Assembly (NCBI GenBank): GCA_036519715.1
Contig: DATDKW010000340.1
Location: forward strand, 30,073 to 94,072
From: Mycobacteriales bacterium
GTDB taxonomy: Bacteria; Actinomycetota; Actinomycetes; Mycobacteriales; CADCTP01
Length of the DNA: 64,000 nucleotides
Direction: 5' to 3'
Under the pieces are notes generated by a model. It did no database searches and had not been told where the DNA came from. It saw only the letters and a program-made list of their open reading frames with translations. Shown here one piece after another: positions 1 to 64,000 of the stretch (positions are counted from its first letter, which is position 1; every line of letters begins with the position of its first letter). Both the position numbers and the translations under genes were made by a program.

Positions 1-1
1 C

Positions 2-1906
2 GGCACCGACGGCGCACCGGGCTCGCTGGCCGACTTCGACGAGTGCGACACGATCTTCGCCGTCGGCCACAACATCGCCGAGACGCACACGGTGCTGTGG
101 GCCCGCATCCTCGACCGGCTGCACGGCCCGGACCGGCCCCGGCTGGTCGTGGTGGACCCGCGCCGGACCAAGGTGGCCCGCGAGGCCGACGTGCACCTGC
201 CCATCCGCAACGGCACCAACCTCGCGCTGCTCAACGGGATCCAGCACGAGCTGATCGCGAACGGCTGGGTCGACCGCAGCTTCGTCGACGCGCACACCCT
301 CGGCTTCGAGGAGCTGGCCCAGATGGTGGCCGACTACCCGCCGGATCGGGTCGCCGAGATCTGCGGGGTCCCGGCCGACGACATCCGGGCCGCGGCCCGC
401 ATCATCGGCACCGGCCGGCGGCTGGTCTCCACCTGCCTGCAGGGGGTCTACCAGTCGCACCAGGCCACGGCGTCCGCCTGTCAGGTCAACAACATCACGC
501 TCCTGCGCGGGATGATCGGCAAGCCGGGCTGCAGCGTCTTCCAGATGAACGGGCAGCCGACCGCGCAGAACACCCGGGAGACCGGCGCCGACGGCGACTT
601 CATGGGCATGCGGAACTGGCAGAACCCCGACCACGTCGCCGAGCTGGCCCGCCTCTGGAACCTCGACCCGCTGCAGATACCGAGCTGGGCGCCGCCGACC
701 CACGTCATGCAGATCTTCCGGTACGCCGAGGAGGGCTCGATCCGCTTCCTCTGGATCGCCGCCACCAACCCGGCGGTGTCGCTGCCGGAGCTGCACCGGA
801 TCCGCTCGATCCTCGAGCAGGACCGGCTCTTCGTCGTCGTCAGCGACGCGTTCCTCACCGAGACCGCACAGCTCGCGGACGTGGTCCTGCCGGCGGCGAT
901 CTGGGGGGAGAAGACCGGCACGTTCACCAACCACGACCGCACCGTCCACCTCTCCCAGCAGGCGGTGGATCCGCCCGGTCAAGCCCGGCCGGACATGGAG
1001 ATCTTCCTCGACTACGCCCGGCGGCTGGGCCTGAAGGACGCCGACGGCGCCCCGCTGGTGAAGTGGCGGACGGCGGAGGAGTGTTTCCGGGCGTTCGCGG
1101 AGGCGACCCGGGGCCGCCCGTGCGACTACTCCGGGCTGTCGTACGACAAGCTGCGCGACAGCGGCGGGCTGCAGTGGCCCTGCACCGAGGAGCGTCCCGA
1201 GGGGACGGAGCGGCTCTACACCGACCACGTCTTCAACACCGACACCGACTACTGCGAGGACTACGGTCACGACCTGCTGACCGGGGCCAGTTTCGAGCGT
1301 AAGGACCACGCCGACCTCAACCCGGCCGGCCGGGCGATCCTCAAGGCTGCGAAGTACGTGCCGGCGCACGAGTCCCCGGACGAGGACTACCCCCTGCTGT
1401 TCACGACGGGACGCACGGCCTACCACTTCCACACCCGGACCAAGACCGGGCGGGCGCGGCAGCTGAAGGCCGCCGCCCCGGACGCCTGGGTCGAGGTCTC
1501 GCCCGTGGACGCCGAACGGCTCGGGATCGCCGAGGGGGATCTGGTCCGGGTGGAGTCGCCGCGGGGCCGGCTCGAGGCCAAGGCGCGGGTCACCGGCATC
1601 CGCGAGGGCGTGGTCTTCGCCCCCTTCCACTACGGCTACTGGGATGAGGCGACCGGGGACGGGCGCTCCGGAGCCGAGCCGGACGGTCATCCGCGGGCTG
1701 CGAACGAGCTGACCATCACCGACTGGGACCCGGTGTCGAAACAGCCCCTGGTCAAGATCGCGGCCGTCCGGGTGACCAAAGTCGCCGACTCCGACGGCAG
1801 CCCCGCGCCGGCACCGACGACGACCGCGTCCGAACCCATCGGAGCGGGCATGGCCAGGACCTCCGGCGGGATCGGGGTACGGGAGACGGTGCAGGAGGAG
1901 TCATGA
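2..1906 (+). CDS. Molybdopterin (MopB-family) oxidoreductase, catalytic subunit; 5' end lies outside the window
   Basis: The frame is open from base 2 (GTDGAPGSLADFDECDTIFAVGHNIAETHTVLW...). The internal and C-terminal blocks are typical of bis-MGD enzymes of the NasA/FdhA type (LLFTTGRTAYHFHTRTKTG, VEVSPVDAERLGIAEGDLVRVESPRGR, FAPFHYGYW). Third codon positions are strongly G/C. Confidence 0.85.
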   Translation, partial: GTDGAPGSLADFDECDTIFAVGHNIAETHTVLWARILDRLHGPDRPRLVVVDPRRTKVAREADVHLPIRNGTNLALLNGIQHELIANGWVDRSFVDAHTLGFEELAQMVADYPPDRVAEICGVPADDIRAAARIIGTGRRLVSTCLQGVYQSHQATASACQVNNITLLRGMIGKPGCSVFQMNGQPTAQNTRETGADGDFMGMRNWQNPDHVAELARLWNLDPLQIPSWAPPTHVMQIFRYAEEGSIRFLWIAATNPAVSLPELHRIRSILEQDRLFVVVSDAFLTETAQLADVVLPAAIWGEKTGTFTNHDRTVHLSQQAVDPPGQARPDMEIFLDYARRLGLKDADGAPLVKWRTAEECFRAFAEATRGRPCDYSGLSYDKLRDSGGLQWPCTEERPEGTERLYTDHVFNTDTDYCEDYGHDLLTGASFERKDHADLNPAGRAILKAAKYVPAHESPDEDYPLLFTTGRTAYHFHTRTKTGRARQLKAAAPDAWVEVSPVDAERLGIAEGDLVRVESPRGRLEAKARVTGIREGVVFAPFHYGYWDEATGDGRSGAEPDGHPRAANELTITDWDPVSKQPLVKIAAVRVTKVADSDGSPAPAPTTTASEPIGAGMARTSGGIGVRETVQEES

Positions 1907-2391
1907 AACTCGACACCGCCATCGAGGACGTCCAGGACGCCGAGGCGGGCTTCGCCAAGCGGCTCCGCGCGGTCGCGGAACGGCACGCGGCCGAGCACGA
2001 CCTCTACCACATGGGGCACACTCTGGCCCGCCAGTGCGCCGAGCACCTCGAGCGGCTCGCGCCGTTCGCGGACCGCTACGGTGCCTCCGCCCGCAGCGAC
2101 GATGTGGCCGAGTCGCCCGGCCTGCTGGAGACCGTCCGCCGCAAGAGCGGCGAGCTCCTCGGCCGCTCGGAATCGTCCGGGCTGCTCCTGCTCAAGGACC
2201 TCCGCTCGCTGTACCTCGCCGCCCAGGAGGTGGAGATCGCCTGGGTGATCCTCATCCAGGCGGCGAAGGCGGTGCGGGACCGGGAGCTGCTCGACGCGGC
2301 CAGCAGCTGCCACCAGGAAGCGGAGACCCGCGGCAAGTGGTTGCGGACCCGGATCAAGGAGGCCTCTCCGCAGGTCCTCGCCACCGGATAG
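1903..2391 (+). CDS. Hypothetical His/Glu-rich helical protein, translationally coupled to the Mo-oxidoreductase
   Basis: Its start overlaps the upstream stop in an ATGA at 1903-1906. Codon bias looks coding. I recognise no family. Confidence 0.55.
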   Translation: MKLDTAIEDVQDAEAGFAKRLRAVAERHAAEHDLYHMGHTLARQCAEHLERLAPFADRYGASARSDDVAESPGLLETVRRKSGELLGRSESSGLLLLKDLRSLYLAAQEVEIAWVILIQAAKAVRDRELLDAASSCHQEAETRGKWLRTRIKEASPQVLATG

Positions 2392-2407
2392 CCGGCCGCG
2401 GTGCGCG

Positions 2408-2428
2408 GACCGCCGACGGAAGGCGGTC
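2408..2428. terminator. Hairpin between convergent genes (candidate bidirectional terminator)
   Basis: GACCGCC-gacggaa-GGCGGTC forms a 7-bp perfect stem. It lies between the stop at 2391 (+) and the stop at 2431 (-). There is no U-tract. Confidence 0.35.
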
Positions 2429-2430
2429 AG

Positions 2431-4494
2431 TCAGCGGCGCGCCTCGTCCGGGACGGTCAGCAGCGACAGCCCTTGATGGGGTTCCAGCGCGACGGCGAAG
2501 CCGCGATCACGGTCGATCTCAGCGATCACCTGACCGGTGGACATGTCCATCACCTCGCCGCCCGGTGGCAGATGCTCCGACTCGATCCTGCCCGCGCCGG
2601 ACCGGGCGGCGAAGTTCAGCACGCTGACCTGCATCTGCCCGGTGGGCAGGCGATGGACCATCGCCAGCACGGCCTTGTCGGTCACGTCCGGAACGTCCAC
2701 CTGGACAGCCGAGGAGATGTCGTAGCGCGCCCGGACGCGCAGAAGGTCCCGCAGCTGGGACGCGAACGAGCTCGCGTCCTCCAGCTGCTGCGGCAGGGAT
2801 CCGTAGAGGCTCGCGCCGCGCGGCATGTCGGCCGGTGAGTGGGTGGCCCGCGGCTGATAGTTCATCAAGTCGTAGGCGGCCCGATGGATCCACCGGGTGT
2901 CTCCGGATTCGATCGACTTCCGGACCTCGGACCGGTCCAGGGTCAGCATTCCGCAGAGGTCCCATCCGGACAGTGCGAACACGCCGGGCTGCATCGCGTT
3001 GAACATCGCCAGGAGCAGGTGGGCCCGCCTGATCCGGTCGATCTGCGCCGGGGAGAGGTTCGTGATGTCGGAATAGCCCAGCGTCGCGGCGATGATCGTC
3101 GGGATCGTGCAGGCGATGCCGTTCGTCGTGAAGATGGCGTTGTACGGCGCCGCCTCTCCGGTGAGTCGTTCGGCCAGCTCGCTGCGGATGGTGACCGCGA
3201 GCTGTTCGCCGGTCAGCTCCGCATCGCGGAACCTGAAGAGATCGTCCTTGTGCGCGATGGAGAAGTGCACGAGCTCGTAGGTCATCTCGTCGTGGTTCTG
3301 CAGCGCGTGCACGAGACGGACAGGTTGGAGGCCGTACTGCAGGGCCGACCTCAGCGTCAGCCGCAGGAACTCGGTGTCGCCGGTGGCGAAGGCGTGGACG
3401 TAGGCCGGGCGGTTGACGAAGTCGTAGGAGAGATCAGCGCCGCGTTCGGACGTCTTCTTGATGTCGTCGATCGAGAGGTTCAGCTCCTGGAAGGTGAACT
3501 TCCCGACTTTCCGGACCATGCTGGCGATCACCTGGTTGACGGCCTCCGAGAGCGGATGTCCCTCGGACCAGGCCGGGGCCTCCCCGTCGCTCTTCTCCAC
3601 TCCGAGGAAGCCGTTCGCATCCAGCCTCAGCGCTCCGGCGCCGAGGTGACCGAGTGAGTGCAGCGCATCCCCGATGACCAGCCGCATCCCGGCGAACGTC
3701 GGATCCAGCCAGTTGATCGACGGCTGACCATCCTTGAAGTAGTGCAGGTAGACCCAACGCCGCTCGATCCCGTCCGGGCCGGTGACCGGTGCGGTCGCAC
3801 TCCAATTGGTGTCCTTGACACCCGGCTCTTCGAAGATCACCCGTTGCAGCCGCCCGACGATGTGACCGGCCCGCTCCAACCGGTCCTCGGTCTCACGATC
3901 GAGGTTGACCGAGTCCTTGCCGGCCGGCACCTCGGGCAGCAGGTGCCAGTCGCTCGGCGGGATCTCCACCATGTGGTAGATGCCGGGGTAGTCGCCGACC
4001 TTCATCTCCGCCAACCGGAAGTCGGCACCCTTGCCGGTGTGGCCGGGCACGATGTCGTCGATGACGATCGCACCGTACGTAGCGGCGACCTCGCACATGC
4101 GGCGGAATTCCGCCTCGGTGCCGAACATCCCGTCGATCCGCGTGCTTATCCGGTCGAAGTGCCCGTCAACACTGGGGGTCATTTCCCGACCCAGCACACC
4201 ACCCGCCCGCTTCAACGGCCCGGTGTGCATCGCGGTGATACCGATCGCCGCGAACGTGCGCCACAGATCCTCGTCGGCCAACGTGCCCAGCAACGAGCAG
4301 CCGGGCTTGGTGATCATCGACGTGGGATAGGCGGTGAACCAGACCGAGGACTTTCCTGTCGCCGCGCCGGGGTTGGGGGTGGCGTACGGGCTCTGCCACA
4401 CGCTGCCGATGCCGGAGAACTGGCCGGCTATCCGGCTGGCGTCGGCCAGCATGGACTCCTTTTGGAGCCAACGGACGTAGTCCTCGTCTACCAC
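2431..4494 (-). CDS. GH13 (alpha-amylase superfamily) glycoside hydrolase/transferase
   Basis: GH13-like conserved regions are present: [12 protein letters not shown] (region I-like), [14 protein letters not shown] (region II with the catalytic Asp), [14 protein letters not shown] (region IV NHD). The specific subfamily cannot be determined by eye. Confidence 0.75.
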
Positions 4495-4539
4495 GGGCTT
4501 TCACCATCGTCTCGGGAGGTTGTGGCCGGAGGCCGGTGG

Positions 4540-5343
4540 CTAAGCCCACCAGGAGGTGGCCCAGGTGATCGAGGCCAGGGCCGCCTGGCCGGAGAGGCTG
4601 GGGTGGAAGTAGTCCAGCTTGCTGACCTGGCTCCTGGAGAACGGGTAGTTGTAGACGGCGTTCCCGTCGAACCTGCAGTTGGCGTACGCGGCGCACTCCT
4701 GCGCGAGGACGGTGTTGAAGGCGATGTTGCGATCCCGGACCATCGCCCGCTGGGTGGACGTGTTCCACAGGGACAGCAGGGACTGGCAGATGCCGGCGGC
4801 GGCCCACACCGACTGAGCGGTCAGGTCGTACCGGTACAGCTCCCACAGGTGGTACACGTTCGGGATGCTCGCGACGAAGATCCGAGCGTCGGGCGCTCCG
4901 GACCTGAGGGTGGCCAGCGTCTGCCGGAACTGGTCCCGGAACGTGGTCACGGAGGTCATGGTGGCGGCCGAGGACGTGCAGAGGTCGTTGGCGCCCATCA
5001 GGATCGTCACGTACCGGGCACCCTGACCGACGGCGCGGGAGGCCTGACCCGGGGCGTCGCTCATCCGGGCTCCGGACACCGCGTCGTTGTACGCGACCAC
5101 CGAGGGACTGGCGGCACGGATCCGCTCGTAGTGGCTGGTCACGCCGTCCCAGCTCGCGCCTCCGGTGCTCCACGAGTCGGCCGGGTGATTGCCGTACCAG
5201 CAGCAGACGTCGACGGCCTGGGTGATCGAGTCCCCGATGGCCGCCATGCTGCTCGGCAACGGCGCAGCAGCGGCGGTTCCTACGCCGGGGCCGGCGACGA
5301 CCGACACCAGCGCGAGGGTTGCCGCGATGATCCATCTACGCAT
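4540..5343 (-). CDS. Secreted SGNH/GDSL-family hydrolase
   Basis: It has an N-terminal signal peptide (MRRWIIAATLALVSVVAGPGVGTAAA), the block I motif AIGDSIT, GANDL, and a C-terminal DYFHPS (DxxH). Confidence 0.85.
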   Translation of the reverse strand: MRRWIIAATLALVSVVAGPGVGTAAAAPLPSSMAAIGDSITQAVDVCCWYGNHPADSWSTGGASWDGVTSHYERIRAASPSVVAYNDAVSGARMSDAPGQASRAVGQGARYVTILMGANDLCTSSAATMTSVTTFRDQFRQTLATLRSGAPDARIFVASIPNVYHLWELYRYDLTAQSVWAAAGICQSLLSLWNTSTQRAMVRDRNIAFNTVLAQECAAYANCRFDGNAVYNYPFSRSQVSKLDYFHPSLSGQAALASITWATSWWA

Positions 5344-5344
5344 G

Positions 5345-6466
5345 TCACGCTCCGCTCTCGCTCCGGGCCGCTGACGGCAAGCTCGCCCCCTGGCTCTCGG
5401 GGGAACAGCTCTCGCACCGAGCCGCCTGTCCTTGAGTAGCGGGCCGGGGTGGCGGGATGACGCCGCGATCGTTGTCGGCGGAGGGAGAGCCGGCCGAACC
5501 GGAGCCAGGCCACAGCGCCAGCTGCCGGTCGCCGTTCGTCGGTTCCGGGGTGCCGGCGCGAACGGCCTCGATCTGCGCGCAGAAGGCCGCCCCGAACAGC
5601 AGCGCCACCGCGGTGAGGTTGGCCCAGATCAGCAGGGCGAGCACGCTGGTCAGCGGTCCGTAGGTGGATCGAAAGGTGTCGGTCTTGGCCACGTACGCGG
5701 CCAGCAGGGCGGTGGCCATCAGCCACAGAACGATCGCGATGGCGCCGCCGGCCGCCAGCCACGGGAAGGTGGGCTGCCGGCGGTGGGGTGCGCGCGCGAG
5801 CAGGACCGTGTAGGACACCCAGGTCAGCAGCAGTCCCAGCGGCCACCGCAGCAGCGGCCACCAGCCCGCCATCTCGTCGCTCCAGTGGTAGGTCGCGGCG
5901 ACGGCGTCACCGATGGCGCCACCTGCGACCAGGAGCAGGAAGCCGAGCAGGGCCGGCAGTCCCGCGGTGAGCGCGAGGAGCAGGGCACGGCCGTACTTGG
6001 CCGGCGTCGGGCGGTCCTGCTGGATGCCGTAGATGCGGTTGGCGCCCCGCTCGACCTGGGCCATTGCGGTGGTCAGGGAGACCAGCGCGGCCGCCAGGCC
6101 GAGCCACAGCGCGAGCTGGCCGGACTCCCCGGGGCGGTTCTGTGTCTGGCGGACCACCTCGTCGACGACGTCACCCTGTCCCGGCGTCAGGCTGAGGACG
6201 ACCCGGCCGGTGATCGCGCCGACCGCCCGATGGTCCGACGCGGTGGCCAGCCCGATGAGCGCGATCGCCAGCGGGATGAGCGACAGGCAGGTGTGCAGCG
6301 CCAGCGCGCGGGCGTGGCTGAACCCGTCGCCGTACCGGAACCGGAGGAAGGCGTCCCGCAGCAGCTGCCACGGACCGGCCCGCCGCAACGTCGCCAGCGC
6401 CCGGTCCGTCGAGAACTCCTGTCCGGGCATCAGCGCGGTCTCCGGCACCGGCGCCGCGGTGCTCAC
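5345..6466 (-). CDS. YihY/BrkB-family inner membrane protein
   Basis: The N-terminal block LLRDAFLRFRYGDGFSHARALALHTCLSLIPLAIALIGL is followed by multiple hydrophobic helices. Its stop lies 1 nt upstream of the SGNH start, so the two are probably an operon. Confidence 0.8.
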   Translation of the reverse strand: MSTAAPVPETALMPGQEFSTDRALATLRRAGPWQLLRDAFLRFRYGDGFSHARALALHTCLSLIPLAIALIGLATASDHRAVGAITGRVVLSLTPGQGDVVDEVVRQTQNRPGESGQLALWLGLAAALVSLTTAMAQVERGANRIYGIQQDRPTPAKYGRALLLALTAGLPALLGFLLLVAGGAIGDAVAATYHWSDEMAGWWPLLRWPLGLLLTWVSYTVLLARAPHRRQPTFPWLAAGGAIAIVLWLMATALLAAYVAKTDTFRSTYGPLTSVLALLIWANLTAVALLFGAAFCAQIEAVRAGTPEPTNGDRQLALWPGSGSAGSPSADNDRGVIPPPRPATQGQAARCESCSPESQGASLPSAARSESGA

Positions 6467-6851
6467 CTGCGCTCACAACGGGCGGCCGGGTCCGCCTCGG
6501 CCTGAACCCGCGGCACGCCCTCACACCTGTCCGTCAGAGCGTGGGGTCGTCGTAGGTCCGGCGTTCCTCGACGACCTCCGATACCCATCTGTGCCTCCGG
6601 ACAGCGAAGCCGCCCCACGCGGCCCGCCGAAGTCCAGATACCCACCTGAGTCGCTCCGCAGTCGCCGCCGGCCGGTCACTCGATCACATCGCGACGGAGA
6701 TGCTCGGCCTCGACGAGCCGACACCGTACGGCCCGTAGGGCAGCCAGCTGCCATTGCGCAAGGCCCTCGCCACCGGACAGCAGCGGAATCCGCGCGGCCC
6801 GCATCGCGCGCGACCGGCCCGACTGCCCCGACCGGCCGATAACATCTGTCC

Positions 6852-9800
6852 ATGCAGGTCACGGTGCGCCTGCTGGGCGACTTCGCCGTCGTCGTCGACG
6901 GCGTGGGCACCCCGTCGGCCCGGTGGAGCGGTCGGCAGCCGGCCGCTCTGGTGAAGGTGCTGGCGCTCTCGCCCGGGGGCCGGCTGCACCGGGACCGGGT
7001 CGTCGATGCCCTGTGGCCGGACTTGTCCGTCGAGGCCGCCCTTCCCCGGCTGCACAAGGCGGCGCACTACGCGCGGCGTGCCCTGCAGCGCAAGGACGCC
7101 GTCGTGCTCAAGGACGAGGTCGTCGCCCTCTTCCCCGACGCCGAACTCGAGGTCGACGTGACCCGGTTCGAGGCCGCCGCCGCCGCGGCCCTCTCGGCCG
7201 TGCCGGTGTCGCCGGAGCACTGTGCCGAGGCGCTGGCGCTCGGCGGTGAGCTGCTGCCGGACGACCTGACCGAGCCGTGGGTGTCCGAGTCCCGGGAGCG
7301 GCTCCGGTTGCAGATCTCGCGGCTGCTGCGGGGCGCCGGCCGCTGGGAGGAGCTGCTGCGGCTCGACCCGGTGAACGAGGAGGCCCATCTCGCGCTGATG
7401 CGCGAGGCGGTGGCCCGGGGCGACCGGTCCGAGGCGCTGCGCCGCTACGCGCGGATGGAACAGGTGCTGGCCGACGAGCTTGGCCTCGGGCCCGGCCTCG
7501 AGGCGGTCGCCCTGCGCCGGGAGCTGATGGCTCCGGGTCCCGCGGAACCGATCCAGCCTCCCGGCGCCGGGCCGGCCGGCCGGACCCTGGACCGTGCCGG
7601 CCTGGTCGAGCGCGACGCCGAGCTCGGTGCCCTGGAGACGGCGGTCCGCGCGGCGCTCCGGGACCGGCGGGGAGTCGTCGTACTCGTCTCGGGGGAGGCG
7701 GGCGCGGGGAAGTCGACCTTGGTGCGCGCCCTCCTCGACCGGCTCCGGGACGAGGTGACGGCGGTCGCCGGCGGCTGCGACGACCTGCTCGCACCGCGCA
7801 GCCTCGGCCCCTTCCGCGACATGGCCGAGGACGACCCGGCACTGGCGCGCGCCCTCGCCGGGCGGACCGACGAGGCGTTGCCGGCGCTGCTGCAGGTGAT
7901 CGCCGGCCGGCCGTCGGTCGTCGTGGTGGAGGACGTCCACTGGGCCGACGACGCGACCCTGGACGCGGTCCGCTACCTCGCCCGCCGGATGGCGGCGGTG
8001 CCGGCCGCGCTGGTGCTCACCTTCCGGGACACCGGGGTGGACGCCGACCACCCGCTGCGGCAGGTCCTCGGCTCCCTGTCCGGCCCCGGCGTGCTGCGTC
8101 TCGCCCTCGCCCCGCTCAGCGTGGCGGCGGTACGCCGGCTGGGCGCCGGGTCGCAGCAGGAGGCGGTCGAGATCCACCGCGTCACTGAGGGGAACCCGTT
8201 CTTCGTCACCGAGGTGCTCGCCGCCGGCCCCGGCGCGGGCGTCCCGGCCACGGTCCGCGACGCCGTGCTGGCCCGGCTCGGCCGGCTCCCGCAGGCCGTC
8301 CGGACCCTGCTGGAGCGGCTGTCGGTCGTCCCGACCCGGGCGGAACGGTGGCTGGCGGAGACGCTGGCCGGGGGCGACCCGGAGGTGCTCGTGGCGGCCG
8401 AGCGGTCAGGGATGATCCTCGGCGGCGTCGGGTCGGTGTCGTTCCGGCACGAGCTCGCCCGCCGGGCGATCGAGTCCTCGCTCGTGGCCGGGGAGCGGAT
8501 GCGGGCCAACCGCCAGGTCCTGGACGCCCTGCTGGCCCGAGCCGGCGAGGACCCGGTCCGACTCGTGCACCACGCGGAGCGCTCCGGCCAGGTCGAGGTG
8601 CTGCTCGAGTACGGGCCGCGCGTGGCCCGGGAAGCGGCCCGGTCCGGCGCGCACCGGCAGGCGACCGACGTGCTCGGCGTCCTGCTGGAGCACCGGGACC
8701 GGCTCGCCGCGGGGGAGGTGGCGGACCTGACGACCCGCCGGGCGTACTCGTTCTACGCCGTCAACGACTTCGACGCCGCCCTGGGATGTGCGCAGTCCGC
8801 GGTCGCGGCGGCCGAGGAGGCCGCCGACCCGGCCCTGCTCGCCGACGCGCTGCTGGTCCTCGCCCGGGTCGCCCTGTTCGCCTGCGGGCCGGCTCGCTCG
8901 CGTGCGGCGGCCGAGCGCGCCGTGCGGGTCCTCGTGCCGGTGCGGGACGAGGCCCGGCTGGCTGAGGCGTTCGTCGAGCTGGCCCGCGCGCACAGCAACT
9001 TGGCGACCGTGGCCGTGGTGGCCGAGCCGAGCGGGCAGGAGGAGGCGAACGCCGAGCGGGCGCTGGCGATCGGGGAACGCCTGGGCCGACCGGACATCTG
9101 CTGGCGGGCGCTCTGCTACCGCGGAGATGCCCGGGTGGCCAGGGGCGACCTCCACGGGTACGAGGACCTGCGGCGAGCCGTCGCGCTGACGGACGCGGAC
9201 CACTCGGTGGACCAGCGGGTGCGCAGTTACGTCAACGCCGCGGGTGCGGCGTACCGCGGGGGCCGGCTGGACGACGCCGAGGCGCTGGTCGCCGCCGGAC
9301 TGCGGGCGGCCGCGGACGGCGAGTTCGTCGCCGGGCAGTACCGGCTCCGGCTCACCGGGGCCGCCGTCCGCGCGTGCCGGGGCGACTGGGATGCCGCCAT
9401 CGAGGACCTGCGCGCCCTGCTGAGCGGTCCGGGCGAGCCGGGAGTCATGGCCGCGCTGGCCCGCAGCCTGCTCGCCCGGCTGCTCGCCCGCCGCGGCGAC
9501 CCGGCGGCCCGGGAGGTCCTCACGGCCGCGGCGCAGGAGTGGGCCGGAGCTGACGACAGCGCCGTCGCCGGACCCCTCGCGGTGGCCGAGGTCGAGCTGG
9601 GCTGGCTGGACGGCTCGCTGGGATCGCTCAGCGGGTCGGCCCGGCGGGCGCTCGACCTCGCTGCCCGGTCCGAACACCTGTCCGTCCAGGCGGAGCTGTG
9701 CGTGTACCTGCGCCGGGCCGGGGTCGAGGTGATGGGACCGGCGAACGCTCCCGGACCGTGGGCGCCGACCCTCGCCGGCCGATGGGCGGAGGCCGTCGCC

Positions 9801-9932
9801 CGCTGGGCGGCCCTCGGCGAGCGCTACGAGCAGGCGGTCGTGCTGGCCACCGCACCCGACTCCGGCGCCCGCGAGCAGGGGACCGCCTTGCTCCGGCAGC
9901 TCGGTGCCCGGGGCACCCTGCAAGCGGTCTGA
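6852..9932 (+). CDS. SARP/AfsR-family transcriptional regulator (winged-helix + BTAD + P-loop NTPase + TPR-like C-terminus)
   Basis: The N-terminus VRLLGDFAVVVDG...RQPAALVKVLAL...RDRVVDALWPD is followed by a BTAD block (EEAHLALMREAVARGDRSEALRRYARMEQVLADELGLGP), Walker A VSGEAGAGKST, and Walker B VVVVEDVHWADDATLD. Confidence 0.85.
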   Translation: MQVTVRLLGDFAVVVDGVGTPSARWSGRQPAALVKVLALSPGGRLHRDRVVDALWPDLSVEAALPRLHKAAHYARRALQRKDAVVLKDEVVALFPDAELEVDVTRFEAAAAAALSAVPVSPEHCAEALALGGELLPDDLTEPWVSESRERLRLQISRLLRGAGRWEELLRLDPVNEEAHLALMREAVARGDRSEALRRYARMEQVLADELGLGPGLEAVALRRELMAPGPAEPIQPPGAGPAGRTLDRAGLVERDAELGALETAVRAALRDRRGVVVLVSGEAGAGKSTLVRALLDRLRDEVTAVAGGCDDLLAPRSLGPFRDMAEDDPALARALAGRTDEALPALLQVIAGRPSVVVVEDVHWADDATLDAVRYLARRMAAVPAALVLTFRDTGVDADHPLRQVLGSLSGPGVLRLALAPLSVAAVRRLGAGSQQEAVEIHRVTEGNPFFVTEVLAAGPGAGVPATVRDAVLARLGRLPQAVRTLLERLSVVPTRAERWLAETLAGGDPEVLVAAERSGMILGGVGSVSFRHELARRAIESSLVAGERMRANRQVLDALLARAGEDPVRLVHHAERSGQVEVLLEYGPRVAREAARSGAHRQATDVLGVLLEHRDRLAAGEVADLTTRRAYSFYAVNDFDAALGCAQSAVAAAEEAADPALLADALLVLARVALFACGPARSRAAAERAVRVLVPVRDEARLAEAFVELARAHSNLATVAVVAEPSGQEEANAERALAIGERLGRPDICWRALCYRGDARVARGDLHGYEDLRRAVALTDADHSVDQRVRSYVNAAGAAYRGGRLDDAEALVAAGLRAAADGEFVAGQYRLRLTGAAVRACRGDWDAAIEDLRALLSGPGEPGVMAALARSLLARLLARRGDPAAREVLTAAAQEWAGADDSAVAGPLAVAEVELGWLDGSLGSLSGSARRALDLAARSEHLSVQAELCVYLRRAGVEVMGPANAPGPWAPTLAGRWAEAVARWAALGERYEQAVVLATAPDSGAREQGTALLRQLGARGTLQAV

Positions 9933-10126
9933 CCACGACCGGCCGCACGGTGTCCCGTCGGCGCCGGCGTGCTGGACGCCTACGAGGCCGAGCCGCCGCC
10001 GGTTCGTACCGCCATGACGACGTGTCGGGGTCCGCCAGGACCTCACTCCGCGTCCCGCGGCAGAGCCGAAGCGTCCGGCCATTCGGGACCTTCGACCCTC
10101 GGCCCGATCGGCTGGCGCCGTTGACG

Positions 10127-11398
10127 ATGGCCGGGTCGGACGAGGGCGGGAGTGGTGGGGTGACGACGGATCGGGTGACGCGGCAGCAACCGCAGCTTTC
10201 CGCTCATACCGCCGGGCGCGGTGTGATGCTGGCCGTGGCCACGATGGGGTTCGCGGTCAACTTCTGGGCCTGGGCGTTGTTGAGCCCGCTCGGACCGCGG
10301 TACCGGGAGTCCCTGGGACTGTCGGCGTTCCAGCAGGCGCTGCTGGTGGCGGTGCCGGTCGTGGTCGGCTCGGTGGGCCGGATCCCGGTCGGCGCGCTGA
10401 CCGACCGGTTCGGCGGCCGGGTGATGTTCCCGCTGGTGTCGCTGGCGACGGCCGTGCCGGTGCTGTACCTCGGCCTGGCCGGGCAGGACTCACTGGCGGC
10501 CTTGCTGGTGGGCGGGTTCTTCCTCGGCATCGGCGGGACGGCCTTCGCGGTCGGGGTCCCGTTCGTCAACGCCTGGTTCCCGCCGGAGCGCCGCGGCTTG
10601 GCGATCGGGGTGTTCGGCGCGGGGATGGGCGGCACCGCGGTCAGCGCGCTGACCACGGTGCGGCTGGTCGACGCCGGCGGCTCCACCACGCCGTTCCTGC
10701 TCACCGCCGTGGTCCTCGCCCTCTACGCGGTCGTCGCCTGGATCGTGCTCCGGGACGCCCCCGGCCGGCAGACGCCGACCGCATCGCTGGGGACCAGGCT
10801 GGCAGCGGCGGCCCGGCTGCCGATCACCTGGCACGCCAGCGCCCTGTACGCGGTCGCGTTCGGCGGCTACGTCGCCTTCTCCGTCTACCTGCCGACCTAC
10901 CTGCGGACGGCGTACGGGCTGACCCAGACCGACGCCGCCAACCGGATGGCCGGGTTCGTGCTGCTCGCCGTGCTGATGCGGCCGATCGGGGGGTGGCTGT
11001 CCGACCGGCTCGGGTCGGTGGCGGTACTGACAGTCGTTTTCGTGGTGGTGGCGGCCGGTGCCGCGGTGCAGGCGGCGACGCCGGCGCTGATGCCGGTGGG
11101 CACGATCGCGTTCCTGTCCATGGCCGCGGCCCTGGGCGCCGGCAGCGGCGCGACGTTCGCCCTCGTGGCGAAGGTGGCGCCGCCGACGGCGGTGGGTTCG
11201 GTCAGCGGTGTGGTCGGCGCGGCCGGTGGGCTCGGCGGCTTCGTCCCCCCGCTGCTGATGGGCTTCCTCTACGGTCGGACCGGTTCGTACGGCCTCGGGC
11301 TCGGCCTGCTCGCCGGGGTCGCGCTGGGGCTGCTGCTGTTCACCCTCACCGTCGTGAGGTCCGCCGCCGCGCCGAGCACCCCGGGAGACCGCCCATGA
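10127..11398 (+). CDS. narK: MFS nitrate/nitrite transporter
   Basis: The MFS topology and NarK-like blocks are present (GRIPVGALTDRFGGR, GAGMGGTAVS). Its stop overlaps the narG start in an ATGA. The start is uncertain: ATG 10127, GTG 10160 and ATG near 10226 are all in frame. The 9698 start in the ORF track adds an Arg/Pro-rich extension that does not look coding. Confidence 0.8.
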   Translation: MAGSDEGGSGGVTTDRVTRQQPQLSAHTAGRGVMLAVATMGFAVNFWAWALLSPLGPRYRESLGLSAFQQALLVAVPVVVGSVGRIPVGALTDRFGGRVMFPLVSLATAVPVLYLGLAGQDSLAALLVGGFFLGIGGTAFAVGVPFVNAWFPPERRGLAIGVFGAGMGGTAVSALTTVRLVDAGGSTTPFLLTAVVLALYAVVAWIVLRDAPGRQTPTASLGTRLAAAARLPITWHASALYAVAFGGYVAFSVYLPTYLRTAYGLTQTDAANRMAGFVLLAVLMRPIGGWLSDRLGSVAVLTVVFVVVAAGAAVQAATPALMPVGTIAFLSMAAALGAGSGATFALVAKVAPPTAVGSVSGVVGAAGGLGGFVPPLLMGFLYGRTGSYGLGLGLLAGVALGLLLFTLTVVRSAAAPSTPGDRP

Positions 11399-14300
11399 CG
11401 CCCGACTCCCGTCCCGCCCGCTCCGGCGGCGGGCTCGACAGCGGCCTCGTCGACGCGCTGGTCGGCACCCGCCGGTTCTTCACCCGGGCGGAGGTGTCGC
11501 CGGACCTGCGCACGCTGTACAAGATCGGCGGGCGGCAGGCGGACGCCTTCTACCGCGACCGGTGGTCGCACGACAAGGTCGTCCGCTCCACCCACGGGGT
11601 CAACTGCACCGGGTCGTGCTCGTGGAAGGTCTACGTCAAGGACGGGATCATCACCTGGGAGGCGCAGCAGACGGACTACCCGTCGGTCGGGCCGGACCGG
11701 CCGGAGTACGAGCCCCGGGGCTGCCCGCGCGGGGCGGCGTTCTCCTGGTACACGTACTCGCCGACCAGGGTGCGCTACCCGTACGTGCGGGGCGTGCTGC
11801 TGGAGATGTACCGGGAGGCCCGGGCCCGCACCGGCGACCCGGTCCTGGCCTGGGCCGAGATCGTCTCCGACCCGGAGCGGGCCCGCCGCTACAAGGCCGC
11901 CCGGGGCAAGGGTGGCCTGGTCCGGGCCTCCTGGGACGAGGCCGCGGAGATGATCGCCGCCGCGCACGTGCACACCATCGAGCGGTACGGGCCGGACCGG
12001 ATCGCGGGGTTCTCCCCCATCCCGGCCATGTCGATGGTCTCGCACGCCGCCGGCGCGCGGTTCGTCTCGCTGATCGGCGGCACCATGCTGTCGTTCTACG
12101 ACTGGTACGCGGACCTGCCGGTGGCCTCGCCGCAGGTCTTCGGCGACCAGACCGACGTGCCGGAGTCGGGCGACTGGTGGGACGCGTCGTACCTGATCCT
12201 CTGGGGTTCCAACGTCCCGGTGACCCGGACGCCGGACGCGCACTGGATGACCGAGGCGCGCTACCGCGGCCAGAAGGTCGTGGTCATGTCGCCGGACTAC
12301 TCGGACGCGACGAAGTTCGCCGACGACTGGCTGGCGCCGCACCCCGGCACGGACGGGGCGCTGGCGATGGCCATGGGCCACGTGGTGCTCAAGGAGTTCT
12401 TCGTCGACCGGCAGGTGCCGCGGTTCACCGACTACGTCAAGCGCTTCACCGACCTGCCGTTCCTGGTCACCCTCACCGGGAGCGGGGACGCGCTGGTACC
12501 GGGCAAGTTCCTGACCGCCGCGGATCTCGGGGACACGGCCGAGGGCGCGGACTTCAGGACCGTGCTGATCGACGGCCGGACCGGGCGCCCGACCGTCCCG
12601 AACGGGACGCTCGGCGACCGCTTCTCCGACGCCGGCAAGGGGAGGTGGAACCTCGACCTCGGCGACGTCGACCCGCAGCTGTCCCTGTACGGCGACGGCG
12701 ACGTGGCCGAGGTGGACCTGCCGCGCTTCGACTCCGCCGCGGGCGAGGCCCGGGTCCTGCGCCGGGGCGTTCCCGTGTGGACGGTCGGCGGGCACCGGGT
12801 CACCACCGTCTTCGACCTGCTGCTGGCCCAGTACGGCGTGGGCCGGCCCGGTCTGCCCGGCAGCTGGCCGGCGTCGTACGAGGACGCGGCCGAGCCGTAC
12901 ACGCCGGCCTGGCAGGAACAGTTCACCGGGGTGGCGCCCGCGGCGGCGGCGAAGATCGGTCGCGAGTTCGCCCGCAACGCCGAGGAGTCCGGTGGCCGCT
13001 CCATGATCATCATGGGGGCGGGGACCAACCACTGGTTCCACTCCGACACGATCTACCGCGCCTTCCTCGCCCTCACCACGCTGACCGGCTGCCAGGGCGT
13101 GAACGGCGGCGGGTGGGCGCACTACGTCGGCCAGGAGAAGTGCCGCCCGCAGGTCGGCTGGTCCACGATGGCGTCCGCCGCGGACTGGCAGCGCCCGCCG
13201 CGGCAGATGATCCAGACCGCGTACTGGTACCTGCACACCGACCAGTTCCGCTACGACCACTTCGGCGCCGACACCCTGGCCGCGGCGACGGCCGGCGGCC
13301 GGTTCGCCGGCCTGACGACCGCGGACCTGATCGCGAAGTCGGCGCGGATGGGCTGGATGCCGTCGTACCCGACCTTCGACCGCAACCCGCTGACGCTCTG
13401 CGAGGAGGCGGACGCGGCCGGACTGCCGGTCGCGGACCACGTGGTGAGGGAGCTGCGGGCCGGCCGGCTGCGCTTCGCCTGCGAGGACCCGGACGCCCCG
13501 CAGAACTTCCCGCGGGTCCTGACCGTCTGGCGGGCGAACCTGCTCGGCTCGTCGGCGAAGGGCAACGAGTACTTCCTCAAGCACCTGCTGGGCACGGACT
13601 CGTCCCTCCGTGCGGCCGAGGCCCCGCCCGAGGCCCGCCCGCGGGACGTGGTCTGGCACGACGAGGCCCCGGAGGGAAAGCTCGACCTGTTGCTGTCGCT
13701 CGACTTCCGGATGACCAGCACGACGATCTTCAGCGACGTCGTGCTCCCGGCCGCGACCTGGTACGAGAAGCACGACCTCAACACCACCGACATGCACCCG
13801 TTCGTGCACTCGTTCAACCCTGCCATCGCCCCGCCCTGGCAGACCCGGACCGACTTCGACGCCTTCCACACCATCGCCACGGCGTTCAGCCGGCTGGCGG
13901 GGCCCCGTCTCGGTGTCCGCAAGGACCTGGTGGCCGCGCCGCTGCTGCACGACACCGCGGACGAGATGGCCACCCCGCACGGGATCGTCCGGGACTGGAC
14001 GGCGGGGGACTGCGACCCGGTCCCGGGCCGGACCATGCCGAAGCTGGTCGTGGTCGAGCGCGACTACGGCGCCGTCGCCGCGAAGATGGCCGCCGTCGGG
14101 CCGCTGCTGGACACCCTCGGCACCACCGTCAAGGGCGTGTCCTGGGTGCCGGACCAGGAGATCGACCACCTGCGGCACAAGAACGGGACGGTCCGGGGCG
14201 GTCCCGCCGACGGGCGTCCCTCGCTGGCCCGGGACGTCGACATGTGCGAGACCATCCTCGCGCTGTCCGGCACGACCAACGGCCGGCTGGCCACCCTCGG

Positions 14301-15093
14301 GTTCCGGCAGGCCGAGGAGCGCACCGGCGTGCGGCTGGCCGACCTCGCCGCCGAGCACGAGGGCAAGCTGATCACCTTCGCCGACACCCAGTCGCGGCCG
14401 GTGCCGGTGATCACGTCGCCGGAGTGGTCGGGCAGCGAGCACGGCGGCCGGCGCTACTCGCCGTTCACCATCAACGTCGAGCGGCTCAAGCCGTGGCACA
14501 CGCTGACCGGCCGGCAGCACTTCTTCCTCGACCACGACTGGATGGCGGAGCTCGGCGAGGGGTTGCCGGTCTTCCGGCCGCCGCTGAACATGCACGCCCT
14601 CTTCGGCGAGCCGCGGCTCGGCGAGACCGGGGAGCTGGGGATCACCGTGCGGTACCTGACGCCGCACAACAAGTGGTCCATCCACTCCGAGTACCAGGAC
14701 AACCTCTTCATGCTGAGCCTGTCCCGGGGCGGCCAGACGATCTGGATGAGCAAGGAGGACGCGGCCAGGATCGGCGTCGCGGACAACGACTGGATCGAGG
14801 CGGTGAACCGCAACGGCGTCGTGGTGGCCCGCGCCATCGTGTCGCACCGGATGCCGGCCGGGACCGTCTACATGCACCACGCCCAGGACCGGCTCATCGA
14901 CGTGCCGCGGACCGAGACCTCCGGCAAGCGCGGCGGCATCCACAACTCGCTCACCCGGCTGCTGGTGAAGCCGAGCCACCTCATCGGCGGCTACGCGCAG
15001 CTGTCGTTCGCCTTCAACTACCTCGGCCCGACGGGCAACCAGCGTGACGAGGTCACCGTGATCCGGCGCCGCTCGCAGGAGGTGGAGTACTGA
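11395..15093 (+). CDS. narG: Respiratory nitrate reductase alpha subunit
   Basis: The N-terminus FFTRAEVSPD...DRWSHDKVVRSTHGVNCTGSCSWKVYVKDGIITWE carries the NarG FS0 cluster motif HxxxCxxxC. The length (1232 aa) is NarG-like and the gene order is narGHJI. Confidence 0.95.
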   Translation: MTPDSRPARSGGGLDSGLVDALVGTRRFFTRAEVSPDLRTLYKIGGRQADAFYRDRWSHDKVVRSTHGVNCTGSCSWKVYVKDGIITWEAQQTDYPSVGPDRPEYEPRGCPRGAAFSWYTYSPTRVRYPYVRGVLLEMYREARARTGDPVLAWAEIVSDPERARRYKAARGKGGLVRASWDEAAEMIAAAHVHTIERYGPDRIAGFSPIPAMSMVSHAAGARFVSLIGGTMLSFYDWYADLPVASPQVFGDQTDVPESGDWWDASYLILWGSNVPVTRTPDAHWMTEARYRGQKVVVMSPDYSDATKFADDWLAPHPGTDGALAMAMGHVVLKEFFVDRQVPRFTDYVKRFTDLPFLVTLTGSGDALVPGKFLTAADLGDTAEGADFRTVLIDGRTGRPTVPNGTLGDRFSDAGKGRWNLDLGDVDPQLSLYGDGDVAEVDLPRFDSAAGEARVLRRGVPVWTVGGHRVTTVFDLLLAQYGVGRPGLPGSWPASYEDAAEPYTPAWQEQFTGVAPAAAAKIGREFARNAEESGGRSMIIMGAGTNHWFHSDTIYRAFLALTTLTGCQGVNGGGWAHYVGQEKCRPQVGWSTMASAADWQRPPRQMIQTAYWYLHTDQFRYDHFGADTLAAATAGGRFAGLTTADLIAKSARMGWMPSYPTFDRNPLTLCEEADAAGLPVADHVVRELRAGRLRFACEDPDAPQNFPRVLTVWRANLLGSSAKGNEYFLKHLLGTDSSLRAAEAPPEARPRDVVWHDEAPEGKLDLLLSLDFRMTSTTIFSDVVLPAATWYEKHDLNTTDMHPFVHSFNPAIAPPWQTRTDFDAFHTIATAFSRLAGPRLGVRKDLVAAPLLHDTADEMATPHGIVRDWTAGDCDPVPGRTMPKLVVVERDYGAVAAKMAAVGPLLDTLGTTVKGVSWVPDQEIDHLRHKNGTVRGGPADGRPSLARDVDMCETILALSGTTNGRLATLGFRQAEERTGVRLADLAAEHEGKLITFADTQSRPVPVITSPEWSGSEHGGRRYSPFTINVERLKPWHTLTGRQHFFLDHDWMAELGEGLPVFRPPLNMHALFGEPRLGETGELGITVRYLTPHNKWSIHSEYQDNLFMLSLSRGGQTIWMSKEDAARIGVADNDWIEAVNRNGVVVARAIVSHRMPAGTVYMHHAQDRLIDVPRTETSGKRGGIHNSLTRLLVKPSHLIGGYAQLSFAFNYLGPTGNQRDEVTVIRRRSQEVEY

Positions 15094-15094
15094 C

Positions 15095-16798
15095 ATGAGA
15101 GTCATGGCGCAGATGGCGATGGTCATGAACCTCGACAAGTGCATCGGCTGCCACACCTGCTCGGTCACCTGCAAGCAGGCGTGGACCAACCGCAGCGGGG
15201 TCGAGTACGTCTGGTTCAACAACGTCGAGACCCGCCCGGGGCAGGGCTACCCCCGCCGGTACGAGGACCAGGAGCGCTGGCGGGGCGGCTGGGAGCTCAA
15301 CCGCCGCGGCCGGCTGGCGCTGAAGGGCGGGGGGCGGCTGCGCAAGCTGCTCACCATCTTCGCCAACCCGGTGATGCCGTCGATCGACGACTACTACGAG
15401 CCCTGGACCTACGACTACGAGACGCTCACCAACGCCCCGGCCCAGCAGCACACCCCGGTGGCCCGGCCGAAGTCGCTGCTGTCCGGCCAGGACATGAAGA
15501 TCTCCTGGTCCGCCAACTGGGACGACGACCTCGGCGGCTCGCCCGACCACGGCGACAAGGACGTGCTGCTGCGGAGCATCGCCGACAAGGTGAAGCTCGA
15601 CTTCGAGCAGACCTTCATGTTCTACCTGCCGCGCATCTGCGAGCACTGCCTCAACCCGTCCTGCGCGGCGTCCTGCCCGTCCGGTGCGATCTACAAGCGC
15701 TCGGAGGACGGCATCGTCCTGGTCGACCAGGACCGCTGCCGCGGCTGGCGGATGTGCGTCACCGGCTGCCCGTACAAGAAGGTCTACTTCAACCACCGCA
15801 CCGGCAAGGCCGAGAAGTGCACGTTCTGCTTCCCCCGGGTCGAGGTCGGCATCCCGACGGTGTGCTCGGAGACCTGCGTCGGCCGGCTGCGGTACATCGG
15901 GCTGGTCCTCTACGACGCCGACCGGGTGCTGGCGGCGGCGTCCACTGTGGACGATCAGGACCTGTACGAGGCGCAGCGGCGGGTCTTCCTCGACCCGCAC
16001 GACCCCGCCGTGGTTCGCGAGGCCGAGCATGCCGGCATCCCGCACGACTGGATCCAGGCCGCCCAGCGCTCCCCGGTGTACCGGCTGATCAACGACTTCC
16101 GGGTCGCGCTGCCGCTGCACCCGGAATACCGCACGCTGCCGATGGTCTGGTACATCCCGCCGCTGTCGCCGGTCGTCGACGTGGTCCGCGACACCGGCCA
16201 CGACGCCGAGGACCGCGGGAACCTCTTCGCCGCCATCGAGGCACTGCGCATCCCGGTCGACTACCTCGGCCAGCTGTTCACCGCCGGCGACCCCGGCCCG
16301 GTGGACGCGGTGCTGCGCCGCCTGGCCGCGATGCGGTCCTACCTCCGCGACCTCAACCTGGGCCGGGATCCCGACGAGTCGATCCCGGCCGCCGTCGGCA
16401 TGACCGGCGAGCAGCTGTACGACATGTACCGCCTGCTGGCCATCGCCAAGTACGAGGAGCGGTACGTGATCCCGCCGGCGCACGCGGAGCAGGCCCACGA
16501 CCTGGAGGAGCTCGCGACGGAGTGCAGCCTCGACTACGACGGCGGCCCCGGGATGGGCGGCTGGGGACCGTTCGGGGAGAGCTCCGGCGGCAGCACCCCG
16601 ATCGCGGTGGAGAACTTCCACATGCTCAAGGACCGGCAGACCGCGGACTCGCCGACCGCGCCGTCCGACCCGGGCCGGGTGAACCTGCTGAACTGGGACG
16701 GCAAGGGCGCGCCGTCCGGGCTGTTCCCGCCGCGCCGGGGCGCGCCGGAGCTGATGGACGGCACCGACCCCGCCGGTGAGACGGAGCCCAGGCCGTGA
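15095..16798 (+). CDS. narH: Respiratory nitrate reductase beta (Fe-S) subunit
   Basis: MAQMAMVMNLDKCIGCHTCSVTCKQAWTNRSGVEYVWFNNVETRPGQGYP is near-collinear with the classical NarH N-terminus. An AGGAGG ribosome-binding site lies upstream. Confidence 0.95.
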   Translation: MRVMAQMAMVMNLDKCIGCHTCSVTCKQAWTNRSGVEYVWFNNVETRPGQGYPRRYEDQERWRGGWELNRRGRLALKGGGRLRKLLTIFANPVMPSIDDYYEPWTYDYETLTNAPAQQHTPVARPKSLLSGQDMKISWSANWDDDLGGSPDHGDKDVLLRSIADKVKLDFEQTFMFYLPRICEHCLNPSCAASCPSGAIYKRSEDGIVLVDQDRCRGWRMCVTGCPYKKVYFNHRTGKAEKCTFCFPRVEVGIPTVCSETCVGRLRYIGLVLYDADRVLAAASTVDDQDLYEAQRRVFLDPHDPAVVREAEHAGIPHDWIQAAQRSPVYRLINDFRVALPLHPEYRTLPMVWYIPPLSPVVDVVRDTGHDAEDRGNLFAAIEALRIPVDYLGQLFTAGDPGPVDAVLRRLAAMRSYLRDLNLGRDPDESIPAAVGMTGEQLYDMYRLLAIAKYEERYVIPPAHAEQAHDLEELATECSLDYDGGPGMGGWGPFGESSGGSTPIAVENFHMLKDRQTADSPTAPSDPGRVNLLNWDGKGAPSGLFPPRRGAPELMDGTDPAGETEPRP

Positions 16799-17436
16799 CC
16801 GGCGCCGCGCCGGGCTGGTGGAGCCCGACCTGGCAGGCTGCGTCGCTGCTGCTCGGCTATCCGGACGCGCGGCTGCTCGGTCACGAGCCGCTGCTGCGCC
16901 GCCTGGTGGACGGCCTGCCCGAGCCGGCCGGGGGCCCGCTGGGCCGGTTCCTCGACCACCTGGCCGGGACCCCGCTCCGGGTCCTGCAGGAGTCCTATGT
17001 GGACACCTTCGAGCACCGGCGCCGGTGCTGCCTCTACCTGACGTACTACGCGTACGGGGACACCCGGAAGCGGGGCATGGCGCTGCTGCGGTTCAAGCAG
17101 GCGTACCGGGCCGCCGGACTGGAGCTCCGCTCGGATGAGCTGCCGGACCACCTCGCCGTCGTGCTGGAGTTCGCCGCCACCGGCGATCCGGCCCAGGGGC
17201 GGCGGCTGCTGCTGGAACACCGCGGCGGGGTGGAGCTGCTGCGGCTGGCGCTGGGCGACGCCGGGTCCCCGTACGCCGATGTCGTGCAGGCGGTGTCGGC
17301 CACCCTGCCGCCGCTGGGCGGCAGCGACCGGGACGCCGTCGCCCGCCTGGTCGCCCAGGGACCGCCGGCCGAGGAGGTCGGCCTGCAGCCGTTCGCACCG
17401 CCCGAGTACATGCCGTCCTCAGGAGCCCGCCCATGA
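16795..17436 (+). CDS. narJ: Nitrate reductase molybdenum cofactor assembly chaperone
   Basis: The GTG start overlaps the narH stop (GTGA). NarJ block: YVDTFEHRRRCCLYLTYYAYGDTRKRGMALLRFKQAY...ELPDHLAVVLEF. Confidence 0.9.
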   Translation: MTGAAPGWWSPTWQAASLLLGYPDARLLGHEPLLRRLVDGLPEPAGGPLGRFLDHLAGTPLRVLQESYVDTFEHRRRCCLYLTYYAYGDTRKRGMALLRFKQAYRAAGLELRSDELPDHLAVVLEFAATGDPAQGRRLLLEHRGGVELLRLALGDAGSPYADVVQAVSATLPPLGGSDRDAVARLVAQGPPAEEVGLQPFAPPEYMPSSGARP

Positions 17437-17474
17437 GCCCGCCCATGAGCCCGCCCATGAGCCTGCCCATGAGC
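17421..17474 (+). repeat. 12-bp tandem repeat (about 4.5 copies) spanning the narJ stop and narI start
   Basis: aGGAGCCCGCCC / ATGAGCCCGCCC / ATGAGCCCGCCC / ATGAGCCTGCCC / ATGAGC. It encodes MSPP-MSPP-MSLP-MS at the NarI N-terminus. Confidence 0.9.
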
Positions 17475-18260
17475 ATCGCCCTGGCCGCCGGGGCACCGCC
17501 GGTGGACGTCGTCCCGGCCGGACCGGTGAGCACCGCGGCCACGGTCCTGTGGGTCGTCGTCCCCTACGTGTGCCTCGCCGTCTTCGCCGTCGGCCACGTC
17601 TGGCGCTACCGGTACGACAAGTTCGGGTGGACCACCCGCTCGTCCCAGCTCTACGAACGGCGGCTGCTGCGCTGGGGCAGCCCGCTGTTCCACTTCGGCA
17701 TCCTGTTCGTCCTGCTCGGGCACGTTCTCGGCCTGGGCGTGCCGGAGAGCTGGACCTCGGCGGTGGGGATCTCCGACGGCGCGTACCACGCGATGGCGGT
17801 CGGCATCGGCACGATCGCCGGCGTCTGCACCGTCGTCGGGATGGCCCTGCTGATCTACCGGCGGCGCACGGTCGGGCCGGTCTTCTCCGCGACGACCAGG
17901 ATGGACAAGGCGATGTACGCCGTCCTCGCCACGGTGATCCTGCTGGGGCTGTGGAACACCGCCGCCGGCTCCATCCTCAACCTGACCGGCCACTACGACT
18001 ACCGCGAGGGCGTCTCGGTCTGGTTCCGCGGGATCTTCCGGCTCTCCCCGCACCCGGAGCTGATGGCCGACGCGCCGCTCGGCTTCCAGCTGCACGGGCT
18101 GGCCGCGTTCCTGCTGTTCGCCTTGTGGCCCTTCACCCGGCTCGTGCACGTCTTCAGCGCGCCCCTGGGCTACCTGACCCGGCCGTACATCGTCTACCGC
18201 AGCCGGGACACCCGGCTCGGCTCCCGGGCGCCCGGCCGGGGCTGGGAGCGGGTCGGCTGA
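17433..18260 (+). CDS. narI: Respiratory nitrate reductase gamma (cytochrome b) subunit
   Basis: NarI blocks are present (GHVWRYRYDKFGWTTRSSQLYE, SPLFHFGILFVLLGH, FTRLVHVFSAPLGYLTRPYIVYR). Four in-frame ATGs at 17433, 17445, 17457 and 17469 make the exact start ambiguous. Confidence 0.9.
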   Translation: MSPPMSPPMSLPMSIALAAGAPPVDVVPAGPVSTAATVLWVVVPYVCLAVFAVGHVWRYRYDKFGWTTRSSQLYERRLLRWGSPLFHFGILFVLLGHVLGLGVPESWTSAVGISDGAYHAMAVGIGTIAGVCTVVGMALLIYRRRTVGPVFSATTRMDKAMYAVLATVILLGLWNTAAGSILNLTGHYDYREGVSVWFRGIFRLSPHPELMADAPLGFQLHGLAAFLLFALWPFTRLVHVFSAPLGYLTRPYIVYRSRDTRLGSRAPGRGWERVG

Positions 18261-18290
18261 GCCCGTACCCCTCCGCGGAAGGACAGGATC

Positions 18291-18686
18291 ATGTGCGGAT
18301 CGAACTCCGCGGTGGGGTTGGCCGAGCAGGAGCGGGTGCTGTGGCCGCTGCTGCGCGACCGGCTCCGGGTTCCCGGCCGGTTGATGGGACTGATGCGCGG
18401 CGTGCTCGGCGGCGACGCCGAGGTGGCCGTCGTGGTGACCACGACGCCGGGTGGGATCGCGACTCCGGTGGCGATCCTGGCCACGCCCGTGATCGCGGCG
18501 GAGGTCACCCTGCTCGGCGACGGTAGGCAGCCCGACGTCCGCCGCGGCCGCATCGGCGACGACGAGGTCGACGTCCTGGTCGCCGACCCGGGCAGCGGCC
18601 CCACACCGGTCGCGGTCTTCGTCACCGGCTGGATGCGCGAGCACCTGTACCTGTACTCCCGCGAGCTCTGGCACCGGTCCCGCTGA
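18291..18686 (+). CDS. Hypothetical protein downstream of narI; ends at an in-frame TGA that may interrupt a longer gene
   Basis: ATG follows a GGAAGGA ribosome-binding site. Third codon positions are G/C-rich. I recognise no family. Confidence 0.45.
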   Translation: MCGSNSAVGLAEQERVLWPLLRDRLRVPGRLMGLMRGVLGGDAEVAVVVTTTPGGIATPVAILATPVIAAEVTLLGDGRQPDVRRGRIGDDEVDVLVADPGSGPTPVAVFVTGWMREHLYLYSRELWHRSR

Positions 18687-18911
18687 CCGCCCGCCGCCGG
18701 CGACTTCGGCTTCATCGAGGAGTACACCTGCCGGATCCACGGCGAGCCGACCAAGGCGGTCGCCACGATCACCCGGAACGCCGCCGGGAAGGCGCAGGCG
18801 ATCGTGGTCAACCACCGGCCGCGCAGCTCGATCCTCCTGTTCGCCCGGCTCAGGGGCGAGAAGTACGCCGGCACCCCGCTGGCCTGCTTCTTCCTCACCG
18901 ACGGGGCATGA
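18687..18911 (+). other. Coding-like continuation in the same frame as 18291..18686, with no start codon of its own
   Basis: The 74 codons directly after the TGA (PPAAGDFGFIEEYTCRIHGEPTKAVATITRNAAGKAQAIVVNHRPRSSILLFARLRGEKYAGTPLACFFLTDGA*) end almost entirely in G/C. There is no ATG, GTG or TTG near the 5' end. Confidence 0.5.
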
Positions 18912-18924
18912 CCCGCCGGCCCGG

Positions 18925-21711
18925 CTACGGCTCCGCGGCCTGAGCCGCCGGGTCGCGCTCGGCCAAGACCCGGGCCAGCTCCCGGCGGGAGCTGATGCCG
19001 AGCTTGGTGAACACCTTGCGCAGGTGCCACTCCACGGTCCGGGCGCTGAGGAACAGGTGCGCGCCGATGTCCGGGTTGGACAGTCCGTCCCGGGCCAGCC
19101 GCGCGATCTGCGCCTCCTGCGCGGTCAGGTCGTCGCCGGAACGGGCCGCCGGCGGGCGCACGGCCGCCCCGGTCAGCAGCAGCTCCTGCCGGGCCCGCTC
19201 GGCGAAGGCGGCCATGCCCATGGCCGCGAACAGGTCGAGGGCGGTGCGCAGCCGGCCGCGGGCGTCGAGCCGGCGGTTCGCCTGCCGCAGCCACTCGCCG
19301 TACAGGAGGTGGGTCCGGGCCAGCTCCGCCCGCAGCCGGGTCCGGCCCAGGTGGTCGACGGCCTTCAGGAACGCGCCCTCGGCGGTGTCCGGACCGCCGA
19401 GCAGGGCCCGGCACCGGGCCTCGATCCCCAGCGCCCAGTCGGTCCGGGTCGCCTGGGTCTTGTCGGTCAGCTCGTGCAGCGCCCGGACCGCCAGGTCGGT
19501 ACGGCCCGCCCGCGCGGCCGACTCGACCAGCTCGACCAGGCCCAGGTTGTGGGCGACGGCCTCGTACGGGTCCGCGCAGGCGTCCCGGGCGGCGGCCAGG
19601 GCCTCGTCGTACCGGCCGAGGGCGTTGGCCAGCAGGGCGTGGGCGTACCGGCTGACCGCGACGCCGATCCCTTCCCCGCGCGCGGCCGCCTCCCGGGCCG
19701 AGCGGGTGGCCAGCTCCCGCGCCGGCTCCTCCTCACCGCGCCAGGCGGCGACGAGGAGCGCCGCGTAGGGCGTCTCGGTGATGCCCGTGCCGGCGTAGAC
19801 CGACCGCACCTCCTCCACCAGCTCGGCCGCCTCGGCCAGCCGGCCGGACAGCAGGAGCATGGTGGTGCGGGGGCCGGACGCCAGCGGCAGCTCGGTCAGC
19901 GCCCCCGTCCGCCGGGCGGAGTCGAGGTGCCGCTGCGAGAGCTCGTCCGCGATGTCGTCCTCCCACAGCTCCTGGGCCAGGCTGCAGCCCTGGAGGAGCC
20001 AGCGGAGCCGCTCGCCGAGCGAGCCGTGGTTGCGGCGGAGCTGGGCCAGCGCCGCGCGGCCCAGGGGGACCGCCCCGGCGTAGTCGTCGGTGAGGGTGAC
20101 CCAGGCGTCGAGCAGCCGGTCGCCGGAGGTCTCCGTCCCGCTGGCCGGGCGGGGCGCGGCCCGGACGGCCCGGGCGACCTCGACGACCCAGGCACCGCCG
20201 TCGAACCGGGTCGCGAACTGGGCCGCGGAGTACGCCTCGAGATAGGTGGCGCGGGCCAGCCCGGGGTCGGAACCCTCCAGGCGCCGGGCCGCCCCGAGGA
20301 GCAGGGCGGTCACCTCGTTGCCGCGGCTGGAGGCGAAGGCGAGCCGCGCGCGCACCATGTCCAGCTGTGCCCGCTGCGGCTCGTCGAGGGGTCCCTCGCG
20401 GGCGATCCCCAGCAAGGTGCGGGCGGTGTCGAACGCACCGGCCTGCACGCGGGCCGAGGCCGCGGCCAGTGCGCGCCGCGCCCGTCCGGCCGGATCGGGG
20501 CTGAGCTCCGCCGCCCGGCCCAGGAACGCGCCGGCCGCGGCCAGCCCGCCGCGGGCTCGGGCCCGGTCGGCCGACCGTTCCAGCTCGGCCGCCACGTCCT
20601 CGTCCGGTCCGGCCGTCGCGCGGGCCCGGTGCCAGGCCCGGCGGTCCGGGTCCAGCTCGGCGTTGGTGGCGTCGGCGAGGGCCCGGTGCACCCGGCGGCG
20701 GTCGGCCGGCGCGGCCGCGCGGTACGCGGCCGGCCGGGCCAGCGGGTGGGCGAACTGTACCCGCCCGCGGACCTCCAGCAGGCCCGCGTCGACGGCGGGC
20801 TCGATCGCGGTCATGTCCAGGCCGAGGGCGCCGGCGGCGGTGTGCCGCAGCACCGGGTCGCCCAGCGGCTCGGCCGCGGCCGCGAGGACCAGGAGCTGGG
20901 TGCCGAAGGGAAGGGCCTGCAGGCGCTGGACGTAGCTCTGCGCGATCTTGCCGGTGACCGGCCGGCTCTCCGGCAGCCCGAACCCGCCGGCGAGGTCCTC
21001 GGCGGTCCAGGTGCGGGGCAGCTCCAGCAGCGCCAGCGGGTTGCCGTGGCTCTCCAGGACGATCCGGTCGGTCACGCCCTCGTCGAACGGACCGTGCAGG
21101 CTGGCCAGCAGCAGCGCGCGGGCGTCCGGGTCGGGAAGCCCCCCGACCGGCAGCGCGGGCAGCCCGGCCAGGACGTCGTCCCCGCTGCCGGTGCGCGCCG
21201 CGCACACCAGCGCCACCCGCTCGGCCAGCAGCCGGCGGGCGACGAACGCCAGGACCTGCGCGGAGGCCCGGTCGAGCCACTGCGCGTCGTCCACGACGCA
21301 CGCCACCGGCCGCCGCTCGGCCGCCTCCGCGACCAGCGAGAGGGTGGCGAGGGCGACCAGGAAGGGGTCCGGGGCCGACCCCGGTCGCAGCCCGAACACC
21401 GTCTCCAGGGCGTCGCGCTGCGGGACGGGCAGCCGTTCCAGCCCGTCCACCAGCGGTCCGCAGAGCTGGTGCAACGCGCTGTAGGCCAGCTCCATCTCCG
21501 ACTCCACCCCGGCAGCCGAGGCGACCCTCCAGCCCTCGACCCGGTCGGACAGGTGCCGCAGCAGGGCGCTCTTGCCCACGCCCGGCTCCCCGCGCAGGAT
21601 CAGCACGCGGCTGCCGCCGGCCTCGACGTCGGCGACGAGCCGGTCCAGCACCGCGGTCTCGCGCCGGCGCCCCAGCAGCGTGGTGGGAAGTGGGCCGTCC
21701 TGTTCCAGCAC
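18925..21711 (-). CDS. LuxR-family large ATP-binding (LAL) transcriptional regulator
   Basis: Walker A LRGEPGVGKSALL, Walker B CVVDDAQWLDRAS, a long helical repeat region, and a C-terminal LuxR HTH (LTAQEAQIARLARDGLSNPDIGAHLFLSARTVEWHLRKVFTKLGISSRREL). The GTG start at 21711 was chosen by comparing the N-terminus with the paralog at 23144..25894. ATG 21816 is an alternative. The 22029 start in the ORF track runs into an MFS remnant. Confidence 0.85.
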   Translation of the reverse strand: MLEQDGPLPTTLLGRRRETAVLDRLVADVEAGGSRVLILRGEPGVGKSALLRHLSDRVEGWRVASAAGVESEMELAYSALHQLCGPLVDGLERLPVPQRDALETVFGLRPGSAPDPFLVALATLSLVAEAAERRPVACVVDDAQWLDRASAQVLAFVARRLLAERVALVCAARTGSGDDVLAGLPALPVGGLPDPDARALLLASLHGPFDEGVTDRIVLESHGNPLALLELPRTWTAEDLAGGFGLPESRPVTGKIAQSYVQRLQALPFGTQLLVLAAAAEPLGDPVLRHTAAGALGLDMTAIEPAVDAGLLEVRGRVQFAHPLARPAAYRAAAPADRRRVHRALADATNAELDPDRRAWHRARATAGPDEDVAAELERSADRARARGGLAAAGAFLGRAAELSPDPAGRARRALAAASARVQAGAFDTARTLLGIAREGPLDEPQRAQLDMVRARLAFASSRGNEVTALLLGAARRLEGSDPGLARATYLEAYSAAQFATRFDGGAWVVEVARAVRAAPRPASGTETSGDRLLDAWVTLTDDYAGAVPLGRAALAQLRRNHGSLGERLRWLLQGCSLAQELWEDDIADELSQRHLDSARRTGALTELPLASGPRTTMLLLSGRLAEAAELVEEVRSVYAGTGITETPYAALLVAAWRGEEEPARELATRSAREAAARGEGIGVAVSRYAHALLANALGRYDEALAAARDACADPYEAVAHNLGLVELVESAARAGRTDLAVRALHELTDKTQATRTDWALGIEARCRALLGGPDTAEGAFLKAVDHLGRTRLRAELARTHLLYGEWLRQANRRLDARGRLRTALDLFAAMGMAAFAERARQELLLTGAAVRPPAARSGDDLTAQEAQIARLARDGLSNPDIGAHLFLSARTVEWHLRKVFTKLGISSRRELARVLAERDPAAQAAEP

Positions 21712-21825
21712 CCGCGACCTCCCGCTGGCGACCCGGGTCCGCGCCCACCGGCCCGGGGTCCGCGTCACGAACCGCCCACCACGATAGGGAGTCGGGGCCG
21801 GTCGCGCAGGCGACATCCGACTCCG

Positions 21826-22145
21826 CAGCGCGGTCAGGGCGATCGAGCACAGCACCGAGGCGACGAGCATGACCAGCAACCCGGCGACGAGGATCCGGCG
21901 CCGGCCGTAGTGGTCGATGAGGGCCCCGGCCAGCAGCAGCGCCGCGGCCGTCAGCAGGTGGCCGGTCACCACCCACTGCACCCCGGCAAGGCCGGCCCGC
22001 AGGTCGCGCTCGATCGCCGGCACCGCCACGGTGACGACCGAGGCGTCGACGAAGGCGACCAGGGACGCCAGGCCGGTGGCCGCGATCAGCCGGCGCCGCT
22101 GCGCAGCGCCACGTGCGGGCGCGCCGCCGCGCCGGGGACGGTCAT
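21826..22145 (-). pseudogene. Remnant of a DHA2-type MFS transporter (frameshifted N-terminus, truncated after about TM3)
   Basis: The ATG at 22145 overlaps the upstream gene's stop (ATGA), and this reading stops after 19 codons. Shifted one frame it reads ...RRRLIAATGLASLVAFVDASVVTVAVPAIERDLRAGLAGVQWVVTGHLLTAAALLLAGALIDHYGRRRILVAGLLVMLVASVLC, which is typical MFS TM1-TM3. It then degenerates into Arg-rich sequence. Confidence 0.65.
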
Positions 22146-22330
22146 CCCCGCACCGCTTCCACGTTCCGCCCGGCCTCGGTCACCGCCTGCTCCTCGGTGC
22201 GGCCCTGCTCGCGGGCGACGATGTACGGGGCGTACCAGTCCGACCAGTGGTGCGGGGGCGCGGTCGGCTCGTACTGGCCGTGGTGCTGCTCGGCCTCCCG
22301 GAGCAACTGGGTCAACCTCGCGACGTCCAT
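22142..22330 (-). CDS. Small conserved hypothetical protein (62 aa)
   Basis: The ATG is preceded by GGGAGGAG. Sequence: MDVARLTQLLREAEQHHGQYEPTAPPHHWSDWYAPYIVAREQGRTEEQ.... It resembles the C-terminal tail of the VOC protein at 26137..26799. The rest of the 319-aa ORF in the track is the opposite-strand shadow of the peroxiredoxin-like gene. Confidence 0.6.
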   Translation of the reverse strand: MDVARLTQLLREAEQHHGQYEPTAPPHHWSDWYAPYIVAREQGRTEEQAVTEAGRNVEAVRG

Positions 22331-22549
22331 GACGGCTCCTCCCTGGTTGCGTGCCGCCTCGACCCTGGCCCGGGGCGGCACGATCGCGACCCAGGGGACT
22401 CCCTGGTCCGCCGCCTGGTGTCCCGGCGGCCCGGCGGACACCAGGGATGGACCGGGGACGTCCCTGGGGCGAACGGGGCGCGCACGCGGGACGGTGGACC
22501 CGACAGTCCCCGGACGGCCCGGGAACCACGCTCCCGAGAGGAGTGCCCT

Positions 22550-23140
22550 GTGCGTTCCGACATCGTTCCCGGCGGCGTGTTCCCCGACTACGCGCTGCCC
22601 GACCAGACCGGCACCGTCCGGACCCTGAGCGAGCTGCAGGGCCGCGACCCGCTGGTCCTGCTGCTCGCCCGCGGGCACTTCTGCCCGAAGGACCACCAGC
22701 AGCACCTGGAGCTGGCGGCGTTCCAGTCGAAGGTCGCCGTGGCGTACACGCAGATGGTGACGATCTCCACCGACGACCACCACACGATGCAGGAGATGCG
22801 GGCGTCGGTGGGGGCGCAGTGGCCGTTCCTGTCCGACCCCGGGCGGATCATCCAGAAGGACCTCGACATCCAGGAGTACACCGACCCCGAGCACGACCCG
22901 ATGGTGCCGCACACCCTGGTGCTCAAGCCGGGGCTGGTGATCCACAGCGTCTACAACGGCTACTGGTTCTGGGGCCGGCCGTCGCTGACCGACCTGTGGC
23001 ACGACCTGCGGAGCGCCACGGCGGAGATCCGGCCGGACTGGGACCTGAGCACGCCCGGGCTGCGCGAGGCCTGGGAGTCCGGCGACCACTCGTCGTTCCA
23101 CGGCTGGGACCGGCGCGCCGAGGCGACCGGGCAGCGGTGA
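22550..23140 (+). CDS. Thioredoxin-fold peroxiredoxin/redoxin-like protein
   Basis: The GTG start is preceded by GAGAGGAG. Sequence: FPDYALPDQTGTVRTLSELQGRDPLVLLLARGHFCPKDHQQHLELAAF...VTISTD...WPFLSDP, the pattern of the AhpC/TSA-like fold. Confidence 0.7.
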   Translation: MRSDIVPGGVFPDYALPDQTGTVRTLSELQGRDPLVLLLARGHFCPKDHQQHLELAAFQSKVAVAYTQMVTISTDDHHTMQEMRASVGAQWPFLSDPGRIIQKDLDIQEYTDPEHDPMVPHTLVLKPGLVIHSVYNGYWFWGRPSLTDLWHDLRSATAEIRPDWDLSTPGLREAWESGDHSSFHGWDRRAEATGQR

Positions 23141-23143
23141 CCG

Positions 23144-25894
23144 CTACCGGTCGGCGTCGGGGACGAACCGCCGGAGCTCCATGCGGGTGCTCACGCCGAG
23201 CTTGGCGAAGACCTTGCGCAGGTGCCACTCGACGGTGCGGGGGCTGATGTAGAGCGCGACGCCGATCTGCGGGTTGGTCAGGCCCTGGGCGGCGAGCCGG
23301 GCGATGTGGGCCTCCTGGGCGGTGAGCGCCGCGGGGCTGGAGAACGTACGCCGCTGCACCGTCTCGCCGGTGGCGCGCAGCTCGTGCCGCGCGCGCTCGG
23401 CGAAGGCGCCGGCGCCCATCGCGGTGAACCGCTCGTACGCGGCCCGCAGCTCGGCCCGGGCGTCGACGCGGCGGCCCTCGCGGCGCAGCCACTCGCCGTA
23501 GAGGAGCCGGGTCCGGGCCAGCTCGACCTCGACCCGGGTGCCGGACAGCCGGTCGACCGCCTCCCGGTAGCGGTCCTCGGCGGCGCGGCCCCGGTGCAGC
23601 AGGGCGCACCGGCCGGCCTGCACTCCCAGCGCCCAGTCCGTGCCGCTGGCGGTCGTCAGGGCCGTGAGCTCCTCGGCCGCGGCCGCCGCGGCCCGGACGT
23701 CTCCGGTGCGGGCGCCCGCCTCGACCAGCTCGGCCAGCGCCCACTTGGCCACGCCCAGCTGCAGGGGCTCCACCGCGGCCTCGCGCGCCGCCGCGAACGC
23801 GTCCCCGTAGCGGCCCAGGCCGTTGGCCAGCACGGCGCGGGCCCACAGCGCCAGGCCGATGCCGACGCCCTCGCCGCGGGCGACGACGTCGTCCAGGCAC
23901 TGCTGGATCAGGGTCTCGGCGGGCTCGGGGTCGCCCCGCAGGGCCAGCAGGCCCACCTCCCCGTACGGGGCCAGGGTGCTGCGGGTGACCTCGGTGATCG
24001 ACCGGGTCTCCTCGACCAGGGACGCCGCCGCAGCCAGGTTCCCGGTGAACAGCTGCACGACGGTGCGGGTGTTCAGGGCCAGCGGCATCGCCCCGAGCGC
24101 CCCGGTCCGCCGGGCGAAGTCCAGGTGCCGGCCGGTGAGCGCGTCCCAGGCGGTGTCGTCCCACAGCGACACCGCCGCGACCGCGGCCAGCCAGGCCGAC
24201 CGCACCGCCTCGTCCGTGGTCAGGTCCTCGGTGGCGTACGCCTGCACGGCCCGGCGCAGCAGCGGCGCCGCCGGGGCGTACCCGTCGGTGAACAGGACAG
24301 CGAGCCCGTCGAGCAGGGTGTCGCCCTTGCGCGGAGGGTCCGCCGGCGTGGCCGCCCGGACCGCCCGGGCCACCGCCGAGGCGTCCGGGCCGGCCGTCAG
24401 CCGGCCGGCGAACAGGGCCGCGGACAGCGCGTCCAGGTACGTGTCGCCGGCCAGGTGCCGGTCCAGCGGCTCCAGCCGCCGGGCGGCGGCGAGCAGGAGC
24501 GGGAGGGCCTCGTTGCCGCCCCGCTCGGCGAAGGCCAATTGGGCCTCCAGCAGCTCGACCCGCGCCCGCTCGGCCGCGCCGAGCGGTCCCACCCCGGCCG
24601 CGGCCAGCAGCCGCGCCGCCTCCGGGAACGAGCCCGCGCTGGCCTTGGCCTGGGCCGCGTCCAGCGACCGCAGGGCCCGCCGGACCGGGTCGGGGGTGAG
24701 TGCCGCGGCCTGCTCGAGGAACGCCGCGGCCGCCGCCAGCCCGCCGCGGGCCAGCGCGCGGTCAGCGGAGCGGACGAGGTCGGCGGCGACGGCCTCGTCC
24801 GCGCCGGCCGCGGCCCGGGCCCGGTGCCAGGCCCGGCGGTCCGGATCCAGGTCGGGGTCGGTGGCGTCGGCGAGCGCCCGGTGCACCTGCCGCCGCTCGG
24901 CCCGGGTGGCGGAGCCGTAGAGGGCGGAGCGGACGAGCGGGTGCCGGAACCGGACCCGGTCGCCCAGCTCGACCAGACCGGCCGTGTCCGCCGCCGCGGC
25001 GTCCAGGTCCATGCCGAGCCGCTCGACGGCGCTGCGCACCAACGCGACGTCGCCGATCGGTTCCGCGGCCGCGGTGAGCAGCAGCCGGCGGGACGGCTCC
25101 GGGAGCGGGTTGGCCTGCCGCCGGAAGCCCTCCTCCAGGCGGCGGACCAGGGATGTCGCGGTGCTGCCGGCGGTGCCGCCGAACGCCAGCTCGACCGGGG
25201 ACAACCCCCGGGGCAGCTCCAGCAGGGCCAGCGGGTTGCCGTGGCACTCGGCCAGGATCCGGTCCCGGACCCGGGGGTCGAGCGCGCCGGTCACCGCCGA
25301 GTCGAGCAGGGCCCCGGCGTCCGCGTCGCCCAGCGGCGGCACGTCCAGCTCGGGCAGCTCGGCGAACCGGGGCTCCGGGCCGGACCGCCGGGCCGCCAGG
25401 ACCAGGGCGACGGGCTCGGCCGCGAGCCGGCGGGCCAGGACCTCCAGCGCCTGTGCCGACGCCTGGTCCAGCCACTGCGCGTCGTCCACGACGCACACCA
25501 GCGGCCGTTCCTCGGCCACCTCGGACAGCAGGGTGAGCACCGACAGGCCGACCAGGTAGCGGTCCGGGGGGTGGCCGGCGCGCAGCCCGAACGCCGCGCC
25601 GAGCGCGTCCCGCTGGGGGCCGGGCAGCCCCGCCAGCCGGTCCAGGTACGGGCCGCAGAGCTGGTGCAGGCCGGAGAAGGCGAGCTCCATCTCCGACTCG
25701 ACGCCGGCGGCCCGGGCCACTCGGCAGCCCGCGGCCCGGGCCAGCAGGAAGTCCAGCAGCGCCGTCTTGCCGATCCCGGCCTCGCCGCGCAGCACGAGGA
25801 CCTGGCTGCGGCCGGCCTTCGCGGCGGCGACGAGGCCGGCGAGCCGGTCGCACTCGGCGCGCCGGCCCCGCAGTCCCGGCCACGAGCTGGACAT
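23144..25894 (-). CDS. LuxR-family large ATP-binding (LAL) transcriptional regulator, paralog of 18925..21711
   Basis: Walker A LRGEAGIGKTALL. The block GVESEMELAFSGLHQLCGPYLDRLAGLPGPQRDALGAAFGL is nearly collinear with the other LAL. Walker B CVVDDAQWLDQAS. C-terminal LuxR HTH: LTAQEAHIARLAAQGLTNPQIGVALYISPRTVEWHLRKVFAKLGVSTRMEL. Confidence 0.9.
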   Translation of the reverse strand: MSSSWPGLRGRRAECDRLAGLVAAAKAGRSQVLVLRGEAGIGKTALLDFLLARAAGCRVARAAGVESEMELAFSGLHQLCGPYLDRLAGLPGPQRDALGAAFGLRAGHPPDRYLVGLSVLTLLSEVAEERPLVCVVDDAQWLDQASAQALEVLARRLAAEPVALVLAARRSGPEPRFAELPELDVPPLGDADAGALLDSAVTGALDPRVRDRILAECHGNPLALLELPRGLSPVELAFGGTAGSTATSLVRRLEEGFRRQANPLPEPSRRLLLTAAAEPIGDVALVRSAVERLGMDLDAAAADTAGLVELGDRVRFRHPLVRSALYGSATRAERRQVHRALADATDPDLDPDRRAWHRARAAAGADEAVAADLVRSADRALARGGLAAAAAFLEQAAALTPDPVRRALRSLDAAQAKASAGSFPEAARLLAAAGVGPLGAAERARVELLEAQLAFAERGGNEALPLLLAAARRLEPLDRHLAGDTYLDALSAALFAGRLTAGPDASAVARAVRAATPADPPRKGDTLLDGLAVLFTDGYAPAAPLLRRAVQAYATEDLTTDEAVRSAWLAAVAAVSLWDDTAWDALTGRHLDFARRTGALGAMPLALNTRTVVQLFTGNLAAAASLVEETRSITEVTRSTLAPYGEVGLLALRGDPEPAETLIQQCLDDVVARGEGVGIGLALWARAVLANGLGRYGDAFAAAREAAVEPLQLGVAKWALAELVEAGARTGDVRAAAAAAEELTALTTASGTDWALGVQAGRCALLHRGRAAEDRYREAVDRLSGTRVEVELARTRLLYGEWLRREGRRVDARAELRAAYERFTAMGAGAFAERARHELRATGETVQRRTFSSPAALTAQEAHIARLAAQGLTNPQIGVALYISPRTVEWHLRKVFAKLGVSTRMELRRFVPDADR

Positions 25895-26136
25895 GGCTGC
25901 ACCGCCTGAGTTGCCGCGCGGGCCGGCGCGGATCCCCGCCGACAGCGACGTCAGGCCGCGTCCGGCGCGGCACCGAAGTCGCGTCGGCTGACTCTAACCC
26001 GCCACCACACCACCGGACCGGACCGCGATGGGCCGCCGCGGCGGCGGCGAACCAGGGTCCCCGGCCAGGGTCGTGCCTGGTGTGAAGCGGCGCCGGACGG
26101 AGGGAGAGTGTCCCTGCCATGACCCGAGGAGGCCCG

Positions 26137-26799
26137 ATGAGCACGACGGACGCGCGCGGCGACGAGGTGACCCGGACCCCGGACGTCGCCACGACGGACA
26201 TGAAGCTGGAGGTGGTCGTCATCCCGGTGTCGGACGTGGACCGGGCGAAGGAGTTCTACACCCGGCTGCGCTGGCGGCTCGACGCCGACACCGGGGCCGC
26301 CGAAGGTTTCCGGCTGGTGCAGTTCACGCCGCCGGGCTCGGCCTGTTCGGTGCAGTTCGGCCGCAACCTCACCAGCGCGCCGCCCGGCTCGGCCCAGGGG
26401 CTGCACCTGGTCGTGTCGGACATCGAGGCCGCCGCCGCCGAGCTGGACGCGCACGGCGTCGCCACCAGCGGCGTCTACCACTGCGAGGAGGGCTTCGCCT
26501 GCCGGTTCCCCGGCAACGGCGCGACGGTCCCGGGCCCGCTGCCGGACCACGGCACGTACGGGTCCTTCCTGTCCTTCGCCGACCCCGACGGCAACGGCTG
26601 GGTGCTGCAGGAGATCACCCGGCGGTTCCCCGGCCGGGTCACCGGCGACACCAGCTACGGCTCGGCCGGCGACCTCGCGCAGGCGCTGCGCCGCGCCGCC
26701 GCCGCGTGCGGCGCGCAGGGCACCGACGACGCGGGCTGGCCCGACCGCTACGCCGCCTTCCTCGTCGCCGAGCAGTCGGGCGAGGCCCCGCCGGCCTGA
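26137..26799 (+). CDS. VOC (glyoxalase/bleomycin-resistance/dioxygenase) superfamily protein with a C-terminal helical tail
   Basis: KLEVVVIPVSDVDRAKEFYT...FRLVQFTPPGS...HLVVSDIEAAAAEL...SFADPDGNGWVLQEI. The ATG at 26137 has a GAGGAGG ribosome-binding site. ATG 26119 is an alternative. Confidence 0.8.
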   Translation: MSTTDARGDEVTRTPDVATTDMKLEVVVIPVSDVDRAKEFYTRLRWRLDADTGAAEGFRLVQFTPPGSACSVQFGRNLTSAPPGSAQGLHLVVSDIEAAAAELDAHGVATSGVYHCEEGFACRFPGNGATVPGPLPDHGTYGSFLSFADPDGNGWVLQEITRRFPGRVTGDTSYGSAGDLAQALRRAAAACGAQGTDDAGWPDRYAAFLVAEQSGEAPPA

Positions 26800-26968
26800 C
26801 CGGCCCACCCGGTGGCCGGAGCGAGAGCGCCTTCCGGACCCTGCGCCCGGGCCGAGGCTGAGGCGACCGACGCCGGCCCGGAACCAGGGTCCTCACGGGC
26901 GCGACCGCGGGGTCGGACCGGCCACGCTGGCAACCGTCCGGGCAGCGCTCGACCAGAAGGAGTGCGTC

Positions 26969-28180
26969 ATGAGCACCACCCTCGAAGCCGCGATCGACAT
27001 GCGCCCGTTCCGGGTCGAGTTCCCCGACGAGGCCCTGGAGGACCTCCGCCGCCGGATCGCCGCCACGAACTGGCCGGAGAAGGAGACCGTGGACGACCAC
27101 TCCCAGGGGGTGCCGCTGGCCACGATGAAGGAGCTGGCCCGCCACTGGGCGACCGACTACGACTGGCGGGCCTGCGAGGCACGGCTCAACGCGCTGCCGC
27201 AGTTCGTCACCGAGATCGACGGCCTGGACATCCACTTCCTGCACGTCCGGTCCCGGCACGAGGGCGCGCTCCCCCTCGTGGTGAACCATGGCTGGCCCGG
27301 CTCCGTCATCGAGCAGCTCAAGATCGTCGAGCGGCTGACCGACCCCACCGCGCACGGCGGTACGGAGGCCGACGCCTTCCACGTGGTCGTCCCGTCGATG
27401 CCCGGTTACGGGTTCTCCGGCAAGCCGACCGGCACCGGCTGGGGGCCCGAGCGGATGGGCCGGGCCTGGGCGGAGCTGATGCAGCGCCTCGGCTACGACC
27501 GCTACGTCGCCCAGGGCGGCGACTGGGGCGCGTTCGTCGTCGACCAGATGGGCCTGCAGCACCCCGAGGGACTGCTGGCCATCCACACCAACATGCCGGC
27601 CACCGTCCCGGCCGAGATCGACCGGACGCTGCAGGCTGGCGGCCCGCCGCCGGAGGGGCTGTCGGCCGAGGAGCGGCAGGCGTGCGAGCAGCTGCTGCGG
27701 ACGTACAAGCAGGTCCAGTACGCGGTCTACATGGCGGCCCGCCCGCAGACCCTGTACGGCATCGCCGACTCGCCCGTCGGCCTGGCCGCCTGGCTGCTCG
27801 ACCACAACGACGCCGACGACCAGCCGGCCGCCGCCGTCCTGGCCGGGCTCGACCGGACCAGCAGCTCCAGCGGCGAGCTGACCCGCGACGAGATCCTCGA
27901 CAACATCACGCTCTACTGGCTGACCACCACCGGCGTGTCGGCGTCCCGGCTCTACTGGGAGTACCGGGGCGGCTTCTTCAACGCCAAGGGCGTCACCATC
28001 CCGGTCGCGGTCAGCGTCTTCCCCGGCGAGCAGTACCAGGCCCCGCGCAGCTGGACCGAGCAGGCCTATCCGCAGCTCATCCACTACAACCAGGTCGACC
28101 GGGGCGGCCACTTCGCGGCGTGGGAGCAGCCGCAGCTGTTCGCCGAGGAGCTGCGCGCCGCCTTCCGCTCCCTCCGCTGA
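26969..28180 (+). CDS. Epoxide hydrolase (alpha/beta hydrolase with N-terminal EH domain)
   Basis: PFRVEFPDEALEDLRRRIAATNWPEKE...LARHWATDYDWRACEARLNALPQFVTEIDGLDIHFLHVRS...PLVVNHGWPGSVIE...GGDWGA...GGHFAAWEQP. An AAGGAG ribosome-binding site lies upstream. Confidence 0.9.
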   Translation: MSTTLEAAIDMRPFRVEFPDEALEDLRRRIAATNWPEKETVDDHSQGVPLATMKELARHWATDYDWRACEARLNALPQFVTEIDGLDIHFLHVRSRHEGALPLVVNHGWPGSVIEQLKIVERLTDPTAHGGTEADAFHVVVPSMPGYGFSGKPTGTGWGPERMGRAWAELMQRLGYDRYVAQGGDWGAFVVDQMGLQHPEGLLAIHTNMPATVPAEIDRTLQAGGPPPEGLSAEERQACEQLLRTYKQVQYAVYMAARPQTLYGIADSPVGLAAWLLDHNDADDQPAAAVLAGLDRTSSSSGELTRDEILDNITLYWLTTTGVSASRLYWEYRGGFFNAKGVTIPVAVSVFPGEQYQAPRSWTEQAYPQLIHYNQVDRGGHFAAWEQPQLFAEELRAAFRSLR

Positions 28181-28358
28181 CCGAACCGCTCAACCACCGA
28201 CGCCTGCCCCTACGTACTCGTGGCACTCGACGTGGTACCTCGATCCGGGGCTGCCGGAGATCAGGACGGTGTGTCAGAGTGAGGCGGCCGGCTGCGGGGG
28301 AGCCGACGAGTGCACGCCCACCGCCTCGTCTGTACCCCTGTCCCCGGGAAGGGCGCCG

Positions 28359-29237
28359 ATGCAGATTCCCGCCGTCTGTGAGTACGACCGTGCGACCTCG
28401 GTCGCCGAGGCACTGGAGTTGCTGAGCCGGCACGGGCCGGAAGCCCGGCTGATCGCCGGCGGCCACAGCCTGCTGCCGATGATGAAGCTGAGGCTCGCCC
28501 GCCCCGACGTCATCATCGACATCAACGACCTGGCCGAGCTCGACTTCATCAGCCGCACCGGCGACGTGCTGCGCATAGGAGCGTTGACGAGGCACGCGGC
28601 GTTGCTGGAGTCCGCCGAGGTCGGGAGCCTGTTCCCGATCGTCCACGACGCCGAGCGGGTGATCGCCGACCCGGTGGTCCGCAACCGCGGGACGCTCGGC
28701 GGGTCGCTCTGCCAGGCCGACCCCGCGGAGGACTCCACGACCGTGTGCGACGTGCTGGGTGCGGAGGTGGTCATCCGGGGCCTCGACGGCGAGCGGGTCG
28801 TCCCGATCGCAGAGTTCCACCGGGGGCCGTACGAGTCCGCCGTCGAGCAGCACGAGATCCTCACCGAGGTCCGGCTGCCGATCCGGCCGCGGTCGGGCAG
28901 CGCCTACGAGAAGGTCGAGCGACGGGTGGGGGACTGGGCGATCGCCGCGGCCGGAGCGGCGGTCTCGCTGGCCGAGGACGGCAGCATCGAGTGGGCCGGC
29001 ATCGGGCTGACAGCGGTCCGGCTCGACGGCACCGTCGGCCGGGCCGAGGAGGCCGTGCGCGGCCGGCACCCGGACGAGGAGCTCTACGCCGAGGCCGGCC
29101 GCATCGCCGCCGAGGACTGCGACCCGACCGCCGACCAGCGCGGCTCCGCGGAGTACAAGCGGCACCTCGCCGGAGAGCTGACCACGCGGGCACTGCGACG
29201 GGCCGTCGAGCGCGCCCGCGCCGGACTGGAGGGTTGA
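28359..29237 (+). CDS. coxM: Aerobic CO dehydrogenase / xanthine dehydrogenase family, FAD-binding medium subunit
   Basis: [22 protein letters not shown]...[27 protein letters not shown]...NRGTLGGSL...SAEYKRHL. This is the first gene of the M-S-L order. Confidence 0.85.
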
Positions 29238-29241
29238 GCGC

Positions 29242-29723
29242 ATGCAGGTGACGATGACCGTGAACGGCGAGTCCGTGAGCCGGGACGTCGAGCCGCGGAT
29301 GCTGCTGGTCCACTTCCTGCGCGAGCAGCTCACCCTGACCGGCACGCACTGGGGCTGCGACACCAGCAACTGCGGCGTCTGCGTGGTGCTGCTCGACGGG
29401 CGGCCGGTGAAGTCCTGCACGATCCTCGCCGTCATGGCCGGTGGGCACGAGGTGCGCACCGTGGAGGGTCTGGCCACCGACGGCCAGCTCGACCCCGTCC
29501 AGCAGGGCTTCATCGCCGAGCACGGCCTGCAGTGCGGCTTCTGCACCCCCGGGATGATGCTCACCGCGCGGGCCTTGCTCGACCGCAACCCCGACCCGTC
29601 CGAACAGGAGATCCGGGAGGCCATCTCGGGCCAGATCTGCCGCTGCACCGGCTACGCCACCATCGTCCGCTCGGTGAAGTGGGCGGCGGCGCACCCGGCC
29701 GGCGCGGACGTGGAGGTGACGTC

Positions 29724-29727
<4 letters not shown>
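29242..29727 (+). CDS. coxS: CO dehydrogenase family, [2Fe-2S] small subunit
   Basis: [17 protein letters not shown]...VKSC...[13 protein letters not shown]...CRCTGY, the two classical 2Fe-2S cysteine motifs. Confidence 0.9.
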
Positions 29728-32074
<2,347 letters not shown>

Positions 32075-32075
<1 letters not shown>

Positions 32076-32989
32076 TGCGCCAGCAGCTGGCGGTCCGGGC
32101 GGCGGAACTGGTCCGCGCCCGGGTCCCGTTCGCGCAGGCGACGGTGGTGCGGGCGCAACACCCCACCAGCGCCCACGCCGGCGACACGGCCATCGTGCAC
32201 GCGGACGGCCGCATCGACGGGTTCGTGGGCGGCGCCTGCACGGAGGAGTCGGTCCGGCGCTACGGCGAGGAGGTCATCCGTACCGGGGAGCCGCTGCTGC
32301 TGCGGGTGGTGCCGGGCCCGCCGTCGACGTCCACGGAGGACGGTGCCGTGACGGTCACGAACCCGTGCGTGTCGGGCGGTGCGGTGGAGATCTTCCTCGA
32401 ACCGCGGCGGCCGGCGCCGCGGATCGTGGTGGTCGGGCAGACGCCGGTCGCGGAGGCGCTGGCCGAGCTCGCGGCACCGCTGGGCTTCGCCGTGACCTCG
32501 TCCTCGGGCCGGGAGCCGCCGGACTGCGCGCCGGACGACGCCGCGGTGATCGTCGCCTCGCACGGTCGTGGGGAGCAGGCCGCCCTGGATGCGGCGCTGC
32601 ATGCCGGTGTGCCCTACGTGGCGCTGGTGGGCAGCCGGATCCGGGCCGCTTCCGTGCTGTCCACACTCGACGTGGAGCCGGCCGTACGGGCCCGGGTGCG
32701 CAGCCCGGCCGGGCTGGACATCGGCGCCCGGACGGCGCCGGAGATCGCGCTGTCCATCCTGGCCGAGCTGGTGGCCGAGCGGGCCCGGCCGCGGCCGCCG
32801 GTCGAGTCGCGACCCGCCGGCCGCCCGGGCCCATCCGCCACCGCGGTCGACCCCGTCTGCGGGATGACCGTGTCCACCGGCGGGACACCGCTCACCGCCG
32901 AGCGGGACGGCGTGACGGCGTACTTCTGCGGCGAGGGCTGCCGCTCCGCCTGGCTCGCCGACCCGGGCCGGTACGGCGTTGTCTCCTGA
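32075..32989 (+). CDS. XdhC/CoxF/CoxI-family maturation protein fused to a C-terminal YHS (TRASH-like) metal-binding domain
   Basis: It overlaps the coxL stop by 1 nt (TGATG). XdhC blocks: ATVVRAQHPTSAHAGDTAIVHADGRIDGFVGGAC and RIVVVGQTPVAEALAELA...YVALVGSR. The C-terminus DPVCGMTV...YFCGEGCRSAWLADPGRY (32849..32986) has the YHS pattern. Confidence 0.8.
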
Positions 32990-33932
32990 CGGTGCCGGCC
33001 CGGCCGGGGCCGTCCGCGCGGGGGCCGACGCCGGGGTCCAGGCCCTGGTCCCCGACCCGGACCTGCTCGCGTCCGCGCTCGAGGACACCGGCTACCTGGT
33101 CGACCCCGGGCTGGCGACGTCGCTGTTCCTGGCCGTCCGGCTGCCGCAGCCGATCCTGCTGGAGGGTGAGCCCGGAGTGGGCAAGACCGAGGCCGCCAAG
33201 GCGCTCGCGCGGGTGCTGGACACCCCGCTGGTGCGGCTGCAGTGCTACGAGGGCATCGACGCGGCGGAGGCCCTCTACGAATGGGACTACGCCCGGCAGC
33301 TGCTGGGCATCCGCATCGCCGAGTCCCGGCACCAGCCGGTGGACGAGGCCGACCTCTTCGGCCCGGGCTACCTGCTGCGCCGGCCGCTGCTGACCGCCCT
33401 GGAGCACCCCGGACCGCGGCCGGCGGTGCTGCTGATCGACGAGCTGGACCGGGCCGACGACGACTTCGAGGCGTTCACCTTCGAGCTGCTGGCCGAGTCG
33501 GCGGTGACCATCCCCGAGCTCGGGACGGTGCGGGCCACCCACCCCCCGGTCGTCGTCCTCACCTCGAACCGGACGCGCGACCTGCACGACGCCCTCAAGC
33601 GCCGCTGCCTCTACCACTGGATCGACTACCCGTCGCCGGAGCGGACCGCCGAGATCGTCCGGCGCCGGGTGCCGGGCAGCGCCGAACCGCTCGGGGTGGC
33701 GGCGGCCGCCGCGGTGTCCCGGGTCCGCACGCTCGACCTGGACAAACCCCCGGGCATCGCCGAGACGATCGACTGGGTCGCGGCGCTGACCCTGCTCCGG
33801 GTCGACCGGCTCGACCCGGCCGCCGCCGACGCAACGCTCGGCGCCGTGCTGAAACACCGGGAGGATCAGCAGCGGGTCCGCGAGCACGGGCTGGACTGGC
33901 TGGTGGGCACGGGAGCGGGCGGACGGCCGTGA
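32979..33932 (+). CDS. coxD: MoxR-type AAA+ ATPase (CoxD-like)
   Basis: Walker A LLEGEPGVGKTEAAKALA, Walker B VLLIDELDRADDDFE, then VVVLTSNRTRDL. The TTG start at 32979 is uncertain. Confidence 0.85.
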   Translation: MSPDGAGPAGAVRAGADAGVQALVPDPDLLASALEDTGYLVDPGLATSLFLAVRLPQPILLEGEPGVGKTEAAKALARVLDTPLVRLQCYEGIDAAEALYEWDYARQLLGIRIAESRHQPVDEADLFGPGYLLRRPLLTALEHPGPRPAVLLIDELDRADDDFEAFTFELLAESAVTIPELGTVRATHPPVVVLTSNRTRDLHDALKRRCLYHWIDYPSPERTAEIVRRRVPGSAEPLGVAAAAAVSRVRTLDLDKPPGIAETIDWVAALTLLRVDRLDPAAADATLGAVLKHREDQQRVREHGLDWLVGTGAGGRP

Positions 33933-35128
33933 CCGCTCCCGAAGTCCGGGTGGTGCCCGCCGCGCTGGCGGCGGCGTTCGCCGACGCCCTGCACCGGGCC
34001 GGGATCCCGGCCACACCGGAGCGGGCCGGCCGGTTCGCCCGGGCGCTGCAGCTGGTCCCCCCGACGGACCTGGGCCGGCTCCACCGCACCGCCCGGGCGA
34101 CGCTGGTGTCGGACCGGTCGCACCTGGAGACCTTCGACCGGGTCTTCGCCGTGGTCTTCGCCGGGACGGCGGATCCGGCCGACTCGCGGGGGGCGGCCGC
34201 CGCGCCGCCCGTCCGCACTCCGGCCCGGCGGTCGCCGTCCGTCACGACGGTCGACGGCCATGCCGAGGGCGCCGCCGCCCCTGCCGGCGCGTTCGGCCAA
34301 CCGGGCTCGGCCGAGGACGACGGTGAGGCGGCCCGGGAGGCGAGGATCGCCGCCGCGTCGCCGGCCGAGCGGCTCGGGACGGCAGCCTTGTCCGAGCTGT
34401 CGGAGGCCGAGCTGGCCGAGGTGCGCCGACTGGTGGGCGACCTGGCCGTGGCGACGCCCACCCGCACGACTCGCCGGACGCGGCGGTCCAGCGGCAGCGG
34501 GGACCGGCTGGACCTGCGCCGGACGGTCCGCCGCGCCCACCGCACCGCGGGCGACCCGGCCGTGCTCGTCCGCCGCCGCCGTCGGACCCGGCCTCGGCGG
34601 CTGGTCCTCCTGTGCGACGTGTCCGCCTCCATGGAGCCGTACACGCCGGTCTACCTGGCGCTCCTGCACCGGACCGTGACGGACGTCCGGGCCGAGGCGT
34701 TCGTCTTCGCCACCCGGCTGACCCGACTCACCCGGCCGCTGCGCGGTGGCTCCCCGGACCGCGCGTTGCGGCGCGCCGGACGGGCCGCGCCGGACTGGGC
34801 CGGCGGTACCCGTCTCGGCGAGAGCCTGCGCCGCTTCGTCACCGACCACGGCCGGCACGGCGTGGCCCGGGGGGCCGTGGTGGTGATCCTCTCCGACGGA
34901 TGGGCCGGCGACGACCCCGAGCTGGTGGCCCAGCAGATGGCCCGGTTGCGGCGGCTCGCGTACCGGATCGTCTGGGTGAACCCGCGCAAGGCCGCGCCCG
35001 GCTACGAGCCTCTGGTCGGCGGCATGGCGGCCGCTCTGCCCTACTGCGACGCGTTCGTCAGCGGCCACAGCCTGGCCGCGCTGACCGAGGTGGCGGAGGC
35101 CATCCGGGAGGGAAGGTACGGGACATGA
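33929..35128 (+). CDS. coxE: VWA-domain CoxE-like protein
   Basis: The GTG start overlaps the coxD stop (GTGA). The C-terminal VWA domain has a MIDAS-like motif: LVLLCDVSASMEPY...VVVILSDGWAGDDPE...RIVWVNPRKAAPGYEPL. Confidence 0.8.
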   Translation: MTAPEVRVVPAALAAAFADALHRAGIPATPERAGRFARALQLVPPTDLGRLHRTARATLVSDRSHLETFDRVFAVVFAGTADPADSRGAAAAPPVRTPARRSPSVTTVDGHAEGAAAPAGAFGQPGSAEDDGEAAREARIAAASPAERLGTAALSELSEAELAEVRRLVGDLAVATPTRTTRRTRRSSGSGDRLDLRRTVRRAHRTAGDPAVLVRRRRRTRPRRLVLLCDVSASMEPYTPVYLALLHRTVTDVRAEAFVFATRLTRLTRPLRGGSPDRALRRAGRAAPDWAGGTRLGESLRRFVTDHGRHGVARGAVVVILSDGWAGDDPELVAQQMARLRRLAYRIVWVNPRKAAPGYEPLVGGMAAALPYCDAFVSGHSLAALTEVAEAIREGRYGT

Positions 35129-35466
35129 CCGAGAACCAGCCGGACGGGACGGCCGCGCACGAACGCAGCGGGGCCGACGTGGTGGAGGGGGTCGAGACGG
35201 CGGCCGCGGGAACCCCCCACGACGGCGTGCTCCGACCGCCGGAGGAGTCCAAGGCCCGGACCGCACCGGTCGAGCAGGTACGCGACGACCCGGCCATGAC
35301 CGAGGGACAGGTGGTCGGGCAGCGGGAGGAGGAGGCGGCGGAGGTGCCCGAGACGCGGGTGCCGGAGGCTCCGCTGTCCGGCGGGGCGCAGACCATCGCC
35401 GGCGGGCGCATCTCCGACCGGGTGTCCGCAGCGGACACCGACGACGGCGGCGAAGCGGACCGGTGA
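35125..35466 (+). CDS. Acidic low-complexity hypothetical protein (113 aa), translationally coupled to coxE
   Basis: Its start overlaps the coxE stop in an ATGA (35125-35128). G/C third-position bias is acceptable. The composition is rich in E, D, A and T, and I recognise no domain. Confidence 0.4.
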   Translation: MTENQPDGTAAHERSGADVVEGVETAAAGTPHDGVLRPPEESKARTAPVEQVRDDPAMTEGQVVGQREEEAAEVPETRVPEAPLSGGAQTIAGGRISDRVSAADTDDGGEADR

Positions 35467-35542
35467 GCGGGTGCGGTCCTTCCGGCGCCGGCAAAAGGGC
35501 CGGAGACTGGTCCGGTCGAGGTCGTGAACGGAGGCGACGACG

Positions 35543-35947
35543 TTGAGTGCCTTCACCGTTGAGATGCAGAGCCGGCCCGGCGAGCTCGCTCGGCTCTGTG
35601 AGGCCATGGCGGGCGGGAAGATCAACATGATCCTGTCCGCCGTGACGGACGGCGACCGGGGCACCGTCGCCTTCGTGGTCGACGACGAGCAGGCCGCCCG
35701 CACGGCGCTGGACGAGGCGGGCATCGATTTCCGGGAGCGGCCAGCTGTCACCGTACGGATGGACAACCTGCCCGGCACCGGGGCTGTGGCCTTCCGCCGG
35801 CTCGCCGACGCCGGTGTGAACCTCGAGCTGCTGCTTCCGGTCCAGGTCTCACCGCAGGAGTTCTACGCGGTCCTGTGCGTGGACGACGCCGAGTCGGCGT
35901 ACGCCGCGCTGCGGGACTACGTCGTCGGCGAGCGGGACTTCAGCTGA
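35543..35947 (+). CDS. ACT-domain-containing protein
   Basis: The TTG start lies 8 nt after a GGAGG. Two ACT-like half-repeats are present: FTVEMQSRPGELARLCEAMAGGKINM and VRMDNLPGTGAVAFRRLADAGVNLELL. Confidence 0.65.
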   Translation: MSAFTVEMQSRPGELARLCEAMAGGKINMILSAVTDGDRGTVAFVVDDEQAARTALDEAGIDFRERPAVTVRMDNLPGTGAVAFRRLADAGVNLELLLPVQVSPQEFYAVLCVDDAESAYAALRDYVVGERDFS

Positions 35948-36048
35948 CCACCGCCGACCGGCGGGCGCGCCCGGTTCCCGGAACCGGCGAGACGTCGCCG
36001 CCGTCCGTTGTTTGCTGTCGCAAGGAGTTGGGCAATTGTCTCGGCAGC

Positions 36049-36083
36049 ACCCGCCTCGGCCTGTTGTCCCGGCCGAGGCGGGT
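36049..36083. terminator. Strong hairpin between convergent genes (candidate bidirectional terminator)
   Basis: aCCCGCCTCGGCC-tgttgtccc-GGCCGAGGCGGGt forms a 12-13 bp perfect stem. It lies between the ACT gene stop (35947, +) and the methyltransferase stop (36154, -). Confidence 0.6.
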
Positions 36084-36153
36084 CGCATGAGGGGATGCTC
36101 GTGCAGAGGCCGAATACGCGCTCAACGAACCAGCGGTGGCGCGCCTCGCCCTG

Positions 36154-36819
36154 TCACCGTTCGAGTCCGGCGACCTGCCATGCCGTCGCGGGATGGGCGA
36201 GGGTGGCGTGCAGCCCTCGGTCGCCGAGCACGGCGAGCATCCGCTCCGGCGGGTGCGCGAACACCCGGAACTCCATGCGGCGCAATCGGAAGGTCAGGTT
36301 CTCCGCGGCGATGATGGCGCGCCCGGTGGCGCCGGCCGAGGGATAGCTGAAGACCAGCAGGCGACGGGCGTGGTCGGCGGCCGCCGTCAGCAATCGCTGG
36401 TAGTCGGGGTAGCAGCAGACGACCCGGTGCAGCACGACCACGTCGGCCGGCTGGACACCGTCAGGATCCGTCGCGATGTCGTGCAGTCGCCGCTCGACCC
36501 GGCCATCCAGACCGGCGGCGTGCAGCAGGCGCTGCGCCTCGGTCTCGTAGGCCGGCGACAGCTCCAGGTTGACCGCGTTGGCGGCGCCTCGCCGGAGCAG
36601 CTCGAGGTGGATCTCGCCGACCCCGCCACCGATCTCCAGCACCCTGGCACCGGCGATGCCGCGCTGCGCCAGGAAGTCGACCATGCGGGTTGCGGTCGGG
36701 TCCAGGCCCCGGCGGCGGTACCGCGCCGCCCTCCGCCGTGCGAAGCGGGCGCTGAAGAACCGGTCGCAGCCTCGTGGATCGCAGCAGTTGCCGGCCACCG
36801 GCCAACCGTACCGCCGCAT
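36154..36819 (-). CDS. Class I SAM-dependent methyltransferase with a Cys-rich N-terminus
   Basis: SAM motif I is VLEIGGGVGEIHLELL. An acidic post-I residue (NLELS) and VVVLHRVVCCYPD are present. The N-terminus reads CCDPRGCDRFF. Confidence 0.75.
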   Translation of the reverse strand: MRRYGWPVAGNCCDPRGCDRFFSARFARRRAARYRRRGLDPTATRMVDFLAQRGIAGARVLEIGGGVGEIHLELLRRGAANAVNLELSPAYETEAQRLLHAAGLDGRVERRLHDIATDPDGVQPADVVVLHRVVCCYPDYQRLLTAAADHARRLLVFSYPSAGATGRAIIAAENLTFRLRRMEFRVFAHPPERMLAVLGDRGLHATLAHPATAWQVAGLER

Positions 36820-36868
36820 CCGCCGACACAGTCGGTCCGCCGCAGGTCCCGCCCACCATCCCGGCCCG

Positions 36869-37561
36869 TCACCGAGTCGGTTGACCCTGTGGGCGGCGGG
36901 GCGTCCGGACGGGATGGAACGACCGCTGGAGCGCCGGGCGCCGCCTGGCGCTTCCGGTGAGGTGCAGGGCGAGGGGACGGACCTCGGGTCCGGCGTACGC
37001 CTGCTCGCTGCCTTCCCGGTCGTCCCGCTCGTCGATCCCGAACTCGGAGGCCTCCTTGGACACCCGGAACGGTTGGACGACCGGCCTGGAGGGGTCGCGG
37101 AGCGAGATGATCAGGTGCCAGGCGAACGCGGGGTTGTGCAACCGGTAGTCGATGACGGAGAAGTTCGCCGGCTGCCGCCGGTGGACGTGGAAGGGGGCGA
37201 TCGCCTCCAGCCCGGCGGCCTCGATCGTCCGCCACGCCCGCAGCAGGTCGGCGGGGTCGGCGACGAACCCGGCGTCGTCGAACTGCCGGAAGTACGTCCC
37301 CTGCGCATGGAACGCGGCCTGGTTGACCGGCTCGTTACGCCGGTTCCGGCACGGGTCGAACACCACGACGTCGACCGGCCGGAAGGGATGGCCCGGCGCC
37401 GTGGGGTCACCCACGAAGAGGCCGAATCCTTTCAAGCCCGCCGCGTGGAACGCCTGCGCTCGGCGCAGCAGGCGCCGGTACAAGGCCGCGGGCATCTCGA
37501 CCGCAGCTGTCGCCCGGCCGGGGGCAGCGTGCGGGAGGGTGGACGATCTGGGCTCGGACAT
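36869..37561 (-). CDS. JAMM/MPN-motif protein (putative metalloprotease-fold), uncharacterised
   Basis: An exact HxHx7SxxD match is present: FHVHRRQPANFSVID (37151..37189). Strong G/C third-position bias. The ATG at 37561 was chosen because the upstream 99 codons of the track ORF lie in low-GC intergenic-looking DNA. Confidence 0.6.
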   Translation of the reverse strand: MSEPRSSTLPHAAPGRATAAVEMPAALYRRLLRRAQAFHAAGLKGFGLFVGDPTAPGHPFRPVDVVVFDPCRNRRNEPVNQAAFHAQGTYFRQFDDAGFVADPADLLRAWRTIEAAGLEAIAPFHVHRRQPANFSVIDYRLHNPAFAWHLIISLRDPSRPVVQPFRVSKEASEFGIDERDDREGSEQAYAGPEVRPLALHLTGSARRRPALQRSFHPVRTPRRPQGQPTR

Positions 37562-37789
37562 GCGGCGGCATCCCTCCGGTCGGACCGGGCCGGGGCCGCT
37601 CGGGTCCCCGGCCTTCCGACGCCTGGTGAGCCGGCCGGCAGTGGCGTCCACACACATAGAGCACCGACGGCCCGCCGTAATACCGACGTGCGAGGTGGTT
37701 CCGGCGCCGGAGAGACCTTTTGGCGCCACACTCAGGACGGCAGAAGGTGAGGGCGCTCGTTTTGTTACGAATACCGTTGACCCTCCCTT

Positions 37790-37930
37790 CGAGATCGATC
37801 TTCGCGCCGAGCGGCCGAGGACGGTCAGCCCGACGTCCGGCACCCGAGATAGCCGCATATGTTGAACGAGGACCGGAGATAGCGCCGGCGCCGCGACGGA
37901 GATCGGGCGGATAATTCGGCTGCGATCTCG
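37790..37930. promoter_or_regulatory. Cluster of five SGAGATMG motifs in the lower-GC divergent intergenic region
   Basis: CGAGATCG at 37790 (inside the 10-bp palindrome AGATCGATCT), CGAGATAG at 37845, GGAGATAG at 37875, GGAGATCG at 37898, and CGATCTCG (reverse orientation) at 37923. The cluster lies between the JAMM operon (-) and the BNR gene (+). Confidence 0.35.
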
Positions 37931-38004
37931 AAGAAGGGCTGGTGGGCCGGCCGCGGAAGGCGTACAAGAGACGCGGGAGAGCGCAGGGCCGGTGGGGGTG
38001 TGCC

Positions 38005-39654
38005 ATGCGCGGAGTTCGTCCGTTCACCGGAACAGCGATTCTGGCGGTGCTGACTCTCGTGTCCGCCGCCGGTACGGCGGCCGCCCAGCCCGCCTCGCTC
38101 TGGCAGCGGGCGGTGCCCGTCACCCACCAGGTGGCGAGCTCGCCGGTGGCGGGCGGCGGGTACCACACGCCGGACGGGGTGTACGTCCCCGGCCGGTGCG
38201 GCCCGGGGATGATGAACTCCAACCGGTCCGAGTCCTGGATCGCGGCCAGGCGGGGGACCGAGGACCTGGTGGGGACGTCGAAGTTCTTCTTCGACCGGTA
38301 CAGCACGTTCTACAACTTCCACCTCGGGTCGTACTCGATCCCGGGCGGCACGGTGGCCGGCAACAACCAGGTGCAGGGCTATGAGTGCACGACGGTCGGC
38401 ACCCAGGCGATGCCGCCGAGCTGGACCCACAACACCGACCCGAACGTCGCCTTCGACACGAGGGGACGTGCCTACCAGGTGACGCTGCCGTTCAACGCCT
38501 ACTGGCAGAACCTGCACCCGAACGCCGCGGTCATGCTCTCCTACAGCGACGACCTCGGCCGGCACTGGGTCACCGGCAACAGCGGCCGGCCGCTGGAGCA
38601 GTCACCGAACGCGTCGAGCAAGCAGGCCGGGCATGTCGAGGACAAGCAGTGGGTGGCGGTCAACGACATCCCCGGCCACCGCTACGCCGACCACGTGTAC
38701 GCGGCGTGGGCGGTCTTCAACGGCTCGGCGACCAAGGTCCGGATGGCGGTCTCCCGGGACCGCGGGCGGACCTTCGACCGGGCCTTCACGCTCAGTGCCC
38801 CGGCGCAGGTCGGCCCGGCCGTGACCTACGTCTACCCGGCCGTCGACGCGGCGGGCACCGTCTACGTGTCGGTGGTGTCGTTCCCGCCGAACGGCGCGGC
38901 GTCCTCGATCTACGTCGCCCGCTCCTCCGACGACGGCCGCACCTGGAGCCCGTTCGTGGCGGCCGTCCGGGACGTCGGGACCCTGCCGTCGGCGGCGCTG
39001 CCGAACACCAGCTTCCGCGACGGCATCGTGGAGAGCTTCACCGCGAGCCGGACGTACCCCGGCCACCTGTACCTGACGTACGAGGACTGGGACGGGTCGC
39101 AGTTCGACGTCTACTTCACGCAGTCGACCGACCGGGGAGCGACCTGGACCGCGCCGGTGCGGGTCAACGACAACGCGAGCCCGGCCGCGACGGACCAGTT
39201 CCAGCCGTCGGTCGCGGAGGGTCCCGGCGGCGCGGTCGCAGTGGCCTTCTACGATCGCCGGGCTGCGTGTCCGGACGATCCGAGCGTGCTCCCCGCGGAC
39301 CGGGGCCGCACGAACTTCTGCATCGACGTCACGGTCCAGGTCTACCGGGACGCCGGCCGGGGAGCGGCCCGGGTCGGACCGAACGTCCGCGCCTCCGCCT
39401 ACACCTGGGACCCGGAGAACCCGGCGCAGCACGTGGACGGCATCGGGCAGATGGCGTGTGCCAGCCACGACGACCCGTGCGGGCTGTCCTTCATCGGCGA
39501 CTACTTCGGTCTGGCCGTCACGGCCGGGAACGTCTACGTGCTGTCGGTGTCCACCCACTACCCGTCGGCCGTGGTGGCGGACGAGGGCGGCCCGGTCTAC
39601 TACCAGCAGCAGGTGCTCTCGACCCTGAGCAGGGCGGGGCTCGGCCTCGGCTGA
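38005..39654 (+). CDS. Secreted BNR/Asp-box repeat protein (sialidase-superfamily beta-propeller)
   Basis: Signal peptide MRGVRPFTGTAILAVLTLVSAAGTAAA. Four Asp-box SxDxGxTW-like motifs are present: SYSDDLGRHW, SRDRGRTF, SSDDGRTW, STDRGATW. Confidence 0.8.
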   Translation: MRGVRPFTGTAILAVLTLVSAAGTAAAQPASLWQRAVPVTHQVASSPVAGGGYHTPDGVYVPGRCGPGMMNSNRSESWIAARRGTEDLVGTSKFFFDRYSTFYNFHLGSYSIPGGTVAGNNQVQGYECTTVGTQAMPPSWTHNTDPNVAFDTRGRAYQVTLPFNAYWQNLHPNAAVMLSYSDDLGRHWVTGNSGRPLEQSPNASSKQAGHVEDKQWVAVNDIPGHRYADHVYAAWAVFNGSATKVRMAVSRDRGRTFDRAFTLSAPAQVGPAVTYVYPAVDAAGTVYVSVVSFPPNGAASSIYVARSSDDGRTWSPFVAAVRDVGTLPSAALPNTSFRDGIVESFTASRTYPGHLYLTYEDWDGSQFDVYFTQSTDRGATWTAPVRVNDNASPAATDQFQPSVAEGPGGAVAVAFYDRRAACPDDPSVLPADRGRTNFCIDVTVQVYRDAGRGAARVGPNVRASAYTWDPENPAQHVDGIGQMACASHDDPCGLSFIGDYFGLAVTAGNVYVLSVSTHYPSAVVADEGGPVYYQQQVLSTLSRAGLGLG

Positions 39655-39767
39655 ACCAGCCGGGTCACGGGGACGAGCGGAGAGCCGATTGACACTGTGT
39701 AGTAATCAGCCGGATGCTGGCCGTGACACCCGAGGCGCTGCCTGAGATCCGGGGGAACGCCTCCGAC

Positions 39768-41660
<1,893 letters not shown>

Positions 41661-41667
41661 CTCCGGT

Positions 41668-43755
41668 CTAGGCGGGCTGACGTTCGTACGGGCCCCACGT
41701 GGTGCTGCGCTTGCGCAGGTAGATGGCCCCGTTGGTGCCGGCGACCCAGATCTCGGTGCGCCCGGCGCCCTCGACCACGTCGGCCCAGGGACCGTCGGCC
41801 AGGCCTCCGCCGAGGTTCTGCCAGGCGCCCCAGACCCGGTTCACGGCGCGGCGGGTGTGCATCGCCTGCGTGCCGTCGGCCGTCCGCAGGTAGACGTCGA
41901 TCACCCCGGGCGCGGGCGCGGCGACCGCGACGTCGGACGCGGTGGCGCCGCCGATCGGCGCGAACGCCGACCCCCACGCTCCGTTGGTCATCGACTTGAC
42001 GTAGATCTGGCCACGACCGCCGACCACCGCCACCACCAGGCTGCCGGGTCCGGTGGCCGCCACCGACGGACCGGCCGGGTCGAGCAGGCCACCCAGGTCG
42101 TGCCAGCCGGTGAACGCGCCCGCCGCGGTCCAGCTCGCGTACTGCAGCCGGGCGTCCGACCCCCGGGCCACCACGTAGCGGCTGCCGTCCGGCAGCACCG
42201 CGGGCGACGGCCGGCTGCTGATCGACCCGCCGTACGAGGTCCAGCCCTGCCAGCTGCCTGCCTTCCACACGCCGCCCACCAGCTGGTTGCGGCCGTCGCG
42301 GGCCCACACCGCCAGGCTGCCGTCGGCGTCGCGCTCGACCGTCGGGGCACCGACGATCTGGCCGCCGTGCGACTGCCAGCCCTGCCAGCCGGCGCCGGGC
42401 AGGTACCGCCGGTGCCGGAGGTCGCCGGCCGGTCCGCGGGCGAACAGGTCGATGCTGCCGTCGGGATTGCGCACCGCCGTCGGCGTGACCGTCACGCGCA
42501 GGCCCGACGTGACCGTGGCGTAGGTGGTCAACATGCCGGCGCAGGACCGCAGCGACGAGCCGGTCACGTCCAGGCTCACCGTGGCGCCGGCGGCGGTGCG
42601 GCCGGTCAGCCGGACGCCGAGCAGCCGGCCGCCCCAGTCGCCGTGCCCGTCCCGGCTCATCACGCTGATCCGCTGCACGGTGCCCGCCGCCGGGTAGCAC
42701 TCGGCCAGCCGCGCCACGGTCAACGACTTCGTCCATGTCCCGTACGGGTTGCTGGTCAGGTCGTACGGGTCCGCCTTGGCCGGCAGGTAGCCGAACCGGG
42801 TGTCGGCCACCGTCCAGCCGCCGTTGCTGGCGCTGAACTGGGCGAAGATCGGCGCCCCGCCGGACGTGCGGACCTGCCGGGCGGTCTGCGCCACGGCCTG
42901 CAGCACGGTCACCGGCTGCAGGTCGGTCACGGTCCCGCCGGAGTACAGCCGCCGGCCGCCGTAGACCTGGCACTGCGTGGTGTCGCAGAGGTCCCAGGCC
43001 GACGCCGCATGGGCCGCCCGCTCGAACGCCGCGTACGTCCGGGCCGCGACCGCCTGCGCCCGCAACGCGGCCGCCGGCCAGCTCGACGGCATCTCCCGCC
43101 CGAGCACCCCGGCCAGGTACGCGTCGATCCCGACGGTGTTGACCGTGTAGAGCGTCGAGTCGCCGGACCGGACTCCGGCGATCGTGCCCTCGTAGCCGCG
43201 GGAGGTGCCGTCCGGCAGGTAGAGCCGCAGCTCCGGCACGCCCTGGAAGACCAGCGGCCCGACCCCGGAGGCGAGCGCGGCCGAGCTCCAGGTGGCGCCG
43301 CCGTCGGTCGAGGACTGCACCCGCAGGGCGGTCGGGTCGGCGACGATCCGGTAGCGGGCGGCCGGGTCGGGCAGCGCGGTGACCTGGCCGCTGGCCGCAT
43401 CCCGGACGGCGAGCCCGGCGGCGCCCTGCACCGGCACCGCCGACGCCGCCGCGGCCATCAGCCGGACCCGGATCGCCGAGCCGGCCGGGTCGGCGACCGT
43501 GGTGGTGCCCGGGTAGTAGAAGTCCAGGATCTGGGCGCCGGTACGGCCCAGGGCAGCCGCGTTGCGCGCGCCGTACTGGGACAGGCCGATGCCGTGCCCG
43601 TTGCCGTGTCCGGTCAGCGTGAAGGTGCCGTCCGCCGGCGCCGGGTAGTCCTCCACCGCGCCGGCGCGCGAGCTGGGGCCCAACACGGTGACCGCGACGG
43701 CGGCGGCGCCGGCGGCGAGTGACGCGGAGACCAGGAGCGCGAGCGACCGGCGCAC
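41668..43755 (-). CDS. SpoIID/LytB-domain protein fused to a C-terminal roughly 5-bladed Trp-rich propeller repeat
   Basis: GTG start. Signal peptide present. SpoIID blocks: GHGNGHGIGLSQYGA, YLAGVLGREMPSSWPAAALRAQAVAARTYA, CDTTQCQVYGG. C-terminal repeats of about 47 aa, each beginning W(Q/G)GW..(L/H)GG, lie at 41668..42390. Confidence 0.85.
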   Translation of the reverse strand: MRRSLALLVSASLAAGAAAVAVTVLGPSSRAGAVEDYPAPADGTFTLTGHGNGHGIGLSQYGARNAAALGRTGAQILDFYYPGTTTVADPAGSAIRVRLMAAAASAVPVQGAAGLAVRDAASGQVTALPDPAARYRIVADPTALRVQSSTDGGATWSSAALASGVGPLVFQGVPELRLYLPDGTSRGYEGTIAGVRSGDSTLYTVNTVGIDAYLAGVLGREMPSSWPAAALRAQAVAARTYAAFERAAHAASAWDLCDTTQCQVYGGRRLYSGGTVTDLQPVTVLQAVAQTARQVRTSGGAPIFAQFSASNGGWTVADTRFGYLPAKADPYDLTSNPYGTWTKSLTVARLAECYPAAGTVQRISVMSRDGHGDWGGRLLGVRLTGRTAAGATVSLDVTGSSLRSCAGMLTTYATVTSGLRVTVTPTAVRNPDGSIDLFARGPAGDLRHRRYLPGAGWQGWQSHGGQIVGAPTVERDADGSLAVWARDGRNQLVGGVWKAGSWQGWTSYGGSISSRPSPAVLPDGSRYVVARGSDARLQYASWTAAGAFTGWHDLGGLLDPAGPSVAATGPGSLVVAVVGGRGQIYVKSMTNGAWGSAFAPIGGATASDVAVAAPAPGVIDVYLRTADGTQAMHTRRAVNRVWGAWQNLGGGLADGPWADVVEGAGRTEIWVAGTNGAIYLRKRSTTWGPYERQPA

Positions 43756-43963
43756 GGAGATCCTCTCGGGAGGTGGTGCGGCGAGACCGGCCGAGAGACG
43801 CTCCGGTCGGGCCCAGATGATGCCCTACCCGATCACCTCGTCGCAGCCGGCCGCCCACCTCACTCACGGCGGGCGGTGATCCTGCGACGATCTGTGACGT
43901 GCCCCAAGCGGATTCCAACCCGTGCTACCGCCCTGAAGAAGTCGCGCGGATCGTTCGGGTCTC

Positions 43964-45163
43964 CTAGGCGAGGTCGACCGGGGTTCCGCGGACGAGTACT
44001 TCTCGCGGGGCGGCCAGGGGCGCGAGGTCCTGGGCGAGGTCGCCGTCGACGACCAGCAGGTCGGCGGCGTATCCGGCCGCCAGCCGGCCGGTGTCACCCG
44101 CGAGCCCGCACGCGTCGGCGGCCACCGATGTCGCGGCCGCGAGAGCCTCGGCAACGGGGTAGCCAGCCTCGACCAGCTCGCCGACCGTGCGCCAGGCGTT
44201 GCCGTGCCGCTTGGTCGGGCCAATTCCGGAGTCCACGCCGGTGACCACGCCGACCCCGTGCCGGCGCAGCCGGCTGAGCACGCCTATCCGGGACACGTAG
44301 AACGCGTCGAAGCTAGCGACTCCTAGCCGCGCCATGAGTTCCGCGAGCGGCGGCGGCGGTGCGGGCATCAGTGCGTGCAGGGTGCGGTCGTTGCCCATGG
44401 TGAGGTCGACGTACATGCCCCGACGGGCCACCTCGTCCAGCAGGTCGTCGTCGATCCGCGGACCGTCGGCGGTGAGACCGGTGAAGTGCTCGATCCCGTC
44501 GACGCCGGCCGCCAGAGCGTTCTGCATGCCGACGAGTGAATGGGCGTGCGCCACGACGGGGAGGCCGGCGCCGTGCGCCTCGTCGACCAGCGCCGTGAGT
44601 TCGGCGCTGGTGAACTGGGCGCCCAGCTGGTCGGTGCCGGGTGTCGCGAACCCGCCCGAGGCCATCACCTTGACGACGTCGACGCCGCGCTCGGCGCGCT
44701 CGGCGACCGCCGCGCGCAGGTCGCCGTCCACCGCTCCGCCGAGGAAGTGGCAGTGCCCGCCGGCGGTCGTGAGCGGCGGCCCCGACGCGACGACCCGGGG
44801 CAGGCCGGGGCGGTCCCGGAAGGCGAGGGTGAGGTAGTCGCGGTCGCCGAGGTCCCGGACGGTCGTCACCCCGGCCGCCGCGTGAGCACGCAGCGAGGCC
44901 GTGATGACCCGCTCGATCGCCTCGTCGGGCATCGCTCCGGCGCGCTCCAGCCCTCCGAACGTGGCGTCCGCCACCAGGTGGCTGTGGCAGTCGATCAGCC
45001 CGGGCAGCACGGTGCCGGCGTACTCGGTCACCCCGACGCGGTCGGGCAGGTCGAGGTGACCGCTCTCGACGCCGACGATCCGGCCTCCGTCGAGGAGCAC
45101 GGTGGCACCGCCGGGCAGGAACCGAGTGCCGTCGAAGGCGTGCGCGCCGCGGATCGCGTGCAT
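43964..45163 (-). CDS. Metal-dependent amidohydrolase-family protein
   Basis: VLPGLIDCHSHL (HxH metal site), a later HAHS, and an aspartate in TGVDSG. The ATG at 45163 is preferred over 45214. Confidence 0.8.
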   Translation of the reverse strand: MHAIRGAHAFDGTRFLPGGATVLLDGGRIVGVESGHLDLPDRVGVTEYAGTVLPGLIDCHSHLVADATFGGLERAGAMPDEAIERVITASLRAHAAAGVTTVRDLGDRDYLTLAFRDRPGLPRVVASGPPLTTAGGHCHFLGGAVDGDLRAAVAERAERGVDVVKVMASGGFATPGTDQLGAQFTSAELTALVDEAHGAGLPVVAHAHSLVGMQNALAAGVDGIEHFTGLTADGPRIDDDLLDEVARRGMYVDLTMGNDRTLHALMPAPPPPLAELMARLGVASFDAFYVSRIGVLSRLRRHGVGVVTGVDSGIGPTKRHGNAWRTVGELVEAGYPVAEALAAATSVAADACGLAGDTGRLAAGYAADLLVVDGDLAQDLAPLAAPREVLVRGTPVDLA

Positions 45164-45372
45164 GCGGCCACGATCCCGCCGCCGACCTCGTGCAGCATCA
45201 CCCGGACGGACCATCGTCCGTCACATCCTCGGAATCTCCGCACCAGCGGCAACCGCTCATCACAGCCTGCGCAGTTGCCGGTGACCGCGCTCGCCGAGGC
45301 GGTCGGTCAGCTACGCGCAGCTCACCCGGCACGGTCAGGTTCTGCCACCCGCGATGGCCTGTGGTGGCGCGG

Positions 45373-46251
45373 TCAGGCGGACCACCTCGGGACGGCGTCG
45401 AGCTGGCCGCCGGCGACGGGGCGGACCGGGCCGCCCACCCACAGGTGTCCCTGGTAGTCGCTGGTGACCGTGATCGTGCTGGACCGGCCGAGGAACCTGC
45501 CCTGCCGGAGGTGCAGCGGCTCGTCCCGGCCGAGGAGGGCGCGCTCGTGCAGGTAGGCGGCGGCGGGTCCGGCGGCGCTGCCGGTGGCGACGTCCTCCAC
45601 GGCACCGGCGTTGTCCCACGTCCGCCCTTCGCGGCGCTGCGTGTCCAGGACGTAGACGAACTTCGCACCGACGTCGGCGAGCTGCTGATCGAAGGTCGGG
45701 GCGATGATGCGGGCCCGACGCAGCCCATCCGCGGTCACCGGCACGATCAGGTAGGGCAGCCCGGTCGAGACGACCTGCAGCGGCAGCGGCGCGAGGTGTT
45801 CGGGCGCGAGGTTGAGCGCGCCGGCGAACTGGTGGCGCAGGTGGTCGACCGTGGCGGCGAACACGGGGCGGCCCTGATCCATGATCGCCGAGAAGTATTC
45901 GGTATCCCGTCGGCTCACCACCGGGACCGACCGGCCGGCGATGACGAAGGTCCACTCGATGCTGTCGCTGTCGGGGGCGAGGCGCTCGTGCAGGGCGCTC
46001 GCGGCGCCGATGACAGGATGCCCGGCGAAGGGCAGTTCCTCCTCGACAGTGAAGATACGCGCAGCGACGGCGCGCGAGTCGCCGTCGGTTCCTACGAAGA
46101 TGGTCTCGAACTGCCTCATCTCCTCCGCCACAGTTCGCAGCTGGCCGACCGTGTAGTCGAGCGTCCGGCAGAACATGACAATGAGCCCGTTGCCCCGGTA
46201 CGGCTCGTCGGCGAAGACGTCGACGTGCCGGAACGGGACCCGCTCGTCCAC
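45373..46251 (-). CDS. PhzF-family (phenazine biosynthesis-like) isomerase
   Basis: FRHVDVFADEPYRGNGLIV, EMRQFETIFV, PFAGHPVIGAASAL, EDVATGSAAGPAAAYL. The GTG at 46251 lies 7 nt after GGAGGAGG. Confidence 0.85.
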   Translation of the reverse strand: MDERVPFRHVDVFADEPYRGNGLIVMFCRTLDYTVGQLRTVAEEMRQFETIFVGTDGDSRAVAARIFTVEEELPFAGHPVIGAASALHERLAPDSDSIEWTFVIAGRSVPVVSRRDTEYFSAIMDQGRPVFAATVDHLRHQFAGALNLAPEHLAPLPLQVVSTGLPYLIVPVTADGLRRARIIAPTFDQQLADVGAKFVYVLDTQRREGRTWDNAGAVEDVATGSAAGPAAAYLHERALLGRDEPLHLRQGRFLGRSSTITVTSDYQGHLWVGGPVRPVAGGQLDAVPRWSA

Positions 46252-46835
46252 CGGTGAGCCTCCTCCAGCCACGTCAGCCGCCGACGCCGTTGGTCAGGTT
46301 CTCCACCCATCGGCGATTCAGGTCCTGCATTGTGGCGCCGCGGCTGGCCGACCGCACCGGGCCGCGCCGTCCAGGCATGCTGGGCCTGTCTCCAGCCGGG
46401 CTCCGACTGCTCGAGCGACCCGACCGGCCCTGGCTCGTCCCGTGACCCGCTCCACGACCTCGCTGGCTGCCTAGGAGCCGGGCCCTCCTCGCCATGGCTG
46501 CCCTCGTGGCCTGGGGCCGCTTCGGCCCCCAGTCCTTCACCGCCTGAGGCGGCGCGGCGCCTTGTTGCACGTGGCCGGAGTGTCGCCAGTGAACGCAGCA
46601 ACGGCGGCGAAACGGAGGTCGCCTGCTACCGCCGTCGCACCTCACCTCGTCGTGCTCTGGGATGAGCCCGGACCGTTCTGCCGGCCGACGCCGGTGTGCC
46701 GGCGCCGGAGGGAGGGTCGTGTCATGCGGAAGATCCTCCATGATCCTGATCGTCGATGGCGGCTACGCCGGAGCGGATCGAAACGACCATCACCTACCAG
46801 CCGTTCGTGACGGAGACGAGAGGGGGAATCCACCG

Positions 46836-48326
46836 GTGCGGCCGAGGACCCGATTCGCGGTGCTGGCGGGCTGTGTTGCGTGGCTCGTACTGGGCGCGGT
46901 GTCGCCGGTGCGTGCGGCAGGCGCGGCGGAGGTGGAAGCGGCGGCGGTCGACGTGGCGGCGGTGGACGTGGCGGCGGTGGACCGGGCGGCGGCGGAGGCG
47001 TTCGCGGCGACCCGGCTGCCCGGGATGGCGCTCGTGGTGACGCGCGGGTCCCAGGTGGTCCTGGTCAAGGGGTACGGGACGGCCGGCGCCGGTAGGCCGG
47101 TCACCGCCACCACCCAGTTCCGGATCGCGTCGCTGAGCAAGAGCTTCACCGCGACCGCGGTGCTGCAGCTGGCCGAGGCCGGCCGGATCGACCTGGACGC
47201 CCCCGTCCGGCGCTACCTCCCGGAGTTCACCCTGGCCGACGGCGACGCCGAGAAGATCACCGTGCGGCAGCTGCTCAACCAGACCAGCGGTCTGGCCGAC
47301 GCCGGCATCGCCGACGACGGCTGGACGACCACCACCCTGGCGGACCGGATCGCGGGCCTGCGGACGTCCCGGACGGTCTCGACACCGGGCACGCGGTTCC
47401 ACTACGTCGACGCCAACTACCAGATCCTCGCGCGGATGGTCGAGGTCGTGGTCGGCGTCCCGTTCGCCGAGCACCTCCGGCGGGGGGTGCTCGACCCGCT
47501 CGGCATGACCCGCACGGTGACCACGGCAACGGCCCAGCAGGCGCCGGACGCCGCTCCCGACCTCGCCCGGGGGCACATCCTCCTGTTCGGCGTCCCGGTG
47601 GCGAAGCAGGAGCTCCACGGCTTCGTCGGCGGCTCCGGCGGCGTGGTCTCCACCGCCGGGGACATGGCCCACTGGCTGATCGCCCAGTCCGGCGCCGGGC
47701 CCCGGATCGTCGGCGCGGCGTCGCTGAGGACCATGCAGACGCCGCCGGCCGGGATCGACACCACGTACGCGATGGGCTGGACCCGATCGGACCCGGCGAC
47801 CGGACCGCCGCGGTTGCAGCACTTCGGGGTGCTCGCCACGTTCAGCGCGGACCAGGTGCTGCTGCCCGCCACCGGGTACGGGCTCGCGCTGCTCTACAAC
47901 GGCAATTCCGCCCTGGCCGACACCGCCGGAGTGGAGAACGCGGTCGCCGCCGCGCTCACCGGTGAGGACCCCGGCGGCACCTTCCCGCGCACGCTGGTCG
48001 TCGCCGTGCTGTCCGGCGTGCTCACGGTCGGCACCGTCGTGCTGCGCGGCCGGGCGGCGCTGCGGCTGCGCGGGTGGGTGGAGCGGCGGTCCGGCACGTC
48101 CTGGTGGCGGCTCGCGCCGAACCTGGTCTGGCTGGTGCTGCCGGCCGGCGTGCTCGCCGCGACGCCGGCGCTGGTGCTGAGGTTCGTCGGCCGCCGGTTC
48201 ACCTGGCCGCAGCTGCTGCTGGCGATGCCGGACGCCCTGGTGTGGCTCGGCGTCGGCGCGGTCACCGGCCTCGCGCTGGCCGGCGCCCGGGTCGCGGCGC
48301 TGGTCCGGGCCCGTCGCACGGGCTGA
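46836..48326 (+). CDS. Serine hydrolase (class C beta-lactamase / PBP-like) with C-terminal transmembrane helices
   Basis: The GTG start follows GAGAGGGGGAA. Signal peptide present. SxxK motif: FRIASLSKSFTATAVLQL. YxN is present (YVDANY). Hydrophobic C-terminal segments are present. Confidence 0.8.
   Translation: MRPRTRFAVLAGCVAWLVLGAVSPVRAAGAAEVEAAAVDVAAVDVAAVDRAAAEAFAATRLPGMALVVTRGSQVVLVKGYGTAGAGRPVTATTQFRIASLSKSFTATAVLQLAEAGRIDLDAPVRRYLPEFTLADGDAEKITVRQLLNQTSGLADAGIADDGWTTTTLADRIAGLRTSRTVSTPGTRFHYVDANYQILARMVEVVVGVPFAEHLRRGVLDPLGMTRTVTTATAQQAPDAAPDLARGHILLFGVPVAKQELHGFVGGSGGVVSTAGDMAHWLIAQSGAGPRIVGAASLRTMQTPPAGIDTTYAMGWTRSDPATGPPRLQHFGVLATFSADQVLLPATGYGLALLYNGNSALADTAGVENAVAAALTGEDPGGTFPRTLVVAVLSGVLTVGTVVLRGRAALRLRGWVERRSGTSWWRLAPNLVWLVLPAGVLAATPALVLRFVGRRFTWPQLLLAMPDALVWLGVGAVTGLALAGARVAALVRARRTG
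46941..46985 (+). repeat. In-frame 15-bp tandem repeat x3 just after the signal peptide of the serine hydrolase
   Basis: GCGGCGGTCGACGTG / GCGGCGGTGGACGTG / GCGGCGGTGGACCGG, encoding AAVDV-AAVDV-AAVDR. Confidence 0.85.
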
Positions 48327-48452
48327 CCGGCGGCAGCCCGAGCCGCTCCCGCCGGCCCCGGAGGCGAAAGAGCGGTCGGCAGATGCCGAGGTCGGCGCCG
48401 CAACCGGATCCGCACCGCGCTGACCGGCCCGGGCCCAGCCCGGGGCCGGAGG

Positions 48453-51400
48453 TCAGGCGGGGACGGTGCTGGGACGGCTCAGTGGGAGCTCGGCCTCCAC
48501 GGTGGTGCCGGCGTCGGGGGCGGTGCGCACCGAGAACCGGCCGCCGAGTGCCTCGACCCGGTCCTGGAGCCCGAGCAGGCCCGATCCGCCGGCGGGGTCG
48601 GCGCCGCCGCGGCCGTCATCGCTCACCCGGATCCGCAGCACGGAGTCGTCCACGTCGACGTCGACGGCGACGGTGACGGTGACGGCGGTGGCGTCGGCAT
48701 GTTTGGCCGTGTTCGTCAGCGCCTCCGCGACCGCGAAGTAGGTGGCGACCTCGACCGGCTCCGGCAGCCGCCCGTCGACCCGCAGCCGCAGGTCGACCGG
48801 GACGGTGGAGCGCCGGGCCAGCGCCCCGAGCGCCGGGCGCAGCCCTCCCTCGGTCAGCGCGGCGGGGTGGATGCCGCGGGCGATCTCGCGCAGCTCGACC
48901 AACGCCCTGTTCGCCTCGGCGACCACGGCGTCCAGCCGCGCCGCCAGCTCGCCGGATCCCGGTACGGCCTCCTGGGCCAAGCGGGCCTGTAGCGCGAGGT
49001 TGGCCAGCCGCTGCTGGGCGCCGTCGTGCAAGTCCCGTTCGATGCGCCGGCGGGTCTGGTCGGCCGCGGCGACGATGCGGGCCCGCGACGCGGTCAGTTC
49101 CGCGTACAGCTGGGCGTTGTCGAGGGAGACCGTCAGCTGGGCGGCGATGAGCTTGACCGCGTCGAGCCGCTCGGCGGTGAACGCGCCGCGGATCAGGCGG
49201 TTCTCCAGCACCAGCACCGCCCGCAGGCCGCCGCGGCCCAGGATCGGCAGGGCCAGCAGGGAACAGCCGGCGACACCGGTGAAGTAGCGGTCGCGGGCGA
49301 ACCGGTCGTCGCGGGTCGCGTCGTCCACGACCAGCGGTTCCCGCACCCGCTGGACGTACCGCAGCACGGACGTCGGCGCGTCGAGCTTCCGGTCCGGCCG
49401 GGCGACCGGACCGCCCGGGGTGGGCAGCCAGTCCTGGTGGTCGTCGCTCCACAGCAGCAGGTGCACGCCGGTGGCACCGGTCATCGCGCTGAGCACCTCG
49501 ACGACGCGCGCGTGCAGGCGCTCGATGCTGGTCTCGGAACTCAGCGCCTGGGACGCGGACAGGATGCCCAGCAGGTCCAGCGTCCCCGTGGTGACCGGCG
49601 GACGGCCGGCAGCATCGGCGGAGCGGTTCCCGGGACCGGCCGCCGTGCCGCCCGGTCGCAGGGTGGGGTAGGCCCAGTCCAGCTGGGCGACCTTGGCGTC
49701 GGCGCCCCAGACGGCGTAGGCCTCCCTGGCCTGCGCGAGCAGGTCGAGACCGGCGTGGTCGGCGCCGTGGGCCAGGTGGAACCGCGCGGCCCGTTCGGTG
49801 ATCAGCGCCCGGTGCCACGGCCGCCGGCGGCCGGTGACCTCGCGCAGTGCGGCGTCGAAGGCCAGCACGGCGGCGCGGAAGTCGCCGACCGCCCAGCCCC
49901 GCTCGGCCTCGAGCCACCGCAGCAGGTGCCCGAAGTTGTCCGGTGCGTCCGCGGCCCGCGCGGCGAGCCAGCGCGTCATCTCGTCCAGCTCGGACAGCAG
50001 CTCGCCGCGCTCGGCGGCGGGTGCGGCCCGGGCCCGCTCGGCGAGGGCGAGCCCGTTCAGCAAACGGGCGATCGCGGTCGGATAGAGCCCTTTGGCGGCC
50101 CCGAGCAGATGCATGGCTGCCGCCGCATGCTGCGCCAGACCCGCCTGGTCGTCGAACACGGCCATGGCGATGGCGCGGGCGATGTGCCCGTAGAGCAGCG
50201 CCGCCGGGTTGCCGGCGTACCGGTCGACCGGGATCGGGTCACCGGCGGCCGCCGGACCGCCGCTGCCGTCGCCGCGCAGCACCTCGGCCAGCCACCGATG
50301 GCTGTCGAGCCACTGGCCGGTCTGCTCGTTGCCGGTACGGCGCACGAACGCCAGGCTGGCGTCCACCTCGGCCACGTAGCCGTCCAGCGTCGGGGCGCAC
50401 TCCAGCAGGCCGGCCACCGCCGGCTGGCAGGCGTATCCGGCCCAGGCCAGGTCCCCGCCGGCGATCAGGCCCTGCCGGGCCTCCCGAGCGGCCCGGACGG
50501 CGTTCTCGATCGGCTCGAACCAGCAGCACGCGACGCTGGCGAACGCCGAGCGCACCAGCGAGGTCTCCGGCTCGTAGGCGCGGGCCTCGCCCACGGCGAT
50601 GACCCGCCGCAGGGCCCGGTATCCCCCGGCGTAGTTCTCGCCGTGCTGGGCGGTGGCGGCGTTGGCCGCGACGCCGGTCAGGCCGATCAGGATCTGACTC
50701 GGGCCGTGCTCGAGCCAGATCCGCGGTCCCTCCAGGGTCAGCCACAGGAACAGGGGAAAGTCGGGGACGAAGTAAGCCACCGGAACGAGGGCCGCGATCA
50801 GCCGGGCGGTGGCGAGCAGCGTCGGGTCGGTGATCTCCGGACGGGCCAGCTCGTCGTCGGTGTCGGTGTGGTCCAGCCACCGGTACAGGTGGCTGATCTG
50901 GTGCTCGATCTCGGCCGGGGAACGCTCCGCCGGAACGGCGATGCCCAGCTCTCTTAGCAGGTCGACGCCCAGCGTGACGGCGTCCGCGAACCGGTTCCGG
51001 TTGGTCAGGCTGCGAACCTGGATCGCGGTCGCGTCCGCGCGCTGCGCGGCGGTGGGACCCAGCTCCATGACGGCCCGGTAATCCTCGTCCGCCTCCTCCA
51101 GGCGGCCCAGGCTGTACAGGGCGCTCTGCCGTTCGAGGTGGATCTCGACCAGCGCGGCCGTCCGGTGCCGGTCGACGAGGCGCAGTGCCGCGCCCAGCAG
51201 CGTGCTGACCAACGCGTGATCGGTGACCGCCCGGGCGTGGGCGGCCGCGCCGCGCAACAGTTCTTCCGCCCGCTGCCGTTCGGCCGGGTCGTCGATCGCG
51301 TCGGCCACGGCCAGGTACTGCTCGGCGGCGACCGCGGAGAGCGCAGGCTCCCCGGCCAGCCGCCGGGCCATGGCCAGCTGCAACTGCCGTCGCCGGGAGG

Positions 51401-53399
51401 TGTCCAGCCCGCGCAGGATCGCCTCGTGGATGCGGTCGTGGCGGAACCGCACCGCATCGTCGGCACCGGGTTCGACCACCAGGACGCCCTCGTCGAAGGC
51501 CGGCGCCAGTAGCTGTCGGACGACCTGGGCCGGTGCGCCGGTCGCCGTCTGCAGCACGGTCACCGTGGCCCGCTCGCCCAGGCAGGCCATCGCCTCCACC
51601 AGCTGCCGGGAGCGCGCCGGCAGGGCCGCACCCGGCAGTGCCAGGCTGCCGGCCTCGGGGCGGTTCAGGCGCAGGCGCACCGCGGCCGGGTCCCAGCGCC
51701 AGTCCGATGCCGTCGCGGTGAGCACGCCGTCGCGGCGCAGGCCGTTGAGCAGTTCCACGGTCTCGTACGGATTCCCGGAGGTGTGCGGTTCGATGACCGC
51801 CACCAGGTCCGCCACCGCGGCGGGGTCCAGGTGCAGCATCTCGGCGACCATGGTGACCAGGCTCGACCCGGACAGGTTGTCCAGTCGCAGGTGCCGCACG
51901 CCGGCCTGCTCCCGCCAGCGGGACAAGGGAGCGGCCAGCGGATCCGCACCGGTGCGGTCGTGCTCGCGGTGGGAGCCCACCAGCAGCAGGCCCTCGATCG
52001 GGTCCTCCTCGAGCAGCAGGTCGATGAAGCCCAGCGGGGTGCGTCCGGCCCACTGCAGGTCGTCGAGGAACAGCACGATCGGTCGACCGGGCGACGCGAC
52101 CGATCGCAGGATCTGCACGCCGTTGCGCTGTCCCCGCGCCTGCGCGGTGAGGGGGTCCCCGGGGTCGGGCGGCACGGCGAGCAGTGCGGCGTACTCCGGG
52201 AGCACCGCGGCCATCAGGCCGGCGTTGGGGCCGAGTGCCGCCCGGATCCGGTCCCGGATCGCGGCCAGCTCGTCCTCCGGCTCGGCCAGCAGCAGCCGGC
52301 TCAGCGTGCGGAACACTTGATAGACCCCGCTGGCCTCCACGTCCCGCCGGTGCTGGTCGAACTTCCCGGCGACGAACCAGCCGCCGGCACGGGTCACCAC
52401 CGGCCGCAGCGCGTCGACCAGGGCGGTCTTGCCCACCCCGGGCGCGCCGCCGACCAGCACCGCCCGGCACCGTCCGGCCAGCGCATCCGCGAACGCCACC
52501 TGCAGCGCGTCCACCTCGGCGTCCCGGCCCACCAGCTGCGACGGTGGCAGCAACCGCAGCGGGGCGTCGTGCTCGCCGACCCGCAGCGGGCCCGGGCCGG
52601 CGCTGAGCCGCTCCAGGTCGTGGAGCAGGCCCTCCGCCGACTGGTAGCGGCGGTCCGGCTCCTTCTCCAGCAGATGCAGGATGATCTCCGACAGCGGCGC
52701 CGGCAGGGCCGGGTTCACCTCCGCCGGCGGCGCCGGCACCCGGGCCAGGTGATCATGGATCAGCCGCAGCGGATCGCCGGAACCGAACGGCGGCCGGCCC
52801 GTGGCCAGCTCGTACAGCGTCGCGCCCACCGCGTACAGGTCGGCGCGCTGGTCGACGGAGCGACCGGTGCGCCCGGTCTGCTCCGGCGCCAGATACGCCA
52901 GCGTGCCGGTGATCTCGGTGTGGTGCAAGAACTCCGGACGGATCTCGGCCAGCGACATCGCCGAACCGAACCCCACCAGAGCCGGCGCGCCGTCCCCGGA
53001 CACCACGATGTTGGCCGGCGCGATGTCCCGGTGCAGCACACCCCGGCGGTGCATCCCCGCCACCGCCCGGGCCAGCGCCGACGCCAGCCCGACCAGGACG
53101 TCGAGGTCCAGCGGCGTCGCCACATCGGCCAGGCTCGTGCCGCCCAGGTCGGCCAGCACGACCGAGCCCCGGTATTGCGGCTCGTCCACCAGCTGAACGA
53201 CCCCCGGAACCCCGCGCACCCGCTCCAGCATCGCCAGCTCGAGCCGCAGCCGGCGCTCCGCCTCCGGCCCCAGGAACTCCTTGCGCACAACGGTACGTCC
53301 CGGCAGGACGACCCGGGTCACACGGGTCCGGCCGGTCGTGCCCAGCGTCTCGGCGGCGCCGTACGGATCTGGGTCGGACTGCACGTCACGGGTGACCAT
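48453..53399 (-). CDS. Multidomain sensor: Ser/Thr-kinase-like domain + P-loop (STAND) NTPase + helical repeats + GAF + HisKA_3/HATPase_c histidine kinase
   Basis: Kinase-like domain at aa 20-265 (VVRKEF, HRDIAPANIVV, LVGFGSA, LAYLAPEQ). Walker A GGAPGVGKTALV near aa 317. GAF-like region near aa 1190-1340. H-box ERDLHDGAQQRL, N-box EALTNTAKHA, G-box DDGRGG...GSGLLGLQDRV. Confidence 0.9.
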   Translation of the reverse strand: MVTRDVQSDPDPYGAAETLGTTGRTRVTRVVLPGRTVVRKEFLGPEAERRLRLELAMLERVRGVPGVVQLVDEPQYRGSVVLADLGGTSLADVATPLDLDVLVGLASALARAVAGMHRRGVLHRDIAPANIVVSGDGAPALVGFGSAMSLAEIRPEFLHHTEITGTLAYLAPEQTGRTGRSVDQRADLYAVGATLYELATGRPPFGSGDPLRLIHDHLARVPAPPAEVNPALPAPLSEIILHLLEKEPDRRYQSAEGLLHDLERLSAGPGPLRVGEHDAPLRLLPPSQLVGRDAEVDALQVAFADALAGRCRAVLVGGAPGVGKTALVDALRPVVTRAGGWFVAGKFDQHRRDVEASGVYQVFRTLSRLLLAEPEDELAAIRDRIRAALGPNAGLMAAVLPEYAALLAVPPDPGDPLTAQARGQRNGVQILRSVASPGRPIVLFLDDLQWAGRTPLGFIDLLLEEDPIEGLLLVGSHREHDRTGADPLAAPLSRWREQAGVRHLRLDNLSGSSLVTMVAEMLHLDPAAVADLVAVIEPHTSGNPYETVELLNGLRRDGVLTATASDWRWDPAAVRLRLNRPEAGSLALPGAALPARSRQLVEAMACLGERATVTVLQTATGAPAQVVRQLLAPAFDEGVLVVEPGADDAVRFRHDRIHEAILRGLDTSRRRQLQLAMARRLAGEPALSAVAAEQYLAVADAIDDPAERQRAEELLRGAAAHARAVTDHALVSTLLGAALRLVDRHRTAALVEIHLERQSALYSLGRLEEADEDYRAVMELGPTAAQRADATAIQVRSLTNRNRFADAVTLGVDLLRELGIAVPAERSPAEIEHQISHLYRWLDHTDTDDELARPEITDPTLLATARLIAALVPVAYFVPDFPLFLWLTLEGPRIWLEHGPSQILIGLTGVAANAATAQHGENYAGGYRALRRVIAVGEARAYEPETSLVRSAFASVACCWFEPIENAVRAAREARQGLIAGGDLAWAGYACQPAVAGLLECAPTLDGYVAEVDASLAFVRRTGNEQTGQWLDSHRWLAEVLRGDGSGGPAAAGDPIPVDRYAGNPAALLYGHIARAIAMAVFDDQAGLAQHAAAAMHLLGAAKGLYPTAIARLLNGLALAERARAAPAAERGELLSELDEMTRWLAARAADAPDNFGHLLRWLEAERGWAVGDFRAAVLAFDAALREVTGRRRPWHRALITERAARFHLAHGADHAGLDLLAQAREAYAVWGADAKVAQLDWAYPTLRPGGTAAGPGNRSADAAGRPPVTTGTLDLLGILSASQALSSETSIERLHARVVEVLSAMTGATGVHLLLWSDDHQDWLPTPGGPVARPDRKLDAPTSVLRYVQRVREPLVVDDATRDDRFARDRYFTGVAGCSLLALPILGRGGLRAVLVLENRLIRGAFTAERLDAVKLIAAQLTVSLDNAQLYAELTASRARIVAAADQTRRRIERDLHDGAQQRLANLALQARLAQEAVPGSGELAARLDAVVAEANRALVELREIARGIHPAALTEGGLRPALGALARRSTVPVDLRLRVDGRLPEPVEVATYFAVAEALTNTAKHADATAVTVTVAVDVDVDDSVLRIRVSDDGRGGADPAGGSGLLGLQDRVEALGGRFSVRTAPDAGTTVEAELPLSRPSTVPA

Positions 53400-53511
53400 C
53401 GGACGCCTCCCCAGCGGTAGGACGTACCGACGCCGTGCCTACGCCAGGTCGACCCGATCGCGCAAGTACCCGACCCCGGGTCGAGCCGTCGTCACCGCGG
53501 GTTCTCGGCGC

Positions 53512-53965
53512 TCACTCCTTCCGGGCCCGCACGCGTCGGATGCGCCGGGAGACGGCACGAACGAAGAACGTGAGCACGACGCCCGCCAGCAGCCACGGCA
53601 GTCCGCCGATGTTCCCCGGGAGTGCCGGCCGGTAGACCTCGAGGACCACGGCGGTGCCGATGATGCCCGCGGCGACGAGCACGGCCGCGGCCAGCCGGTC
53701 GACCATGCCCTCGAGCCTCGAGATGGCATCCGGGAGGCCCTCCACACGGGCTGTGACCTGCACGTGTCCGTCCTGGACGGCGGCGAGGACCTGTCCGGCG
53801 CGCCCCGGGAGGTCGGCGACCGCGTCGCCGCCTCCACCGCCCACGACGCCACGCGGGCGGCCGCCTGGCCGTGCACCAACCGCTCGACCACGATGTGTCG
53901 CAAGGCCGGGACGAGGACCCGGTCGATGCGTTCCGACCGGGCCCGCTCGGAATGTCGAGCGGCGT
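53512..53965 (-). pseudogene. Possible C-terminal remnant of an ABC1/UbiB-family kinase (no start codon, one apparent frameshift); could instead be a small membrane protein
   Basis: Two adjoining frames both look coding: ...IDRVLVPALRHIVVERLVHGQAAARVASWAVEAA, then after a frame change DAVADLPGRAGQVLAAVQDGHVQVTARVEGLPDAISRLEGMVDRLAAAVLVAAGIIGTAVVLEVY...RRIRRVRARKE*. This pattern recalls the C-terminal tail of ABC1 kinases. Confidence 0.3.
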
Positions 53966-54484
53966 TCAGCGGAAGCCTTCGCTCTGGATGTCCTCGCTGG
54001 CGACGCGGACGCCGTAGTGGTAGGCGAGCTTGCCGCCGAGCCCTCCTGAGACGCTGACCAGCGCCAGCCCGACCAGGCTGAGGATGAAGCCGGTGGTGCT
54101 GGCCTCCTGCGAACCCTGCGACGCGCGGACGGCGAAGCCGATGACGAACAGCACGACCACAACGAGGTTGAGCGTCATGTGCATCAGCCCGGTGCGGAAG
54201 GCCTTCGTGCCACGCGGGATGGCGAGCAGGTCCATCAGCCCGAACAAGGCGGCGAGCACCGCGCCGAGGATGCCGATGCCGATCAGCCAGTAGGCGCCTT
54301 CGGCGAACGCGGCCTCCTTCTCGTCGCTGACCAGCGCGACGACGTCGAACACGGCACTGGCGATCCAGGTCCCGATCGGGATGGTGACCAGCAACGGATG
54401 GAACGGATGACCGTACGGTCCGGCGAGAATGGTCTTCGGTTGCTTGGCGCGATACAACGCGTCGGTGTGCCGCGTGCCCGTCAT
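53966..54484 (-). CDS. DUF2231-type integral membrane protein
   Basis: GHPFHPLLVTIPIGTWIASAVFD, LIGIGILGAVLAALFGLMD, and four transmembrane segments ending GGKLAYHYGV. Confidence 0.75.
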   Translation of the reverse strand: MTGTRHTDALYRAKQPKTILAGPYGHPFHPLLVTIPIGTWIASAVFDVVALVSDEKEAAFAEGAYWLIGIGILGAVLAALFGLMDLLAIPRGTKAFRTGLMHMTLNLVVVVLFVIGFAVRASQGSQEASTTGFILSLVGLALVSVSGGLGGKLAYHYGVRVASEDIQSEGFR

Positions 54485-54687
54485 GGTTCCTCCTCGGAAC
54501 GGAAAGGGCTGACTCCGACGTGCGGACGGAGCCGGCCGGCCTGGCCGGCACTCCTTCGTGGACAGTCGGGACGTCCTCGGCGGGGAGACACCGGGACACC
54601 CAGCAAGCGTGGTCGGGGTCGGCCGCCCTTGTCTGCCCGGTCAGCCGGGGATGGGTGGCCATGCCACCGGGAGCGGCCGGGTTCCAG

Positions 54688-56055
54688 CTAGCCGCCATCC
54701 GCCGCCTCGACCCGGGGTCGTCCTGCCGCCGGGCCGACGCCGGTCCCACCCGCCGGTGAGCCGGGGCCCGCCGATGAGCCGGGCTCGGTGCACTCGAGCG
54801 GCACCCGCCCCGAGTCGATCAGGCCGAGTTGAACCGCCCGCGGAGGCATGATCGCGTTGATCGTCCAGTCGGCGGCGGTGCGGGTCCGGTTGCCCGGCAG
54901 CGAGAAGAGGTGGTAGCCGCGGGTGACGGCCTTGGCGGTGAGGCCGGACAGCGGGATGTGCAGCGGGTTCGCGGCCGCCTGGCGCCCACCGAGGTCGACC
55001 AGGAAGCCGAGGTCGTGATGCTCGTAGGTCTCCAGGCGTCGCAGGGCCAGTGACGCCGCCACGTTGCGGGCCACCAGCTTCCCCTGCCGCTGGGCGTGCT
55101 GCGCGGTCATTCCGGTGACCGAACCCGGGCGGGTCACATCAGGCACCGCCGCGCAGTCCCCGCAGGCGAACACGTCCCCGTGGCCGCGTACCTCGAGCGT
55201 CTCGTGCACCTGCAGCCGGCCCCGGTCGGTCGGCACGGACAGCGTGTCGACCAGTGGGTCCGGGCGGACGCCGACGCACCAGATCAGCGACCGGGTGGCG
55301 ATCTCCTCGCCGCTCGTCATGCGCAGGCAGTCGGGACCCGCGTATTCGACCGACTCCCGGACCCGGACGTCCACCCCGCGCCGGCGCAGCACCCGCTCGG
55401 CCGTCGTGGCCATCCGCGGGCTGAGTCCCGGGAGCAGCCCGTCGGCGAGGTCGGCCAGCACCCAGCGCATCCGCTGGTTGCGCAGCGCCGGAAGATGACG
55501 GGCCAGCCGGGTCGTGAACAGCTGGCCCTGGGCGGCGACCTCCGTGCCGGTGTAGCCGGCCCCGACCACGACGAACGTGCACCTCGCCTCCCGCTCGGCG
55601 CGGTCGCCGGTCGCCGCGGCCAGCTCCAGCTGGCGGGTGATGTGATCGCGCAGATAGAGGGCCTCGGCGATGCCCCGGAAGCCGTGCGCGTACTCGGCGA
55701 CCCCCGGGATCGGGAGGAGCTTGTTCACGCTCCCCGCCGTGATGACCAGACGATCGAAGTCCGTGGCGCTGCGCCGGCCCTCGGCGTCGACCCACTCGAC
55801 GCGGTGACCCACGACATCGATCCGGACGACCGTGCCGAGCACCAACCGGACCCTCGGCAGCCGATCGGGCAGGGACACGCAGATCCGGCGCGGCTCCAGG
55901 ATGCCGGCCGCCACCTCCGGCAGCAACGGCAGGTAGAGAAAGTAGTCAGTCGGGTTGATCAGCAGGATCCCGGCATCGGGCGCGTACTTCTGCAGCCCCC
56001 GGGCCGCGTAGTAGCCCGCGAACCCGGCCCCGACGATCACCACACGGGCGGGCAT
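54688..56055 (-). CDS. ndh: Type II NADH dehydrogenase (NDH-2) / FAD-dependent pyridine nucleotide-disulfide oxidoreductase
   Basis: VVIVGAGFAGYYAARGL (first dinucleotide fold), FLYLPLLPEVAAG, VVVGAGYTGTEVAAQ (second fold), VFACGDCAAVPD. Confidence 0.85.
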   Translation of the reverse strand: MPARVVIVGAGFAGYYAARGLQKYAPDAGILLINPTDYFLYLPLLPEVAAGILEPRRICVSLPDRLPRVRLVLGTVVRIDVVGHRVEWVDAEGRRSATDFDRLVITAGSVNKLLPIPGVAEYAHGFRGIAEALYLRDHITRQLELAAATGDRAEREARCTFVVVGAGYTGTEVAAQGQLFTTRLARHLPALRNQRMRWVLADLADGLLPGLSPRMATTAERVLRRRGVDVRVRESVEYAGPDCLRMTSGEEIATRSLIWCVGVRPDPLVDTLSVPTDRGRLQVHETLEVRGHGDVFACGDCAAVPDVTRPGSVTGMTAQHAQRQGKLVARNVAASLALRRLETYEHHDLGFLVDLGGRQAAANPLHIPLSGLTAKAVTRGYHLFSLPGNRTRTAADWTINAIMPPRAVQLGLIDSGRVPLECTEPGSSAGPGSPAGGTGVGPAAGRPRVEAADGG

Positions 56056-56292
56056 CGGCGGTCAGCAGCCCGGGCGGCAGCTGTCCAGGGCCATCACCCG
56101 ACCGCTGCACCAGAAGGTCGACTCATCCATGGGCACACGGTCGCGCCGACGAGCGCCCGTTCGACACCGGCACCCCCCGGGGTAGCGCCCGGGGGTTGCC
56201 GGTCCCCGATCACCACATGTGGTGAGGACGGCTCACCACATCGCTCCCTACCTTCCAGCCAGCGGGTCACCGGCCGGAAGGAGGCGAACGAC

Positions 56293-56556
56293 ATGACCGA
56301 CGTACCGAAGGGCTCCAGCCACGGCTCCGGCCGGTACGAGTTCCGGGTCCGCGGCCACCTGGACACCCGCTGGGCCGCCTGGTTCGACGGGCTCTCGCTC
56401 ACCCGGGAGCGCGACGGAACCACCGTCCTCGCCGGCGTGATCGCCGATCAGGCCGCGCTGCACGGGGTTCTGCGCAAGCTCGCCGACCTCGGGCTGCCGC
56501 TGGTCTCCGTGACTCCGGCCGCGGCCGACCCGCCGACCACCACCCATCCTTGCTGA
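56293..56556 (+). CDS. Small hypothetical protein (87 aa)
   Basis: The ATG is preceded by GGAAGGAGG. Sequence: YEFRVRGHLDTRWAAWFDGLSLTRERDGTTVLAGVIADQAALHGVLRKLADLGLPLVSV. I recognise no family. Confidence 0.6.
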   Translation: MTDVPKGSSHGSGRYEFRVRGHLDTRWAAWFDGLSLTRERDGTTVLAGVIADQAALHGVLRKLADLGLPLVSVTPAAADPPTTTHPC

Positions 56557-56576
56557 CCGACCCACAGGAGACCGCC

Positions 56577-57329
56577 ATGTCCACTACCGTGTCCGCCGCC
56601 ACCACCACCCCGACCATGGACGCCGGCCCCAGGCGCCGGATGGGCCCGATGAGGAAGGTCGCCCTCGCCGGCGGCATCGCCTACCTCGTCACGTTCGCCG
56701 CCTCGATACCGCAACTGGCGCTGCTCGCCGACGTCGTCGACGATCCGACCGGCTACATCAGCAGCCCACGGAGCAACGCCGCGGTGCTGTGGGGTTCCTG
56801 GTTGGAGGTCATCACCGCCATCGCCTGCGTGGCGACCGCCGTCGCGCTCTACCCGGTCACCAGGCGGGTCAGCCGGACCGCCGCGATCGGGTTCGTCACC
56901 TCCCGGGTCGTGGAGGCCACGCTCATTCTCGTCGGCGTCCTGAGCCTGCTGTCCGTCGTGACCCTGCAGGACCATTTCGCCGGCGCCACCGGGGCCCAGG
57001 CGGACGCGCTGGGAGTCACCGGTGAGGCGCTGATCGCGATGCGCCAGTGGACCTTCCTGCTGGGACCGGGCCTCATGGCCGGGATCAACGCCCTGTTCCT
57101 GGCCACCGCGATGTACCGGGGGCGGCTGGTCCCCCGCGTCATCCCCGTCATCGGACTCGTCGGAGCGCCCGTCATCCTCATGTCGGCGACCGCGACGATG
57201 TTCGGCGGATGGGATCAGGTCTCCACCGTCGGCGCGCTCTGTGCGCTGCCCGTCGCCGTCTGGGAGTTCTCGCTGGGCGTGTGGCTGACCGTCAAGGGCT
57301 TCACCACGCCGGCCGGCGATCCCCGCTGA
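56577..57329 (+). CDS. DUF4386-type membrane protein
   Basis: ALAGGIAYLVTFAASIP...GSWLEVITAIACVATAVALYPV...GFVTSRVVEATLILVGVLSLL...LGPGLMAGINALFLATAMYRGRLVPR. Confidence 0.7.
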   Translation: MSTTVSAATTTPTMDAGPRRRMGPMRKVALAGGIAYLVTFAASIPQLALLADVVDDPTGYISSPRSNAAVLWGSWLEVITAIACVATAVALYPVTRRVSRTAAIGFVTSRVVEATLILVGVLSLLSVVTLQDHFAGATGAQADALGVTGEALIAMRQWTFLLGPGLMAGINALFLATAMYRGRLVPRVIPVIGLVGAPVILMSATATMFGGWDQVSTVGALCALPVAVWEFSLGVWLTVKGFTTPAGDPR

Positions 57330-57348
57330 CTCGTCCTCGGCGAGCCCG

Positions 57349-60114
57349 TCACCGGCGATGCTGCCCACGCAGCAGGTGCAGTTCCTGCCCCCGCCGTACG
57401 GCAGCGCGGCGGTTGGTCACCCCGAGCTTGGCGTAGATCCGCTTGGTGTGGGTGCGCAGGGTGTTGAGGCTGACGGTGAGCTGCCGGGCGATGTCCGGTC
57501 CGTCGAGGTCGGACGCCAGCAGGCGCAGGACGTCGAGCTCCCGGTCGCTCAGCGGGTCGACCAGCGGCTGAGCGGACGGCGGGCCCTCCGGCCGGGCGGT
57601 CGTGGCGGACAGCAGCCGCCGCAGGTAGCCGCCGGCGGCATGCTCCCGGCGAAGGAGGAGCCGGAGCACCACGGCCATGGGCGGTCCTTCGTCGGCGAAG
57701 ACCCGGATGTGGCCCTCGGGCTCGGCCAGCGTGACGGCCCGGCCGAGTGCGCCCAGCGCGGCGGCCCGCTCGCCCCGGGCGTACTCGGCGAGCGCCTGGA
57801 GCACGAGGACCTCGATGACGGTGCCCCCGCGGCCGCCGTCCTCCGCCGCGGTGAGCAGGCGGCCCAGCAGCCCGGCCGCGTCGTCGAGGTCCGCGCGGGC
57901 GAGCAGCAGCCGGGCCAGGGTGACATGCTCGTACTCGCGCAGGTACGACAGGTCGTCCACAGTGGACAGCTGACGCTCCCGCACCCAGGCGTCCGCGAGC
58001 GCCGGCTCCTGCCGGCGTATCCACAGCCGGGCCCGGACGGCGGGGACGGGACGCACGTCCGGCGAGTAGTCGCCGTCGTAGACGCGGTCCGCCTCGTCGA
58101 TCAGCTGCAGCGCGGCGTCGAGGTCGCCTTCGGCCTCCCGCAACCGGGCCAGGACGAGCCGCGACCGGTACGGGTTCTGCGGCAGCCCGTTGCGCTCCCC
58201 CAAGCGCCGGGCGATGGCGAGCTGCTCGGCCGCACCGGCCAGGTCGTCCCGGTCGACCAGGATCTCCGCGACACCGACGTGCATGTCGGCCGTTCCCCGC
58301 AGCGGACCACCCGGCTGGGCGCCGGCCAGGTCGAGTGCCTGCCGGTAGGTGCTCAGGGCGTCCCCGAGGCGGCCCTGGGTCCGGCGGAGGTGGCCCAGGG
58401 TGACGCTGCAGCCGAGGACGTCGGAGACGAAGCCGACCCTGGCCAGCCCGGCGGCGGACTCGGTGTAGGCGGCGTGCGCACCGGCGAGGTCGCCGCCGGC
58501 CCAGGACGCCAGCCCGGCCAGCGCGCCGGCGGCGGCCCGGACGAGCTCATTACCGGCCGGAGCGAGGGCCAGCGCCTTCCCGGCCCGCGCGACGGTGACG
58601 TCGAGCTCGCCGTGGAACAGCGCGAGCGCCGCCCGGTACATCTCGATCGTGGCCGGAAGAGCCCGGTACCCGTCCTCGTCCACGACGACCAGGCCGGGCG
58701 GCGGCCGCTCGGGCCAGGAGCCGCCCGGCGGGCGCAGTGACCGCTCGATGGCGGACAGCCGCTGGTCGACCGTGGCAAAGTCCGACATCTGGGCCAGGGT
58801 GCCGACGAAGGCGACCCCCAGCACCGGCCGGCGCCGCAGCACGTCGTCCGGCAGCTCCCGTACCCACCGGGCGAGCTCGGCTTCGCGCCGTTCCCGGCGC
58901 AGCGCCGGGATGGTGAGCTCCATGAGATCCGCGGCACCGTCGAGGTCGCCGCCGGCCAGCGCGTGCCGGACGGCGGCGGCCGGGTCGCCGTGGTCCCGGA
59001 GCCAGACGCCGGCCCGCCGGTGCAGCTCGGGAACCCGGGTCGGCTGCTGCTGCAGCAGATGCGCACGCAGCACGTCGGCGAACAGGTGGTGGTAGCGATA
59101 CCACCGCCGGGCATCGTCGAGCGGGACGAGGAACAGGTTGGCCCGCTCGAGCGCGACCAGTCGGGCCGCGCCCCCGTCCTGACCGGTGACGGCATCGCAC
59201 AAGGGGCCGCTGAGCCGTTCCAGTATCGAGGTGCTGAGCAGGAAGTCGCGGACGTCGGCCGGCTGTCGCGTCAGCACCTCCTCGGCCAGGTAGTCCACGA
59301 CGAACCGGTCATCACCGGCGAACGCGGCCACCACCGCGCCGGGGTCCTGGCGGTCCTGCAAGGACAGACCCGCGAGTTGGAGGGCGGCCGCCCATCCTTC
59401 CGTACGCTCGGCCAGGGTGGTGACGTCATCGGCGGCCAGCGACAGACCCATCGGTCCGGCGAGGAAGGCGGCGGCCTCCTCCGCGGTGAACCGGAGGTCG
59501 GCCGCACGGATCTCCACCAGCTCACCGCGCACGCGGAGCCGGGCCAGCGGCAGCGGCGGGTCGGCGCGGGTGGCGAGGACGAGGTGGACATGTTCCGGGA
59601 GGTGATCGAGGAGGAACGCCATCCCGTCGTGGACGTCCCGCGACTCGATGAGGTGGTAGTCGTCCAGCACCAGCACGACGTCGCACGGCAGCCGTTGCAG
59701 GTCGTTCAGGAGGCTGACGAGAACCGCGTCGGTCGAGGGCTGGGAGGACCGCAGCAGGCTCAGGGCCGTCGTGCCGACCGCGTCCGCGGCCTCGCCCCCG
59801 CTGTCGATCGCCTCCCGCAGCGCCGTGGCGACGTACGTCCAGAAGATGCGCTGGTCGTCATCGCGGTCGTCCAGCGAGACCCACGCCACCGCCGGGCGTT
59901 CGGCAGGCGCCTGCTCGGCGACCTGTGCCACCCAGTGGGACAGCAAGGTCGTCTTGCCGAACCCGGCCGGCGCGGACACCAGAGTCAGCCGCGACCGTAC
60001 GGTCCGGCCCAGCCGCTCACTCAACCGAGGCCGCAAGACCCACTCCTGGCGGCGGCGGGGAACCCGGGTCTTGGCCATCAGCAACGGATCTCCCACGCCC
60101 GTCACCTCCAGCAC
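57349..60114 (-). CDS. MalT-type LuxR-family (LAL) ATP-dependent transcriptional regulator
   Basis: KTRVPRRRQEWVLRPRL, Walker A VSAPAGFGKTTLL, Walker B VLVLDDYHLI, TPR-like repeats, and a C-terminal LuxR HTH (LSDRELDVLRLLASDLDGPDIARQLTVSLNTLRTHTKRIYAKLGVTNRRAAV). Confidence 0.9.
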   Translation of the reverse strand: MLEVTGVGDPLLMAKTRVPRRRQEWVLRPRLSERLGRTVRSRLTLVSAPAGFGKTTLLSHWVAQVAEQAPAERPAVAWVSLDDRDDDQRIFWTYVATALREAIDSGGEAADAVGTTALSLLRSSQPSTDAVLVSLLNDLQRLPCDVVLVLDDYHLIESRDVHDGMAFLLDHLPEHVHLVLATRADPPLPLARLRVRGELVEIRAADLRFTAEEAAAFLAGPMGLSLAADDVTTLAERTEGWAAALQLAGLSLQDRQDPGAVVAAFAGDDRFVVDYLAEEVLTRQPADVRDFLLSTSILERLSGPLCDAVTGQDGGAARLVALERANLFLVPLDDARRWYRYHHLFADVLRAHLLQQQPTRVPELHRRAGVWLRDHGDPAAAVRHALAGGDLDGAADLMELTIPALRRERREAELARWVRELPDDVLRRRPVLGVAFVGTLAQMSDFATVDQRLSAIERSLRPPGGSWPERPPPGLVVVDEDGYRALPATIEMYRAALALFHGELDVTVARAGKALALAPAGNELVRAAAGALAGLASWAGGDLAGAHAAYTESAAGLARVGFVSDVLGCSVTLGHLRRTQGRLGDALSTYRQALDLAGAQPGGPLRGTADMHVGVAEILVDRDDLAGAAEQLAIARRLGERNGLPQNPYRSRLVLARLREAEGDLDAALQLIDEADRVYDGDYSPDVRPVPAVRARLWIRRQEPALADAWVRERQLSTVDDLSYLREYEHVTLARLLLARADLDDAAGLLGRLLTAAEDGGRGGTVIEVLVLQALAEYARGERAAALGALGRAVTLAEPEGHIRVFADEGPPMAVVLRLLLRREHAAGGYLRRLLSATTARPEGPPSAQPLVDPLSDRELDVLRLLASDLDGPDIARQLTVSLNTLRTHTKRIYAKLGVTNRRAAVRRGQELHLLRGQHRR

Positions 60115-60374
60115 CGTTCCGGCGTCCTATGCCCTGCGCGGACAACGACCCATCCTCGCGCACGTGGCGGTCCTGGTCGGCGACGTCGCAGCCGAAGATC
60201 GGGCTGCTCGGCGAGGCGGAGCAGAATGTGGCCGTAGTCGGTGAGGAAGGTCCACTCGGATTCGACCACGAGCCGTGATATCCCCGGAGGTCCGACTTGT
60301 GCGTAGCATCGTGCCCGGCGGTGTCCCGGGCGGCGGGCATCGCCCCATCACCCCCGACCGGGCAGAGGGCAGGC

Positions 60375-61154
60375 ATGACGACGGAGACAGCACCCGGCGA
60401 CACCGGCGTCGGCCCGGCCCGCCTCGGCGGGCTCCGGCGCTGGAACCTGGGCCTGGCGCTGCTGCATGCCGTCCAGGCCGTCGCCGTCCTCCTTCTCGCC
60501 AGCGGCTTCGCGATCACGGTGACCTCGTCGTACCCGACCGGGCCGCCCGGCACCGACGCCCCCGCGCCGCAAGGGCTGATCGACGTGCGGGTCGGTGCCG
60601 CGGTCGCGCTGTTCCTCGCGCTGGCCGCCGTCGACCACCTCCTGACCGCCACGGTGCTGCGGGACCGCTACGAGCGGGGACTGCGCGGCGGGATCAACCG
60701 GTTCCGGTGGATCGAATACTCCCTCAGCGCCACGGTCATGGTGCTGCTGATCGCCTCGTACGCCGGGCTGACCGACATCACCACCGTCATCGCGATCGCC
60801 GGTGCCAACATCGGCATGATCCTCTTCGGCTGGCTGCAGGAGGCGATGAACCCACCCGGCCGGCGGACCACGACCATGCTGCCGTTCTGGTTCGGCACCG
60901 TCGTCGGTCTCACGCCCTGGATCGCGATCGCCGTCAATCTCGCCGGGGCCGCCACCGTGCCCGGCTTCGTCTACGGCATCTTCGTCTCTCTCGCCGTGTT
61001 CTTCTCCAGCTTCGCCGTCAACCAGTGGTTGCAGTACCGGCGGATCGGACCGTGGGCCGACTACGCGTTCGGCGAGAAGAGCTACCTCGTCCTCAGCCTG
61101 GCCGCGAAGTCCGCACTGGCCTGGCAGGTGTTCGCCGGCTCCCTCGCCGGCTGA
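60375..61154 (+). CDS. Heliorhodopsin (7-TM retinal protein, inverted-topology rhodopsin family)
   Basis: The product is collinear with heliorhodopsin signature blocks as I recall them: RRWNLGLALLHAVQAVAVLLLA, FLALAAVDHLL, NRFRWIEYSLSATVMVLLIA (Glu114 at 60714-60716), MILFGWLQE, MLPFWFG, VPGFVYGIFVSLAVFF, GEKSYLVLSLAAKSALAWQVFAGSL (Lys245 at 61107-61109). Confidence 0.85.
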   Translation: MTTETAPGDTGVGPARLGGLRRWNLGLALLHAVQAVAVLLLASGFAITVTSSYPTGPPGTDAPAPQGLIDVRVGAAVALFLALAAVDHLLTATVLRDRYERGLRGGINRFRWIEYSLSATVMVLLIASYAGLTDITTVIAIAGANIGMILFGWLQEAMNPPGRRTTTMLPFWFGTVVGLTPWIAIAVNLAGAATVPGFVYGIFVSLAVFFSSFAVNQWLQYRRIGPWADYAFGEKSYLVLSLAAKSALAWQVFAGSLAG

Positions 61155-61337
61155 CCGCCCACCGCCGGTGCCGCGCCGCGGGGAGCAGCTCATGCCTCCG
61201 ACCCGGCGCCGGGTCACTTCCCGATGTCGCGCGGGCGGCGGGTTGGTGCCTCACCGGCGAGAAGCCTGATCCCGGCCGCCACGGCGCGCCGAAGCCGCCG
61301 GCCGGGTGACCCCGGTCGGCGGCTCGGTCGCTCCCCT

Positions 61338-61895
61338 TCAGATCAGCCAGCGGTTCTGCCGGACGACCGGCTGGTGCTTCCACCACCGGCCCAGCCCGAA
61401 GGTGTCACCCGCGTGCACCAGCGCCAGCCCGATCACCACCAGCGCACCGATGATGTGATCGTCCACGATCGGGTTGTTCTCCGGCGGCAGCACCACCGAC
61501 CACATCATCAGGTACAGCAGCGCCCCGGAGACCGCCGCGACCCGCATCCCGATCCCCAGCATCAGCGCCACACCGATTCCCACCAGCGCCATCATGAACA
61601 GCCAGTCCGCCCAGCCCGCGCCGGCGATGTTCTTGTAGAAGCTCTCGAACGGCCCGTCCGCCGAGTTGGCCAGGAAGCCCTTGGTCGGCGATCCGCCGTT
61701 GATCCAGGACTTCGCCGAGGGGGTCGCGTAGCCGAACCCGAACAGCTTGTCCAGGAACGCCCACAGGAACGTGAACCCGACCACGACCCGCAGCGCGGCG
61801 AAGACCCCGGCCGCCCACCGCCGCTCCCGCGGTGTCTGCTCCACCGTCGCCCCGACCAGCCCGCGCGGCGACCGTCCCTCATACGTCGTAGTCAT
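61338..61895 (-). CDS. DoxX-family membrane protein
   Basis: AALRVVVGFTFLWAFLDKLFG...GSPTKGFL...ADWLFMMALVGIGVALMLGIGMRVAAVSGALLYLMMW. Confidence 0.8.
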   Translation of the reverse strand: MTTTYEGRSPRGLVGATVEQTPRERRWAAGVFAALRVVVGFTFLWAFLDKLFGFGYATPSAKSWINGGSPTKGFLANSADGPFESFYKNIAGAGWADWLFMMALVGIGVALMLGIGMRVAAVSGALLYLMMWSVVLPPENNPIVDDHIIGALVVIGLALVHAGDTFGLGRWWKHQPVVRQNRWLI

Positions 61896-62119
61896 CTTCC
61901 GCCTCCTGACCCGTACCCCCGTCTCAGCTCAAGCTTCCGGCCTCGCGATGCTCCACGCCGGAGTCCAAAGTCCCGACTCCACCGGGCCCCCCGTCACAGC
62001 CCATTGCCACGAAGGGCGTGCGGGCCGTGCGGGTGTGCGAAATGATGCCGTCACAGAACCCCTTGCCGCCGGGCCGTCGCGCGCGCTGGAATCGACGGAA
62101 CGAGACGAAGGAGAGCGCC

Positions 62120-63034
62120 ATGGACGGACGCGGCCTCGGCCTGCTGGTCGGCATCGACGGGTCCGAGGGCGGCGACCGGGCCCTGGACTGGGCCGCACGC
62201 GCGGCGGCGGCCCAGGACAGCAGCATCACGGTCGCGTACGTCATCAGCGGCTTCGGGCCGTCCGACCTGCCCACGACAGCCGGGCTCCGGAACCTGGACC
62301 TGCGTGCCGCCCAGGCCATCGTCGACACCGGGGTGCAGCGCGCCGGGCAGGCGACCCCCGGGCTCCCGGTCACGGGCCGCCGCGTCGAAGGCGACCCGGC
62401 CACCGAGCTGATCACGCTGTCCGCCGACGCCGACCAGGTGGTGCTCGGCTCCCGCGGCCACGGCGGCTTCGCATCGCTGCTGGTGGGATCCGTGGCCACG
62501 AAGGTGGCCGGGCACGCGGCCTGCCCGGTGGTCGTCGTGCGGGACGACGCCCATCCGACCGGACCGGTCGTCATCGGCATCGACGGCTCCGACCGCGGCG
62601 AAGCCGCCCTGCGCTACGGCTTCTCCTACGCCGACCGCCACCGGCTGCCCGTGCGGGGACTGCACGTCTACCACGTCGACCCACCGATGGCGCGCTACCT
62701 CACTGAAGCCGCCGGCGCCGAGGTCGCCGGCACCGAGCTCGCCGGCACCGACGCCGCCGGCGCCGAAGCCACGGCCGCCGAAGCCGCCCGGCGGAGCTCC
62801 GAGCAGCTCGTCGGCGCGCGGCTGCGGAGCTGGCAGGAGAAGTATCCGGACGTCGTCGTCGAGGCGGAGACCGACATCGGCTCCCCCGCCCGCCACCTTG
62901 TCGACCTCAGTACGACGGCGAGCCTCCTCGTCGTCGGCCACCGCGGACACGGCCGCCTCGCCGGCCTCGTCCTCGGCTCGGTCAGCCAAGCGGTCCTGAC
63001 CCACGCCCACTGCCCCGTCGTCATCACCCGGTGA
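62120..63034 (+). CDS. Tandem universal stress protein (two UspA domains)
   Basis: The ATG follows GAAGGAG. Domain 1: LLVGIDGSEGGDRALDWAA...VLGSRGHGGFASLLVGSVATKVAGHAACPVVVV. Domain 2: VVIGIDGSDRGEAALRY...LLVVGHRGHGRLAGLVLGSVSQAVLTHAHCPVVI. Confidence 0.9.
   Translation: MDGRGLGLLVGIDGSEGGDRALDWAARAAAAQDSSITVAYVISGFGPSDLPTTAGLRNLDLRAAQAIVDTGVQRAGQATPGLPVTGRRVEGDPATELITLSADADQVVLGSRGHGGFASLLVGSVATKVAGHAACPVVVVRDDAHPTGPVVIGIDGSDRGEAALRYGFSYADRHRLPVRGLHVYHVDPPMARYLTEAAGAEVAGTELAGTDAAGAEATAAEAARRSSEQLVGARLRSWQEKYPDVVVEAETDIGSPARHLVDLSTTASLLVVGHRGHGRLAGLVLGSVSQAVLTHAHCPVVITR
62711..62770 (+). repeat. In-frame 15-bp tandem repeat x4 inside the second Usp domain
   Basis: GCCGGCGCCGAGGTC / GCCGGCACCGAGCTC / GCCGGCACCGACGCC / GCCGGCGCCGAAGCC, encoding AGAEV-AGTEL-AGTDA-AGAEA. 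Confidence 0.85.
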
Positions 63035-63243
63035 CCTCGGGCACGGAGCTGGTCCGGATCTCGGACGCCGAGGGGCGCGTACTCGGGGCAGATTGAGGAC
63101 CGAGGGCGGAGGAGGCCGCGGAGGGGACATCTGACCCTGGGCCACACCGCGGCATGCCGGTGAGGTGGACGCGAGCCGGCAGGTGCTCTCGCTGAGTGCC
63201 TGTCGGAGAGGATGTTTCAGGAGGTGTCCGGCAGGATGGCGGC

Positions 63244-64000
63244 ATGCTGGAGGTCGAGATCGCCGCACGTCCGTTGGCGGAGCTGAACGGAATCCTCAAC
63301 CCGGAGCAGACGGAGCGGCTGCGGGTCGCCGCGGACCGGGCTGCGTCCGATCTGTCGGGACGGACGGTGTGGAACGTCAGCTCCACGGCGACCGGCGGCG
63401 GGGTCGCGGAGATGCTGCACACCCTGCTCGGCTACGTGACCGGTGCCGGCATCCGGACCAGGTGGCTGGTCCTGGATGGCGACAGCGCCTTCTTCGCGGC
63501 CACCAAGCGGCTGCACAATGCGATTCACGGCCTGGGACAGGTGCCGGCGCTCGACGACGCCGACCGGGCCGCGTACGACCGGGTGCTCGCCCGCACGGCT
63601 CCAGAGCTCCTGGAGCACGTGGGACCGCGGGACCTGGTCCTTCTGCACGACCCCCAGACGGCCGGACTGGTCGAGCCGCTGCACCGGGCCGGCATCCCGG
63701 TCGTGTGGCGATCGCACATCGGTCTGGACGTGCGGACCGCGACCTCGGACTCGGCCTGGGACTTCCTCAGAAAGCGCATGGAGTCGGCGGACGCCGTCGT
63801 CTTCTCCCGCCGCCAGTACGCCCCGTCCTGGGTGGCCGGAGACCGGCTGTGGGTGATCCCGCCGTCCATCGATCCCCTGTCGGCGAAGAACCGGCCCATT
63901 GCGGCAGAGGACCGCATCCGGCTGCTGACCGAGGCCGGGCTGCTCACCGGCGGCGGAGCGCAGCCCGGTCAGATCGTCCACGGTGCGCCGCCGCCGGCAC
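63244..64000 (+). CDS. GT4 glycosyltransferase of the trehalose-synthase (TreT)-like group; 3' end lies outside the window
   Basis: The frame is open from ATG 63244 to the window end, so it is absent from the ORF track. Sequence: VWNVSSTATGGGVAEMLHTLLGY...RWLVL.G...FF..TKRLHNAIHG...LLHDPQTAGL...VVWRSHIG...IPPSIDPLSAKN, the pattern of TreT-like GT4 enzymes. Confidence 0.65.
   Translation, partial: MLEVEIAARPLAELNGILNPEQTERLRVAADRAASDLSGRTVWNVSSTATGGGVAEMLHTLLGYVTGAGIRTRWLVLDGDSAFFAATKRLHNAIHGLGQVPALDDADRAAYDRVLARTAPELLEHVGPRDLVLLHDPQTAGLVEPLHRAGIPVVWRSHIGLDVRTATSDSAWDFLRKRMESADAVVFSRRQYAPSWVAGDRLWVIPPSIDPLSAKNRPIAAEDRIRLLTEAGLLTGGGAQPGQIVHGAPPPA

Follow-up and report, generated by a model that had tools for sequence, protein, structure and literature searches.

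Heliorhodopsins (HeRs) are light-sensing, retinal-binding membrane proteins, and thousands of actinobacterial homologues belong to this family. Several structures are available of 48C12, the HeR of a freshwater actinobacterium (PDB 6SU3, 6SU4, 6UH3, and 9LJJ). The features that define HeRs, a Glu107 counterion and a Ser237 in place of the Asp212 of type-1 rhodopsins, have been described together with a list of structurally defined 48C12 residues (PMC7049168). Some HeRs regulate a partner protein, as is the case in the pairs AbHeR-glutamine synthetase (PMC9529153), TfHeR-photolyase (PMC9769723), and OcHeR-OmrDE ABC transporter (PMC11109279). In the OcHeR study, basic cytoplasmic loops were tied to partner binding. 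The same work lists ten recurrent partner groups, namely GS, NAD+ synthetase, photolyase, MerR, TerC, ABC transporter, SDR, alpha/beta-hydrolase, DUF2177, and DUF2238, without LuxR, Usp, or DoxX, and approximately 61 % of its 448 HeRs lack a co-transcribed neighbour (PMC11109279). In HeR-only genomes, as in the vicinity of HeRs, the blh gene is rare (10.1101/2021.02.16.431466). For BagHR, the HeR of Blastococcus aggregatus, an absorption maximum of 559 nm was measured and no pumping was seen (Tarlachkov et al. 2024, bioRxiv 10.1101/2024.05.16.594530). According to the initial annotation of the DNA analysed here, HeRs have not been shown to transport ions. This is outdated for viral HeRs, as proton transport by V2HeR3 is reported in PMC12873467 and in PMC11109279.

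The HeR gene studied here is located in a window of 64,000 nucleotides, the whole stretch of DNA that was analysed, from a MAG with a GC content of 73 %. It occupies positions 60375..61154 on the plus strand and specifies 259 amino acids followed by a stop codon, an assignment made with Pfam, NCBIfam, PDB, GenBank, and a structural model. The protein translated from the ATG at 60375 is 100 % identical to a GenBank protein; the identical sequence has already been deposited as "heliorhodopsin HeR [Mycobacteriales bacterium]". A Shine-Dalgarno-like AGAGGG is present a few bases 5' of the ATG. The GC3 (0.93) and GC2 (0.55) of the open reading frame are the same as those of the adjoining genes, which marks it as coding and compositionally native. 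Judged by its sequence, the gene is intact and an unremarkable member of its family.

The product matches Pfam PF18761 (Heliorhodopsin), its sole Pfam family, with an E value of 7.9e-99 and 330.3 bits (cut-off 26.7 bits) over profile positions 1-242 of 242. It scores 276.9 bits against the NCBIfam equivalog NF038020 'heliorhodopsin HeR', for which the cut-off is 100 bits. In a sequence search of the PDB, 48C12 (E 2e-67) and TaHeR (E 7e-55) came out on top and the next, unrelated match had an E value of 0.03. The naming of this gene as a heliorhodopsin gene in the initial annotation is thus fully supported: the profiles, the key residues, the predicted fold, and the topology all uphold it.

Alignment with 48C12 (49.6 % identity over 236 aligned residues) places the four residues that had been singled out earlier exactly where they were expected. 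His31 (codon 60465..60467, plus strand, as for the other three) corresponds to 48C12 His23, the TM-A histidine of the Schiff-base cavity, and is invariant in all 50 clade members. By residue mapping and clade alignment, His88 (60636..60638) is the TM-B histidine His80. Glu114 (60714..60716), in FRWIEYSLS, is the equivalent of the Schiff-base counterion Glu107, while Lys245 (61107..61109), in SLAAKSALAWQ, matches Lys241, the retinal Schiff-base lysine in TM-G, and is likewise invariant in 50 of 50 homologues. A single Glu counterion is thus present, and Ser241 (48C12 S237) is found in place of the type-1 Asp212. The residues of the Schiff-base cavity, H31, H88, N24, N108, Y99, Y115, R111, E156, and E234, are all identical to their 48C12 equivalents (His23, His80, Asn16, Asn101, Tyr92, Tyr108, Arg104, Glu149, and Glu230). 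Overall, 27 of the 29 structurally defined 48C12 residues are the same in this protein, among them K241, E107, S237, S111, H23, H80, R104, E149, E230, P172, and W246, and both differences are clade-wide. Of the two counterion-stabilizing serines, S111 is kept as S118 and S76 is lost, its place being taken by Ala84 in the whole clade. In comparison with 48C12, L227 of the hydrophobic barrier is A231 here, and F203 at the fenestration is A207. In an alignment of 50 clade homologues with 69-88 % identity, 82 columns are invariant. The retinal site is shown in silico to be complete, with Lys245, Glu114, Ser241, Ser118, His31, His88, and the polar network of Arg111, Glu156, and Glu234.

An AF2 model of the product (pLDDT 87, pTM 0.80) contains seven helices and, in the A-B loop, a beta-hairpin with strands at residues 46-51 and 66-72; Pro172 in helix E of 48C12 is kept as P181. 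The predicted protein is thus shown in silico to be a 7-TM protein with the HeR-specific hairpin in the first extracellular loop. With this model, the ten best Foldseek matches were all solved HeRs (6su3, 6is6, and 9ljj among them) with TM scores of 0.82-0.87 and an rmsd of around 2 A, the best being 6su3 of 48C12 (TM 0.87, rmsd 2.0 A). Type-1 rhodopsins followed with E values of approximately 0.03-0.3 and TM scores of approximately 0.5-0.6. Using the helix boundaries of the model and the positive-inside rule, 14 Lys and Arg residues were counted on the side of the N-terminus and the B-C, D-E, and F-G loops versus one on the opposite side. This indicates an inverted topology with a predicted cytoplasmic N-terminus, in line with the inside N-terminus that had been expected. 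The protein has the 7-TM retinal-protein architecture in common with type-1 rhodopsins such as sensory rhodopsin II and the proton and chloride pumps, but the similarity in fold is distant, there is no match at the sequence level, and its topology is inverted; Ser241 replaces the conserved Asp212 of type-1 rhodopsins, and the counterion is a single Glu. It is not a member of the type-1 group. As an identity for the product, both type-1 rhodopsins and another 7-TM family were rejected on the basis of the gaps in profile and fold scores.

HeRs of Geodermatophilus and Modestobacter, three of which were compared, are 73-74 % identical to the window HeR. They belong to the Geodermatophilaceae, a different family or lineage, whose HeRs, including BagHR, carry the same S76A substitution; the likeness to BagHR was taken from the sequences of its relatives. 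Relatives that can be cultured and carry an HeR include Williamsia, Nakamurella sp. UYEF19, Modestobacter roseus, and Nocardioides tweenelious. The Geodermatophilaceae HeR genes are likewise orphans, with a diverse and patternless vicinity and mostly in the opposite orientation to their neighbours (10.1101/2024.05.16.594530). By analogy with these approximately 73 %-identical relatives, the window HeR would fall in subfamily 1 or group A of the published classifications.

The gene upstream of the HeR gene is divergent, with a gap of 260 bp, and the downstream one is convergent, with a gap of 183 bp. As the genes around the HeR gene alternate in strand, there is no operon and the HeR gene is monocistronic. 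In this it differs from the partner-regulating HeRs, in which the partner gene lies in the HeR operon. The divergent gene (57349..60114, minus strand) specifies a MalT-type LAL regulator with an AAA/STAND part, a WHD/TPR_MalT part, and a GerE HTH (Pfam TPR_MalT 208 bits, GerE, and AAA), as had been annotated; its score against the NCBIfam MalT model, 409 bits, is below the cut-off. The 260-bp region between the two genes (60115..60374) is without a consensus promoter, a strong operator-like palindrome, or a copy of the palindromic box discussed below. A sigma-70 promoter scan of 60000-62100 found none, a type of scan that is uninformative at 73 % GC, and the only terminator-like match in this part of the window falls within the DoxX-like gene. 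A search for repeats in both intergenic regions flanking the HeR gene found no convincing operator, all matches being weak and GC-rich (72-82 % complementary).

The gene that is convergent with the HeR gene (61338..61895, minus strand) had been called doxX. It does encode a membrane protein, but the DoxX label is weak: the score of 20.8 bits is below the Pfam gathering cut-off (GA) of 23.6 bits, and the protein has no match in NCBIfam or the PDB. Divergent from it lies the gene of a tandem two-domain universal stress protein (Usp; 62018..63034, plus strand; 168 bits in two stretches), which had been recognized correctly. The same holds for the nitrate reductase and CO dehydrogenase genes of the window, which were located as narGHJI (10993-18260) and CoxM/CoxL-like genes (28269-32075), while the NDH-2 could be supported at the level of Pyr_redox_2 only. 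Genes of the crt or blh families were, as noted before, not found among the 38 window ORFs that were scanned; their absence nearby is the published norm for HeRs. None of the ten published partner groups is adjacent to the HeR gene at this locus.

Very probably, the window HeR is an intact actinobacterial HeR of the 48C12 type that stands alone between two gene modules, each conserved on its own, and whose adjacency to them is incidental. From what is known of characterized relatives, it would bind all-trans retinal and absorb green to yellow light (559 nm in the case of BagHR, a relative with the S76A substitution), and it would have a slow photocycle without ion pumping. Either uptake from the surroundings or synthesis by genes in another part of the genome probably supplies the retinal. 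The protein belongs to the same family as the HeRs that bind GS, photolyase, or an ABC transporter and its cytoplasmic loops are strongly basic (14 Lys and Arg); by analogy, it may be a light-dependent regulator that acts through protein contacts of these loops, in which case its partner would be encoded away from the HeR gene. Regulation by such contacts has been demonstrated only where the genes of HeR and partner lie in one operon, which is not the case for the window HeR. The two flanking modules would be that of LAL, a small ORF, and DUF4386 on one side and that of the DoxX-like protein and Usp on the other, their position next to the HeR gene being a lineage-specific accident of gene order.

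In a preprint, HeRs are viewed as two-antenna light harvesters in which an exogenous carotenoid bound in a lateral fenestration passes energy to retinal (10.1101/2025.11.27.691015), which would make light capture rather than partner regulation the role of the protein. The fenestration motif consists, in 48C12 numbering, of aromatic residues at 162 and 206, non-bulky ones at 166 and 210, and Gly169, and the window HeR has F171 and F210 (48C12 F162 and F206), T175 and A214, and Gly178 at the predicted carotenoid site. F171, G178, and F210 are invariant in all 50 clade members, and the bulky Phe203 of 48C12, said to narrow the fenestration (PMC7049168), is Ala207 here. However, the preprint uses docking and sequence statistics, and as by its own count 91 % of all HeRs have the motif, its presence does not set the window HeR apart. 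Moreover, there is no known energy-conserving output, BagHR of the same clade having shown no pumping, and an antenna is compatible with a sensory or regulatory role and does not replace it. As the role of this protein, light harvesting is therefore considered unlikely.

The initial annotation took the gene context to be informative and proposed a light-input module, made up of the HeR, the divergent LAL, the DoxX-like protein, and the tandem Usp, by which light is coupled to redox or dormancy physiology, with LAL controlling the HeR gene through the 260-bp region, for example, or the HeR signalling to its neighbours. The divergent layout with a common intergenic region is real, the window contains redox-related genes (narGHJI, a CoxL/M-like dehydrogenase, and a Pyr_redox_2 flavoprotein), and surveys have found genes for redox or oxidative stress and for signalling to be enriched near HeRs in general (PMC8612252; 10.1101/2021.02.16.431466). 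However, narGHJI and the cox genes are 28-50 kb away from the HeR gene, and the strand alternation leaves no operon. The presence of a LAL beside the HeR gene is also unsurprising, as regulators of the STAND/LuxR type are very dense in the window: four of the LAL/SARP type and one kinase-STAND among approximately 38 genes, or around one in eight.

The gene order was compared from three anchors. Using the HeR gene, 80 related loci from outside the genus were surveyed, 70 of which extended at least 1 kb and 56 at least 3 kb on both sides. A LAL was present in a single locus, at 7.4 kb from the HeR gene, on the same strand and with seven ORFs in between, and was for these reasons rejected as a case of synteny. 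Usp was also seen once, at a distance of approximately 9 kb, while DoxX-like, DUF4386, and NDH-2 genes were each found in none of the 80. The HeR gene stood alone in 48 of the 71 loci that could be evaluated. The closest usable relatives, found on short metagenome contigs without a taxonomic label, have HeRs that are 80-88 % identical; at these five loci the neighbours are entirely different (IS110 and PadR; Nramp; a fatty-acid desaturase and HisKA; a hydrolase, DinB, and TetR), and the arrangement of LAL, DoxX-like, and Usp genes occurs in none. Starting from the DoxX-like gene, HeR was found in 0 of 80 related loci and Usp within 600 bp in 16 of them. Judged from these loci, the DoxX-like gene is recurrently paired with Usp and not with HeR.

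The third anchor was LAL. Six loci with orthologues of 67-74 % identity were compared; none contains an HeR gene, and in five of them LAL adjoins a gene for DUF4386 with 69-83 % identity. In the window, this DUF4386 membrane protein is encoded at 56550..57329 on the plus strand (PF14329, 161 bits). It is preceded and overlapped by an unannotated ORF of 87 amino acids (56293..56556, plus strand) with a GGAAGGAGG ribosome-binding site. The small ORF product matched no Pfam family; it is 64-67 % identical to the products of small ORFs upstream of DUF4386 in two of the related loci (L169 and L170). A perfect 16-bp palindrome, TCACCACATGTGGTGA, at 56210..56225 is a candidate operator of the small-ORF/DUF4386 unit and recurs unchanged at the equivalent place in L169, L170, and a third locus, L086. 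It is unique in the window at up to three mismatches (0.12 expected by chance): the HeR promoter region has no copy of it, nor has any other part of the window. By this comparison, LAL is part of a separate conserved module with DUF4386 and not with HeR.

As conserved partners other than HeR were found for both LAL and the DoxX-like gene, and as the arrangement fails from all three anchors, the light-input module has already been refuted as a conserved system, and in any form it is very improbable. Related genomes do not conserve the neighbourhood, which is the very outcome that the initial annotation had named as fatal to functional linkage, and the idea therefore fails. Since they are not found beside HeR genes in related genomes, the LAL, DoxX-like, and Usp neighbours say nothing about HeR function, and a redox, dormancy, or LuxR-type partner of HeRs should not be deduced from how the genes are ordered here. 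The HeR protein itself is a textbook family member, and the useful outcome is a negative one. The comparison from three anchors independently confirms that the majority of HeR genes are orphans (Kim et al. 2024) and that HeR neighbourhoods in high-GC terrestrial actinomycetes are not informative about function (Tarlachkov et al. 2024). To settle the physiological role of stand-alone HeRs, more than genome context will be needed.

Regulator genes that are divergent from their targets are frequent in bacteria, and the 260-bp shared region would be compatible with cross-regulation of LAL and HeR. A lineage-specific rearrangement might have set an orphan HeR gene head-to-head with a MalT-type STAND regulator gene, the two later becoming coupled via this region; HeR expression may then depend on LAL, or LAL may receive a light input that depends on HeR. 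If true, a promiscuous photoreceptor would have been rewired recently and in this lineage only, but such a coupling is very improbable. Frame-shifted or fragmented HeR genes in three Geodermatophilaceae strains, from which weaker selection was inferred (Tarlachkov et al., 10.1101/2024.05.16.594530), and a variable context with an IS110 transposase beside an 87 %-identical relative, which suggests a mobile or dispensable gene, could make the window gene a weakly selected or decaying, functionless remnant, but this reading is hardly credible and was rejected on account of the intact, full-length ORF, the conserved residues with merely clade-wide differences, the invariant columns, the native codon composition, and the ribosome-binding site.

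When the 1,097 ORFs of all 80 HeR loci were clustered de novo, no neighbour family was present in more than seven loci. The most recurrent families, at seven loci or fewer, are by their motifs OmpR-type response regulators, ABC ATPases, and SDRs, which only faintly recalls the two-component and SDR associations described in the literature.

The open reading frame (ORF) at 60375-61154(+), proposed in the initial annotation to encode a heliorhodopsin (HeR), translates without interruption into 259 amino acids followed by a stop codon. Its sole Pfam match was Heliorhodopsin PF18761 (E 7.9e-99; 330.3 bits, gathering cut-off 26.7; profile positions 1-242 of 242), and the NCBIfam equivalog NF038020 was matched with 276.9 bits (cut-off 100). 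When all PDB sequences were searched, the top matches were the structurally solved reference HeR 48C12 (E 2e-67) and a Thermoplasmatales HeR (E 7e-55), whereas the best unrelated match had an E value of 0.03. The longest ORF in this frame would begin at a TTG at 60297. An AGAGGG Shine-Dalgarno-like element precedes the ATG at 60375, and the product starting there is 100% identical to the 259-aa GenBank entry 'MAG TPA: heliorhodopsin HeR [Mycobacteriales bacterium]'. The proposed identity is correct, yet it was previously known and already annotated. As GC3 (0.93) and GC2 (0.55) resemble those of all neighbours, the ORF is coding and compositionally native.

Structurally important residues of 48C12, taken from the crystal-structure paper (PMC7049168), were mapped onto the query, and 27 of the 29 were identical. 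Those retained include His23 and His80 (H31 and H88 in the query), Arg104 (R111), Glu107 (E114), Ser111 (S118), Glu149 (E156), Pro172 (P181), Glu230 (E234), Ser237 (S241), Lys241 (K245) and Trp246 (W250). The codons of E114 (60714-60716) and K245 (61107-61109) agree exactly with those given in the initial annotation. The two residues that differ from 48C12 are S76, replaced by A84, and L227, replaced by A231. Neither change is peculiar to the query, since in an alignment of homologues with 69-88% identity A84 is invariant and A231 is found in 46 of 50. Tarlachkov et al. recorded S76A for HeRs of Geodermatophilaceae and found that BagHR absorbs maximally at 559 nm and does not pump (10.1101/2024.05.16.594530). 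Sequenced HeRs of this family, from Geodermatophilus and Modestobacter, are 73-74% identical to the query.

An AlphaFold2 model built on the homologue alignment was confident (mean pLDDT 87, pTM 0.80) and has seven long helices and a beta-hairpin in the A-B loop (46-51/66-72). In a Foldseek search of the PDB with this model, the best ten matches were all solved HeRs (TM 0.82-0.87, rmsd 2.0-2.5 Å, E 1e-15 to 8e-18), after which type-1 rhodopsins followed with a jump in E to about 0.03 and TM of about 0.5-0.6; this excludes that another 7-TM family matches better. Using the helix boundaries of the model, 14 Lys and Arg residues were counted on the N-terminus and the B-C, D-E and F-G loops, against one on the A-B, C-D and E-F loops and the C-terminus. 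The positive-inside rule therefore predicts a cytoplasmic N-terminus, the inverted HeR topology that had been expected. At the level of in-silico evidence, the HeR is intact: its retinal site is complete, its fold is that of the family and its N-terminus is predicted to lie inside.

Judging from characterised relatives, the protein would bind all-trans retinal at K245 with E114 as the counterion, absorb green to yellow light, cycle slowly and not pump. The earlier statement that no ion transport has been shown for HeRs is slightly out of date, as one report describes proton transport in viral HeRs (PMC12873467). By analogy with the HeRs whose partner is GS, photolyase or an ABC transporter, it would modulate a partner protein through its basic cytoplasmic loops, which would be encoded elsewhere than in the adjoining genes. 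Binding of an exogenous carotenoid antenna at the lateral fenestration, as proposed for HeRs in a preprint (10.1101/2025.11.27.691015), is a compatible but unlikely alternative. The fenestration motif is present in the query (F171/F210, T175/A214, G178), but 91% of HeRs carry it by the preprint's own count, so that it has no discriminating value. The remark that the window holds no blh or crt genes was borne out, a profile scan of its 38 ORFs revealing no family for the synthesis of carotenoids or retinal. Such an absence is usual for HeRs according to the literature: blh is rare among their neighbours, and the two co-occur mostly where the genome carries another rhodopsin (10.1101/2021.02.16.431466).

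The initial annotation also suggested a light-input module, tied to redox or dormancy physiology, of HeR, the divergent MalT-type STAND/LuxR regulator (LAL, 57349-60114(-)), the DoxX-like gene (61338-61895(-)) and the tandem universal stress protein gene (Usp, 62018-63034(+)). All 38 window proteins were compared by tblastn with 80 genomic loci, all from Actinomycetota, with HeRs 63-77% identical to the query; flanks on both sides were at least 1 kb in 70 of the 80, at least 3 kb in 56 and at least 9 kb in 44. HeR, the positive control, was matched in 80 of 80, LAL and Usp in one locus each, and the DoxX-like protein, DUF4386 (56550-57329(+)) and the Pyr_redox_2 protein ('NDH-2') in 0 of 80. 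The single LAL match (L006, 49% identity) lies 7.4 kb upstream of HeR on the same strand with seven intervening ORFs, and the single Usp match (L061, 30% identity) about 9 kb downstream; both were rejected as synteny, being unlike the window arrangement. When the 1,097 ORFs from these loci were clustered de novo, no family reached more than 7 of the 80. The modest recurrent families, recognized by sequence motifs, were generic: response regulators, ABC ATPases and SDRs. A crude operon criterion left HeR on its own in 48 of the 71 loci that could be evaluated; in 20, both neighbours were on the opposite strand, as in the window. Strand alternates gene by gene around the window HeR, so there is no operon there.

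The closest available relatives, HeRs of 80-88% identity on JGI metagenome contigs, had neighbours entirely unlike those of the window: an IS110 transposase and PadR; Nramp; a fatty-acid desaturase and a two-component pair; or an alpha/beta-hydrolase, DinB, glyoxalase and TetR. Of the window proteins, HeR alone matched these loci. The IS110-family transposase lies about 1 kb upstream of an 87%-identical HeR on two independent contigs (L081, 7800-8942; L082, 117-1259), which hints that this clade's HeR genes lie in regions prone to rearrangement.

LAL orthologues are numerous at 62-76% identity, and six with usable context (67-74% identity) were sampled with 6-8 kb of flank on each side. HeR was found in none of the six within these flanks. 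DUF4386 directly adjoined LAL in five, at 69-83% identity to that of the window; in the sixth, the contig stops after a 49-aa fragment. A small ORF precedes DUF4386 in three of the loci, and those of L169 and L170 are 64-67% identical to an unannotated 87-aa ORF of the window (56293-56556) without a Pfam family. Upstream of this small ORF/DUF4386 unit lies a perfect 16-bp palindrome, TCACCACATGTGGTGA (56210-56225), which is identical in L169, L170 and L086, whose LALs share only 67-72% identity. It occurs once in the 64-kb window with up to three mismatches allowed and is absent from the LAL-HeR intergenic region, where the best 12-mer has four mismatches, as in a control intergenic region. 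LAL, the small ORF and DUF4386 form a conserved three-gene module that does not include HeR, and the palindrome is a candidate operator of this module, whose regulon is uncharacterised. The LAL of L086 has beside it a GT4 glycosyltransferase and glycoside hydrolases of MGH1-like and alpha-amylase-like type, neighbours that would be in keeping with a MalT-type regulator acting in a sugar-related process. In the window, 63196-63999(+) encodes a TreT-type trehalose synthase (GT4) that continues past the window end.

The label 'DoxX' is weak: the 20.8 bits of the Pfam match fall under the cut-off of 23.6, and no match was obtained in NCBIfam or the PDB. None of 80 metagenomic loci with relatives of 51-80% identity contained HeR; the flank on a given side exceeds 1.2 kb in only about half of these loci, and many are too short to show neighbours. 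A Usp-domain gene was present in 19 of the 80, within 600 bp in 16, whereas the HeR loci, 1.29 Mb in all, gave a single Usp match. DoxX-like and Usp genes thus form a recurrent pair of variable orientation that is independent of HeR.

Since the neighbourhood is not conserved in related genomes, the proposed functional linkage fails the refutation test set in the initial annotation itself; the window HeR is a stand-alone gene between two independently conserved modules. A recent, lineage-specific coupling of HeR to the adjoining LAL is very improbable, nothing having been found in its support. Of the 448 HeRs that Kim et al. classified according to their neighbours, only 38.6% appear co-transcribed with one; LuxR/MalT, Usp and DoxX are not among the ten groups of partners that recur (GS, NAD+ synthetase, photolyase, MerR, TerC, ABC transporter, SDR, alpha/beta-hydrolase, DUF2177 and DUF2238) (PMC11109279). 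Bulzu et al. called HeR contexts diverse and 'promiscuous', with an enrichment in two-component and redox genes (PMC8612252). For this locus, the test from three anchors (HeR, LAL and DoxX-like) leads to the same conclusion as that of Tarlachkov et al. on patternless HeR neighbourhoods.

Intact HeRs with all key residues (at about 10001-10770 in each locus) were also present in the Nocardiaceae isolate genomes of Williamsia (L049, L056, L076) and Rhodococcus sp. AW25M09 (L070). Members of the Nocardiaceae contain mycolic acids and have an outer mycomembrane. HeRs have been described as restricted to monoderms, for which a recent preprint gives access to exogenous carotenoids as the reason. In the literature searched, no mention was found of heliorhodopsin and mycomembrane together, and mycolata go unmentioned in Bulzu et al.

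Four LAL/SARP-type STAND regulators are encoded among the approximately 38 window genes (6852-9932, 18925-22029, 23144-25894 and 57349-60114): one BTAD+AAA_16 (SARP-like), two paralogous AAA_16+GerE and the MalT-type LAL. To these comes a 1,648-aa protein (48453-53399) combining Ser/Thr kinase, AAA_16, GAF, HisKA_3 and HATPase domains. This density of STAND-type signalling ATPases is unusual, and that HeR adjoins one of them is therefore unremarkable. Residues 2-62 of the longest ORF at 18925-22029(-), a LuxR-STAND protein, match MFS_1 transporter helices, probably because of an over-extended start or as a remnant of a disrupted transporter. The 687-aa protein at 2431-4494(-) has no Pfam match at E<=0.001. 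The nitrate reductase genes narGHJI (10993-18260) and the CoxM/CoxL-like genes (28269-32075) are present as annotated, but lie 28-50 kb from HeR. The CoxL-like large subunit (29532-32075(+); companion ORF 28269-29237(+)) contains VAYACSFRV, in agreement with the signature AYXCSFR at the active site of form-I aerobic CO dehydrogenases; the label 'CO dehydrogenase' is therefore probably right. The small subunit CoxS probably lies in the gap from 29237 to about 29727, where the over-extended 5' end of the CoxL ORF would have kept it from being picked.
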